A DNA stretch of 63,718 bases, the filler included, from Alphaproteobacteria bacterium (GTDB lineage Bacteria > Pseudomonadota > Alphaproteobacteria > Caedimonadales > UBA9215), in the NCBI GenBank assembly GCA_024280495.1. It is 5 parts of 5 records of this genome, joined end to end, with 100 filler letters (N's around TTAATTAATTAA, not from the genome) between each part and the next. Parts side by side here need not be neighbours in the genome. Positions count along the whole stretch, not along the records: positions 14,183 to 29,907 come from JAJRPZ010000028.1; 4 more parts are not named here. One strand, written 5' to 3'. Shown in pieces: positions 1 through 63,718 of the stretch. Under the pieces are notes generated by a model. It was given only the letters and a program-made list of their open reading frames with translations, did no database searches and was not told the origin of the DNA. Position 1 is the stretch's first letter. Each line of letters starts with the position of its first letter. Both the position numbers and the translations under genes were made by a program.

Positions 1-547
1 CAGACTCACGGTCCGTAATAATGCGTAAAGCAACAGATTGTACACGACCAGCAGATCTTGACCCAGGAAGTTTTCGCCATAAAACCGGCGACAAGTTAAA
101 ACCCACAAGGTAATCCATGGCGCGCCTAGCAAGATAAGCATCAACCATGGTTAGATCTAACTCTCGTGGGTCGTCCATGGCTTTTAAAATGGCTTTTTTT
201 GTAATCTCGTGAAAAACCACCCGAGAAAATGTTTTATTCTTCAAGGTTTTTTGTTCTTGAAGCACCTTGAGAACGTGCCAAGAAATAGCCTCTCCCTCGC
301 GGTCGGGGTCAGTTGCGAGAATAATTTCATCTGATTTCTTAGCCGCTGCTATGAGGTCTGAAACTTGTTTTTTGGACTTAACGTCCATTTCCCACTTCAT
401 GGCAAAATTATTATCTGGATCTACGGATCCATCCTTTGAAGGCAAGTCCCTAATGTGACCATAGCTGGCAAGAACGATATAATCAGAACCCAGATATTTA
501 TTAATTGTTTTTGCTTTTGAAGGGGATTCCACAACCACAAGTTTCAT
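1..547 (-). CDS. topA: DNA topoisomerase I, N-terminal part (runs off window start)
   Basis: Own translation from ATG at 547: MKLVVVESPSKAKTINKYLG...SYGHIRDL...ATDPDREGEAISWH...SAGRVQS (TOPRIM motifs); follows dprA as usual. Confidence 0.96.
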   Translation of the reverse strand, partial: MKLVVVESPSKAKTINKYLGSDYIVLASYGHIRDLPSKDGSVDPDNNFAMKWEMDVKSKKQVSDLIAAAKKSDEIILATDPDREGEAISWHVLKVLQEQKTLKNKTFSRVVFHEITKKAILKAMDDPRELDLTMVDAYLARRAMDYLVGFNLSPVLWRKLPGSRSAGRVQSVALRIITDRES

Positions 548-587
548 TTAAAAAGGCCTTTATTATTTAAAATTTTAACGTCATTTT

Positions 588-1784
588 TTAAGTAGATAAT
601 TGATTCCCAGGGTGCCTGGTGACGGCACCTGCGAGCTCGAGCTCAAGCAAAACAGACATCACATGGGAAAAAGCATAAGGACACGCCCGCAATAATTCGT
701 CAAGGGAAATCGGCGCGCTACTTAGGTGTTGGAGGATTTCTTGAGACAAGTTTTTAGCGTCACTTTCCTGTAAGTTCTCGCCTCCATCATTAATCTCTTT
801 TTGAACACTTTCACCATAAGTATCGTTGACACAATCAAAGGCTGCCTCCCTCATAACATCACGGAACGGTGCATCTAAAACGTCCATAACATCCCTTGCA
901 TCACATATAAGTGTCGCACCATTTCGAATGAGAGCATTGCTTCCCCTGTACCGTGGATCCATGGGAGATCCTGGGACCACAAACACATCTCTATTTTGTT
1001 CAACGGCATAGCGTGCAGTGATAAGAGACCCCGATTGCAAAGCAGCTTCAACAATAATGACACCCTGGGATAACGCTGATATTAAACGATTGCGCCTTGG
1101 AAACAGAGTGCTTTGAGGTTCCGTGCCAATGGGAGATTCTGCCAAAATAGCGCCTTGTTCACGCAAACGGTGAAATAAGGCCAAGTGTTCCGTTGGATAA
1201 ACTTTATCAATACCACCAGCAATCACACCTATGGTTCCCGTATCTATGGCGCCTTGATGAGCCTGTCCATCAATACCCCGCGCCAGACCAGAGGCAATAA
1301 CAAATCCTTGTGCCCCTAGATCTTGGGCTAACTTAAAAGTTATCTTCTTACCATTAAGAGAGCAATTTCGAGCCCCCACAATACCCACGGCTTTTTGATG
1401 TAATAGGTCTTTTCTGCCATGGAGGCTTAAAATAGGGGGAGCTTCATCAATGTTCCTCAAATGCTTTGGATAAACACCATCTCCATCCACGATAATTTTA
1501 GCGCCAATTCTTTCATGGTGCTCAAGCTCTTGAATGGCTTGGTCTTTCGAATAAACAGATAAGGGTGCACGTCGGCCACCTCGTGTTGCCAAATGAGGAA
1601 GGGCCTCCAGGGCTTTTTCTGAAGTTTTGTACCGTTTTAAAAGATTACGATAGGTCACAGGACCCACGTTTTGTGAGCGAAAAAGGCAAATACGACCTAT
1701 AATTTCCTGTTCTGATAAGGTGCCAGAATTTTGAATATCTGACGCCTCCTCTTCCTCAAATTCTCTAAAGGGAAGATTCTCCAA
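588..1784 (-). CDS. dprA: DNA-processing protein DprA
   Basis: VGIVGAR, SGLARGID, FPRRNRLIS, EAALQSGSLITA motifs; C-terminal winged helix LLELELAG. Confidence 0.96.
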   Translation of the reverse strand: MENLPFREFEEEEASDIQNSGTLSEQEIIGRICLFRSQNVGPVTYRNLLKRYKTSEKALEALPHLATRGGRRAPLSVYSKDQAIQELEHHERIGAKIIVDGDGVYPKHLRNIDEAPPILSLHGRKDLLHQKAVGIVGARNCSLNGKKITFKLAQDLGAQGFVIASGLARGIDGQAHQGAIDTGTIGVIAGGIDKVYPTEHLALFHRLREQGAILAESPIGTEPQSTLFPRRNRLISALSQGVIIVEAALQSGSLITARYAVEQNRDVFVVPGSPMDPRYRGSNALIRNGATLICDARDVMDVLDAPFRDVMREAAFDCVNDTYGESVQKEINDGGENLQESDAKNLSQEILQHLSSAPISLDELLRACPYAFSHVMSVLLELELAGAVTRHPGNQLST

Positions 1785-2496
1785 TTTTACTCTCCTGCCC
1801 TGATAAAAGTCTCCCTATATTATCCCGATGAGCCAAGAACACAAGAGCCGATAAGAAAAACATCCACAAAGAATCAGAAAAAGATAATAAATAAGTCGTT
1901 AACAAGGGAGCTACGGTAAAGGAAACCAACCCAGCAAGGGAAGAAATACGCAGAAATTTTGCGAGTAACACCCAAGTAGCAAGGGAAACAAGAGCCACGG
2001 GCCAAACAAAAAAGAGCATCACGCCAAGACCCGTTGCTATTCCCTTTCCTCCCTTAAATCCAAGCCAACACGGAAACATATGACCCAAAACAGGAAACAA
2101 AAAAGCGAAATAATATACAGAGTAATGAAAAGTACCTGCCCCATAACGATCCAGCAGAAACAAGGGTATATAACCTTTTGAAATATCAAATAACAGCGTT
2201 AAAAGGGCCGCAAGCTTATTTCCTGAACGTAAAACGTTGGTGGTTCCAATATTACCAGAGCCAATATTTCGCACATCTTTATTGGTCATAATCCTGGTAA
2301 AAATTAATCCAAAAGGAATAGATCCACAAAGATAGAGCAAAAATAAAGCAGCTGATTGCTTTACTAACATCGGACGTAGTTCTGGTGACATCAATGAATC
2401 AATAGTGCTAGAGGCTACAAATCCCATGGCGACAAGGGCACAAAACGCATAAGCCATTATAAAATTACGAAAAATTGGGTGTTTGGATTTTGCCAT
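1765..2496 (-). CDS. plsY: Glycerol-3-phosphate acyltransferase PlsY
   Basis: GSIPFG, GSGNIGTTN, GHMFP..FKGGKG, HRDNI motifs. Confidence 0.95.
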   Translation of the reverse strand: MAKSKHPIFRNFIMAYAFCALVAMGFVASSTIDSLMSPELRPMLVKQSAALFLLYLCGSIPFGLIFTRIMTNKDVRNIGSGNIGTTNVLRSGNKLAALLTLLFDISKGYIPLFLLDRYGAGTFHYSVYYFAFLFPVLGHMFPCWLGFKGGKGIATGLGVMLFFVWPVALVSLATWVLLAKFLRISSLAGLVSFTVAPLLTTYLLSFSDSLWMFFLSALVFLAHRDNIGRLLSGQESKIGESSL

Positions 2497-2557
2497 ATTT
2501 GAAAAGGCCCTTATTATAAATTTATTGTTAAAATTCTAGCAAAAGCATCTCACTCTG

Positions 2558-3862
2558 TCAGTAAGGTTCTTTACCTTTATCCTTTCTCAACTTTTCCCAA
2601 TATGCCAAGCGTTTTTTAACATCCCGTTCGAACCCGCGCTCGACGGGACTGTAGAATTTTTGATGACCAAGAGATTGAGGAAAGTATTCTTGGCCTGAAA
2701 AACCTTCAGGAGTATCGTGGTCATAGATATACCCATCGCCATACCCTTCTTGGGCCATAAATTTCGTTGGTGCATTCAAAATATGCTTTGGCGGCATACA
2801 ACTCCCTGTTTTTTTTACACACTGGGTTGCAGATTTTTGCGCCAGATAAAGTGCATTTGATTTTGGAGCCGTCGCAAGATAAACAACCAATTGCGCCACT
2901 GCTAAATCGCCCTCAGGAGATCCTAAAAAAGTAAAAGCTTGGTGAGCCGCATTAGCTTGAACCAGGGCATTGGGATCCGCAAGGCCGATATCCTCTACTG
3001 CAAAACGAACCAATCGCCTTAAAATATAGCGTGGGTCCTCACCGCCATCCAACATACGCGCAAGCCAATATAATCCAGCATCTGGATCCGACCCCCGCAA
3101 GGATTTATGCAATGCGCTAATGAGATTGTAATGCCCCTCTTGGGCCTTGTCATATAAAGGGCGGCGTTTTTGAAGAAATTCGGACAAACCATCCACATCA
3201 AGATTTTCGTCAAATGACGTCGACGTCAGCATCTCAATCATACTCAATAAATAACGTGCGTCGCCATCGGCCAAAGCTAATATCATTTCCAGCGCCCCCT
3301 CATCCAAGGGCAATAAAATTTTTAAATGCACCTCTGCTTTTTCCATAAGAATCCTAAGGTCATCCTCTCCCAAAGGGTTAAGGGTAAACACTTGAGTTCT
3401 TGACAACAAAGCACTATTGAGGGGAAAGGAAGGGTTTTCCGTTGTTGCACCAATAAGGACAAGACGACCATCTTCGAGATGGGCAAGAAAACTGTCTTGT
3501 TGAGCCCGGTTGAAACGATGGATTTCATCCACAAACAACAACGTACGACGGCCCATTTTGGCTGATTTTTCAGCTTGATCGAAAACCTTTCGCACATCAG
3601 ATACTCCAGAAAGAACAGCAGAGAATGACGCAAATTCCATATCAACTGACTTTGCAATCAATTTAGCAAGGGTTGTTTTGCCGCACCCTGGTGGACCCCA
3701 AAGGATAATAGAGCTCAGACTTTGGGTTTCCAGCATACACCTTAGAGGTGATTCATTTTTGAGGAGATGATCCTGCCCTACCATATCCTCAAGAACCTGC
3801 GGGCGCATAATTTCTGCTAGAGGTTTATGGCGTTTTAAATTTTGTGAGAAAAGTGTCGTCAT
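2558..3862 (-). CDS. rarA: Replication-associated recombination protein A (AAA+)
   Basis: PLAEIMRP, WGPPGCGKTT, DEIHRFN, ISALHKSLRGSD; start placed at ATG 3862 (GAGG upstream). The frame stays open upstream through a repeat element to 4042. Confidence 0.94.
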   Translation of the reverse strand: MTTLFSQNLKRHKPLAEIMRPQVLEDMVGQDHLLKNESPLRCMLETQSLSSIILWGPPGCGKTTLAKLIAKSVDMEFASFSAVLSGVSDVRKVFDQAEKSAKMGRRTLLFVDEIHRFNRAQQDSFLAHLEDGRLVLIGATTENPSFPLNSALLSRTQVFTLNPLGEDDLRILMEKAEVHLKILLPLDEGALEMILALADGDARYLLSMIEMLTSTSFDENLDVDGLSEFLQKRRPLYDKAQEGHYNLISALHKSLRGSDPDAGLYWLARMLDGGEDPRYILRRLVRFAVEDIGLADPNALVQANAAHQAFTFLGSPEGDLAVAQLVVYLATAPKSNALYLAQKSATQCVKKTGSCMPPKHILNAPTKFMAQEGYGDGYIYDHDTPEGFSGQEYFPQSLGHQKFYSPVERGFERDVKKRLAYWEKLRKDKGKEPY

Positions 3863-3875
3863 ATAATTACCCTCA

Positions 3876-3983
3876 TATAGTTGATCAGTTTTTTTTGTTG
3901 ACACAAGGCGTAAGAAGCAACGCCTAGAACTTATAGGCGCGGGAATGATTGACGACGTCTGGGATCTTTTTGCAATGACGATA
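3876..3983 (-). mobile_element. ~107-bp palindromic miniature element, copy 1 (diverged 3' part)
   Basis: Minus strand TATCGTCATTGCAAAAAGATCCCAGACGTCGTCAATCATTCCCGCGCCTATAAGTTCTAGGCGTTG...CAACTATA matches the other five copies over its first ~65 nt. Confidence 0.85.
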
Positions 3984-3986
3984 ACC

Positions 3987-4709
3987 TTACGAATTTTGTC
4001 TTGCGTATTCATAAAAAGAAAGCGCCGCTGCATTGGAAACATTTAAAGTTGGAAACAGAGGATTGGTTGGCAAAAAGGAAAGAAGATCACAATTCTCCTT
4101 CGTCAAACGGCGAAGTCCTTTTCCCTCAGCCCCCAACACAAGAACAATTTTTCCCACCAAGGGGGCTTTCTGCAACGGTCCTTCCCCTTTTTCATCAAGA
4201 CCAATACACCAATATCCAGCTTTTTTAAATTTTTCAAGGGTTTGAGACAGATTCGTGACCGTATGCATGGCCACATGTTCAATGCCACCACAAGCGGTTT
4301 TGGCGAGAATAGCACTATCTTGTGGAGCCGATTGGTGCTTTGGCATAATTAAGCTTTTCGCACCAAAAGCCGCAGCCGAGCGTGCAATGGCCCCGACATT
4401 ATGAGGGTCCGTCACCTGATCCAACATCACAAAAAGAGCAGCCTTTTCTGAAGACGTAGCCTCGACAAGATCCTCCAATGGGCCATGGGAAAGCTGTTCC
4501 GTTTCAAGGGCAATTCCCTGGTGAACGGCATCATGACCAAAACGATTGAAAAACGTCTCTAGGGGGACAATTTCTATTTTATGGCGCGCAAATTTCTTCT
4601 TCAGATCTTCCAAATCTTTCAACGTACGGCTGAGAAAAATTTTTCTCACATGCCGCCTAGAATTTCCAAGGGCTGCCATCACCGCGTGCCGTCCATATAA
4701 CCAAATCAT
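3987..4709 (-). CDS. rlmB: 23S rRNA (G2251)-2'-O-methyltransferase, SpoU family
   Basis: LYGRHAV, HQGI, LDQVTDPHNVGAIARSA, GAEGKGLR, LNVSNAA. Confidence 0.93.
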   Translation of the reverse strand: MIWLYGRHAVMAALGNSRRHVRKIFLSRTLKDLEDLKKKFARHKIEIVPLETFFNRFGHDAVHQGIALETEQLSHGPLEDLVEATSSEKAALFVMLDQVTDPHNVGAIARSAAAFGAKSLIMPKHQSAPQDSAILAKTACGGIEHVAMHTVTNLSQTLEKFKKAGYWCIGLDEKGEGPLQKAPLVGKIVLVLGAEGKGLRRLTKENCDLLSFLPTNPLFPTLNVSNAAALSFYEYARQNS

Positions 4710-4947
4710 TTAATATCCTTTTTAGGGCCAGCTTTAGGACCGAGTTATTTCAATACATCTTTTTTAACGCCCCCTGGCTTTTTCCGCAAGATTCATTTTT
4801 TATATAAGAAACTCTGCGAAAGACCTTCAGAGTTTTTCCTAACGTTAATTTAGGCACTTTTTCGGGGCAGTGGTGCATAAATAGTCAAAATTTACCAATT
4901 TTGTTGTTTTTCATTCATTAACATGAAAATTCACAAACCTTATAAAC

Positions 4948-5078
4948 GGCCCCTTCACATGTGAAGTGCGTCATTTGAGTTTTTGGTCTGGTCTTCGTAA
5001 AACACTTCAGTTGGCGTTTTAAAATTAAGGATGCGTCTTGGTCTTGTGTTGAGTAACATTTCGATCTTTTTCACATCC
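4948..5078 (-). mobile_element. IS30-family element, right end (transposase C-terminus 4955-5077 plus terminal IR), cut by contig end
   Basis: Own translation DVKKIEMLLNTRPRRILNFKTPTEVFYEDQTKNSNDALHM* has the IS30 LNxRPRxxLxFKTPxE motif; IR-like end GGCCCCTTCACATGTGAAGTGC. Confidence 0.85.
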
Positions 5079-5178
5079 NNNNNNNNNNNNNNNNNNNNNN
5101 NNNNNNNNNNNNNNNNNNNNNNTTAATTAATTAANNNNNNNNNNNNNNNNNNNNNNNNNNNNNNNNNNNNNNNNNNNN
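5079..5178. other. Artificial contig linker
   Basis: 44 N + TTAATTAATTAA (stops in all six frames) + 44 N. Confidence 0.98.
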
Positions 5179-5179
5179 A

Positions 5180-5551
5180 TATGATCAATTTGGTTATGGT
5201 GATACCCTCCAAGCCCTCAAGAATCATAAAAAAGTAAGTGTTTTTGATGATATTGGCAACGTGGACCTCACCACCCACGTAAATTTTGCAACGCTAAAGC
5301 GCATTGCGCAAATTTTGGAAAAAGAAGGTCACTCTGACGGAGGTAAAGACAACCTCCAAAGCCACCTGACCACTCAAGGAGAGCTCCTAAGGGACCTTGG
5401 CATTAATATTAGAACCCAATGCCTTAGTAAGGTCTGCAAGACCACTGGAGAAAGAGAGGATCTATTCGCCGCCACGAACCGTTTGGTCGACAAAAAACAA
5501 ATGGGAATCCTATTTAAGTGTCTTCAGATTTGGTCAAAAAAACACCCATAG
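5180..5551 (+). CDS. SAM-dependent methyltransferase, MidA/NDUFAF7 family, C-terminal fragment
   Basis: GDTLQALKNH, DLTTHVNF, TQGELLRDLGI, RLVDKKQMGILFK; 5' end cut by linker. Confidence 0.88.
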   Translation, partial: YDQFGYGDTLQALKNHKKVSVFDDIGNVDLTTHVNFATLKRIAQILEKEGHSDGGKDNLQSHLTTQGELLRDLGINIRTQCLSKVCKTTGEREDLFAATNRLVDKKQMGILFKCLQIWSKKHP

Positions 5552-5567
5552 AAACCTTTGTCATTAT

Positions 5568-8354
5568 CTATTCTTTTGTTTCAATTTCTTCCTTTGACTC
5601 AACAGTAGGTGCATTTTCAGAATGTTCAAGATCACCTTCAACGGCATCCGCTGTCATATCTTTGGGATCTTCTTGCAAGTCATCCTGGGCAATTCTAGCA
5701 ACAGACACAACGGTTTCACCGTCGGCCACACGAAAGAGAGTAACGCCCTGGGTAGAACGTCCCGCAATACGGACATCATCAATGGTGAAACGAATCAATT
5801 TACCAGCATCGGTCACAAGAACAAGATCATCACCAGATGCCGTAATAAAGGAACCAGCGATCTCACCATTTTTTGACGTCAGAGTCATATTGGAAATGCC
5901 CTGACCGCCTCGACCACTGACACGGTATTCATAGGCAGAAGAACGTTTACCAAAGCCTTTGTTGGTCGTCGTCGTGATGAATTGCTCATGGGATTCAAGG
6001 TCATCGAAACGATCTGAACTCAGCAAGTCATCAGCATCACCAGCCATCTCGCTAGTCACATCAAAGGAATCAGCATCTTCAGAACCACGTTTCATACGAG
6101 ACATACGGATGTATGCATCACGCTCTTCCATGGTGAAGGTCACATGATTCAATATAGAAAGTGAGATAACTTCATCATTATTTGCAAGCTTAATACCACG
6201 TACACCCGTTGAATTACGACTGGCAAAAACACGCAATGCCTCAGCACTAAAGCGGATACATTTACCTTTGCGCGTCGCCAACAAAATATCTTGATCGGGA
6301 TCGCACATTTTAACAGCAACCAATTTTTCTTCAGCATCCAACTTCATGGCGATTTTACCATTGGCACGAACATTCAGAAAATCACCAAGGGCATTACGGC
6401 GAATGCTACCAGAACTTGTGGCAAAGATAATATTTTTGTTTTCAAGGTCCTCTGACTCACCAACGATGGGCATAATGGTGGCGATGGTTTCATTTTGATC
6501 AATGGGAAGAAGGTTAATCATAGCTTTACCAAGGGAAGTTGGTGAACCTAGGGGGAGTTTATAAACCTTCATCACATGGGCGATGCCCTTATTGGTAAAA
6601 AATAAAATCGGTGTATGAGTATTGGCCACAAAAATTTCTGAGACAATATCTTCATCTCGAGTCGACATACCGCTACGACCCTTACCACCACGTTTTTGAG
6701 CACGATAAGTTGCAAGGGGAACACGCTTAATATAACCATTTTGAGATACTGTTACGACCATATCTTCTTTTTGGATGAGGTCTTCCATGTCAACGGTAAG
6801 TTCAATATCCATAATTTCAGATTTACGAGGAGTCGCAAAATTTTCTTTAATTTCAAGAAATTCATCGGTCATGATGCCAAAAATACGATCACGGCTAGCA
6901 AGAATATCAAGATATTCCTTGATTTGCGCAACGATTTCTTCTAGCTCATTGGCAATTTTATCACGCTCGAGACCCGTCAAACGATGAAGTTTCAATTCTA
7001 AAATAGCGCGGGCTTGAACTTCAGAGAGTTTATAAGTGCCGTTGTCAATTTTATAACCAGGCTCATTCACCAGTTGAATCAGGGCTGAAACGGATTCACA
7101 ATGCCATTTTTTTTCAAGCAATGCTTCTCTCGCAGTTGCTGGATCAGATGCTCCTTTAATGAGGGATATAACTTCGTCAATATTGGCAACGGCAACAGCA
7201 AGACCGATCAAAACGTGGGCTCGGCGTTGGGATTTAGCAAGTTCGTATTTAACACGACGCACAATAACTTCTTCGCGAAAACTGATGAAAGCCTTGATGA
7301 TTTCACGAAGGTTCATCAATTTTGGTTGCCCTTGGTCAAGGGCCAACATATTGGCGCCAAAAGATGTTTGCAGAGGCGTATGACGGAAAAGCTGATTTAA
7401 AACAACCTCACCAACGGCATCGCGTTTTAATTCAACAACAACACGAACACCATCGCGGTCGGATTCATCACGAAGATCTGAAATGCCCTCGATGACTTTA
7501 TTCTTTACCACCTCGGCCATACGTTCGATCATACGAGATTTATTAACTTGATAAGGAATTTCTGTGATCACAATGGCATGACGATCTTTACGCACTTCTT
7601 CAAAATGCGTGCGGCCACGCATAAGAATGGATCCACGGCCCGTATTCAGTGCAGACGTCAGGCCCGAACGCCCGAGAATCAAGGCACCCGTAGGAAAATC
7701 TGGTCCTTTTACATGCTCCATTAAATCCGTGGTCGTCATTTCTGGATTTTCAACAAAAGCACAACAGGCATCCAAAAGCTCACCAAGATTATGGGGAGGA
7801 ATATTCGTGGCCATACCAACGGCAATACCGCCAGCTCCATTCACGAGAATATTGGGGAAGCGAGCGGGTAAAACCGTCGGTTCATGTTCACTTTCATCGT
7901 AGTTTGGCCTGAAATCAACGGTGTCTTTATCGATATCATCCAAAAGAGATCTTGAGACTTTTGCAAGACGCGCCTCGGTATAACGTGAAGCCGCAGCTGG
8001 ATCACCGTCCATGGAGCCAAAGTTTCCTTGACCATCAATCAACGGCACGCGCAAAGAGAAATCCTGAGCCATGCGAACCATAGAGTCATAAATGGCCATA
8101 TCACCATGGGGGTGGTATTTCGCCATAACATCACCCGTTACACGGGCAGATTTTCGAAAAGGCTTATTGTAATCAAAGCCAGATTCATTCATGGAATGTA
8201 AAATACGACGATGAACAGGTTTCAACCCATCACGGACATCAGGAAGGGCACGGGACACGATCACACTCATGGCATAATCGAGGTAAGAATTTTTCATTTC
8301 ATCTTCGATTGAAACGGTCACAATGTTTTTTCTTACTGTACTATCCGTGCTCAC
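5568..8354 (-). CDS. gyrA: DNA gyrase subunit A
   Basis: [41 protein letters not shown], GyrA-box QKRGGKG. Confidence 0.98.
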
Positions 8355-8411
8355 GAAATACCCTCGTATCTTTTATTTTTCTATTTTCATACTTTTAATA
8401 AAGCTGAAATC

Positions 8412-8882
8412 TTAAAATGGAATTTCATCTTCAAGTTCATTGGAAATTGCAGGGGCATTTTGAGGTGTTGATACCTGTCCAGTATTCTGAGGTGCGAAAG
8501 ATTGGTCACCGCCATAAGATCCAGCCTCTGCACGGCTATCAAGCATAACCAATTCACCGCGGAAACGAGACAAAACGATTTCCGTTGTGTATTTCTCGAC
8601 CCCTTGTTGATCCGTCCATTTACGGGTTTGAAGCTGTCCTTCCAAGTAAACTTTTGACCCCTTGCGAAGGTATTTTTCAGAAATTTCAGACAAGCGCTCG
8701 TTAAATATAACAACACGATGCCATTCGGTTTTATCTTTACGTTCACCAGTGACTTTATCTTTCCATGATTCAGATGTCGCAACGGAAAGTTGTACTATTT
8801 TAAAACCATCTGCTGCATTACGCACTTCTGGATCCCGACCAAGATTACCAACGAGAATTACTTTGTTAATAGAACCTGCCAT
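8412..8882 (-). CDS. ssb: Single-stranded DNA-binding protein
   Basis: [19 protein letters not shown] ... C-terminal DEIPF. Confidence 0.98.
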
Positions 8883-9022
8883 AATGAAAAACCTTTTTTA
8901 AAATATACCTTAAATTTATAGAACATTGAGAAACATCTGCATAGAGAGAAAGTTCTTTTTTCATAAAAATCACTATTTTTTTAGAGAAAAAATTAAGGAC
9001 TTAGGTCATATTTTTTAAATCA

Positions 9023-9038
9023 TTAACCATTCATTAAC
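9023..9038 (+). promoter_or_regulatory. Putative CtrA box
   Basis: TTAA-CCATTCA-TTAAC is an exact TTAA-N7-TTAAC match in the divergent ssb/hypothetical intergenic region. Confidence 0.55.
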
Positions 9039-9086
9039 CTTTTGCTTTTACATATAAAATCACAGGGTGGAATACAGAAGGTTAAT

Positions 9087-9419
9087 ATGACTGACGCGTC
9101 CGCAAAAAACAGGAAATTTATTGCGTTAGAAGAGACAGATGTCGCACTGATCTTTAAAGCAGACGGTCATCTTGACCTTAATTTTCCCAAGTGTATTGGG
9201 GAAAATATTCCAGAACATCTAATGGCCGCACTATCACTATCTTATGCAGCCATGGATGATGAATTTTTTGATATTATTCAAAACAGGTACATTAATGAGA
9301 TCCTTCAAACCCTCCAGGAAGAGGTAGAGGTAGAGGTAGAGGTAGAGAAGGGTCCCACTTATGAGCCACTTTCAAAAAAAAACCATTCAACGAAACCAGT
9401 CCTCAAGGTTGTTTCCTAA
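9087..9419 (+). CDS. Small acidic hypothetical protein
   Basis: ORF fills the space between ssb and the tRNA; ATG 9087 preceded by AGAAGG; no recognised domain. Confidence 0.7.
   Translation: MTDASAKNRKFIALEETDVALIFKADGHLDLNFPKCIGENIPEHLMAALSLSYAAMDDEFFDIIQNRYINEILQTLQEEVEVEVEVEKGPTYEPLSKKNHSTKPVLKVVS
9321..9347 (+). repeat. Hexanucleotide tandem repeat (GAGGTA) x4.5 encoding EVEVEVEVE
   Basis: Read directly from sequence. Confidence 0.9.
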
Positions 9420-9545
9420 ACCTTTTTATTTTTAGCATGTACTTCTTTCAACCATTTTGTATACTGAAAAAGTTATAAATTGATCCAAAAATAGCTATCA
9501 AATAACTTACTGCATCATATATAGCCAATCATTTCAAAATATGAC

Positions 9546-9622
9546 GTGCCCGTAGCTCAGTAGGATAGAGCACAAGATTCCTAATCTTGGGGTCGGAGGT
9601 TCGAATCCTCTCGGGCACACCA
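9546..9622 (+). tRNA. tRNA-Arg (anticodon CCT)
   Basis: Acceptor stem GTGCCCG/CGGGCAC, D-arm TAGCTCAG..GATAGAGC, anticodon arm CAAGA-TTCCTAA-TCTTG, GGTTCGAATCC, encoded CCA. Confidence 0.97.
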
Positions 9623-9647
9623 CTCCATTCTTCAAAAAGAATCAAAT

Positions 9648-9710
9648 ATATCTAAAAAAATAAATTTATTTTTTTAGATATTGACAAGCATTGATCACTG
9701 AATATATAAA
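9648..9710 (+). promoter_or_regulatory. 34-bp perfect palindrome abutting a putative sigma70 promoter
   Basis: ATATCTAAAAAAATAAATTTATTTTTTTAGATAT (9648-9681), TTGACA at 9681-9686, TATAAA at 9705-9710. Confidence 0.5.
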
Positions 9711-9738
9711 ATAATACAAACACAGAAGGATCTATAAT

Positions 9739-11247
9739 ATGAACAATCTAATTTCAAGAACAATATTTTCAGTCACTACCCTATGCGCTACGAATGCCTT
9801 AACCTCTTCTCAATACCCTCCAGAAGGATACGAAGAACCCATCGTGCATAACTATAGAGAAAATAGAGCAACGGGAAAAATGCTTCTAGATCAAAACCTA
9901 GCTGACCTAGAACAATTAGTGGAAATGGGTATTTTAAAACCAGTCCAACCACAAATTGAAGAGATAATAACTAATACTAATGTGCCAGAGATCACTTCAA
10001 CCACTCTAATGACAACAGTTAACAACGCTCCAGAACTCACATTTCAGCAATTAATTAACCTAATATCTTTTGGTAATGATTTTTGGGAAATTCCCGACGG
10101 TTATCAATATTTCGAGTCAGGCATCACCACGACTATTTCTGGAAATGAAACAAATCTTGATGATATATTTAGGGGAGAAATGCTCACTTTATCAGATTCT
10201 AACATTCGAAGTGATTTCTCCTTTTTAACTAAGGGGCGGATTTTATCGATGATAAATGACCTTATAGGAAAACAAATTATTTTATATAAAATTCCTGGTC
10301 TAGAACTTCCTGTTTGCTTGATTAAAAAAAACTCTATTGATCAAGGATTTCTAAACGAAGATTTTTTGAAATCCTCACTTTCAATAGGAAATGATATTGA
10401 AAATTCTGATATTATAAAATACTCACAGTTGAGAGATTGCATAGATAAAGTGGAACTTGCCTTAACAAATTTGGAAAACGCCCAAGATGACAAAGACTAT
10501 CTCGTGGAAAAAGCTGATAGGTATATTACTCGCCTAAAAAACTTATATAATCAGTATGAAGTGATGGAAGAAAATCTATCTTCTCTTGAAAGGTATACAA
10601 GTAAACTCAATTCTTTATTAGAAGAGCCAGAAATTGAGGCACCCTCCATAAGGAACTTTAAAACTGTTAGTAGCCTAAGAGATGCGTTTTCTGATGCCAT
10701 TGATCTTTCTGGCCCAAAAATAGCAGTTTTAGACTTTGATGAAACTCTGGCTATTTATGGACCACAGGGTAGAGATCATCCGAAAATTCTCATAGATTCC
10801 GAAACTGGAATTTTCCTAGAATACCTTAGAACAAAAGATTTTTCAAACATTATAGTTGTTTCCACTAAAGGGCAGACACAATTGGAAGCTGCTCTAAACT
10901 CTGTCGGTTTATCCAATAGTTTTGATGCTGTTTACGGCGGAATCAGAGATAAATCTGGAAAGATAGCTCAGCATCTGTCTCAGGACGCGCGTGATTTCAA
11001 ACATCTAGTTTTTGTTGATGATCAGGAAGGCCTTTGTCAAAATGTTTTTTCTAAGACTTTCGAAAAACCAATCAATGTGCATGTAAATCATTTCTTCTCC
11101 GTAGAACATAACTTTGGTCATCTTATCCCTATGATTCAGGATATGACAGGAAATGACTACAACACAGTGAAAAATAACTTGATTGGATTGTTTAATGAAG
11201 GCGGAAGTGATTCTATTAGTCGCTTCATGGATAGATTATTCAACTAA
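9739..11247 (+). CDS. Orphan, probably secreted protein with central coiled coil and C-terminal HAD-like domain
   Basis: Signal-peptide-like N-terminus; HAD motifs AVLDFDETL, IIVVST, DKSGK, LVFVDD; AGAAGGA RBS. Confidence 0.65.
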   Translation: MNNLISRTIFSVTTLCATNALTSSQYPPEGYEEPIVHNYRENRATGKMLLDQNLADLEQLVEMGILKPVQPQIEEIITNTNVPEITSTTLMTTVNNAPELTFQQLINLISFGNDFWEIPDGYQYFESGITTTISGNETNLDDIFRGEMLTLSDSNIRSDFSFLTKGRILSMINDLIGKQIILYKIPGLELPVCLIKKNSIDQGFLNEDFLKSSLSIGNDIENSDIIKYSQLRDCIDKVELALTNLENAQDDKDYLVEKADRYITRLKNLYNQYEVMEENLSSLERYTSKLNSLLEEPEIEAPSIRNFKTVSSLRDAFSDAIDLSGPKIAVLDFDETLAIYGPQGRDHPKILIDSETGIFLEYLRTKDFSNIIVVSTKGQTQLEAALNSVGLSNSFDAVYGGIRDKSGKIAQHLSQDARDFKHLVFVDDQEGLCQNVFSKTFEKPINVHVNHFFSVEHNFGHLIPMIQDMTGNDYNTVKNNLIGLFNEGGSDSISRFMDRLFN

Positions 11248-11282
11248 ACGGCCACTGAAAAATAATCAGTAGTGAAATTCAT

Positions 11283-11317
11283 AAGGGGGAGATACCACCA
11301 TTGGTATCTTCCCTTTT
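11283..11317 (+). terminator. Intrinsic terminator-like hairpin
   Basis: AAGGGGGAGATACCA-CCAT-TGGTATCTTCCCTTTT between convergent genes. Confidence 0.75.
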
Positions 11318-11327
11318 CTGGTTTTTA

Positions 11328-11433
11328 TATAGTCATTACAAAAACATCTCAGACATCGTGAATCACTTCCGCGCCTATAATTCATAGGCGTTGGCCTCTC
11401 GCTCCGAGACTGGAACCTTTTTTAATGACTATA
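11328..11433 (+). mobile_element. ~107-bp palindromic miniature element, copy 2
   Basis: TATAGTCATTACAAAAA...CGCCTATAATTCATAGGCG...TTTTTTAATGACTATA. Confidence 0.9.
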
Positions 11434-11438
11434 GGTCC

Positions 11439-13235
11439 CTATTTATTTTGATTTATTAAGTCTTCAGGAGGCAGTTTCACACGAATGTGAAGCTCTTCTA
11501 ATTGTGTCACGCTCACATCACTTGGTGCACTCATCATAAGATCTTCGGCCTTTTGATTCATGGGGAACGCGACAATTTCACGCAAATTAGGTTCATCTGC
11601 CAAAAGCATCACAATACGATCCACACCAGGAGCACTACCACCATGGGGCGGAGCACCAAATTTCAAAGCATTAATCATACCTGAAAATTCTTTTTCGACT
11701 TCTTCTTGCGTATAGCCAGCAATGGAGAAAGCTTTATACATCACCGTCGGCAAGTGATTCCGAATGGCGCCACTGGAAAGCTCTATACCATTACAAACGA
11801 TATCATATTGATAAGCCAAAATATCTAAAGGATCTTTGTTTTCCAAAGCTTCCAATCCACCTTGAGGCATGGAAAAAGGATTATGTGAGAAATCCATACA
11901 CTTACGATCTTCATCATATTCAAACATGGGAAAATCAACGACCCAACAGAACTTAAAGCAATTTTTTTCAATGAGGTCTAATTCTTCGGCAATACGAGTC
12001 CTAGCATGGCCCGAAAGTTTTGCTGCGCCATTTTCCTTGTCACACACAAAAAACACGGCATCCCCCTCTCCCATACCCGTGATTTCTTTAAGTTTTGCAA
12101 TACGGGCTTCATCGAGGAATTTCGCAATGGGGCCTTTGGCTTTACCATCAACGAATGTGATATACCCAATACCAGGTGCTCCTTCTTTCTGAGCCCATTT
12201 ATTCATTTTATCAAAAAAGCTACGGGGTTGTGCAGCAGCGCCCTTGGCTTGGATAGCACGAACAACGGATCCTTTCTTCAAAGCCTTTGCAAAAATTGAA
12301 AAATCCGATTCAGCAAAAACGTCCGCAACATCAAAAATCAAGAGAGGGTTACGAAGATCAGGTTTATCACTGCCGTAGGTTAGCATAGCTTCTGCATAAG
12401 GAATGCGCGGGAACGCTCCCTCAGTCACAGAACGGCCATTGGCAAATTCCTCAAACAGGCCGCGTAATACGGGCTCAATGATTTGAAAAACATCTTCTTG
12501 AGTAACATAAGCCATTTCAAAATCTAATTGATAAAATTCACCAGGTGACCTATCGGCACGGGCATCTTCATCACGAAAACAAGGCGCAATTTGAAAATAC
12601 TTATCAAATCCCCCCATCATGAGGAGTTGCTTGAACATTTGTGGAGCTTGGGGCAACGCATAAAACTTACCAGGATGAAGGCGGCTTGGAACCAAAAAGT
12701 CGCGTGCGCCCTCAGGTGAGCTAGCCGTCAAGATAGGTGTTTGAATTTCAAGGAAACCTTGATCCGTCATACGACGACGCATGGAACTAATAATATGAGA
12801 GCGCAACACAATGTTCTTGTGCATTTTTTCACGGCGTAAGTCCAAGAAACGGTAGCGTAACCGTGTATCTTCGGGGAAATCCTTATCGCTGTTAACCTGA
12901 ATAGGAAGCATATCAGCCGTTGATTCGATTTTTACACTCTCTACGGAAAGCTCAATTTCACCAGTTTCCATATCTTTATTAATAGTATCACTGCTACGTT
13001 TGACGACTTTACCAGTAATGGTCAAAACACTTTCGTATTTCGCACCTTCAGCAATTTTAAAGTCCATATCATCACAATTAACAACGCACTGCGTGATACC
13101 AAAGTGATCCCGAAGGTCAATGAACAGCAAATTACCATGGTCGCGTTTACGGTGAACCCAGCCACTGAGGCGAACGGTTTTTCCGTCATGAGAGACTCGA
13201 AGTTCAGAACAATTGTGAGTACGATACGGATGCAT
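11439..13235 (-). CDS. aspS: Aspartyl-tRNA synthetase
   Basis: [44 protein letters not shown]. Confidence 0.98.
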
Positions 13236-13362
13236 ATTTTACATTTCCCAAATATTTGTTATGTTGTTGTGAATATAAAATAATTTTTAAAGAAACACCA
13301 GTGCTTCTTGGGTTTTCACGCAACACAAATCCAGATGTCTATGCCCAGGAAATAATAGTTTT

Positions 13363-14082
13363 ATGCCTTACCTATTTATTAATACCTCCGATGCCTTAAA
13401 ATCTTATTGTGACGACGCTCACAAAACCTTAACGGAGGGAGATTTTTTAACCATTGACACAGAGTTCATCCGCGAAAAAACATACGCAGCTCAATTATGC
13501 TTGATTCAAGTTTCAACGAAAGATCACGCAGCCATCATTGACCCTCTCGCTCCTCGCATTGATTTAGAACCTTTATTTAAGATTCTTAAAGACCCCGCTT
13601 GCAAAATTGTTTTACACGCAGGACGCCAAGACCTTGAGATATTTTTAGCTTTTATGAAAGAGCTCCCCACAAATATTTTCGATAGTCAAATTGCTGCTAT
13701 GGTTTGTGGATTTGGCGATAGTGCTGGTTACGAAACCCTCGTTAAAAAAATTTGCAAAACCTCTATAGATAAATCTTCGCGTTTTTCAAACTGGGCCCAA
13801 CGCCCCTTATCAAAGCGTCAGCTAGATTACGCCATTGGTGATGTCACATACCTCCGTGATATTTATACATTCCTTATGAGTGACATCAAAAAACAAAATC
13901 GTGAAAGTTGGATTCAAGAAGAGATTCAAGATTTAATCAATCCGCAAACCTATGTGCCAAACCCTAAAAAGCTTCTTCATAAAATAAAGCTTCGAACCTC
14001 TAAGCCCCATGTTTTGGCACGCGCCCTTGCCCTTGTAAATTGGCGTGAATCCCAAGCTGCCACCCTAAATAAGCCTCGCCAG
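13363..14082 (+). CDS. rnd: Ribonuclease D, 3' end cut by linker
   Basis: IDTEFIREKTY..LCLIQ, HAGRQDLE, FDSQIAA, WAQRPLS...YAIGDV. Confidence 0.95.
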
Positions 14083-14182
14083 NNNNNNNNNNNNNNNNNN
14101 NNNNNNNNNNNNNNNNNNNNNNNNNNTTAATTAATTAANNNNNNNNNNNNNNNNNNNNNNNNNNNNNNNNNNNNNNNNNNNN
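14083..14182. other. Artificial contig linker
   Basis: 44 N + TTAATTAATTAA + 44 N. Confidence 0.98.
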
Positions 14183-14183
14183 A

Positions 14184-14681
14184 GCAAGGTTAGGAGCCAC
14201 CTTGACAGGTGTGGATGCAGGATCTGAAAATATTGAAGTTGCCAAAGCCCATGCACTGCAATCAGGTTTGGATATCAAATATCTCAACACCTCAAGTGAA
14301 GCTCTAGCAGCCAAAGGTGCAGAGTTCGATGTCATCATTGCCCTTGAAATTGTTGAGCATGTCGCTGACGTACCATTATTCCTGAAATCTTGCTCAGACC
14401 TCATAAAACCTGGGGGGATACTAATCATGAGCACTCTAAATCGCACGCTTAAATCCTATGCCCTTGGGATTTTAGCCGCAGAATATATCTTGAAGTGGGT
14501 CCCAAAGGGAACTCACCAATGGAAAAAATTTGTCGAACCCGCAGACCTTGTCAGGGGCCTTGAAAAACATAATGTCATAACCAAAAATATCAAGGGACTT
14601 AGTTTCAACCCCCTTAAACGCACTTGGGTCCTGGGGGATGATTTGGATGTAAATTATATGCTGAGTGCAAAGAAAAAATAG
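14184..14681 (+). CDS. ubiG: Ubiquinone biosynthesis O-methyltransferase, C-terminal fragment
   Basis: ARLGATLTGVDA, NIEVAKAHA, LEIVEHV, STLNRT, AEYILKWVPKGTH, DVNY. Confidence 0.93.
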   Translation, partial: ARLGATLTGVDAGSENIEVAKAHALQSGLDIKYLNTSSEALAAKGAEFDVIIALEIVEHVADVPLFLKSCSDLIKPGGILIMSTLNRTLKSYALGILAAEYILKWVPKGTHQWKKFVEPADLVRGLEKHNVITKNIKGLSFNPLKRTWVLGDDLDVNYMLSAKKK

Positions 14682-14687
14682 AGCTGA

Positions 14688-15269
14688 TTAGAAAAATATA
14701 TTTTTATGAACACCTTGGATTAGGCAAACGCGGGTGTTTCCATAGATGCGGTTAACTTTGATAAAAGGTTCTAATTTTATGGAAATGACATCGTCTTCTG
14801 CCATCTCTGCCACAATTAATGCCTTTTCATCAATCCAACCCTTTTGAGCCAAATACTCTGTTGAAAATTTTATAAGGCGCTTACCATAAGGGGGATCCAA
14901 AAACACAAGATCCATGGAGGAGGCTTGTTTTGGGGGACGCAACGCATCTAGACGCTGTAATTTTGTATTTTTAAGGCTGCACCCAAGATGCAATGCATTT
15001 TGCCTCAATATCCCAAAAGCCTTTGGATTTTGTTCAAAAAAAGTTACATGGCTTGCACCCCGTGAAAGAGCTTCAAGACCTAATGCACCAGATCCTGCAA
15101 AAGCATCTAGAACAAGCATTCCATCAAAAGATTTACCTTCATTGGCAAGGTCTACTTCTAAAAGATTAAACATAGACTCACGGACACGATCCGTTGTAGG
15201 TCTTGTAATACTTGCCGAAGGGGCTTCGATTTTGCGCCCTTTAAAGTGACCCGTGATCATACGCAACAT
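14688..15269 (-). CDS. rsmD: 16S rRNA m2G966 methyltransferase
   Basis: RPTTDRVRESMFN, FAGSGALGLEALSRGA, DPPY. Confidence 0.95.
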   Translation of the reverse strand: MLRMITGHFKGRKIEAPSASITRPTTDRVRESMFNLLEVDLANEGKSFDGMLVLDAFAGSGALGLEALSRGASHVTFFEQNPKAFGILRQNALHLGCSLKNTKLQRLDALRPPKQASSMDLVFLDPPYGKRLIKFSTEYLAQKGWIDEKALIVAEMAEDDVISIKLEPFIKVNRIYGNTRVCLIQGVHKNIFF

Positions 15270-16120
15270 TATAGAGTCCCTTCTTTTTCAGACAAATATA
15301 TTTTTGCAAGGCCCACAAATTGCTCACAAGATAATTCCTCTGCCCGCGCTGTTTCCTTGATCTTCATAGCCTCAAGAACTGAAACTGGATCAGAAAAAAG
15401 AGGTTGTAGAGTTTTACGCAGCATCTTACGACGTTGAGAAAATGCTTGCTTGGTCACGATTTTAACGGCTTTCCACAAATCATTTTTTGGATAAGAAAGT
15501 CTCGGCTTTAGCACAACAATGGCTGACGTTACTTTTGGGGCTGGTTTAAATGCTTCTGGTGGGACTTCAAAGGCAATTTTTGCTTCGTAACGTAGCTGAC
15601 AAAGAATGCTCAATCGTCCATAGGCTTTACATTGAGGAGAGGCGGTAAGTCGTAAGGCGACTTCTTTTTGAAACATCAAAACAAGACCCGTAATATCCTG
15701 AACACCTTCAACCCACGTCATGAGCAATTGCGTTGAAATATTGTAAGGCAAATTGGCAATGATTTTAAAAGGGCCAGGACCAATATCTAATAAAGGTGTT
15801 TTTAAAGCATCCGCCTCAAGAACTTTTAATTTATGATTAGAAGCCTTTGACAAAACAGAAAGGGCATCCAAACAACGTTGATCTTTTTCAAGAGCGATAA
15901 GATGTTTGGCCCCACATAACAAAATCCCTCGCGTCAGAGCACCTGGACCTGGTCCAATTTCGACAAGGGTCTCCGTATCGAGATACGGCAAACCCTGACG
16001 GGCAATTTTCTGGGTCAAATTTAAATCCAAAATAAAGTTTTGACCCAAGGATTTTTTTGCGCCTAGATCAAATTCTGCAATGGTTTCTGATATGGATTTC
16101 AGATTATGAAGATCAGTCAT
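15269..16120 (-). CDS. rsmA: 16S rRNA dimethyladenosine transferase (KsgA)
   Basis: KKSLGQNF, EIGPGPG, ANLPYNI, MFQKEVA. Confidence 0.97.
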   Translation of the reverse strand: MTDLHNLKSISETIAEFDLGAKKSLGQNFILDLNLTQKIARQGLPYLDTETLVEIGPGPGALTRGILLCGAKHLIALEKDQRCLDALSVLSKASNHKLKVLEADALKTPLLDIGPGPFKIIANLPYNISTQLLMTWVEGVQDITGLVLMFQKEVALRLTASPQCKAYGRLSILCQLRYEAKIAFEVPPEAFKPAPKVTSAIVVLKPRLSYPKNDLWKAVKIVTKQAFSQRRKMLRKTLQPLFSDPVSVLEAMKIKETARAEELSCEQFVGLAKIYLSEKEGTL

Positions 16121-17406
16121 TATCTGCGTTCAATGTGTGCAGAGGCCACTCTCGTCATTAATTCTTGCTGGGAAATATTTTGCAATTGTTTATCTAAGAG
16201 TTGAGCTTGAATGTCGTCACGATTAGGCGCTTTTGGATTACTTGTCTGACGATCACAAATAACAAAAAACAACGCTCCATTTCCTGTGTATACGGGTTTT
16301 GATGCACGATTTAAAGACGTTCCATTGATGATTTTTTTAAGGGCCGTATTCAGGTTTTGCAGAGGTACTTTTTTTACAAATTGAACGTGCCCTTTCTTTG
16401 ATTTCACGAGCCTTTCAACGGAACGGCAACTCCTTATTTGCTGAGCAATGGCAGCAACTTGCTTGATGTTATCTTCAATCTCAAAGGCAAAAGCATCCTC
16501 TGGATTCGCCACAAACACCTGTTTAAAGCTCACAGTCTTAGAAGGTTTTGAAAATTGGCCAGGGCTTAATTTATCACGAACAAAATACAAACGCACGGCT
16601 CCACGGGATTTGAAGGGGTTGGATATACCTCCCTCTTTCACATGAGCCAGTTCTTTTGCTTCTTCTGGCAGAAATTTCGACTGAGGAACCCAACCGATAT
16701 CACCACCGCGGGCGGCACTTGGCGCATTGGAAAACTGGCTGGCCAAGATGGAAAATTGCGCGCCTTTTTTAAGTTGATTTGCAATTTTTTGAGCCTGGCG
16801 CAATCGTTTTTCGGCTGTATTTTTGTGGTCAATGGGCAAAATAATTTCAGCCAAGTGATATCTTGTTTCAGTCAAAGACGATTTTAATTCATCCAAAGCA
16901 CGATCAATATCATCGGGGGTCACTCGAATTGAGTCCCCATAACGCGCTTTGATAAAATCATTCCAAATCAAAGAAGATTTAATATTTTGCTCCATCACAT
17001 AGTATGGAATCCCTTTTTTAGAAAGCATCTTTTTAAAGCCACCTTCAGCCATATTATTTAAATTTTCAATTTGACGAATGGAGGCCTGAACAGCTGTTTC
17101 TTCAACATCAATTTTGAACTCTTCAGTCAACTGAAGCTTAACAAGTTCTTGGATCAAGGTATCTAGAATTTGGGTACGTACTTGTTTAATATTTTCAGAA
17201 TTTATTGGCAAATTCATAGATATCAAGGCCAATTTAATACGATAATTCAGATCTTTTTCTGTAATAACCTTGTTATTCACCGTTGCTGCAATACGAGCAC
17301 TCGAATTTTTTGGAGATGATCTTTTTTGAGATGCGGCTGCATCCACTGGCACCAGTGCCCCACTAAATAATAAAGCAGCCATGAAAGCAAAAGAAAAACG
17401 AGTCAT
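16120..17406 (-). CDS. surA: SurA-family periplasmic chaperone/parvulin PPIase
   Basis: Signal peptide; IAATVNNKVIT; FSILASQFS..SAARGGDIGW; adjacent to rsmA. Confidence 0.88.
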   Translation of the reverse strand: MTRFSFAFMAALLFSGALVPVDAAASQKRSSPKNSSARIAATVNNKVITEKDLNYRIKLALISMNLPINSENIKQVRTQILDTLIQELVKLQLTEEFKIDVEETAVQASIRQIENLNNMAEGGFKKMLSKKGIPYYVMEQNIKSSLIWNDFIKARYGDSIRVTPDDIDRALDELKSSLTETRYHLAEIILPIDHKNTAEKRLRQAQKIANQLKKGAQFSILASQFSNAPSAARGGDIGWVPQSKFLPEEAKELAHVKEGGISNPFKSRGAVRLYFVRDKLSPGQFSKPSKTVSFKQVFVANPEDAFAFEIEDNIKQVAAIAQQIRSCRSVERLVKSKKGHVQFVKKVPLQNLNTALKKIINGTSLNRASKPVYTGNGALFFVICDRQTSNPKAPNRDDIQAQLLDKQLQNISQQELMTRVASAHIERR

Positions 17407-17553
17407 AAACTTAACCTTTTAAGAAATGATATTTATGGGTTAGTATGCTAAATAATTAGCTAACGGTGCCTATAAGAAAGCACATATTCACTCTATATGA
17501 CAAGTGTATTCCTGCTTTCAACTTTTTTTATTAATAAATTCAAAGATATACAA

Positions 17554-18705
17554 ATGATTCTTTTATTTAATCGCCTTGGTCGGTACATTTTTTTCCAAAA
17601 TATGCGCATGACCCTTTTGATTTCCAGTGTTCTTATTTCCGCCATATGGCTCACTCAATCTCTACGTTTCATTGATTATATCATGACCAAAGGCCTTTCT
17701 TTTGTCCTTTTTATTAAACTCTCAAGCTTTTTAATTCCAAGCCTTATAAGTACAATTTTTCCCATTGCCTTTTTTATTGCCTGCCTTTTTATCTTCAGCA
17801 AACTTTATAGTGATAATGAACTGGTTGTCATGCGCTCCCTTGGTCTTTCTAATTTTAAAATTATTAATCCTTTTTTAATGGGTGCCTTTTTTATAACCCT
17901 CATTTTATATGCCGTTAATTTTTATGTTCACCCCATGGCTAAAACAAATTTCAATGAGCTACGCAATGATATCCGTAATAACCTTTCAGGAAAGTGGATT
18001 CAGCCAGGAGTTTTTATAAACATTAACGGATTAACTTTCTATACAAAGCAAAAAACAAGTTCAGGAGACATGAAAGGCATTTTTTTCCATGATGCTAGGA
18101 ACCCAAAATCTGTTTCAACAATTACAGCCCAATTGGGACAAATTCAAGAAACAGCAAATGGCCTTAAATTTATTCTTTATCATGGCACCCGCCAGAGCAC
18201 TTCAAATAAAACACACAAACCTTCCATTTTGACCTTTGAGCGATATAGTGTTGATGTGGAAAATGTTCAGCCTCAAAAAAAACGTAGGAAAGATGCCAAT
18301 GAACTTTCCATGGCTGAGCTTTTTAAGTACCAGGGCTCGTCCCCCCACCAACAAGAAAATCAAAAACGCCGCCGCATCGAAGCCCATGAACGCATCTTAT
18401 TACCTTTAGTCGTTTTCCCTTTTGCCCTTCTGGCGGGCTTGGTTTTTTTATTAGGAGACTATAATAGACGAGGGAAAACACAGCGCCTTGCCATTGGTAT
18501 TTCAGGAGCGCTTATTATTGAAGTTGGTCTTTTTTTCTGCATCAATCTATTTCAACGTTATGAATCTATGATTTATGTTGCTTATACAACTCTTTTAAGC
18601 TTAAATTTTTTGTTTTTGTGGTTCCTTTTAAAATCCCCTCGAAAAACAAATTCTAGACAAAAACCAGATCAAGCTCCCCAACAACAAGAAGGAGAAGCAT
18701 CATGA
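17554..18705 (+). CDS. lptF: LPS export ABC transporter permease LptF
   Basis: WLTQSLRF, DNELVVMRSLGLS, 3+3 TM layout; start chosen at ATG 17554. Confidence 0.9.
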   Translation: MILLFNRLGRYIFFQNMRMTLLISSVLISAIWLTQSLRFIDYIMTKGLSFVLFIKLSSFLIPSLISTIFPIAFFIACLFIFSKLYSDNELVVMRSLGLSNFKIINPFLMGAFFITLILYAVNFYVHPMAKTNFNELRNDIRNNLSGKWIQPGVFININGLTFYTKQKTSSGDMKGIFFHDARNPKSVSTITAQLGQIQETANGLKFILYHGTRQSTSNKTHKPSILTFERYSVDVENVQPQKKRRKDANELSMAELFKYQGSSPHQQENQKRRRIEAHERILLPLVVFPFALLAGLVFLLGDYNRRGKTQRLAIGISGALIIEVGLFFCINLFQRYESMIYVAYTTLLSLNFLFLWFLLKSPRKTNSRQKPDQAPQQQEGEAS

Positions 18706-19796
18706 GGTTGAGCTACTCACTTTCGAAATATCTATTCAAAACTTTTTTAAAATGGTCCCTTGTTACCTCTCTTGTTTTTACTGCTATTTATATTTTATTT
18801 GATGTTATAGAGCTGCTACGTCGGGTTTCCTCCCTTGACTCCATCCCTAATTTTTTTATTTTAAAGATGGTGATGTATCGCTTTCCCATGTTTTTTCAGG
18901 AAATCCTTCCCTTTATTCTCTTTTTTGCATCGATCATTACCTTTTGGCAGTTGAATAGAAATAGTGAAATTTTAAGCATTCGTGCAGCAGGTGTTTCCAT
19001 ATGGCAAATATTATTACCCCTTGTTAGCGGCACTTTATTGTTAGGTCTTGTGGATTTGCTGATTGTTAATAGTTTTTCTTCGGTTTTAATGGGTAAATAT
19101 TATAATCTGGAACGTACTTATATTTACAAATCCTCAGCACCTTTTTCTATTTCAAAATCAGGGTTATGGCTCCGAGAAACCATCGAGGGAAAACAAATCA
19201 TTATGAACGCTAAAAGATATGATGATAAAAACGAAGTCTTCCATAAATTTACGGCTTATGTTTTCGATAAAAACGATCAGTTTCTCGAGCGATTTGGGTC
19301 TCAAAAAGCTATTTTACGAGATCAAAAATTACACCTTAAAAAGGGATGGCATATTGAAAATGGGGGATTTCCAGAATCATTTAAGGATAAAGTCATGCCC
19401 ACTGGTTTTTCAAAAAAAAATATAAAAGCTTCTTTTTCGGATCCTAAGACATTAAATTTTTATACATTACGGTCCTATGCAAACCTTATGGAAACATCAG
19501 GACTTTCATCTACCCCCTATTACATGCAATGGCATATTCTTTTATCCAGGTGTTTTTGGTTGAGTATTATGGTTCTACTGGCCGCTACTTTTTCTCTTTC
19601 TCAAACCAGGAATGGCAAGGGAAGTATTATGATTATTTCGGGAGTAGCCTTCACCTTTTTGCTATATTTTTTAAAAGATGTAACTTTTTCCTTGGGGGGT
19701 GCTGGTAAGTTCCCGCCTTTTCTGGCAGCATGGGTACCAGTTATTGTGACGGCCTTTTTTGCCGCAACCAGACTTTTATATTCCGAAGATGGATAA
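18702..19796 (+). CDS. lptG: LPS export ABC transporter permease LptG
   Basis: SEILSIRAAGVSIWQ, SGLWLRE, LAAWVP, C-terminal EDG; ATGA overlap with lptF. Confidence 0.92.
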   Translation: MRLSYSLSKYLFKTFLKWSLVTSLVFTAIYILFDVIELLRRVSSLDSIPNFFILKMVMYRFPMFFQEILPFILFFASIITFWQLNRNSEILSIRAAGVSIWQILLPLVSGTLLLGLVDLLIVNSFSSVLMGKYYNLERTYIYKSSAPFSISKSGLWLRETIEGKQIIMNAKRYDDKNEVFHKFTAYVFDKNDQFLERFGSQKAILRDQKLHLKKGWHIENGGFPESFKDKVMPTGFSKKNIKASFSDPKTLNFYTLRSYANLMETSGLSSTPYYMQWHILLSRCFWLSIMVLLAATFSLSQTRNGKGSIMIISGVAFTFLLYFLKDVTFSLGGAGKFPPFLAAWVPVIVTAFFAATRLLYSEDG

Positions 19797-19803
19797 AACT
19801 TTC

Positions 19804-22230
19804 ATGCGCACTTCTACAGTCATTCCAGAAACATCCCAGACGTCGTCAATCACTCCCGCACCTATAAGTTATAGGCGTTGGTCCCTAGCTCCTAGACTGG
19901 AACCTTTTTGGAAAGACTATATACAAATTCTTTTGACCCTTTTCATCCTTATCTCACGTTCTTATGGTGACGCCCAAGTTCTCTTGGATACGAAAGAAAT
20001 AAATTTGGAACAACTCGATGCAACTGGCATTACGGACCCATATCCTCCAAAATCTAATTCCTTTCGGGAAAAGAATGTTCGTACTTTTTTAGATGCAGAT
20101 CATCTCAATTATAACAAAAAACAAAAAATAATAACGGCATTTGGCAATGTACGTGTATCTAGAGGTGACATAACTTTATTGGCCGACAAAGTCATCTATA
20201 ATCAAAGGGTAGATAAAATAAATGCCCACGGGAATGTGCGTATTTTAGATTCTCAAAAAAACATTCTTTTTGCCCAAGAATTTGAAATTGATGGTGATAT
20301 GAAAAAAGGATTTACCAATACTGTACAAGGTATTTTGGCCGACAATTCTGTATTCGCTGCCAATGGTATTCAACGAAATTCAGAATCTGAAAGTCAATTT
20401 AATCAAGTAACTTATACCCCTTGTTCACTATGTCGATCTGATCCCTCGAAACATCCCACTTGGGCCATTCAATCACGTCATATGCTCATCAACCATGAAG
20501 AAGGTGATATTGAACATACTGATTCTTTTTTGCAAATCAATGGCACACGAGTTTTATATATCCCGTATCTTTCCCATCCTGGCCCCCATGTTAAAAGGCG
20601 ATCTGGATTTTTATCACCTTTTTTTGGCGGGTCTGAAAACCTTGGCGCTATCCTAGGTTTTTCTTATTATTGGGCCATTAATAATCAGAGCGATGTCACA
20701 TTCACGCCTATTTATACCCGTGAAAACCCTTTATTAGTCACTACTTATCGACATGCTTTTTGTAATGGCGCCATTGAAATTGAAACAAGCATTACCAAGG
20801 GAAAGTTCAAAAGTGGACCCGCAGAAAGTGAGAGAAATCGAAACCGTCTGCGCGGACACATTAAAACATCGGGGCGTCTTTCCGTTCCAGTTTCTTTCTT
20901 CGATGGGTCCTATTTTGGTTTTAATATCCACCGTACTTTAGACGGTACTTACCTCAAACGTTACACCATGTTGGGTTATGCCAAAGAAAGCTACCTTACG
21001 TCCAGGCTTTATTATGAAGGATTTAGAGATCGCAGTTATTTCCTCGCAGAAGGTTTTTCTTTTCAAGGTTTACAGCAAGATGATCGTAATAAACGTATTC
21101 CTTTTATTGCACCCAGCATAGAATATCACTATCTTTCAAAACCTATGGCTTATCAATTCACACCTTATGTAGATACATCTATTTTAAATATCCAAAGGCG
21201 CCAAGGACAAAACACCAAGCGTTTTTCCACAACTTTTGGTATCAAGCGTCAATGGATTAGTAATTTTGGGACAGTTTCTGATATAGGGGCAGAAGCTAAA
21301 ATTGATGCCTATGGAGTTTCGGCTTCTCGTAACCCCAAAACAAATGGGAACAATGCACGTATAACCCCACGCCTTTTTGCCCATATAAAATACCCTCTCT
21401 ATCAAGTGACTTCTTATGGCCGTTTTGTTCTAGAACCTATTGTTGGCATCGTTATCACTTCTAATAATCGCAATACAAATCGCTTTCCCGATGAAGACTC
21501 TTTCATTGAAATGAGTGATGCGAATATTTTCGATGCTGATCGATTTTCAGGGCTGGATATCGTCGATCAATGGTCCAGGGTCAATTATGGTGCAAAGCTT
21601 TCCTTTTATTCTAAATCCCTTGGGAACTCAGAACTTTTCCTTGGCCAATCCATTGCCTTAACGTCAGTGAATCCTCTGGTAAATCACAACCTCGAAGTTG
21701 CTGGTGTGCGCCCAGGTACCTCTGATTTTGTGGTGCGAGCTCATTATACTTATAAAGACTGGGTTCACTTTGCCTCCCGCATGGTTTTGAATAGAGATAG
21801 AATTTCCGCCAAACGAAATGAAACTCAACTCTCCATCGGTCAAAAACAATTACGCTTTAAGATTGGGTATGTCCGCATCCCAAAACCTATCCTTATTACT
21901 CCCGCATTATCAAGCTTTTCAAGGCTCAGTAGCCTTAAAAGCATAGAGCAAATCAAGTATGGAGTTTCAACACAACTGAACAAAACATGGCGTTTATCTT
22001 TTCATGCAGCAAGAGAGTTAGGCAGTGGTGGTGGGGCTCTCTCCCACGGTGCGACATTAACCTACAGCGATGATTGTTTTGATTTTTCAACGACTCTCAC
22101 AAAAACATTTTATCAAGATCGAGACTTTAAACCAGGTTTAACAACCATGTTCCGTATTTCCTTTAAAAACCTTGGTGAGGTGAGCATCAGCGGCGATCGC
22201 CTCGGGTTGGGTAAATCTTTAAAAGAATAA
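19804..22230 (+). CDS. lptD: LPS-assembly outer membrane protein LptD, with in-frame repeat insertion at N-terminus
   Basis: AFGNV, YTPCSLC, RRSGFL, DADRFSGLD, YSDDCF; follows lptFG; ATG 19804 lies 7 nt after the lptG stop. Confidence 0.92.
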   Translation: MRTSTVIPETSQTSSITPAPISYRRWSLAPRLEPFWKDYIQILLTLFILISRSYGDAQVLLDTKEINLEQLDATGITDPYPPKSNSFREKNVRTFLDADHLNYNKKQKIITAFGNVRVSRGDITLLADKVIYNQRVDKINAHGNVRILDSQKNILFAQEFEIDGDMKKGFTNTVQGILADNSVFAANGIQRNSESESQFNQVTYTPCSLCRSDPSKHPTWAIQSRHMLINHEEGDIEHTDSFLQINGTRVLYIPYLSHPGPHVKRRSGFLSPFFGGSENLGAILGFSYYWAINNQSDVTFTPIYTRENPLLVTTYRHAFCNGAIEIETSITKGKFKSGPAESERNRNRLRGHIKTSGRLSVPVSFFDGSYFGFNIHRTLDGTYLKRYTMLGYAKESYLTSRLYYEGFRDRSYFLAEGFSFQGLQQDDRNKRIPFIAPSIEYHYLSKPMAYQFTPYVDTSILNIQRRQGQNTKRFSTTFGIKRQWISNFGTVSDIGAEAKIDAYGVSASRNPKTNGNNARITPRLFAHIKYPLYQVTSYGRFVLEPIVGIVITSNNRNTNRFPDEDSFIEMSDANIFDADRFSGLDIVDQWSRVNYGAKLSFYSKSLGNSELFLGQSIALTSVNPLVNHNLEVAGVRPGTSDFVVRAHYTYKDWVHFASRMVLNRDRISAKRNETQLSIGQKQLRFKIGYVRIPKPILITPALSSFSRLSSLKSIEQIKYGVSTQLNKTWRLSFHAARELGSGGGALSHGATLTYSDDCFDFSTTLTKTFYQDRDFKPGLTTMFRISFKNLGEVSISGDRLGLGKSLKE
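19815..19921 (+). mobile_element. ~107-bp palindromic miniature element, copy 3, inside the lptD reading frame
   Basis: TACAGTCATTCCAGAAACATCCCAGACGTCGTCAATCACTCCCGCACCTATAAGTTATAGGCGTTGG...TTTTTGGAAAGACTATA; nearly identical to copy 4. Confidence 0.93.
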
Positions 22231-22326
22231 GAAGGCACTGTTTTTTTTGAAAAATGGAGAGCTCTTCCTATTTTGGCTCTAATAGGGTATTAAGTAATAA
22301 GTTTCTGTAGTTTAATTTTTTTAAAA

Positions 22327-25023
22327 ATGGCCCCCATGCTCGATAAAATTTACACCCCACAAGACATTGAATCCAAACTCTATAATGCCTGGGAAAAATC
22401 TGGTGCTTTTGAAGCCTCAACTCATCCTCACACGGATCCCAAAAAGAATTTCTGCATTATGATGCCCCCACCAAATGTGACGGGAAACCTTCATATGGGA
22501 CATGCATTGAATTATACCCTTCAGGATATTTTGGTTCGATATCATCGCATGCGTGGCTTTACAACATTGTGGCAACCAGGAACGGACCATGCAGGCATTG
22601 CAACTCAAATGATCGTAGAGCGCCAAATCGCAGCAGAAGGTAAAACCACAAGACTCGAAATGGGTCGTGAAAAATTTCTTGAGCGGGTTTGGGCTTGGAA
22701 AGAAGAGTCTGGTGGTGCCATTGTAAATCAACAAAGACGTCTTGGTGTGACCCCAGATTGGAAACGTCAGCGCTTTACCATGGATAAGGGATTAAGCACT
22801 TCTGTGCGTAAGATTTTCGTAGAAATGCATAAAGACGGTCTTATTTATCGCAATAAGCGCCTTGTGAATTGGGATCCTAAATTATTAACGGCCGTATCTG
22901 ACCTCGAAGTTGATAATATCGATAAATCAGGCAACCTTTGGTATATAAAATATGATCTTGAGGGCACTCCTGGTCAAAAAAATACTAAAACAATTACCGT
23001 TGCTACAACGCGCCCCGAAACTCTTTTTGGTGATACGGGTATTGCTGTGCATCCCGAAGATGATCGCTATAAAGATCTTATTGGTAAGCGCGCCCTTGTC
23101 CCTTTCTTAAATCGCTCCATTCCCATTGTAGCCGACGAACATTCAGATCCTGAAAAAGGAACAGGAGCCGTTAAAATCACTCCAGCCCATGATTTTAATG
23201 ACTTTGAAGTTGGGAGTCGTCATAACCTCGAGCAAATCACCATTCTTGATGAGACGGCCCATTTACTTGCCGAATGTGTTCCTCAGGATTATGCGGGCCT
23301 TGACTGTTTTGCGGCACGTAAAAAAATTGTGAGTGACCTTGAAAGTGCGAGGAGAATTGAAAAAGTTGAGAAAACCATCCATGCCGTACCCCACGGTGAA
23401 CGATCTGGAGTTATTCTTGAGCCTCGCCTGACGGATCAATGGTTTTTGCATGCGGATAGATTGGCAAAAGAAGCCCTTGATGCAGCCCATGATGGCAGAA
23501 CAAAAATAATGCCTGAAAGCGGTTTAAATACATACAATCACTGGATGAAAAATATTCAGCCCTGGTGTATTTCCAGGCAATTATGGTGGGGTCATCAAAT
23601 CCCTGCTTGGTACGGTCCAGATGGTGAAATTTTTGTGGCTGAAACCGAGAGCGAAGCCTTGGATCAAGCTAAATCTCATTATAAAAAAGATGTTGATTTA
23701 CGTCAAGAAACCGACGTTCTCGATACGTGGTTTTCATCTGCTCTCTGGCCTTTTTCAACTTTGGGGTGGCCTAAAAACACCGAAGACCTTAAGAAATTTT
23801 ACCCAACCGCTTGCTTGATCACTGCTGGCGATATTCTTTTTTTCTGGGTGGCGCGCATGATGATGGTAGGACTTTATGTTTTCAAAGACGTTCCTTTCAA
23901 GGATGTTTTTCTTCATTCCTTAGTTCGTGATTCCAAAGGCCAAAAAATGTCTAAAACCAAAGGAAACGTCATCAATCCTTTGGACGTCATGGATAAATAT
24001 GGTGCCGATGCCTTGCGCTATACCATGGCTTCTTTTTCAGCACCAGGTCGGGATATTAAATATGCCGATTCCCTAGTGGAAACCAATCGAAATTTTGCAA
24101 CCAAATTATGGAATGCAGCTCGCTTTCTTGATGCCAATGGCGTCACTTTTATCCATGATTTTGATCCTAAAAAAGTAACCCTTGATATTAATAAATGGAT
24201 TATTTCAGAATTTATTGATTGCCTCGAAAAAGTAGAAGATGCCGTTGCTCGCTATCGTTTTAATGATATGTCTTCGGTTATTTACCATTTTGCTTGGGGG
24301 GCTTTTTGCGATTGGTATATTGAATTTTCAAAACCAATTTTGTTCGAGGGATCTCCAGAAGATCAACAAGAAACAAAAGAAACTCTTGGTTGGGTATTGG
24401 GACAAATCCTTCACATACTGAACCCTATAATGCCCTTTATCACCGAAGAACTCTGGCAGAACCTTGCCCCTAAAAAAGGGCAACTTATTACGTCTGCCTG
24501 GCCTCTTTTAGATGATGATTCTGCTAAAACTTCTTTAAAAGACCCTGTCTCACAAGACCGTTTAAACTGGGTTATTGATCTTGTGACAACCATTCGCTCT
24601 ACTCGAAATGATGTGAACGTGCCTGCTGGCGCAAAAATACCAGCAATATTAGTCCTTGAATCACAAGACCTTAAAGACGCTGCCCATGATCTTGGGGCAC
24701 TTATTTGCAGGCTTGCACGCCTTGACTCTCTCACCCTTCAAGATAATGCGCCACAGGGTACTGGTATTGTACAAGCAGTTCTAAAAGACACCACCGCTTA
24801 CCTTGCCATCTCAAATGTTATTGATATTGATGCTGAAAAGGCTCGATTATTAAAAAATCTCCAGAGAACTGAAAAGGAAATCAATATTTTAGAGAAGAAA
24901 CTGTCAAATAAAAAATTTACAGATAAGGCTCCAGTTGAAATAATCGCTACAAATAAAAAAAGGCTAGAGGAAGAAGAATCAATAAAAAGCAAAATAAATA
25001 TAGCAATAAAACGTTTAACATAA
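22327..25023 (+). CDS. valS: Valyl-tRNA synthetase
   Basis: PPPNVTGNLHMGH, DHAGIATQ, WCISRQLWWGH, KMSKT. Confidence 0.98.
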   Translation: MAPMLDKIYTPQDIESKLYNAWEKSGAFEASTHPHTDPKKNFCIMMPPPNVTGNLHMGHALNYTLQDILVRYHRMRGFTTLWQPGTDHAGIATQMIVERQIAAEGKTTRLEMGREKFLERVWAWKEESGGAIVNQQRRLGVTPDWKRQRFTMDKGLSTSVRKIFVEMHKDGLIYRNKRLVNWDPKLLTAVSDLEVDNIDKSGNLWYIKYDLEGTPGQKNTKTITVATTRPETLFGDTGIAVHPEDDRYKDLIGKRALVPFLNRSIPIVADEHSDPEKGTGAVKITPAHDFNDFEVGSRHNLEQITILDETAHLLAECVPQDYAGLDCFAARKKIVSDLESARRIEKVEKTIHAVPHGERSGVILEPRLTDQWFLHADRLAKEALDAAHDGRTKIMPESGLNTYNHWMKNIQPWCISRQLWWGHQIPAWYGPDGEIFVAETESEALDQAKSHYKKDVDLRQETDVLDTWFSSALWPFSTLGWPKNTEDLKKFYPTACLITAGDILFFWVARMMMVGLYVFKDVPFKDVFLHSLVRDSKGQKMSKTKGNVINPLDVMDKYGADALRYTMASFSAPGRDIKYADSLVETNRNFATKLWNAARFLDANGVTFIHDFDPKKVTLDINKWIISEFIDCLEKVEDAVARYRFNDMSSVIYHFAWGAFCDWYIEFSKPILFEGSPEDQQETKETLGWVLGQILHILNPIMPFITEELWQNLAPKKGQLITSAWPLLDDDSAKTSLKDPVSQDRLNWVIDLVTTIRSTRNDVNVPAGAKIPAILVLESQDLKDAAHDLGALICRLARLDSLTLQDNAPQGTGIVQAVLKDTTAYLAISNVIDIDAEKARLLKNLQRTEKEINILEKKLSNKKFTDKAPVEIIATNKKRLEEEESIKSKINIAIKRLT

Positions 25024-25159
25024 AAGAGGTTAAGGATAGTTAACTCCTCAAAAAACTTGACCTCTTGATCTATTTTGCTATAGATAATACAGTTGTTCTT
25101 AAATAATTTAAAAATAACCGCAGTAATAAAAGAAACAATAAAATGAGTGTAGGTTTTAA

Positions 25160-25816
25160 ATGGCAGAAGTAATTATCAATGGTCCCGAAGGTCGCATCGA
25201 AGCAAAATATCACCATGCCAAGACAAACGCGCCCGTGGCAGTGATTCTGCACCCTCACCCCGAAGAGGGCGGCACCATGAATGATAAAATCACCTATGCT
25301 CTTTATCGTACTTTTATTCAAAATGGTTATAACACATTGCGTTTTAATTTCCGAGGTGTTGGAAAGTCCGAAGGGGTTTTTGACGAAGGTGAAGGAGAAC
25401 TCAGTGATGCAGCAGCCGTTCTTGATTGGGTTCAAGCCCACAACCCCAATGCCCCTAAGTCCTGGGTTGGTGGTTATTCTTTTGGTGCTTGGATTGCAAT
25501 GCAACTCTTGATGCGTCGCCCAGAATTAGATGGATTTGTGGCTGTGAATCCTCCATCCCACAATAAAGATTTCACTTTTCTAGCTCCGTGCCCTGTTTCA
25601 GGTATTTTCATACAATCAAATGATGATGAAATTGGTGATCCTGAAACTGTAACGAAACTGGCCAAAACTCTAACGGCTCAGCGCAATATCTATATTACAG
25701 AAAAACGAATCATTGGGGCGGATTATAAATTTACTGACAAGATGAAACCATTAATGGACGCCACTCAAAAATATCTTAAATCAGGTCATCAAGAAGCTCT
25801 GTTAAAGAGCGCTTAA
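25160..25816 (+). CDS. Conserved alpha/beta hydrolase
   Basis: GPEGRIE, LHPHP..GGTM, RFNFRGVG.S.G, GYSFG. Confidence 0.9.
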   Translation: MAEVIINGPEGRIEAKYHHAKTNAPVAVILHPHPEEGGTMNDKITYALYRTFIQNGYNTLRFNFRGVGKSEGVFDEGEGELSDAAAVLDWVQAHNPNAPKSWVGGYSFGAWIAMQLLMRRPELDGFVAVNPPSHNKDFTFLAPCPVSGIFIQSNDDEIGDPETVTKLAKTLTAQRNIYITEKRIIGADYKFTDKMKPLMDATQKYLKSGHQEALLKSA

Positions 25817-25877
25817 CTCATCTTTATACACAGAGTTAGAACCATTAAACTTTCAATTTTCGATGACCACTGAGACG

Positions 25878-26690
25878 TTATAATAAGTCCCGTGGGTCAA
25901 AATTCATGCGAATTTCTTTCCATATTTTATATTTGTTGGGAGGGAGTTTTAACGGTTTAAATTTAAATTCATTCACAGCCCTCAAAGCACTTTCCGCTAA
26001 CAAACGATATCCTGGGTCTGAGCTTAATGAAGAGTTCAAAAGGCTCGCACTGCGCACGGTACGATTTGGATTCATTATAATTCTAATGGAAATAGAACGC
26101 TGATGGGCCCCTTGTGCCCCTGCAGGCAAACGCCAAACAGATTCAATTTGTTTGCGTACTATGTCCAACTCACTTACGGCTAAATGATCGCTTTGTATTC
26201 CGCCTTTCCCCCCATTTGTCGCAGTATTTTTTGTCAGGTTTTTTAAGAGCGCATCAAAATCCCGGGGTTTCTTTTTAATTTTTTTTTGAGGTTTTTTCTG
26301 AGGTTTTACAGTTAGCGGTGGCTTGGGCTTGGATTTTGGTAATTCAGTCATTTTAAGGGGAAGCGTTAGCTCTTCCACTTTTTTTTCTTGAGGCGGTTCT
26401 TTTAGATCTATTGGTTCAGGGAGAGTTTCCGTGACTTTTTTTTCAAAAATAGGATCAGTTTTTATTTTTTTTGGGGAAGACCTTTTTTTTTCTTTTACGG
26501 GAGGAGTTGGATCAGTGGACTGAGAAATATTATCGATTTCCACAACTAACTCTACGGGCAATGGTTGAGTTATATCAACAACATCAGTTTGATAATTTAG
26601 GAAACCAAAAACAGCAGATGCCAATACAATAACATGAAGACTCACCGATAAAATTGCAGAGCGTCTGAATATGTTTTGCGATGCATCCAT
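25878..26690 (-). CDS. tolA: TolA/TonB-like protein
   Basis: TM segment with SVSLH, Pro/Lys-rich linker, C-terminal AESALRAV...FDP; follows tolQR. Confidence 0.8.
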   Translation of the reverse strand: MDASQNIFRRSAILSVSLHVIVLASAVFGFLNYQTDVVDITQPLPVELVVEIDNISQSTDPTPPVKEKKRSSPKKIKTDPIFEKKVTETLPEPIDLKEPPQEKKVEELTLPLKMTELPKSKPKPPLTVKPQKKPQKKIKKKPRDFDALLKNLTKNTATNGGKGGIQSDHLAVSELDIVRKQIESVWRLPAGAQGAHQRSISIRIIMNPNRTVRSASLLNSSLSSDPGYRLLAESALRAVNEFKFKPLKLPPNKYKIWKEIRMNFDPRDLL

Positions 26691-26692
26691 AT

Positions 26693-27136
26693 TTAAGTAG
26701 CCTTTTTAGGAAGCTCTGCCAACAACGCGACCTTATGAAATCCATTGCTATTCAAGAGACCCATAAGTGCCATCACTTTTCCGTAAGCAAGTCCTTGGTC
26801 ACCGCGTACATAAATTTTTGCACGGGGACGTGCCGCCATAATACCTTTGAGTTTTTCTGCCAAAGATCCCATATCAATTTTGGTATCTTGTAAATAAAGG
26901 TCGCCGTCACCATTCAATGAAAGGGTTACGGGATCCCCTTTATCTGGGAGGGATGCTGCTTTTGTTTTCGGTAAATCAATGGGTACCCCCACCGTTAACA
27001 TGGGTGCTGTGAGCATAAAAATAACCAATAAAACCAGCATGACATCAACAAAAGGGGTGACATTAATATCACTCATAGGTGCGCGTTTTGTGCGCCTCTT
27101 CCTTCTTAACGAGCTATTTTGAAAAACGGCTGCCAT
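26693..27136 (-). CDS. tolR: TolR
   Basis: [21 protein letters not shown]...YGKV. Confidence 0.93.
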
Positions 27137-27921
27137 TACGCTATTTCCCTTTCCGATGCTTTTCTTGAAAGAATAGTCGAAAACTCATCGCAAAAGGCCT
27201 CAAGGCGACTATTATATTTATTGATATCAGAGGAAATTTTGTTATATCCCAAAACTGCAGGAATTGCGGCAATTAAGCCTATGGCCGTTGCAAATAGCGC
27301 CTCTGCAATACCAGGCGCCACGACGGCAAGGTTGGTGGACCCAGACAAGGCAATACCTTGAAAACTATTCATAATTCCCCATACCGTACCAAAAAGACCA
27401 ATGAATGGAGCCGTTGACCCAACGCTGGCCAAAAAAATCATATAACTCTCCAAGCGATCCATTTCACGAGACATAACCATGCCCATTAATCGCGCAACGC
27501 GGTCCTGAAGTGCGGGACCTTGACCAGAAGAAAGGGCCTTTGGGTTTCTCGTCCATTCGCCCATACCAACGGTTAAAAGAGTTTTGAGAGGGTGATTTTT
27601 TTCTTTTTTAATGATCATAGAAACGTCCGTTAATGATTTTCCTGACCAAAACACATCTTCAAAGGAAGTTGCTAACTTATTCAGAGAGCGCAACTGAGAT
27701 GTCTTTGCAAATATCAAGGCCCATGACCAAATAGAGGCGAGCAACAATGAAATCATAACACTTTGCACGACCCAATCAGCCCCCATGAAGAGGTCCAAAG
27801 CATTAACAGAAAAATTTTGAACGGATTCCCCTATATTTTGTTCTGTCACATGGGCCATAGTGGCAGCAGCATCATTTAAGGTTATCTCAGCAGATAAATT
27901 TTCAACGGTTGTCTTTGTCAT
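27136..27921 (-). CDS. tolQ: TolQ
   Basis: SIWSW, FEDVFWSG, PFIGLFGTVWGIM, VAPGIAEAL. Confidence 0.95.
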   Translation of the reverse strand: MTKTTVENLSAEITLNDAAATMAHVTEQNIGESVQNFSVNALDLFMGADWVVQSVMISLLLASIWSWALIFAKTSQLRSLNKLATSFEDVFWSGKSLTDVSMIIKKEKNHPLKTLLTVGMGEWTRNPKALSSGQGPALQDRVARLMGMVMSREMDRLESYMIFLASVGSTAPFIGLFGTVWGIMNSFQGIALSGSTNLAVVAPGIAEALFATAIGLIAAIPAVLGYNKISSDINKYNSRLEAFCDEFSTILSRKASEREIA

Positions 27922-28046
27922 GGTTTTTTTTCCAAGTGTAGGGGAAATCCCAAAATTTGATTTATATAAATTAGAATAAGTTTAGCAGAGGAAAATGAAA
28001 TTTGCGACTGGTATATAGCCATTTCGAAAAGCATTCAATGGTTTTT

Positions 28047-29231
28047 TTAACAATTTATTCCAGCTGAAAATCCTGAAGACCAGGCCCATTGGAAATTATA
28101 ACCGCCAAGCCAGCCCGTAACATCAACCACTTCCCCAATGAAGTGAAGGCCAGGTACTTTTTTGCAAACCATTGTTTTTGAGGACAGTTCATTAGTATCT
28201 ATGCCACCAACGGTCACCTCGGCCTTCTGATATCCTGCACTTCCTGCTATGTTTACCTTGAAATTATGAATAAATTCTGCAATTTCCAGCAAGTGTTCTT
28301 TTTTAAGGTCGGTAATGCTTTGATGATACTCAGGCGTTATTGAAATTTTTTCAACAAAACGGTTGGTGAGGTGATTCTTGAGATAATTTGTTGGTGTTTG
28401 CTTATTGTTTTTATGAAGGATAAATTCTTTAGCTAAGTCAATATCAGGAAGTAAATTTATGGAAATTTCCTTATCATCAAAACTTTCCAGGTAAGAAGAT
28501 ATTTGAAGAATCGCTGGTCCGCTCAAACCTTTATGAGTAAAAAGTATATTTTCACGAAATTTTGTTTTTTTATAAGTCACGAGAGAATCATTGGAAAGGC
28601 CACTGAGTGAGGAAAAAAAGGGCTTATCTTGTTCAGATACAAAAAGAGGCACTAGAGCAGGTCGAGGAGGGATAATATTCAATCCAAATTTTTCAGCAAC
28701 ACGGTAACCAAAGTCTGTGGCACCAATTTTAGGAATGGCTAAACCACCGCTCGCGATAATCAAAGAGTTACTTTTGTAAATAGTTGAGTCGGTATTTAAT
28801 TCAAAACACTCTTTTTTTGACACCTCAGTGATGTGACAATTTAACTTTATGTCAACATGATTTTTTTGACATAAATCTAGGAGCATTTGAATGATTTGTT
28901 TGGCTGAACCATCACAAAACAACTGCCCCAATTTTTTTTCGTGGTAGTTAATGTTATGTGACTCAATGAGTTTTATAAAGTCGTGTTGCGTGAAACCAGC
29001 GAGAGCAGATTTCATAAAATGGGGATTCTGAGAGATAAAATTTTGAGGGGAAGCGTATAAATTTGTAAAATTACATCGGCCACCACCAGAAATTCTTATC
29101 TTTTCACCAATTTTATCTGTGTGTTCAATGAGAAGAACTTTCAATCCCCTAGAACCAGCTTGAATGGCAGCCATAAGTCCCGCTGCACCTGCACCAATAA
29201 TAACCACATCATATTTACGGGTTGTTTTCAT
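28047..29231 (-). CDS. NAD(P)/FAD-dependent oxidoreductase, HI0933/YhiN family
   Basis: GAGAAG, ISGGGRCNFTN, FTHKGLSGP, GWLGGYNFQWAWSSG. Confidence 0.93.
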   Translation of the reverse strand: MKTTRKYDVVIIGAGAAGLMAAIQAGSRGLKVLLIEHTDKIGEKIRISGGGRCNFTNLYASPQNFISQNPHFMKSALAGFTQHDFIKLIESHNINYHEKKLGQLFCDGSAKQIIQMLLDLCQKNHVDIKLNCHITEVSKKECFELNTDSTIYKSNSLIIASGGLAIPKIGATDFGYRVAEKFGLNIIPPRPALVPLFVSEQDKPFFSSLSGLSNDSLVTYKKTKFRENILFTHKGLSGPAILQISSYLESFDDKEISINLLPDIDLAKEFILHKNNKQTPTNYLKNHLTNRFVEKISITPEYHQSITDLKKEHLLEIAEFIHNFKVNIAGSAGYQKAEVTVGGIDTNELSSKTMVCKKVPGLHFIGEVVDVTGWLGGYNFQWAWSSGFSAGINC

Positions 29232-29907
29232 TATGAACGACCAAACAAGCGTTCAATATCTTTTTTATTGAGTGTTACATAAGTTGGCCTGCCATGGTTA
29301 CACTGTCCTGAAAAAGGGGTGACTTCCATTTGCCGTAAAAGCTCATTCATTTCTTGAATGGACAATTTGCGTCCTGCACGGATACTACCGTGACAGGCCA
29401 TGGTCCCTAAAATATCATCAATGGATTGTTTGAGTTTATTTGACGTTCCCATTTCATCAAAGTCATCAACAATGTCTAAAATCAACTTTTTGATATCCAT
29501 TTGGCCCAACAACACGGGTACTTCGCGCACCACAATTGATGACCCCCCAAATTCTTCAATGACAAGACCTAATTTTTCGAGATCATCTCTATGGGAAAGA
29601 AGGTTTTGTGCTTGATATTCAGATAAATCAATGACTTCAGGAATCAAAAGTCCCTGACGTTTTATACCAGACTCAGCCATTTCTTTTTTGAATGTTTCAT
29701 AAACCAGACGCTCGTGAACCGCATGCTGATCTACGATAACAATGCCACCCTTGGATTCGGAAATTACATAAAGATCATGGAGTTGCGCCCTGGCGAGACC
29801 CAAAGGATAGGCTGAAAAGTCATCCTCTTGCGTCGCCATATCCAAAGCAATATCTTGTTCTTTGAATGCTTGTGAAATGGCAAAAGATCCCCCTTCAGAA
29901 AAACCAG
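29231..29907 (-). CDS. mutL: DNA mismatch repair protein MutL, C-terminal fragment
   Basis: Endonuclease motifs DQHAVHERLVYE, ACHGS, CNHGRP, FGR; 5' end cut by linker. Confidence 0.95.
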
Positions 29908-30007
29908 NNNNNNNNNNNNNNNNNNNNNNNNNNNNNNNNNNNNNNNNNNNNTTAATTAATTAANNNNNNNNNNNNNNNNNNNNNNNNNNNNNNNNNNNNN
30001 NNNNNNN
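29908..30007. other. Artificial contig linker
   Basis: 44 N + TTAATTAATTAA + 44 N. Confidence 0.98.
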
Positions 30008-30013
30008 CATTAC

Positions 30014-30221
30014 AGGGCAACCGCATGAAATTTCAAAATCAAAAAAATTAAAAATTCTTTTATTTTCAATGACTTAATATTTTACAGTTTTATACCATCA
30101 TGTAAATTTTCTATATTTTAAGTAATTTGGCTTCTTTCTTCCCTTGTTAAAGTCAGTTTGTTAAACTTTAAACTCTCACAAGTCATTGAAATAACAATAT
30201 AAAGTTTCATGCGGTTGCCCT
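30014..30221. mobile_element. 208-bp MITE-like element (second family)
   Basis: Perfect 17-bp terminal IR AGGGCAACCGCATGAAA (30014-30030) / TTTCATGCGGTTGCCCT (30205-30221); inner 12-bp IR at 30064-30075 / 30180-30191; AT-rich core. Confidence 0.7.
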
Positions 30222-30473
30222 CGTTATCATTATGCCCCTTACATGCCCAAACACATACCCAAACGCCAAAAAACCTCAAAAATCCAACTTGTTGCTTTAG
30301 CCTTGAAATTAAGTAAGGATAATTTTTTATAAAGCGTGTGCTTGTTCTCTCATGAAGTGGCGACTTGCAGATCAACATGTCCAATATCTCTTATTTTGGC
30401 TCTATGAAAAAACAATGATGTGCCCTATAAAAGGCTGTACTGTTTTGAAATTTCACTAAAAAGTCTTAAATTC

Positions 30474-31184
30474 ATGTCGCTCATCACTGAAAAATTAGCC
30501 AAAACCCCTGATTTTGATCATATCGAAAACTGGGTGTTTGACCTCGACAACACGCTTTATCCGCCCGCAGCGAATTTGTTTGCCCAAATTGATGTCAAAA
30601 TGGGGGAGTTTATTCAGCAATTTTTAGAGGTGGATGCGAAAGAAGCCCGTCATATTCAAAAGAGTTATTTTCGCGATTATGGTACGACCTTGAACGGCCT
30701 GATGAATAATCACGACATGCACCCTGACCTTTATCTCGATTATGTTCACGATATTGACCATAGCGTGCTGTCGCCTGATCTTGCGCTGGAAGAGGGGTTG
30801 AGCGGGATAGAAGGGCGTAAAATTATTTTTACCAATGGTTCTGTGGCCCATGCCGAAAAGGTGTTATTGGCGCTCGGTATTGCTCATCATTTTGATGAGT
30901 TATATGACATTGCCGCCGCTGAATTTAACCCAAAGCCGCACCGAGAAACCTATCAACGTTTTGTCAATCAGACCAATATTGACCCGAACGCCTCTGCCAT
31001 GTTTGAAGATATGGTCGTGAACCTCGAAGTCCCTCATGACATGGGTATGGCCACCATTCTGGTTCAAGGCGAAGGCGAACACCCCGACAAAGGCTGGATC
31101 ACCCCCGCCACAGGCGACGAAGATTTTGTTCATCATGTGACAAAAGATTTAGCTGGGTTTTTGAAGGGGCTTAAGGATGCGTGA
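30474..31184 (+). CDS. Pyrimidine 5'-nucleotidase (HAD, SDT1-like)
   Basis: WVFDLDNTLY, YGTTLNGL, IFTNG, PKP, MFED; usual neighbour of dapD. Confidence 0.92.
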   Translation: MSLITEKLAKTPDFDHIENWVFDLDNTLYPPAANLFAQIDVKMGEFIQQFLEVDAKEARHIQKSYFRDYGTTLNGLMNNHDMHPDLYLDYVHDIDHSVLSPDLALEEGLSGIEGRKIIFTNGSVAHAEKVLLALGIAHHFDELYDIAAAEFNPKPHRETYQRFVNQTNIDPNASAMFEDMVVNLEVPHDMGMATILVQGEGEHPDKGWITPATGDEDFVHHVTKDLAGFLKGLKDA

Positions 31185-32052
31185 GCAGACGATGTTGTTG
31201 GTTTCTAGGGAAGAGGCTAGGGCGAAGTTGGAAAGGCAGATTGAGCAGGGGATGGAAAAGAATACGTCCTCTGGTTATGATCTAGGAAGTGGGATGTCAG
31301 GAACTTCTTATCTTATTAATACACCTAGAGGCAGAATGTTTTCTTCCGATAAAGGAAAATCATTTAAAAGGTACAGACTTTGGTCTGATTATAACCGAAC
31401 ACTTTTAAAACAAATTTTTTCAACGGACGAAGTTGAAAAAGAATATAGTAAAGTAATCAACAATGAGACTCACTTGCTCTCATTTTCGGATAGGTATGCT
31501 GATGCTGAAATAGAAGTGTTAGAATCAATATTGGAACGCCTTGAACTATACCCAGAATGGATCAATGAAAGCAAATCTCATATTACACCTACTCACATAA
31601 ATCAAGATATAGACAAATCCAAAGTCTTTATCGTTCATGGTCATGATGATCTTGCCAAAACTGAGGTTGCTCGTTTAATTGAAAGTCTTGGCTTTGGGGT
31701 TATCATTCTACATGAACAAGTAAGCCAAGGCCAAACAATTATTGAGAAAATAGAACATTATTCAGATGTAGGGTTTGGCGTTGTGCTTTATACGTCTTGT
31801 GATGTTGGAGCTGCCCAAACAAATCCTAAAAATTTGCAAGGTCGTGCCAGACAAAATGTAGTGTTTGAGCATGGTTTTCTTATTGGGAAACTGGGGCGGA
31901 AGAATGTTGCTGCCCTCGTTAAGGGTGATATTGAAAAACCAAATGATATTTCTGGCGTTGTTTATATTTCAATGGAGGACGAAGGCTGGAAATATAATCT
32001 TGCCAAGGAGCTGAAAGCTGCTGGTTATGATGTTGATATGAATAAAATCTAA
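31177..32052 (+). CDS. TIR-like nucleotide-binding domain protein (Cap12/Pycsar-type TIR)
   Basis: KVFIVHGHD, LHEQ...TIIEK, RARQNVVFEHGFLIGKLGR, PNDISGVVY. Confidence 0.88.
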   Translation: MREQTMLLVSREEARAKLERQIEQGMEKNTSSGYDLGSGMSGTSYLINTPRGRMFSSDKGKSFKRYRLWSDYNRTLLKQIFSTDEVEKEYSKVINNETHLLSFSDRYADAEIEVLESILERLELYPEWINESKSHITPTHINQDIDKSKVFIVHGHDDLAKTEVARLIESLGFGVIILHEQVSQGQTIIEKIEHYSDVGFGVVLYTSCDVGAAQTNPKNLQGRARQNVVFEHGFLIGKLGRKNVAALVKGDIEKPNDISGVVYISMEDEGWKYNLAKELKAAGYDVDMNKI

Positions 32053-32244
32053 CGTCATATTTTACCTCCCCAAAAAAGGACCCTCGGTGTCATTGCGTGC
32101 GCCGCCGCGCAATCTATAACCACTGAAGCTGCAATTTAAAATTGATGATTGCCACTATATTATATGCTTTAAACGTGCTGTTGAAGGGTAATTCCGTGTT
32201 GCGCTCAGTGTTATGGGTATCGCGGCGGAGCTCGGCATGACACG
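32050..32244 (+). repeat. Palindromic repeat unit A
   Basis: GTGTCATTGCGTGCGCCGCCGCGCAATCTATAACCACTG (from 32087) pairs imperfectly with CAGTGTTATGGGTATCGCGGCGGAGCTCGGCATGACAC (to 32243). Confidence 0.8.
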
Positions 32245-32316
32245 TGTTTTAAGGTTTTTAATACATTGCAATTTGGTTGCCTGTGATTGAGGTAAGCTCT
32301 AGTTGTGCCCCGCCCA

Positions 32317-32496
32317 TAACGTTAAAATTTCTTCCCTCCAAAAAAGCACCCTCCCGTGTCATTGCGTGCGCCGCCGCGCAATCCATAACCACTGTAGTTG
32401 CAATTTGAAAGTAATTGTTGTTATTATGTTCTCTTGTGATAGAGTGCAGGAATATCTTATTTTTGTGGTTTTGGTGGCATTCCCACCATGACACGG
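32317..32496 (+). repeat. Palindromic repeat unit B
   Basis: 32317-32410 is a ~92-bp direct repeat of 32050-32141; CCGTGTCAT (32354) pairs with ATGACACGG (ends 32496); right arm otherwise decayed. Confidence 0.75.
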
Positions 32497-32838
32497 TTCG
32501 TTGTTCTAAGGATAGTGTGTGTTGTGAGTGCGTATATCAAAAATTATTATATCAAGTCCTACCATGTTTATTTGCTAACCAATAAAAAGCATGGAACGCT
32601 CTATATTGGTATGACCAGCGATTTATCGAAACGGATAGAGCAGCATAAAACAGAGGTGTTTGAAGGTTTTTCCAAAAAATATGGTTTAAAAAGACTGGTT
32701 TATTATGAATCTTATGAAGATGTGAACGAGGCTATAAGGCGTGAAAAGCAGTTGAAAAATTGGAAGCGGGTATGGAAAATTGCTTTGATTGAAGCAGAAA
32801 ATGTGGATTGGTGTGATCTTTATCCAAGCTTACAGTAA
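32488..32838 (+). CDS. GIY-YIG nuclease (small, YhbQ/UPF0213-like)
   Basis: YHVYLL....GTLYIGMTSDLSKRIEQHK...FSKKY..LVYYE...AIRREKQLKNWKR.WK; start uncertain. Confidence 0.92.
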   Translation: MTRFVVLRIVCVVSAYIKNYYIKSYHVYLLTNKKHGTLYIGMTSDLSKRIEQHKTEVFEGFSKKYGLKRLVYYESYEDVNEAIRREKQLKNWKRVWKIALIEAENVDWCDLYPSLQ

Positions 32839-32992
32839 TTTTATTGTATTGGACTTTCAAAAACCCAAAAGCTAAAAAGGAAAAAATCCCCACAAACGCA
32901 CAGGGGGCAAACACTAAGGATTGACTTGACGCGGCAAAACTTTAAATTGCGCTTAAATCCTCCTTGTTTATTTTATGAAAGCACAACGAATT

Positions 32993-33129
32993 ATGAGTAA
33001 CTTGCAAACAACCATTGAAACAGCCTATGATAATGTTGCCGATGTAAACCTTGAAACAAAGGGCGAAATTCGCGATGCGGTTGAGGAATGTCTGAACCTG
33101 CTTGATAGTGGTGAAATGCGCGTTGCTGA
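32993..33129 (+). CDS. dapD: Tetrahydrodipicolinate N-succinyltransferase, N-terminal fragment
   Basis: LQTTIETAY...[20 protein letters not shown] resembles the DapD N-terminus; cut by linker. Confidence 0.85.
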
Positions 33130-33229
33130 NNNNNNNNNNNNNNNNNNNNNNNNNNNNNNNNNNNNNNNNNNNNTTAATTAATTAANNNNNNNNNNNNNNN
33201 NNNNNNNNNNNNNNNNNNNNNNNNNNNNN
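33130..33229. other. Artificial contig linker
   Basis: 44 N + TTAATTAATTAA + 44 N. Confidence 0.98.
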
Positions 33230-33294
33230 ACAACAAGAGCTATGAGAATAATGGCACCATGACGATTACTTTTAGGGAGGGACGATTGAGACAC
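33230..33294 (-). CDS. Probable start of cytochrome c oxidase assembly protein CtaG/Cox11 (cut by linker)
   Basis: GTG-start peptide MSQSSLPKSNRHGAIILIALV leading into a hydrophobic stretch; call rests mostly on position in the cox cluster. Confidence 0.45.
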
Positions 33295-33306
33295 CTACTT
33301 TAGGTC

Positions 33307-33447
33307 CTAACCCGTTTTAATACGCAGGAGGCCAAGGCCATAAAAAATCACCGCAAAAATCACAAGAAAGCCAAACAGCGCCCAATTTCGTGATTTGAGA
33401 GCATCAACTTTTGTAGTAATGGTTTTGAGTTGTTTTTTGTGTGACAT
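33307..33447 (-). CDS. Small single-TM protein of the cox cluster (CoxF-like, 46 aa)
   Basis: Own translation MSHKKQLKTITTKVDALKSRNWALFGFLVIFAVIFYGLGLLRIKTG; RN-TM-FY pattern directly after ctaB; too short for the ORF track. Confidence 0.7.
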   Translation of the reverse strand: MSHKKQLKTITTKVDALKSRNWALFGFLVIFAVIFYGLGLLRIKTG

Positions 33448-33455
33448 ATTAAATC

Positions 33456-34484
33456 CTATGAAATAAAAAGTGTGTCTATTAAGAGGCTGGAAAAAAGAAA
33501 AAACAGATAAAAAATACTATAGCCAAAAAGTTTCATACCATAGGATGGCTTTGAAGATGCATAAAGTTTCAGGCTTAAAGCAATGTAAAAAGCCCCTAAA
33601 AGCAAAGCAGAAGTTATATAAAAAGGCGATATAGGTTTAACGAACAGAATGCTCAGGCTCGTTATAACCAAAAGAATAGAGTAAAAAACAATTTGTTTTT
33701 TTGTTTTTTTTATCCCTGCAGTAAGGGGCATCATAGGGATTTTTGCTTTTTTATAGTCTTCTGAACGATACACAGCCAGGGCCCAAAAATGAGACGGTGT
33801 CCAAATGAAAATAATAGCAAAAAGAATCCAAGGCTCAAAACCCGCAAGGGAATTTGTAGCCGCAGCCCATCCAATAACTGGGGGAAAAGCCCCAGCTGCG
33901 CCACCTATAACAATATTTTGAGACGTGCTGCGCTTGAGGAATACTGTGTAAATTACCGCGTAAAAGAAAATGGAAAATGCAAGAAGGCTTGCAGCTAAGA
34001 AATTTGTCGCCATGTAAAGAAGCATGACAGACGTAATGGAAAGTAGCCAAGCAAAAGCAAGGGCATCATTGGGGGCGATATGTCCTTGGGGAAGGGGGCG
34101 TTTTTGGGTGCGTTTCATTATGAGATCAATGTCTCGATCATACCACATGTTAAAGGCAGCAGCGCCAGCAGACCCTAAGGAAATGGCAAAAATTGCAATG
34201 AGGCTTAAAAAAGGGTGGAGGGGAGACGGACTCAAAAACAACCCTGCAGCGGCAGTATAAACCACAAGTATTAGGACTCCAGGTTTCGCTAATGTTAAAA
34301 AATCTTGAGGTGTGGCAAGGTTTGAATTTGTGGAAAAATTAGAAACCAATGGTGTTGGTGTTCCTCGACATTGGATGCAAAAGTCCACAAATATTTTATG
34401 CAAGAAAGACAATAGCACCCTTTGCCGTGTTATTAAGGGTGCCATTAAGTTTTGGACAAAAGAAGAACGAAAAGTTGATTTCAT
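33456..34484 (-). CDS. ctaB: Protoheme IX farnesyltransferase (heme O synthase)
   Basis: NMWYDRDID..MKRT..RP, QNIVIGGAAGAFPP, WTPSHFWAL; start uncertain. Confidence 0.95.
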   Translation of the reverse strand: MKSTFRSSFVQNLMAPLITRQRVLLSFLHKIFVDFCIQCRGTPTPLVSNFSTNSNLATPQDFLTLAKPGVLILVVYTAAAGLFLSPSPLHPFLSLIAIFAISLGSAGAAAFNMWYDRDIDLIMKRTQKRPLPQGHIAPNDALAFAWLLSITSVMLLYMATNFLAASLLAFSIFFYAVIYTVFLKRSTSQNIVIGGAAGAFPPVIGWAAATNSLAGFEPWILFAIIFIWTPSHFWALAVYRSEDYKKAKIPMMPLTAGIKKTKKQIVFYSILLVITSLSILFVKPISPFYITSALLLGAFYIALSLKLYASSKPSYGMKLFGYSIFYLFFLFSSLLIDTLFIS

Positions 34485-34504
34485 AAAAGGGCTCTTTTTT
34501 TGTC

Positions 34505-36130
34505 TTATTTGATTTGGGGTTGAGTTTGAAACGTATGGTGCGGTGCAGGAGAAGGGACAGTCCACTCTAAAGTTGTGGCACCTTCGCCCCAATAATTTGC
34601 GCCTACTTTTTTACCCCGAAAAATAGTATGAAGGGCAACAAAAATAAAGAACAAACCTGCAAATCCACTTATGAAACCACCTATAGAGGCAACATAATTC
34701 CAACCAGCATAGGCATCTGGATAATCAGGAATACGGCGCGGCATTCCTGCAAGACCCAAGAAATGCATAGGGAAAAAGAGCATGTTCACGCCAATGAATG
34801 TGAGGGCAAAGTGAATGCGGCCAAAGGTTTCATTGTACTGGCGCCCAGACATTTTACCAATCCAGTAATAAAAACCAGCAAACAAAGAAAAGAGCGCTCC
34901 CATGGATAATACATAGTGAAAGTGCCCAACAACATAATAAGTGTCATGGAGAGTAATATCGATGCCCGCATTGGCAAGAACGATTCCCGTTAATCCCCCA
35001 AGGGTAAATAGGAATATAAAGCCAATGGCAAAAAGCATGGGTACGGTGAACCTGATGGATCCTCCCCACATGGTGGCAATCCAGCTAAAGACCTTGATAC
35101 CAGTTGGTACCGCGATCACTAGGGTCGCCGCCGTGAAATAGGCGTTCGCATTGGCGCTCATACCAACGGTGAACATATGATGTGCCCATACGATAAAGCC
35201 CAGAAATCCAATACCAACCATGGCATAGGCCATCCCAAGATATCCAAACACTGGCTTTTTAGAGAATGTTGAAATCACATGACTGATAATACCAAAACCT
35301 GGCAATATCATGATGTAAACTTCGGGGTGACCAAAGAACCAAAATAAATGTTGGAATAAAAGAGGGTCACCGCCACCTGCAGGATCAAAGAAAGTCGTTG
35401 CAAAATTTCTGTCAGTTAAAAGCATGGTGATGCCACCAGCAAGTACGGGAACGGATAAAAGTAACAGAAATGCCGTGACCAGCATAGCCCAACCGAAAAG
35501 AGGCATCTTATGCATGGTCATGCCTGGAGCACGCATATTAAAGAGAGTTACGATAAAATTAATGGCTCCTAAAATAGAAGAAAGACCCGCAAGGTGCAAA
35601 CCAAAGAGTGCGAAGTCTACGGCCATATCTTCATGTCCCATCAAGGAACTGAGAGGTGGGTAAGCCGTCCACCCCGTTCCTGCACCTGCGCCAATAACCG
35701 TTGAAAGTGCCACCATAATAAAGGCTGGAATGATGAGCCAAAAACTGATGTTGTTCATGCGGGGAAAGGCCATGTCTGGTGCGCCAATCATCAAAGGCAT
35801 CATCCAGTTTCCAAAGCCTCCAATAAGACCTGGCATGACAACAAAGAAAATCATGATTAAGCCATGGGCCGTGATAATAACATTATAATATTGTTTGAGG
35901 TCTGTTGTACCAGAAAGGTATTCGAGGCCTGGCTCCATCAACTGGGCGCGGATCATCATGGAAAAAGCTCCACCAATGATAGAGGCAAAGATAGAGAAAA
36001 TGATATACATCGTGCCTATATCTTTATGATTGGTTGATAAGACCCAACGACGCCACCCTGTTGGAGCATGGTGATCGTGCCCGTGGCTCGGTGGTGTCGT
36101 TTTCGGGGCTTGTGCAGCAACTGTACTCAT
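34505..36130 (-). CDS. ctaD: Cytochrome c oxidase subunit I
   Basis: [40 protein letters not shown]. Confidence 0.98.
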
Positions 36131-36193
36131 TGTTCTTCCTTTGATTTTCTTATACCCCCTCTTAGTTGGAGCGTTTTATAATTTGTCTTTATA

Positions 36194-37054
36194 TTATGCA
36201 GCAGGTGTTTGAGTTCCTGTGGGGGTATTTTTTTCTAATTTTTTATCATCCTTTGTGGTTGGTAATTTACCACCTTCTTTAATGACCCAGGCATCAAATT
36301 CTTCTTGAGAAACTGCTGTCACTGCAATAGACATAAAACCATGTCCACTGCCACATAATTCTGAACATTGACCATAATAGGTACCTGGTTTATTGACGCG
36401 AACCCATGTTTCTCGAATGCGCCCAGGAACGGTGTCTTGTTTAATACCAAAGGCAGGAACAGCCCAGCTATGCAAAACGTCTGCGGATGCGGCAAGGATA
36501 CGGACATTTTTACCAACTGGCAAGATCACATGACGATCGACCTCGAGATTTCGGAGTTGCCCAGGCTTTAGTTGATCTTTGTTTAGCATAAAAGAGTCAA
36601 AACTTATATTATGGTCTGGGTATTCATATTCCCAGTACCATTGATGCCCAATAACCTTAACGGTCATGTCAGCATTCTCGGTTTTATCCATAAAGTAAAT
36701 AAGTTTAATGGAGGGAAAAGCAATTGTGGCAACGATGATTACGGGTACCAACGTCCATAATATTTCAAGGGGGACGTTATGGGTTGTTGTTGAAGCCACA
36801 GGATTTTTATTTGCTCGAAAACGCCATAGGGTAAAGGCGAGTACTGCGGTTACTAAAAGTAAAATGATGGAAATCGTCCACATAAGACTTGTATGCATGC
36901 TGTCAATGCGTTCCATCACAGGGCTCGCGGCATCTTGATACCAAAGCTGCCAATCCATAGGGGCACCAGCCACCGCAGGCCCGAGTAGTAAAAGGGGCAT
37001 GAAAAGGTAGAAAAGTGCTTGTGGTGAAAATTTTGAGAGGACAGGATGAGTCAT
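36194..37054 (-). CDS. ctaC: Cytochrome c oxidase subunit II
   Basis: GHQWYWEYEY, DVLHSW, CuA motif CSELCGSGHGFM. Confidence 0.98.
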   Translation of the reverse strand: MTHPVLSKFSPQALFYLFMPLLLLGPAVAGAPMDWQLWYQDAASPVMERIDSMHTSLMWTISIILLLVTAVLAFTLWRFRANKNPVASTTTHNVPLEILWTLVPVIIVATIAFPSIKLIYFMDKTENADMTVKVIGHQWYWEYEYPDHNISFDSFMLNKDQLKPGQLRNLEVDRHVILPVGKNVRILAASADVLHSWAVPAFGIKQDTVPGRIRETWVRVNKPGTYYGQCSELCGSGHGFMSIAVTAVSQEEFDAWVIKEGGKLPTTKDDKKLEKNTPTGTQTPAA

Positions 37055-37259
37055 TGCAATTTCTTTTTTTATTTATTTACGAATATTTTAGCGCTTTTAG
37101 GACGATGCGCAAGGAGAAAGAGAAATAAGAATGAATATCAGTAAAATATTTTTTAATTTTTATTAAGAAACAAATGGATAACTATAATTAAACACTTTTT
37201 TTATTGACTATAGAGTTGCAATTCTCTAACGATATTTATGTGTAACAAAGGAATTAATA

Positions 37260-38843
37260 ATGAAAAAATTATTAACTAAATTATCATGTGCTGCTTTTCT
37301 GTTTTGTGCAATTTCTCAAAACGCACTTGCTTCTACGGCTTCGGTACCTGAAACCGTTGCCTATTCATTTAAAGCTGGCGCTGGCCGCCCTGGTACCATT
37401 CATCCAAATGGCAGACAAGCCCATACTCTGAGATATGAAGTCCCCGTTGTCACAGCGGAGCAAATTCAGGATTTGGATTTGGAGTCATTTCTAGAAGTAA
37501 GCCATAATAACGCCGTGGTCCATTATGTTTTTGCTTTTAAGCGCCCGAAGGGGACCATGTCTAGCAATACTTTTTCGGAACATATTCAATTTGCTGTTAT
37601 GCCTGAAATAGGCTCAAATCTACGTATGGGAACGGCTCCTTCAAACCTAAAGACAGCGACAGATCTTATTAATGGCTTTTTTGAAGCTCAGCCTTTTTCT
37701 GAACCTCTTAAAGAAGAAAATGTGATCATGCATCTATTTATATCGGATGAGCGAATAGAAGATTCAGGTGCAGTTTTACTTAATCCTGGTAGTAAGGGGG
37801 CTCGTGTTAGTGAGCTTTCCAAGGGAGAAGCATATGCAAGGGCAGGGTTTCCTTGTTTGATTCCTGATATTGTAGGAAGTGAACAAAAAGCCTCTATTGT
37901 TGATAATCAGCTTCAGGAAAGTATGCTTGCCAACGGGACGTTCGTTCAAATTTGCCACAGGCTTTTATCTGGAATGAAAGGTGTCAATCGTGAAAAAATC
38001 ATATGGCATGGTGAATCCATTGGAACGGCTCAAATATTAGCGGCTTTAATGCCAGAAATCATTGATATTTTCGAGGAAGCATTTGTTCCCCCTACTTTTA
38101 TTGCATTGAATGATTTTGCAACGACCCTAATAACCACTGGATATAATGATTCGCCCATTTGGGATATTCCAACACGTATTTCTGGTGGAACTAAAGATAA
38201 TTTTACGTCACTGGACCAGGTTTATGCTTTTTTAAAAGCCCATAATCCCAAGGGAGAAAATGACCCCTTAAAAGTCGTTGTGGAGCATGGCCAAGGGCAT
38301 GACTCAGGAACATATGCCATTGATAATATGGATCAAGAAGAAGGGGCCTATAATCTTGAAAATGCCCTGAATTACAATGGTTTATGGGCTAGTTTAACGG
38401 GGTCTATGTCGAAAATACGCGCCGCTGTTATAACTCTTGATGATCCTTCTAAACTTATACCTCTTATGGGGCCCTATATGGAAGAAAAACTAAATCTTCA
38501 TCCAGTTGGTCTTGAAATTATGAGACAAAATTTATTGGATTATCGTAAGAATGGCGTGGACGATAATATCGAGGGTAAAATTGGCTATTTTGTTAAAGGT
38601 ATATCCTCTTCGGTTAAGGGGTATATTATTGATGACGTTGTTCCTGACGGTGTATACGCGTTTAATCCCTTGCAGGCGTCTGATTTTTTGAAGTGTTTTC
38701 CTGCGGGTGCTTTCTTTGGTTCAGAGTCTGAGGAAATAGCAGAAGATCTTATTGTAAAAACCATGGAGCACGTTCTTTATCATGCAGGTGTTGGATCAAA
38801 ACCATTTGAATATGATGATCTGGACTGGGATGTTCTTTATTAA
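37260..38843 (+). CDS. Orphan secreted protein with putative alpha/beta-hydrolase catalytic triad
   Basis: Signal peptide MKKLLTKLSCAAFLFCAISQNALA; WHGESIG (GxSxG), GTKDNFT, GQGHD in the expected order. Confidence 0.6.
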   Translation: MKKLLTKLSCAAFLFCAISQNALASTASVPETVAYSFKAGAGRPGTIHPNGRQAHTLRYEVPVVTAEQIQDLDLESFLEVSHNNAVVHYVFAFKRPKGTMSSNTFSEHIQFAVMPEIGSNLRMGTAPSNLKTATDLINGFFEAQPFSEPLKEENVIMHLFISDERIEDSGAVLLNPGSKGARVSELSKGEAYARAGFPCLIPDIVGSEQKASIVDNQLQESMLANGTFVQICHRLLSGMKGVNREKIIWHGESIGTAQILAALMPEIIDIFEEAFVPPTFIALNDFATTLITTGYNDSPIWDIPTRISGGTKDNFTSLDQVYAFLKAHNPKGENDPLKVVVEHGQGHDSGTYAIDNMDQEEGAYNLENALNYNGLWASLTGSMSKIRAAVITLDDPSKLIPLMGPYMEEKLNLHPVGLEIMRQNLLDYRKNGVDDNIEGKIGYFVKGISSSVKGYIIDDVVPDGVYAFNPLQASDFLKCFPAGAFFGSESEEIAEDLIVKTMEHVLYHAGVGSKPFEYDDLDWDVLY

Positions 38844-38845
38844 AC

Positions 38846-38952
38846 TATAGTCATTCCAAAAACATCCAAGACGTCGTCAATCACTCCCGCGTCTATAAGT
38901 TATAGGCGTTGGTCCCTCGCTCCTAGACAGGAACTTTTTTGGAAAGACTATA
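38846..38952 (+). mobile_element. ~107-bp palindromic miniature element, copy 4
   Basis: TATAGTCATTCCAAAAA...TTTTTGGAAAGACTATA between convergent genes. Confidence 0.93.
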
Positions 38953-38967
38953 CTATAATAAGTCGAA

Positions 38968-39393
38968 TCATTTCTCTTTTGCCAATAGATCCCGAATTTC
39001 AAGGAGGACTTTTTCTTCGGGGCCTTTTTTACGGCTGATTTTAAATTCCTCTCGCTTGTGTAGTGCCATGAGTTTGTGGATAACGAAGTACAAAACAAAA
39101 CCAGTGATAAAAAATGTCATAAGAGCATTGAGAAATAGGCCGTAATTTAAGGTGATTGCACCAGCATTTTGAGCCATGACGAGGCTTTTATAGGGAGGTA
39201 AGGGGACTCCATTTCTAAGGGTTATAAAAAGATCACTAAAATCAATGTTATCAATAATAAGCCCAAGGGGAGGGGACATAATATCGGTTACGAGAGATTT
39301 CACTAAGGTCGTAAAGGCGGCTCCAATCATAATACCCGTGGACATATCCACAACGTTGCCTTTTAAAATAAATTTTTTAAAACCTTCAAACAT
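38968..39393 (-). CDS. mscL: Large-conductance mechanosensitive channel
   Basis: FKKFILKGNVVDM, IGAAF, NYGLFLN, LLEIRDLL. Confidence 0.96.
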   Translation of the reverse strand: MFEGFKKFILKGNVVDMSTGIMIGAAFTTLVKSLVTDIMSPPLGLIIDNIDFSDLFITLRNGVPLPPYKSLVMAQNAGAITLNYGLFLNALMTFFITGFVLYFVIHKLMALHKREEFKISRKKGPEEKVLLEIRDLLAKEK

Positions 39394-39560
39394 TAATGCA
39401 TTCCATTTTCCTGTTATGTTCTTTTAATTTTAAGCTCTCTTTTTAAAGAAAACAAGGCGAGAACTAATATATGTTTATGAATTTTAGGATTACCCTTTTG
39501 GTTTTTGGGCATTTCCGTTATAAAGAAATAAGAACTTTTTTGTAATAAGGAATAGAAATC

Positions 39561-50625: not shown

Positions 50626-51288
50626 ATGAATAAAAAAATAGATAGTGCCGCCAAAGATGAAAAAATCCCTTTCTATTTAAAGATTTGGAAATATTTTTTG
50701 TCTGGAATATTGGTCACGGCTCCCATTGCTCTAACTCTTTATATTGCCTGGGCAGTGATCACTGCCATTGATGATAAAGTTAAAAACCTCATTCCAGCAA
50801 AATATTACTTGGAAAAAATAATCCCCTTTGAAATTCCAGGGTTTGGTATCGTTATTGCTTTTTTGATTTTTACGTTAATTGGAACATTTGCCGCTGGATT
50901 TATGGGGCGATTAGTCGTTAAATTCGGTGAAAAACTCATGGAGCGAATGCCTTTAATTCGAGGGTTACATTCAACGGTTAAGCAAATTTTTCAGGCCGTA
51001 TTTGAACGGGATAAAAATTCCTTTCGTGAAGTTGTTTTGCTTGAATATCCCCGAAAAGGGATTTGGTCTCTTGGTTTTGTGACGGGCGTTACAAAAGGGC
51101 ATGTTCAAAAAGAAACGAAAGAAGAGGTTCTTAACATTTTTGTTCCCACGACTCCTAATCCAACATCAGGATTTCTTTTATTCGTACCGCGCTCTGATAT
51201 AAAAACCATGGATATGAGCGTTGAAGAAGGTATTAAAATGGTTGTTTCTGCTGGTATTATCACGCCAAAATTTGAAAGAAAAAAGTAG
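50626..51288 (+). CDS. DUF502 membrane protein
   Basis: YFLSG, IPGFG, EYPRKG, FVPTTPNPTSGF. Confidence 0.92.
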   Translation: MNKKIDSAAKDEKIPFYLKIWKYFLSGILVTAPIALTLYIAWAVITAIDDKVKNLIPAKYYLEKIIPFEIPGFGIVIAFLIFTLIGTFAAGFMGRLVVKFGEKLMERMPLIRGLHSTVKQIFQAVFERDKNSFREVVLLEYPRKGIWSLGFVTGVTKGHVQKETKEEVLNIFVPTTPNPTSGFLLFVPRSDIKTMDMSVEEGIKMVVSAGIITPKFERKK

Positions 51289-51308
51289 AGTTTCTTTTTT
51301 AAATTTTT

Positions 51309-51323
51309 TTAAAGATTTATTAA
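51309..51323 (+). promoter_or_regulatory. Putative CtrA box upstream of chemoreceptor
   Basis: TTAA-AGATTTA-TTAA (TTAA-N7-TTAA) about 50 nt before the ATG. Confidence 0.5.
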
Positions 51324-51374
51324 TGTTTGTCTAGTGGAATCAATCTATCTATTTTGTAATGTTAGGCCTGATAG

Positions 51375-53846
51375 ATGCATCTCTTAGAAAAAATTAAATT
51401 TTCCCATAAAATTATGGTTGGAGTGATGACTTTTATCATCGCCATGGGCGTTTTGACAGGGTTTGTTTCTTTTAAATTTACGGAAAAAGAAGCTGATTTA
51501 CAAATTCGTGATAAGTTACAAACCATTGTTGAACTCAGAAAATTGGATCTTGATAGGTATTTTACGACGCTAAAAGAAGATTTATCTCTCCTTTCTAATA
51601 ATCCCTTTATTCGAAATGCAGCAAAAGATTTTACTGTTTATTGGTATGAAGTGGCTGGTGAGCAAGCGACTTATCTTCAAAATGCGTATATTAAAAACAA
51701 TAAAAATCCCTTTGGCGAAAAAGATGCCTTAAATCAAGGGGCAGATGGAAGTGCATATAGCAAGGTGCATTCAAAATATCATCCGTGGATACGTTCCTTT
51801 GCAAAAGAACGTGGTTATCACGATATCTTTATTATCAATACCAAAGGCGATATTGTTTATTCAGTTTTTAAAAAAAATGATTATGCTACAAATGTGAGAA
51901 CGGGTCCGTGGAAAAAAACAGATCTTGCAAAGGCTTTTGAAAAAACATTGACGGCAAAATCATCGAAAGAACAATTCTTCTTTGATTACAAACCCTATGC
52001 AGCAAGTAATAATAAAGCTGCCGGATTCATGTCTACGCCTCTTTTCGATGCTGAAGGAAAACGTATTGGTGCCCTTGTTGCACAGATTCCCATTGATCGA
52101 GTGAATGCTATTATGAAAACGAGTGTGGGTCTTGGAAAAGCTGGCGAAACTTTTATTGTGGGGCAAGATTTTCTTATGCGTAATGACTCTCGTTTTCATG
52201 AAAATGAGGGGTCTACACTTTTGAAACGTCGTCTTGAATTGCCTTCGGTTAAACGTGCATTTGCAGGTGAATCACAAGCAGATCATGAAGCAGATTATAA
52301 AGGACAGGATTCTATTGCTGCCTCTGTCCCCTTTAAATTTATGGGAACCACTTGGGCCGTTGTTGCCATGGAAGGGTATGGCCAGGTTTTTGATGCAGTT
52401 TATCAAATGGGTAAAAAATTGATGATTATGGTTCTTGGTCTTACTTTTATCATGGGGGTTATCGCTTATTTTGTAGTGAAATTAGCAATGAAACCTTTGA
52501 TTACTGTTATTTCCTATATGAAACGCCTTGCCAAGGGAGAGCATGGTTTCAAAGTAGGTTATCAAAGTCGCACCGATGAAATCGGTGATGGAGCAAAGGC
52601 AGTTGAACATTTTCGTTTGCTTTCCATTGAGACAAAAAAAGCTTATCTGGATAAGCAATTTGAATCAGAACGTCGGGAAAAAGAAACAAAAGAGCAGATG
52701 CTTCGTATTTCTGCCTCCCTTGAAAAAGAATTGGATAAAGCTATCGGCGGCGTTTGTAGAGATTCTGACCTTGCCATGGAAAGTGTTAATTCGATGGATA
52801 AAAATATTAAAATAGTTGAAGGTGCAGCCAGTGAAGTAAATGACCTTTCCCAGGGAGCTTCGGAAAACGTGGGGGCAGTTGCAGCCGCAGCAGAAGAATT
52901 AACGGCAGCCATTCATGAAATTAGTGGCCAAGTTGCCCATGCTGCTGAGATTTCTAAGACTGCCGTTTATAAAACAACTGAGAGCAGTCAGACAATTTTT
53001 CAACTGGCTGAAACTGCAACGGATATCAGTAGCGTTATTGAATTGATTACCGATATTGCAGAACAAACAAACTTATTGGCGTTAAATGCCACTATTGAAG
53101 CTGCCCGTGCTGGTGAGGCAGGTAAAGGATTTGCTGTTGTGGCGGCAGAAGTTAAAAATCTAGCAAATCAAACGTCCAAGGCAACAGAAGAAATAACTGC
53201 CAAGGTTTCTGGAATTAAAGAATCTGCGGAAGCGTCAGTTGAAGCCATTGAGGAAGTGGCCAAGATCATCAATGAAATTGAAAATGTTTCGGGATCAATT
53301 TCCGCAGCCGTTGAAGAGCAATCTGCGGCAACGGGTGAGATTAGTAATAATACGCAACAAGCCGCTGAAAGCACATCCCATGTGAGCAGTAATACAGAAA
53401 AAATGAAGGTTCAATTTACGGCGGCCCGTGAAATGTCATCTGTTGTTAAAAAACGCACTGACGGTGTAAAAGAAGTTGTTAATGAAATGCGTTATAACCT
53501 TTTATGTGTGTTACGTGAATCATATGCTGGTAATAGACGCACGGAAGAACGTTATATGGGTGGCGGCCGAAAAGTGGTGGTGAGTTCCAATGGTCAAGAA
53601 GCGACATATGCCCTTGATGATATTTCTGCAAGTGGTGCCCGTCTTTCAGGGAAATCTCAGTTTGAAGGTTCATTTAGCGCCATTGAGCTCTCATTGCCTG
53701 GATGCCCTATGGTTCTTTTGGGAGAGGTTGCACAGGCAGGGGAGAATACCCTTCGCGTTGTGTTCAATATTCCTGAAAATCAAAGGGGAGAATTTGAGGC
53801 ATATATTGAGAGTTCTTTTGCAAAAAATCAATTAAAAGTAGCTTAG
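51375..53846 (+). CDS. Methyl-accepting chemotaxis protein (Cache-like sensor, HAMP, MCP signal, C-terminal PilZ)
   Basis: Two TMs, [36 protein letters not shown], then RRTEER and DISASG. Confidence 0.93.
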
Positions 53847-53850
53847 TTTT

Positions 53851-54795
53851 TTAGAATGAATGAGGAAGGACCAATTTTTGTTGAAAGATGATTTGATTAT
53901 TATGCTTTTGGATATAGCATTTTTGCCCCATTTGAAGAGGGTAATTTTCCTTGAAATGCCCAATTGGCAGCCCTGCGAAAACAGGTTTTTGAAGATGTTC
54001 CGAAAAATCTTTTATGATAAAATTCATAAGGTCAATTTTATTTGACGTCATCATTTTCTGTGAAAAATCCCCAAAAATAACGGCTTTTGCATTTTGTAGA
54101 ATTTTTGCGTGCAAAAGGTGGTCCAGTATTTCTGCAATGCGATAGGGCGGTTCGTTAATATCTTCAAAAAAAACAATTTTATCCTTAGTATTGAGTTGCC
54201 AGGGAGTGCCAATACTACGTTGTATCAAAGATAAATTTCCACCCGTAAGAGGGGCCAAAATATCCCCTGTCAATTTTTCATTTACCTTTTTCAAAGGTGA
54301 AAAAATAGAAGTTGTTCCTGTGGTAACGAGCTCTTTTATTTTTTCAGTGGATTTTTTTGATAAAGTACCTTTGACGAGGCAGTTGAGGGTGGGGCCGTGG
54401 ATGGGTTTCCATCCCCATATTTGGTTTGTATAAATCAAGAGGGCCGTTATATCGCTGAATCCAATAATTGTTTTTTCAGAAACTGGCATTGTTTTGGGGG
54501 TGTTGTTCAATAAATCTAAAAGTCTTGATGTTCCTGAGCCTCCTCGTAGTGCCCAAAGAATGTCAAGGGAATTGTTTTCTAAAAGTGCGGTCTCTAAATG
54601 TTTGGAACGGATGGAATCGGGACTGGCATAGAGAGGATGTTCTTTGAGCAACCCCCTAGGAACAGTAGGAGTCTGCCCCCATGTTGATAAAAACTCAAGT
54701 CCATTAGAAATATCACTTTTTTGACATTTTCCGCCAGGGGCAATGATATTAATGCGGGGAAAAAGAGCTGATTCAGGACTGTTTTGAAGGGGCAT
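53851..54795 (-). CDS. LD-carboxypeptidase (peptidase S66)
   Basis: RGGSG, GFSDIT, HGP, GGNL, FEDINE, IGH. Confidence 0.92.
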   Translation of the reverse strand: MPLQNSPESALFPRINIIAPGGKCQKSDISNGLEFLSTWGQTPTVPRGLLKEHPLYASPDSIRSKHLETALLENNSLDILWALRGGSGTSRLLDLLNNTPKTMPVSEKTIIGFSDITALLIYTNQIWGWKPIHGPTLNCLVKGTLSKKSTEKIKELVTTGTTSIFSPLKKVNEKLTGDILAPLTGGNLSLIQRSIGTPWQLNTKDKIVFFEDINEPPYRIAEILDHLLHAKILQNAKAVIFGDFSQKMMTSNKIDLMNFIIKDFSEHLQKPVFAGLPIGHFKENYPLQMGQKCYIQKHNNQIIFQQKLVLPHSF

Positions 54796-54802
54796 TTAAT
54801 AA

Positions 54803-56068
54803 TCAATTTTTTGAAATAACAGGACTGCCAAAAAGATACCCTTGACCATAATCAAAATGGAAATCATTAAAATCAAGGAGGGCTTTTTCATCTTCAACAT
54901 GGGACAATATAACATCTATGTTTTCAATGTTACATATTTTTTTAAACTCTCTGACTTTTTGAATACCTTCATCTGTTTTTATACTTTCGGCAATGGCATC
55001 GCTATGGAATTTTACATACTTGAAATTTAATTTTCGAAGACGGGAAATATCAATGTCAAAACGCGTGACTTGATCTACGGAAAAACGACAATTATAGAGT
55101 TTTAATTTTCGAAAAAAAGGCTCTAGCTCATTTAATTTTTCAAAGATAGCGGTTTCATGAAATTCTAAAATAATATTACGTCCAAGTTCACGGTTACTTT
55201 GAAAAAACTCAATGAGGCTTTCAAAAAAGAATTTATCCGATAAGGTATGGCAAGAAACATTACAGAAAAAATTCACATTAAATTTCTTTTTAACGGAAGA
55301 TCTGGCCATCTGAATACAGCGAAAAAGCATGGCGTTATCCACGAGGCGAATAAGGTTTTCTTCTTCGGCCAGGTGCACAAAATGATCTGGTGTATAAATT
55401 GTACCATCCGTTGTTTTGATCCGTGAAAAACATTCAAAGTGCCTGGCTTTACGCTGGGGAAGACTCACAATAGGTTGTACCAGCATTTCAATTTTATCAG
55501 AGTTAAGGGCTTCTTCGATTATAAGCAAAAGTTGTTTGCGGGTGAGGGGAATAGTCCGTTCGGTTTCCTCATTTTCCTTCACCTCATGGATATCAGGGGG
55601 AGAGACTTCAACGAGGGGAGGCGTTTTATCTCTGATATATTCTGCGGTATTCCCATTATTTTCTGTTATATCATTTGGAATAACTTGACCTTGTGGGGCC
55701 CCTAGGTTTTCTTTTATTGTCTCATCACCTCGTTCTATGGCGATTTGCTTAAGAATGCCTTGGAGCATTTTAAGTTCAGCTATCATTTCTTTTGGGTGCT
55801 CTGCTGATTGTTTTTCAATGGTGTTAACACTTGAAAAAACTTGATCGAGAGAAGAGCAAAAGCGAAGAAGTGCTTGATTAGATTTTTTTTGATGGGTATG
55901 GCGTTGTAACAGTTCTAGGAGAAGCCAGGGGGTAGCGGCAATTAAAAAGGCTGAAAGAGCAATTTCAAGTTTGCTCATGGCGGCATAATTAAGAATAATC
56001 ATGCCTGAAAAAACCGTTGGAATGAAAACAATCAAAAATTGTATAATAAAGTTCCTAAATCCTATCAT
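54803..56068 (-). CDS. Membrane-anchored degenerate EAL protein (TipF-like)
   Basis: Two N-terminal TMs, coiled region, QPIVSLPQRK..FECFSR, FSVDQV, YGQGYLFG. Confidence 0.75.
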   Translation of the reverse strand: MIGFRNFIIQFLIVFIPTVFSGMIILNYAAMSKLEIALSAFLIAATPWLLLELLQRHTHQKKSNQALLRFCSSLDQVFSSVNTIEKQSAEHPKEMIAELKMLQGILKQIAIERGDETIKENLGAPQGQVIPNDITENNGNTAEYIRDKTPPLVEVSPPDIHEVKENEETERTIPLTRKQLLLIIEEALNSDKIEMLVQPIVSLPQRKARHFECFSRIKTTDGTIYTPDHFVHLAEEENLIRLVDNAMLFRCIQMARSSVKKKFNVNFFCNVSCHTLSDKFFFESLIEFFQSNRELGRNIILEFHETAIFEKLNELEPFFRKLKLYNCRFSVDQVTRFDIDISRLRKLNFKYVKFHSDAIAESIKTDEGIQKVREFKKICNIENIDVILSHVEDEKALLDFNDFHFDYGQGYLFGSPVISKN

Positions 56069-56215
56069 TTTAAGCTCTCTTAGATAACCCTGTCCTTTGA
56101 TGGTATCATAATATGGCAATTATTCAGTAGATATTTTAGGGGGTATTGATGTAAAGTGTTTATAAATTTCCTATTATGGTATAGGGACATTTTCTAAATA
56201 AAGAGTTTTTTTTAT

Positions 56216-57442
56216 ATGCCGATATTAGAACAAAATAAAAGCCTCAATAGTTATGACGCTTACATCCCTTGGATACTTTCCTTTGGTATAGCCATTGTTT
56301 TGATGTCAACGGATATTTATGCGCCCTCTCTACCTGCTATGGTTGTTGAGTTTGGGGTGACAGAAGCAGATCTTCAATGGACTTTGAGTATCAATTCATT
56401 TGGTTACTGTTTGGCAAGCCCCTTTGTGGGCCCTATTTCTGATGCTTTGGGACGTCGTTCTATTTTAATTGTTTCTTTTTTGTTTTTTGTTGCGGCCTCT
56501 ATTGGGTGTGCCATTGCGCCAACCTTGTTTTTATTTGATGTGTGGCGTTTTTTTCAGGGGGCAAGTTCCGCCGCGATTCCTATTGTTAGTATTGCTATCA
56601 TTGCAGATATTTTGAAGGGTCGTCAGTTTTCTTCCATGATGGCTTATATAGGTATTGTGATTACCCTTTCTTTTGCTGTTGGTCCTTTGATTGGTGGTAT
56701 TGTGGCAGAGCACTATGGTTGGCGGGTTCTTTTTTATGGATGCGCAGCCGCGGCCTTGTCTATGAGTGCCATTTATATCTATTTCTTGCCAGAAACCCTT
56801 CTTAAAAAGACGAAGCTTTCCCTTCCCCATGTGTTAGAAATCTATGGCAGTATGCTTCGAGATCCTTTATTTTTGCTTTACGGGATCATTCCATCCCTGA
56901 TGTTAGCAGGATTTTTCGCGTATATTACCTCGAGTTCTTATCTGTACATTAATGAATTTGGTATTAGTCGCCCAGAATTTGGACTGATCACGAGTATTGG
57001 GATGATTGCCAATGCTGCGGCTCACTTGGTTGTGGGGCGTGTTACGGCCCGTTTTGGTGAACGTAAAATTTTGCGTTTTGGTATTTCCCTTGTGGTAACT
57101 TCGGCGTTGACTATGTCCTGGATGACTTTCATTGATGTTAAATCTGCTTATACCCTTTTGGTTCCCGTGTTGATCTATAATATGGCCCTTGGATTTACCT
57201 TTCCACCAGCCATGTCTATGGCCATTATGCGTTTCCCCAATGCTACGGGGTCAGCATCCGCTTTTCTTGGTGCTCTACGTATGATTATTTTGGGGAGTGG
57301 CTCTTATCTTGGGGGATATCTCTATGATGGGACATTGGTTTCTATTTCGAGCTTGATGGTTCTTTTCGCGAGCTTAGTGGTTATTGTATTTTTGTGGGTT
57401 AGTGCTCTTAGGCAGAAACAAGAAAGAGAAGCCCAGAAATAA
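56216..57442 (+). CDS. MFS efflux transporter, Bcr/CflA family
   Basis: TDIYAPSLP, GPISDALGRR, GPLIGG, LPET. Confidence 0.9.
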   Translation: MPILEQNKSLNSYDAYIPWILSFGIAIVLMSTDIYAPSLPAMVVEFGVTEADLQWTLSINSFGYCLASPFVGPISDALGRRSILIVSFLFFVAASIGCAIAPTLFLFDVWRFFQGASSAAIPIVSIAIIADILKGRQFSSMMAYIGIVITLSFAVGPLIGGIVAEHYGWRVLFYGCAAAALSMSAIYIYFLPETLLKKTKLSLPHVLEIYGSMLRDPLFLLYGIIPSLMLAGFFAYITSSSYLYINEFGISRPEFGLITSIGMIANAAAHLVVGRVTARFGERKILRFGISLVVTSALTMSWMTFIDVKSAYTLLVPVLIYNMALGFTFPPAMSMAIMRFPNATGSASAFLGALRMIILGSGSYLGGYLYDGTLVSISSLMVLFASLVVIVFLWVSALRQKQEREAQK

Positions 57443-57524
57443 TTTATAGGTGTGAAAATGACTATACTTATAGCCAAGGAGCTAAGCAATAAAGTGTAAA
57501 CGCAGAAATGATTAGCTATATTAA

Positions 57525-58166
57525 TTAAACTTCTTTTTGATTCTTATATTCACGAATGGCATTTGCAATGATGTACCTCCCGACATCTTTTGTTGTGTGT
57601 GCAGGTTTTTTATTTGTATAGGACGTTTCTTCGCTATCCAATAAAATAGCTTTGATTTCTGTTGCGTGTAAGCGAATACGTGCATCGTGGGAAAAAATGA
57701 GATCAATGGTGTATGAATATTTTTTATCTTTATTTTCTGTGGCTTGCACCATGTTATTTTTATCTGTCCAATGAGACGGTATTTGAATGGCAGTCATGGT
57801 CAAGAGATTGTAATAGGCGCTCGCACTTTCTTTCTTAAAATTTAAATGCTGTACATGAGTGATCTCCTGAAATTGTAAGCAAGTTAAAACACGTTGATAT
57901 ACCTTTTGATGATTGAAGCGGTAATGGCGTGTCTCCCAGCAAAATCGGTTTGATTTAAGGGTAAAAGTCCCTTGTTCTTTATCATAATAAGAATTAGGAT
58001 GAGAAATAATGGCGTCCTGCATAAGCACGGCCATGATATCTAAATCATCACCATTGATGGCTTTGAGGCGCAAGGGGATATGGGCTGATGCTGCAAAGGA
58101 TCTCGCCTTTATTTTTTCTTGTGCTTGGTTTAGAAAGGAAGATATTTTCTTTTTTTTTGCGCCCAT
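57525..58166 (-). CDS. DUF2948 family protein
   Basis: LRLKA...DL.IM....QDA, NRFCWE; customary position after murA. Confidence 0.8.
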   Translation of the reverse strand: MGAKKKKISSFLNQAQEKIKARSFAASAHIPLRLKAINGDDLDIMAVLMQDAIISHPNSYYDKEQGTFTLKSNRFCWETRHYRFNHQKVYQRVLTCLQFQEITHVQHLNFKKESASAYYNLLTMTAIQIPSHWTDKNNMVQATENKDKKYSYTIDLIFSHDARIRLHATEIKAILLDSEETSYTNKKPAHTTKDVGRYIIANAIREYKNQKEV

Positions 58167-58191
58167 GCTTATCACCTGTTTTAATCAGTTA

Positions 58192-58299
58192 TATAGTCGT
58201 TTCAAAAAGGTTCCAGACATAGTCAATCAGTCCCGCGCCTATAATTTATAAGCGTTGGTCCCTCGCTCCTAGAGAGGAATCTTTTTTGGAATGACTATA
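58192..58299 (+). mobile_element. ~107-bp palindromic miniature element, copy 6
   Basis: TATAGTCGTTTCAAAAAGGTTCCAGAC...TTTTTTGGAATGACTATA between murA and the DUF2948 gene. Confidence 0.92.
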
Positions 58300-58314
58300 G
58301 GTGGTAATGAGGTT

Positions 58315-59631
58315 TTACAAAAATCCGTTGATAGACACTTTTTCCTTGTCTTTAGAACTATATTCTTTATAACGCTCAATATCTCCACCGACACCCTTTA
58401 GTTTATTCTCTATGTCTTCATAGCCGCGGTCAAGGTGGTAAATACGTGAAAGGTGGCTATCTCCCTCTGCGGTCAAGGCTACCATCACCATAGATACGGA
58501 GGCACGAAGGTCCGTTGCCATTACTTCTGCAGCCGTTAATTTCTCAACGCCAGTGACGGTAGCCGTGCGCCCAGACTGTGTGATCTTTGCATTCATACGT
58601 ACTAATTCAGGAATATGCATAAAACGATTTTCGAAAATGGTTTCTGTTATTTTGGCAACACCATTAGATCGTGTCATTAAGGCCATAAATTGTGCTTGAA
58701 GATCCGTTGGGTAACCTGGATACGGTTCCGTTGTTATATCAACGGGTAGAATGGGACCGTTGGGGGCCTTGGCAATAAATCCATTTTTCGTTGGGGTTAG
58801 AGTGGTTCCAGTGGCTTCGAGAGCTTCTTTGAATGTTGGCAATAAATCAAGGGAGGTATGTGTTAATTCAATTTCACCGCCCGTAAGAGCAGCTGCAATG
58901 GCATAAGATCCCGTTTCAATACGATCAGGAACGATGGCGTGAATGGCACCAGAAAGGTGATGGACACCTGTAATTTTTAAAGTGCTCGTTCCTATTCCAT
59001 GGATCTTGGCCCCCATTTTCACAAGGCAATGGGCAAGGTCAGTGATTTCTGGTTCAAAGGATGCATTATTAAGGGTTGTTATGCCTTTTGCAAGGGTTGC
59101 GGCCATAAGAACATTTTCCGTTGCGCCAACGGATACTGTAGGGAAAGTGATCTCAGCCCCTTGAAGTCCACCATCAGGGGCCGTTGCATGGATATAACCT
59201 TGCTTTATTTCGATTTTTGCCCCCATTTTTTCAAAAGCCATCAAATGTAAATCTACAGGGCGCGCGCCAATGGAACAGCCACCAGGAAGAGAAATTTCAG
59301 CTTTCCCCACACGGGCTAAAATGGGTCCTAAAACTAAAACGGAGGCCCTCATTTTACGTACCAATTCATAAGGTGCACAGATATCTATAATGGAGGGGGT
59401 GTGAAGAGTTATGATGTTATTGTTAAATGTCGACGTGGCACCGTGGTGCTTTAGGAGTTCTATTAAGGTAAAAACATCAGCTAAGCGCGGACAATTGGTA
59501 AGTTTTAAAGGTTGATTGGTCAAAAGGGAGGCAGCCATCAAGGGGAGGGTTGCATTCTTTGCCCCAGAAATACGAATTTTTCCTTTCAAGGGATGTGCAG
59601 GAAAATGGCCTTTAATTCGAATTTTATCCAT
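58315..59631 (-). CDS. murA: UDP-N-acetylglucosamine 1-carboxyvinyltransferase
   Basis: SGAKNA, MRAS, LPGGCSIGARPVDLH, PDRIE, FENRF, DRGYE. Confidence 0.98.
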   Translation of the reverse strand: MDKIRIKGHFPAHPLKGKIRISGAKNATLPLMAASLLTNQPLKLTNCPRLADVFTLIELLKHHGATSTFNNNIITLHTPSIIDICAPYELVRKMRASVLVLGPILARVGKAEISLPGGCSIGARPVDLHLMAFEKMGAKIEIKQGYIHATAPDGGLQGAEITFPTVSVGATENVLMAATLAKGITTLNNASFEPEITDLAHCLVKMGAKIHGIGTSTLKITGVHHLSGAIHAIVPDRIETGSYAIAAALTGGEIELTHTSLDLLPTFKEALEATGTTLTPTKNGFIAKAPNGPILPVDITTEPYPGYPTDLQAQFMALMTRSNGVAKITETIFENRFMHIPELVRMNAKITQSGRTATVTGVEKLTAAEVMATDLRASVSMVMVALTAEGDSHLSRIYHLDRGYEDIENKLKGVGGDIERYKEYSSKDKEKVSINGFL

Positions 59632-59675
59632 GATGGTTTTTCTCTTTTTTTAACGAAGTTGTTTAGTGTCTTTGG

Positions 59676-60248
59676 TCAAGAAGATGGTTGAATGATACGG
59701 GGGAGGGTAACGCCACGTTGTCCTTGGTATTTACCCCCACGATCTGCATAGGATATATCACAGGCACCTTCGCCACGTAAAAATAGAAACTGACAAGCAC
59801 CTTCGTTTGCATAAATTTTGGCTGGAAGTGGTGTCGTGTTTGAAAACTCTAATGTCACATGTCCTTCCCATTCAGGCTCGAGGGGCGTGACATTCACAAT
59901 AATACCACAGCGTGCATAGGTGGATTTACCAAGGCAAATCACTAGGGTATCCCGTGGAATACGAAAATATTCAACTGTCCGTGCTAGGGCAAAGCTGTTG
60001 GGGGGGATGATGCAAACGTCTGTTTTGCGCTCAACAAAGCTGTCATCGGAAAAGTTTTTAGGGTCAATGATGGCGCTGTCCACATTGGTGAATATCTTGA
60101 ATTCATCGGCAACTCGGGCATCATACCCATAGGAAGAAACACCGTAAGAAATCATACCCTCAGCTCTTTGGCTGTCGGCAAAGGGTTCAATCATAGGGCG
60201 AGTTGGGCATAGGGCCAGTTGTTTAATAGTTTTATCTGGAAGAATCAT
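59676..60248 (-). CDS. dcd: dCTP deaminase
   Basis: [31 protein letters not shown]. Confidence 0.97.
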
Positions 60249-60334
60249 GGCAGTATATAAACATCATTTTAAAGGGTTATTACGATAGGATTACTATGGC
60301 AATTTATAAGCCCTGTGACAACAATAGAATGGTT

Positions 60335-60817
60335 TTAAGAAGAGGGTTTTTTTGCGGCTGCTTTGACACGGCGTTTTTTCTTTTTCGAGACCACGACCCA
60401 TGCCTTGATGGAGGGCAGGTGCAAAGATAGTGCTGTGATGGTAGTCAACCCCATGGCAAAGTAGTAAAGAGAAAATCCAATAGACATGCCAACGGCCGCA
60501 GAAACCCAAAGGGAAGCTGCTGTGGTGAGGCCAGAGGGGGTGTCGCCATTGCGCACGAAAAGTCCAGACCCTAAAAAGCCAATGCCGAGAACGATTTGTG
60601 CGGCAATACGAGAGTTGTCAGCAAAACCTAAAAGGGGAGAAAGGATTGAAAAAGCAGCAGATCCCATGGCGATACAGCCAAAAGTTCGGATGCCAGCAGC
60701 CTTACCAGCACGCTCACGTTCCCATCCAATAATGGCCCCCATAAGGAATGCAAAGGCAAGGTGGGCAATATAAAACAGTTGTATCTGCCAAGAAATTGTA
60801 TCAGGTAAAATATTCAT
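60335..60817 (-). CDS. MgtC/SapB family protein
   Basis: IGWERE, AGIRTF, RIAAQIVLGIGFLG, GLTTAASLW. Confidence 0.93.
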   Translation of the reverse strand: MNILPDTISWQIQLFYIAHLAFAFLMGAIIGWERERAGKAAGIRTFGCIAMGSAAFSILSPLLGFADNSRIAAQIVLGIGFLGSGLFVRNGDTPSGLTTAASLWVSAAVGMSIGFSLYYFAMGLTTITALSLHLPSIKAWVVVSKKKKRRVKAAAKKPSS

Positions 60818-60876
60818 AAAAGCAACTATAGTGCTTTAAAGCTAAAATAGCAATGTTTTTTGACATAAGTTTTAAA

Positions 60877-63718: not shown

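Follow-up and report, generated by a model that had tools for sequence, protein, structure and literature searches.

An IS630-derived MITE in frame inside lptD of an alphaproteobacterium, probably read through into a longer Sec signal peptide

The lptD gene of an alphaproteobacterium of the Caedimonadales (assembly GCA_024280495.1) carries, directly after its fourth codon, a 107-bp repeat that adds 35 stop-free codons ahead of the signal peptide's hydrophobic core. The repeat belongs to a dispersed family of MITEs derived from an IS630-family insertion sequence (IS). It is probably read through from the ancestral ATG into a longer, cleavable Sec signal peptide, and copies of the same family lie in the same frame in the signal-peptide regions of two further genes for exported proteins. 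A preceding sequence-only reading of this DNA had proposed an insertion tolerated within a cleaved signal peptide, and every sequence-level test that was run supports this proposal, in which translation through the element and cleavage are predicted steps.

The lptD locus and its start codon

The window, i.e. the whole 63,718-nt stretch of DNA that was analysed, consists of five contigs stitched together by N44-TTAATTAATTAA-N44 linkers (family D1 of the window's repeat search proved to be this artificial linker and was discarded). The genome itself is represented by a single draft assembly of 1.14 Mb in 99 contigs, 89% complete, and lptD lies within one contig of 15,725 bp (14183-29907). The features discussed below are collected in Table 1.

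Table 1. Features of the lptD region and other copies of the repeat, in window coordinates
Feature	Coordinates	Strand	Basis
lptG (364 aa)	18702..19796	+	Pfam LptF_LptG E 1.6e-63; C-terminal coding sequence and stop conserved in relatives; TAA ends 7 nt before lptD ATG
Ancestral lptD start and codons 2-4 (MRTS), original n-region	19804..19814	+	start position in 9/9 loci
MITE copy in the lptD frame, 35 extra codons (TVIPETSQTSSITPAPISYRRWSLAPRLEPFWKDY)	19815..19921	+	sequence match, nhmmer, no in-frame stop
Left terminal inverted repeat, outer stem arm	19816..19831	+	RNAalifold; matches terminal inverted repeat of IS630-family IS at L044:1052-1076
Central hairpin of the element	19855..19881	+	pairs 41-52 with 57-68; also in single-sequence fold
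Right terminal inverted repeat, outer stem arm, contains GGAAAG	19905..19920	+	folds; matches right terminal inverted repeat of IS at L044:1937-1961 and end of truncated IS in G000 C36
Predicted signal-peptide h-region (IQILLTLFILI) and c-region (SRSYG), likely cleavage after G55	19921..19968	+	hydropathy, homologue alignment, cleavage by eye
Predicted mature LptD (LptD_N and beta-barrel domains)	19969..22230	+	Pfam; 52-54% identity to same-genus LptD from residue ~80 on
MITE copy, intergenic	11328..11433	+	repeat search, alignment, nhmmer
MITE copy, 2 nt past stop of ORF 37260-38843, open in lptD frame	38846..38952	+	repeat search, alignment
MITE copy, immediately after TGA stop of ORF 49103-50500	50501..50607	+	repeat search, alignment
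MITE copy, intergenic	58192..58299	+	repeat search, alignment, nhmmer
Partial copy (profile positions 2-69), just upstream of likely true start of AAA+ ATPase-like gene	3916..3983	-	nhmmer

The gene opens with ATG (19804-19806) followed by CGC ACT TC, the element (19815-19921, beginning with TACAGTC and finishing with GACTATA) and then TACAAATT. Counting one TA as the target, the net insertion amounts to 105 bp, or 35 codons, and a single ORF of 808 aa (19804-22230) runs through it without a stop. The coordinates and sequence of the repeat with its TA ends are as the sequence-only reading had described them, and the inserted residues are identical to those it had listed. The lptD product retains both LptD_N (PF03968, residues 97-169, E 2.6e-07) and LptD (PF04453, residues 368-729, E 5.6e-33), Pfam identifies the genes upstream as lptF and lptG, both intact, and lpxC is likewise intact in the genome. 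LptD is regarded as essential, and the intact ORF, the two Pfam domains and the intact lpxC indicate that the cell probably needs lptD here as well.

Comparison with relatives identifies ATG 19804 as the ancestral lptD start. In all nine loci examined, lptG stands directly upstream of lptD, and the first lptD start either follows the lptG stop within 16 nt or just precedes it; the start context CTTTCATG in this genome, moreover, matches TTTTCATG in the relative G003. The sequence-only reading had also considered a start downstream of the element, with the element's GGAAAG as ribosome-binding site. The stretch from the element to the predicted cleavage site contains neither ATG nor GTG. The in-frame canonical starts after 19804 are TTG 19933, which would leave a presequence of 12 residues, and TTG 19984, past the cleavage site.

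The element was found in none of the 19 relatives' LptD N-termini inspected, a comparison that rests on distant orthologues (52-54% identical). The search for an empty site, suggested by the sequence-only reading, yielded none from a near-identical strain: a search with residues 1-260 returned two proteins, the window's own and the homologue P0002 (50% identity), and searches for related loci gave one unrelated locus in genome contigs and none in metagenome contigs. The signal peptides of the relatives' LptD span about 21 to about 33 residues, and about 41 in P0002, so that the length of the n-region is already variable.

The repeat family and its IS630 parentage

A profile search of the whole 1.14-Mb genome (nhmmer) delimits the family to 57 distinct loci, 22 of them full length, and a chance match is ruled out. 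Five direct copies and one partial inverted copy lie in the window (repeat search). The lptD copy shares 95.3% identity with the consensus of 22 copies, carries private substitutions and is the second-best nhmmer match of the genome (116.5 bits); its TACAGTC corresponds to TATAGTC at the left end of the consensus, whose ends read TATAGTCATTCCAAAAA and TTTTTGGAATGACTATA. The term 'palindromic', used in the sequence-only reading, is apt for the terminal inverted repeat of about 16-27 nt, in which columns 2-17 pair with 93-108 to form the outer stem (RNAalifold), and for a central 10-bp hairpin, and refers to these parts only.

The element is a MITE derived from an IS630-family insertion sequence. 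A 910-bp IS (L044:1052-1961) in G003, a relative of the same genus, matches the terminal repeats of the element at both of its ends; the profile ends align with L044:1052-1076 and 1937-1961 (E 0.0008-0.21 in a small search), these matches flank ORFs with HTH and DDE_3 domains (PF13358, 110 bits), and a truncated IS on contig C36 of the present genome (G000) ends with the same 17-23 nt. Most full copies start and finish with TA, as does the G003 IS; the search for near-identical strains gave no empty site that would show a duplication of the TA target. The consensus has no transposase coding capacity in any of its six translated frames. Among the 31 genomes searched, the family occurs in four, all of one genus (G002, G003, G004 and the present one). 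Rfam contains nothing matching 19700-20050 at E <= 1, and a four-sequence profile of the element peptide, searched against 1.84 billion representatives, returned no credible relative, its three matches at E <= 0.001 being, by inspection, unrelated tandem-repeat proteins.

Only one of the six frames of the consensus is open, and it is the frame used in lptD. Of the 22 full-length copies, about 10 have this frame open, most of them intergenic; an open frame is expected in any near-consensus copy, translated or not, so that openness alone is no evidence of selection. As regards placement, 38 of the 57 copies are found at the 3' ends of genes, not one of the 57 loci falls in mid-gene, and in the remaining spanning ORFs of at least 100 aa (C49, C16) the match lies near the 5' end too. 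Four genes of this genome end in the element-coded tail YS[H/R]SKKVPV. The family's tendency to settle just past stop codons offers a further explanation for where the lptD copy lies, which is 18 nt beyond the lptG stop. ORF 2558-4042, which spans the partial copy at 3916-3983, was judged an upstream read-through artefact, an ATG preceded by GAGGG coming after the element.

The lptD copy folds into a hairpin (-28.2 kcal/mol over 131 nt, z -2.42) that begins 14 nt downstream of the ATG and could hamper initiation or invite RNase cleavage. Compensatory change, assessed over seven copies, affects only 2 of the 29 predicted pairs, which makes no case for a selected RNA structure.

A whole-assembly scan for further in-frame copies, suggested by the sequence-only reading, recovered two more exported-protein genes among the 57 loci. 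One encodes a TonB-dependent receptor (Plug E 2e-18, barrel E 2.2e-21) with the element at G000 C84:1-94, in the same frame, before the h-region IFLLFCFFICPLCKA; its contig begins inside the element, leaving the gene without its 5' end. The other encodes a 162-aa exported protein with the element at C61:7380-7449, again in the same frame, between MIRKN and IMFFLVAFSFSILKA, and its orthologues in all five genomes compared begin MRK.. or VQK.. without the element. In all three genes the element stands between n-region and h-region, and that all three are in the open frame is partly ascertainment, as the in-frame cases were found by seeking open frames. A possible fourth N-terminal case (C16:2226-2606, a degenerate piece before a hydrophobic stretch) was set aside, having no homologue in five relatives and an ORF that may not be real.

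Predicted export and alternative readings

With the insert, the lptD product has all the features predicted for a Sec (type I) signal, namely a charged n-region (net charge +2 over residues 1-40), an h-region with a hydropathy maximum of 3.42 at residues 42-50 (Kyte-Doolittle, 9-residue window), and a cleavage site, S-Y-G before D56, that fits the small-residue pattern by simple rules applied by eye. The signal region aligns with ..SSYGFA|DSQVLMD of P0002 and with the signal peptides of relatives. An n-region of 39 residues is unusual for an ordinary Sec substrate. A Tat signal formed by the element-coded YRRWS was considered and rejected, as the h-region comes only 16 residues after this motif and LptD, being a beta-barrel protein, is expected to use Sec.

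The explanation we favour begins with a non-autonomous IS630-family derivative, which would have transposed into a TA at codon 4 or 5 of lptD in the lineage of this genome and, by entering in its only stop-free frame, would have kept the gene intact. Ribosomes would start at ATG 19804, probably coupled to termination on lptG, and read through the element to give a 55-residue Sec signal peptide, in which the n-region would have grown from about 4 to about 39 residues while the native h- and c-regions stayed unchanged. Following export, signal peptidase would remove the entire presequence, so that mature LptD would be unaltered and the insertion nearly neutral. The earlier claim that the repeat family makes new protein sequence holds for the codons, which are in frame; their product would, however, be a discarded presequence and not part of mature LptD.

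An unlikely alternative casts the element as a 5' leader, with lptD starting after it at ATA 19921, ATT 19927 or TTG 19933 and with ATG 19804 and the open frame as leftovers. A Shine-Dalgarno-like GGAAAG (19910-19915) does lie 5, 11 and 17 nt before these codons, the receptor copy on C84 has GGAGTG at the equivalent place, followed by ATT, an ATG comes directly after the element in the C61 gene, and a young copy would be expected to be open anyway. The resulting presequences of 16, 14 or 12 residues would nevertheless have no positive residue before the h-region, whereas in relatives the presequence is 21-41 residues long and contains K or R; bacteria initiate very poorly at ATA and ATT, the 17-nt spacing to TTG is too long, and the TonB receptor offers no in-frame ATG, GTG or TTG before codon 94, inside its Plug match. 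We consider it very improbable that the insertion has inactivated lptD or severely weakened it, with the gene decaying in a reduced genome and its frame intact only because the event is recent: an uninterrupted run of 808 codons without stop or frameshift, well-scoring Pfam domains, a lipopolysaccharide pathway that looks functional from the intact lptF, lptG and lpxC, and the same arrangement in two more intact exported-protein genes weigh against the small genome with its 57 copies, the closeness of the lptD copy to the consensus, which makes it probably young, and the stable hairpin beside the start codon. That the repeat was misplaced or misjoined at lptD in a short-read draft is scarcely credible, even though at least two of the 99 contigs break inside repeat copies (C84 at its start, C69 at its end) and the junction appears in no independent sequencing run found; two runs contained small shares of the sequence, none from RNA, and their contigs at 80% likeness cover only 19818-19921, i.e. 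the repeat itself in other contexts, with no lptG or lptD flank. As in relatives, the left flank consists of the lptG end and the lptD start and the right flank of the lptD h-region, exactly the neighbours expected; the lptD copy has its private substitutions, and the contig extends 5.6 kb and 10 kb beyond its junctions.

A further reading is co-option of the element, whose hairpin or positively charged peptide, with its conserved YRRWS, would place LptD, the TonB receptor and the other exported protein under common control of translation or of export route. In its favour, the insertions in the three envelope-protein genes share both their frame and their location within the signal peptide, R21, R22, W23 and S24 are invariant across the four aligned translated copies, and in the three relatives with the family the matches in the lptD frame are mostly interrupted by stops, with none in an open frame longer than 78 aa. 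Intergenic copies, however, encode the same residues, so that the conservation mirrors the DNA consensus; the paucity of compensatory pairs, the majority of copies that simply sit after stop codons and the lack of any functional link among the three genes beyond export also speak against co-option, which we regard as improbable. The same low credence attaches to a more elaborate version, according to which the n-/h-region boundary would be the niche of a MITE subfamily whose single open frame encodes a P/S/T-rich, net-positive stretch that the export machinery would accept; the shared hairpin or peptide would then couple the translation or export routing of several envelope proteins, as a domesticated 'signal-peptide cassette'.

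Known systems and biological meaning

RUP of Streptococcus pneumoniae, associated with IS630-Spn1, reportedly resembles the present element in its length of about 107 bp, TA target, IS630 parentage and many dispersed copies. RUP is said to be extragenic, whereas some copies here are predicted to be translated or alter gene ends.

The sequence-only reading had invoked Rickettsia palindromic elements (RPEs), short palindromic repeats described as lying in frame inside protein genes (Ogata et al. 2000, via PMC10969869). The likeness holds for in-frame insertion through one conserved open frame, by which a short palindromic mobile repeat adds tens of residues and leaves the gene unbroken (PMC10969869). 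An IS630-derived MITE is nonetheless a better description than an RPE relative: the ends of the element are of IS630 type, a cognate IS is present in the genus, the length is 107 bp against about 150 bp given for RPEs in the same review (PMC10969869), and the in-frame copies are all N-terminal, before the hydrophobic signal core, and not in mature domains. This comparison with RPE families was made by description.

A closer parallel in outcome is the Yersinia element RU-2 / YPAL in YPO1552, where the open frame of a MITE forms residues 1-30 of a 41-residue predicted Sec signal (Delihas 2007, PMC2759123; PMC2229807). In that case an orphan putative exported protein owes both its start and its N-terminus to the element (PMC2759123; PMC2229807), whereas here it is wedged between the conserved ancestral start and the native h-region of a conserved LptD, with the same event in two further genes of the genome. 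QMITE1/2 of Coxiella burnetii overlap gene 3' ends, provide a few C-terminal residues and a stop, and occasionally insert in frame (PMC5896051), comparable to the four genes with an element-coded tail described above; they are a different element family, and PMC5896051, in which the term 'signal peptide' does not occur, mentions no insertions of that kind. Finally, Sec presequences of at least 50 residues are described for autotransporters, with an N-terminal extension before a classical n/h/c signal, and indicate that such lengths are exportable (PMC2805444); compared by description, that extension is a conserved inherited motif and the present one a recent mobile-element insertion. In the open-access literature, the extent of the search (subscription papers lay outside it), no repeat inside an LptD signal peptide and no recurrent signal-peptide insertions are reported.

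The principle of in-frame MITE or RPE fusion is thus already known, including one predicted Yersinia signal peptide, and the present case is a clean, recurrent example without a new mechanism. It carries a warning for annotation, in that predictions of start codons and signal peptides near such repeats can mislead, and repeats at stop codons alter C-termini, as in the four genes that share the same element-coded tail. Moreover, the same 23-35 residues have been inserted naturally, in three independent events, between n- and h-region in genes that include those for LptD and a TonB-dependent receptor, which provides a ready test of how far the Sec pathway tolerates n-region length. Were the cassette reading true, the element would not be a neutral passenger in envelope-protein genes including lptD. 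On the favoured explanation, in which it is read through and cleaved off, selfish DNA in a compact genome would survive inside genes in the part of the protein that is thrown away.

The lptD locus and its ancestral start

The 107-bp repeat occupies positions 19815-19921 of the window, exactly where the sequence-only reading had placed it, and the lptD frame reads across it without a stop. The genome under study (G000) is a draft assembly (99 contigs, 1.14 Mb, 39.5% GC), and the window is made up of five of its contigs (C49-C53), not a single molecule, so that gene order across the linkers is meaningless; the largest repeat family in the window (D1) and the 100% 'inverted repeats' are these artificial linkers and were discarded. 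lptD sits far from the ends of contig C51 (window 14183-29907), and its product carries the Pfam domains LptD_N (residues 97-169) and LptD (residues 368-729).

Junctions between lptG and lptD were examined at nine loci, from G000, four same-genus genomes (G001-G004), one same-family and three same-order genomes. lptG is directly upstream of lptD in all nine, and the first lptD start codon falls at most 16 nt past the lptG stop or, in one case, just before it; the start-codon context is CTTTCATG in G000 against TTTTCATG at the equivalent place in G003. LptD was found in 29 of 31 genomes; those of the same genus share 52-54% identity with the G000 protein from residue 80-89 onward. The N-termini inspected at 19 relatives' loci are ordinary signal peptides (21 residues in G002; 33 in G001, G003 and G004), and the element peptide is absent from all of them. 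The protein collection supplied a further homologue, P0002, with 50% identity over residues 1-260; its presequence, some 41 residues long, ends ..SSYGFA|DSQVLMD and aligns there with ..SRSYG|DAQVLLD of the G000 protein. Together, the conserved lptG adjacency and the element-free relatives show that the ATG at 19804 is the ancestral lptD start and that the insertion is specific to the G000 lineage, the element parting the former n-region (MRTS) from the former h- and c-regions (IQILLTLFILISRSYG). The observation of a palindromic element inserted in frame within the LptD signal peptide is confirmed and, as far as sequence can tell, the interpretation placed on it in the sequence-only reading is supported.

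Coordinates of the features discussed (window positions unless a contig is named)
Feature	Position	Strand	Description
Contig linkers	5079-5178, 14083-14182, 29908-30007, 33130-33229		N44-TTAATTAATTAA-N44
lptF	17497-18705		first in the order lptF, lptG, lptD, long ORF
lptG	18702-19796		directly upstream of lptD
lptD	19804-22230		808-codon frame
Long ORF	start 22327		after lptD
Element copy	C84:1-94		begins at contig edge, runs directly into IFLLFCFFICPLCKA|AQIPE.. of a 641-codon TonB-dependent receptor
Element copy, 70-bp left part	C61:7380-7449		between MIRKN and IMFFLVAFSFSILKA|REL.. of a 162-codon protein
Partial element copy	C49, 3916-3983		precedes what is likely the true start of an AAA+ ATPase-like gene
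Orphan 126-codon ORF	C16:2226-2606	+	N-terminus ..IVNQSPKMSSIISASIRYRR like a decayed in-frame element piece, then hydrophobic stretch
Gene with shared tail	C4:702-1970	-	ends YS[H/R]SKKVPV
Gene with shared tail	C36:20044-20610	-	ends YS[H/R]SKKVPV
Gene with shared tail	C73:7859-8683	+	ends YS[H/R]SKKVPV
Gene with shared tail	C68:8708-9667	+	ends YS[H/R]SKKVPV
Gene with other tail	C27:25290-25928	+	19 residues from another element frame
IS630-family copy	G003 L044:1052-1961		910 bp, both inverted repeats, two ORFs (131 and 210 aa)
IS630-family remnant	C36:~12155-12892		truncated or interrupted transposase frame
IS630-family remnant	C37:~20544-21212		truncated or interrupted transposase frame

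Parentage and preferred position of the repeat family

Five complete copies of the element and a partial one occur in the window. An nhmmer profile made from the five window copies gave 75 rows on the whole genome, which reduce to 57 separate loci, including 22 at full length. The consensus of these 22 copies is 107 bp (start TATAGTCATTCCAAAAA, end TTTTTGGAATGACTATA), and the lptD copy shares 95.3% identity with it. The two ends pair as an outer stem and the centre forms a 10-bp hairpin; compensatory change affects only 2 of 29 pairs among seven aligned copies, which makes no case for selection on an RNA, and Rfam gave no match to the element. At C27:14326-14528 and C68:20122-20328, left and right halves lie about 100 bp apart, which suggests a second insertion within the copy or an internal rearrangement.

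PF13358, the DDE_3 domain of IS630-type transposases, was found in G000 and all four same-genus genomes. In G003, contig L044 matches the ends of the element profile at 1052-1076 and 1937-1961 (TATAGTTCTTCCAAAAAGGTTCCG ... CGGAACCTTTTTGGAACGACTATA), with HTH and DDE ORFs enclosed, and the truncated copy on C36 of G000 has the same end motif; because of these matching ends, the element is identified as a MITE derived from an IS630-family insertion sequence. Within G000 it may no longer be mobile, since only truncated or interrupted transposase frames (179 aa; 234 aa with a TGA) occur there. The IS630 family duplicates TA, and TA stands at the start and end of most full copies; no empty site proving the duplication was found. 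By BLAST, the MITE occurs in four of 31 genomes, namely G000 and three of the four same-genus relatives (full or near-full copies, 71-82% identity), with no hit in G001 or any of the 26 more distant genomes.

Under a crude gene model (ORFs of at least 90 aa, chosen greedily; 1,010 genes, 88.6% coding), a gene 3' end lies at most 20 nt away or inside the element at 38 of the 57 loci, and a gene stop falls inside it at nine. Four genes share an element-coded C-terminal tail followed by a stop, and a fifth takes its tail from another frame; such tails are what one would expect had the MITE entered a TAA or TAG stop at its TA. How closely the family abuts gene 3' ends is seen in the stretches 38844-38952 and 50498-50607, whose copies start 2 nt and 0 nt past the stops of ORFs 37260-38843 and 49103-50500. 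The lptD copy begins 18 nt past the lptG stop and the C61 copy 30 nt past that of its upstream gene; the position in lptD follows from a family that settles just behind stops, a zone occupied in tight operons by the next gene's signal peptide.

Reading frames across the element

The consensus is stop-free in just one of six frames (IVIPKTSQTSSITPAPISYRRWSLAPRLEPFWNDY), which is the frame used in lptD. Among the 22 full-length copies, about 10 remain open in it, the majority of them intergenic, so that an open frame is to be expected of a young copy and does not in itself prove translation. The three relatives with the family yielded 31 peptide matches, most with stops and none in an open frame exceeding 78 aa.

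Stop-to-stop frames of at least 100 aa span the element at five of the 57 loci (lptD on C51, and C84, C61, C49 and C16), all in the same element frame, and no mid-gene copy was found among the 57. Scanning the assembly for further in-frame copies thus extended the lptD observation to two more exported proteins, on C84 and C61. The C84 receptor (Plug E 2e-18, barrel E 2.2e-21) has its first in-frame ATG, GTG or TTG at codon 94, within the Plug match (residues 64-160), and its one orthologue, found in G002 among five genomes (38% identity), starts MRLLSFFFLLITLVKA; a receptor with a signal peptide would be impossible here unless translation enters via the element. In the C61 gene, AAGGAA precedes the ATG of MIRKN, orthologues in all five genomes begin M/V-R/Q-K.. 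followed by an h-region without the element, and the truncated copy is still in frame, for which chance is one in three; this is the weaker case because an ATG comes after the element.

The C49 copy was counted as intergenic: ORF 2558-4042 (-) (494 codons, Walker A motif GPPGCGKTT) has a 5' end inflated by reading through the partial MITE and overlaps the upstream gene 3987-4709, and its real start is likely an ATG that lies downstream of the element and follows GAGGG. The C16 ORF, a degenerate piece with no homologue in five relatives, was likewise not counted; a gene may have arisen there around the repeat, or the ORF may not be a gene at all. Another spot where the repeat can mislead start-codon calls is a membrane-protein-like gene at C7:14802-15614 (-), whose longest-ORF start lies inside an antisense copy (GTG .. 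GMTI, then MLNL..) and which probably begins in reality at the ATG immediately beyond that copy.

Probable translation through the element, and known precedents

Read-through of the element followed by cleavage of the presequence is, on balance, the probable course for lptD. The ancestral ATG is retained beside the lptG stop, which allows translational coupling; the extended n-region has a net charge of +2 and the h-region is unaltered; and lptF, lptG and lpxC are intact in G000, so LptD is probably needed. Also in favour are the occurrence of insertions only where the product gets removed and the existence of autotransporter Sec presequences of at least 50 residues (PMC2805444). Counting against it are a hairpin of -28.2 kcal/mol (z -2.42) beginning 14 nt after the ATG and a junction that rests on one draft assembly. 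Weak downstream initiation at ATA or ATT, helped by the GGAAAG that the element places before them, is a further point against it. A start downstream of the element is nevertheless unlikely: the stretch from element to cleavage site has no ATG or GTG, the sole TTG (19933) leaves 12 residues, and the C84 receptor offers no alternative canonical start. Loss of function, co-option and artefact share the remaining probability.

In-frame joining of MITE open frames to host genes is well documented, the Rickettsia palindromic elements being the most famous case (PMC10969869); Coxiella QMITEs supply C-terminal residues and stops (PMC5896051), and for YPO1552 of Yersinia, residues 1-30 of a predicted signal peptide of 41 residues are reported to come from the RU-2 repeat (Delihas 2007, PMC2759123; review PMC2229807). 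The present case adds a new genus-restricted, IS630-derived family, an insertion lodged between LptD's conserved start and its original h-region, and the same event in two further exported proteins of one genome; searches of open-access papers and bioRxiv preprints yielded no report of these. The mechanism is of a known kind, a MITE accommodated in frame within a dispensable segment; the family is new, and the setting neat and recurrent.
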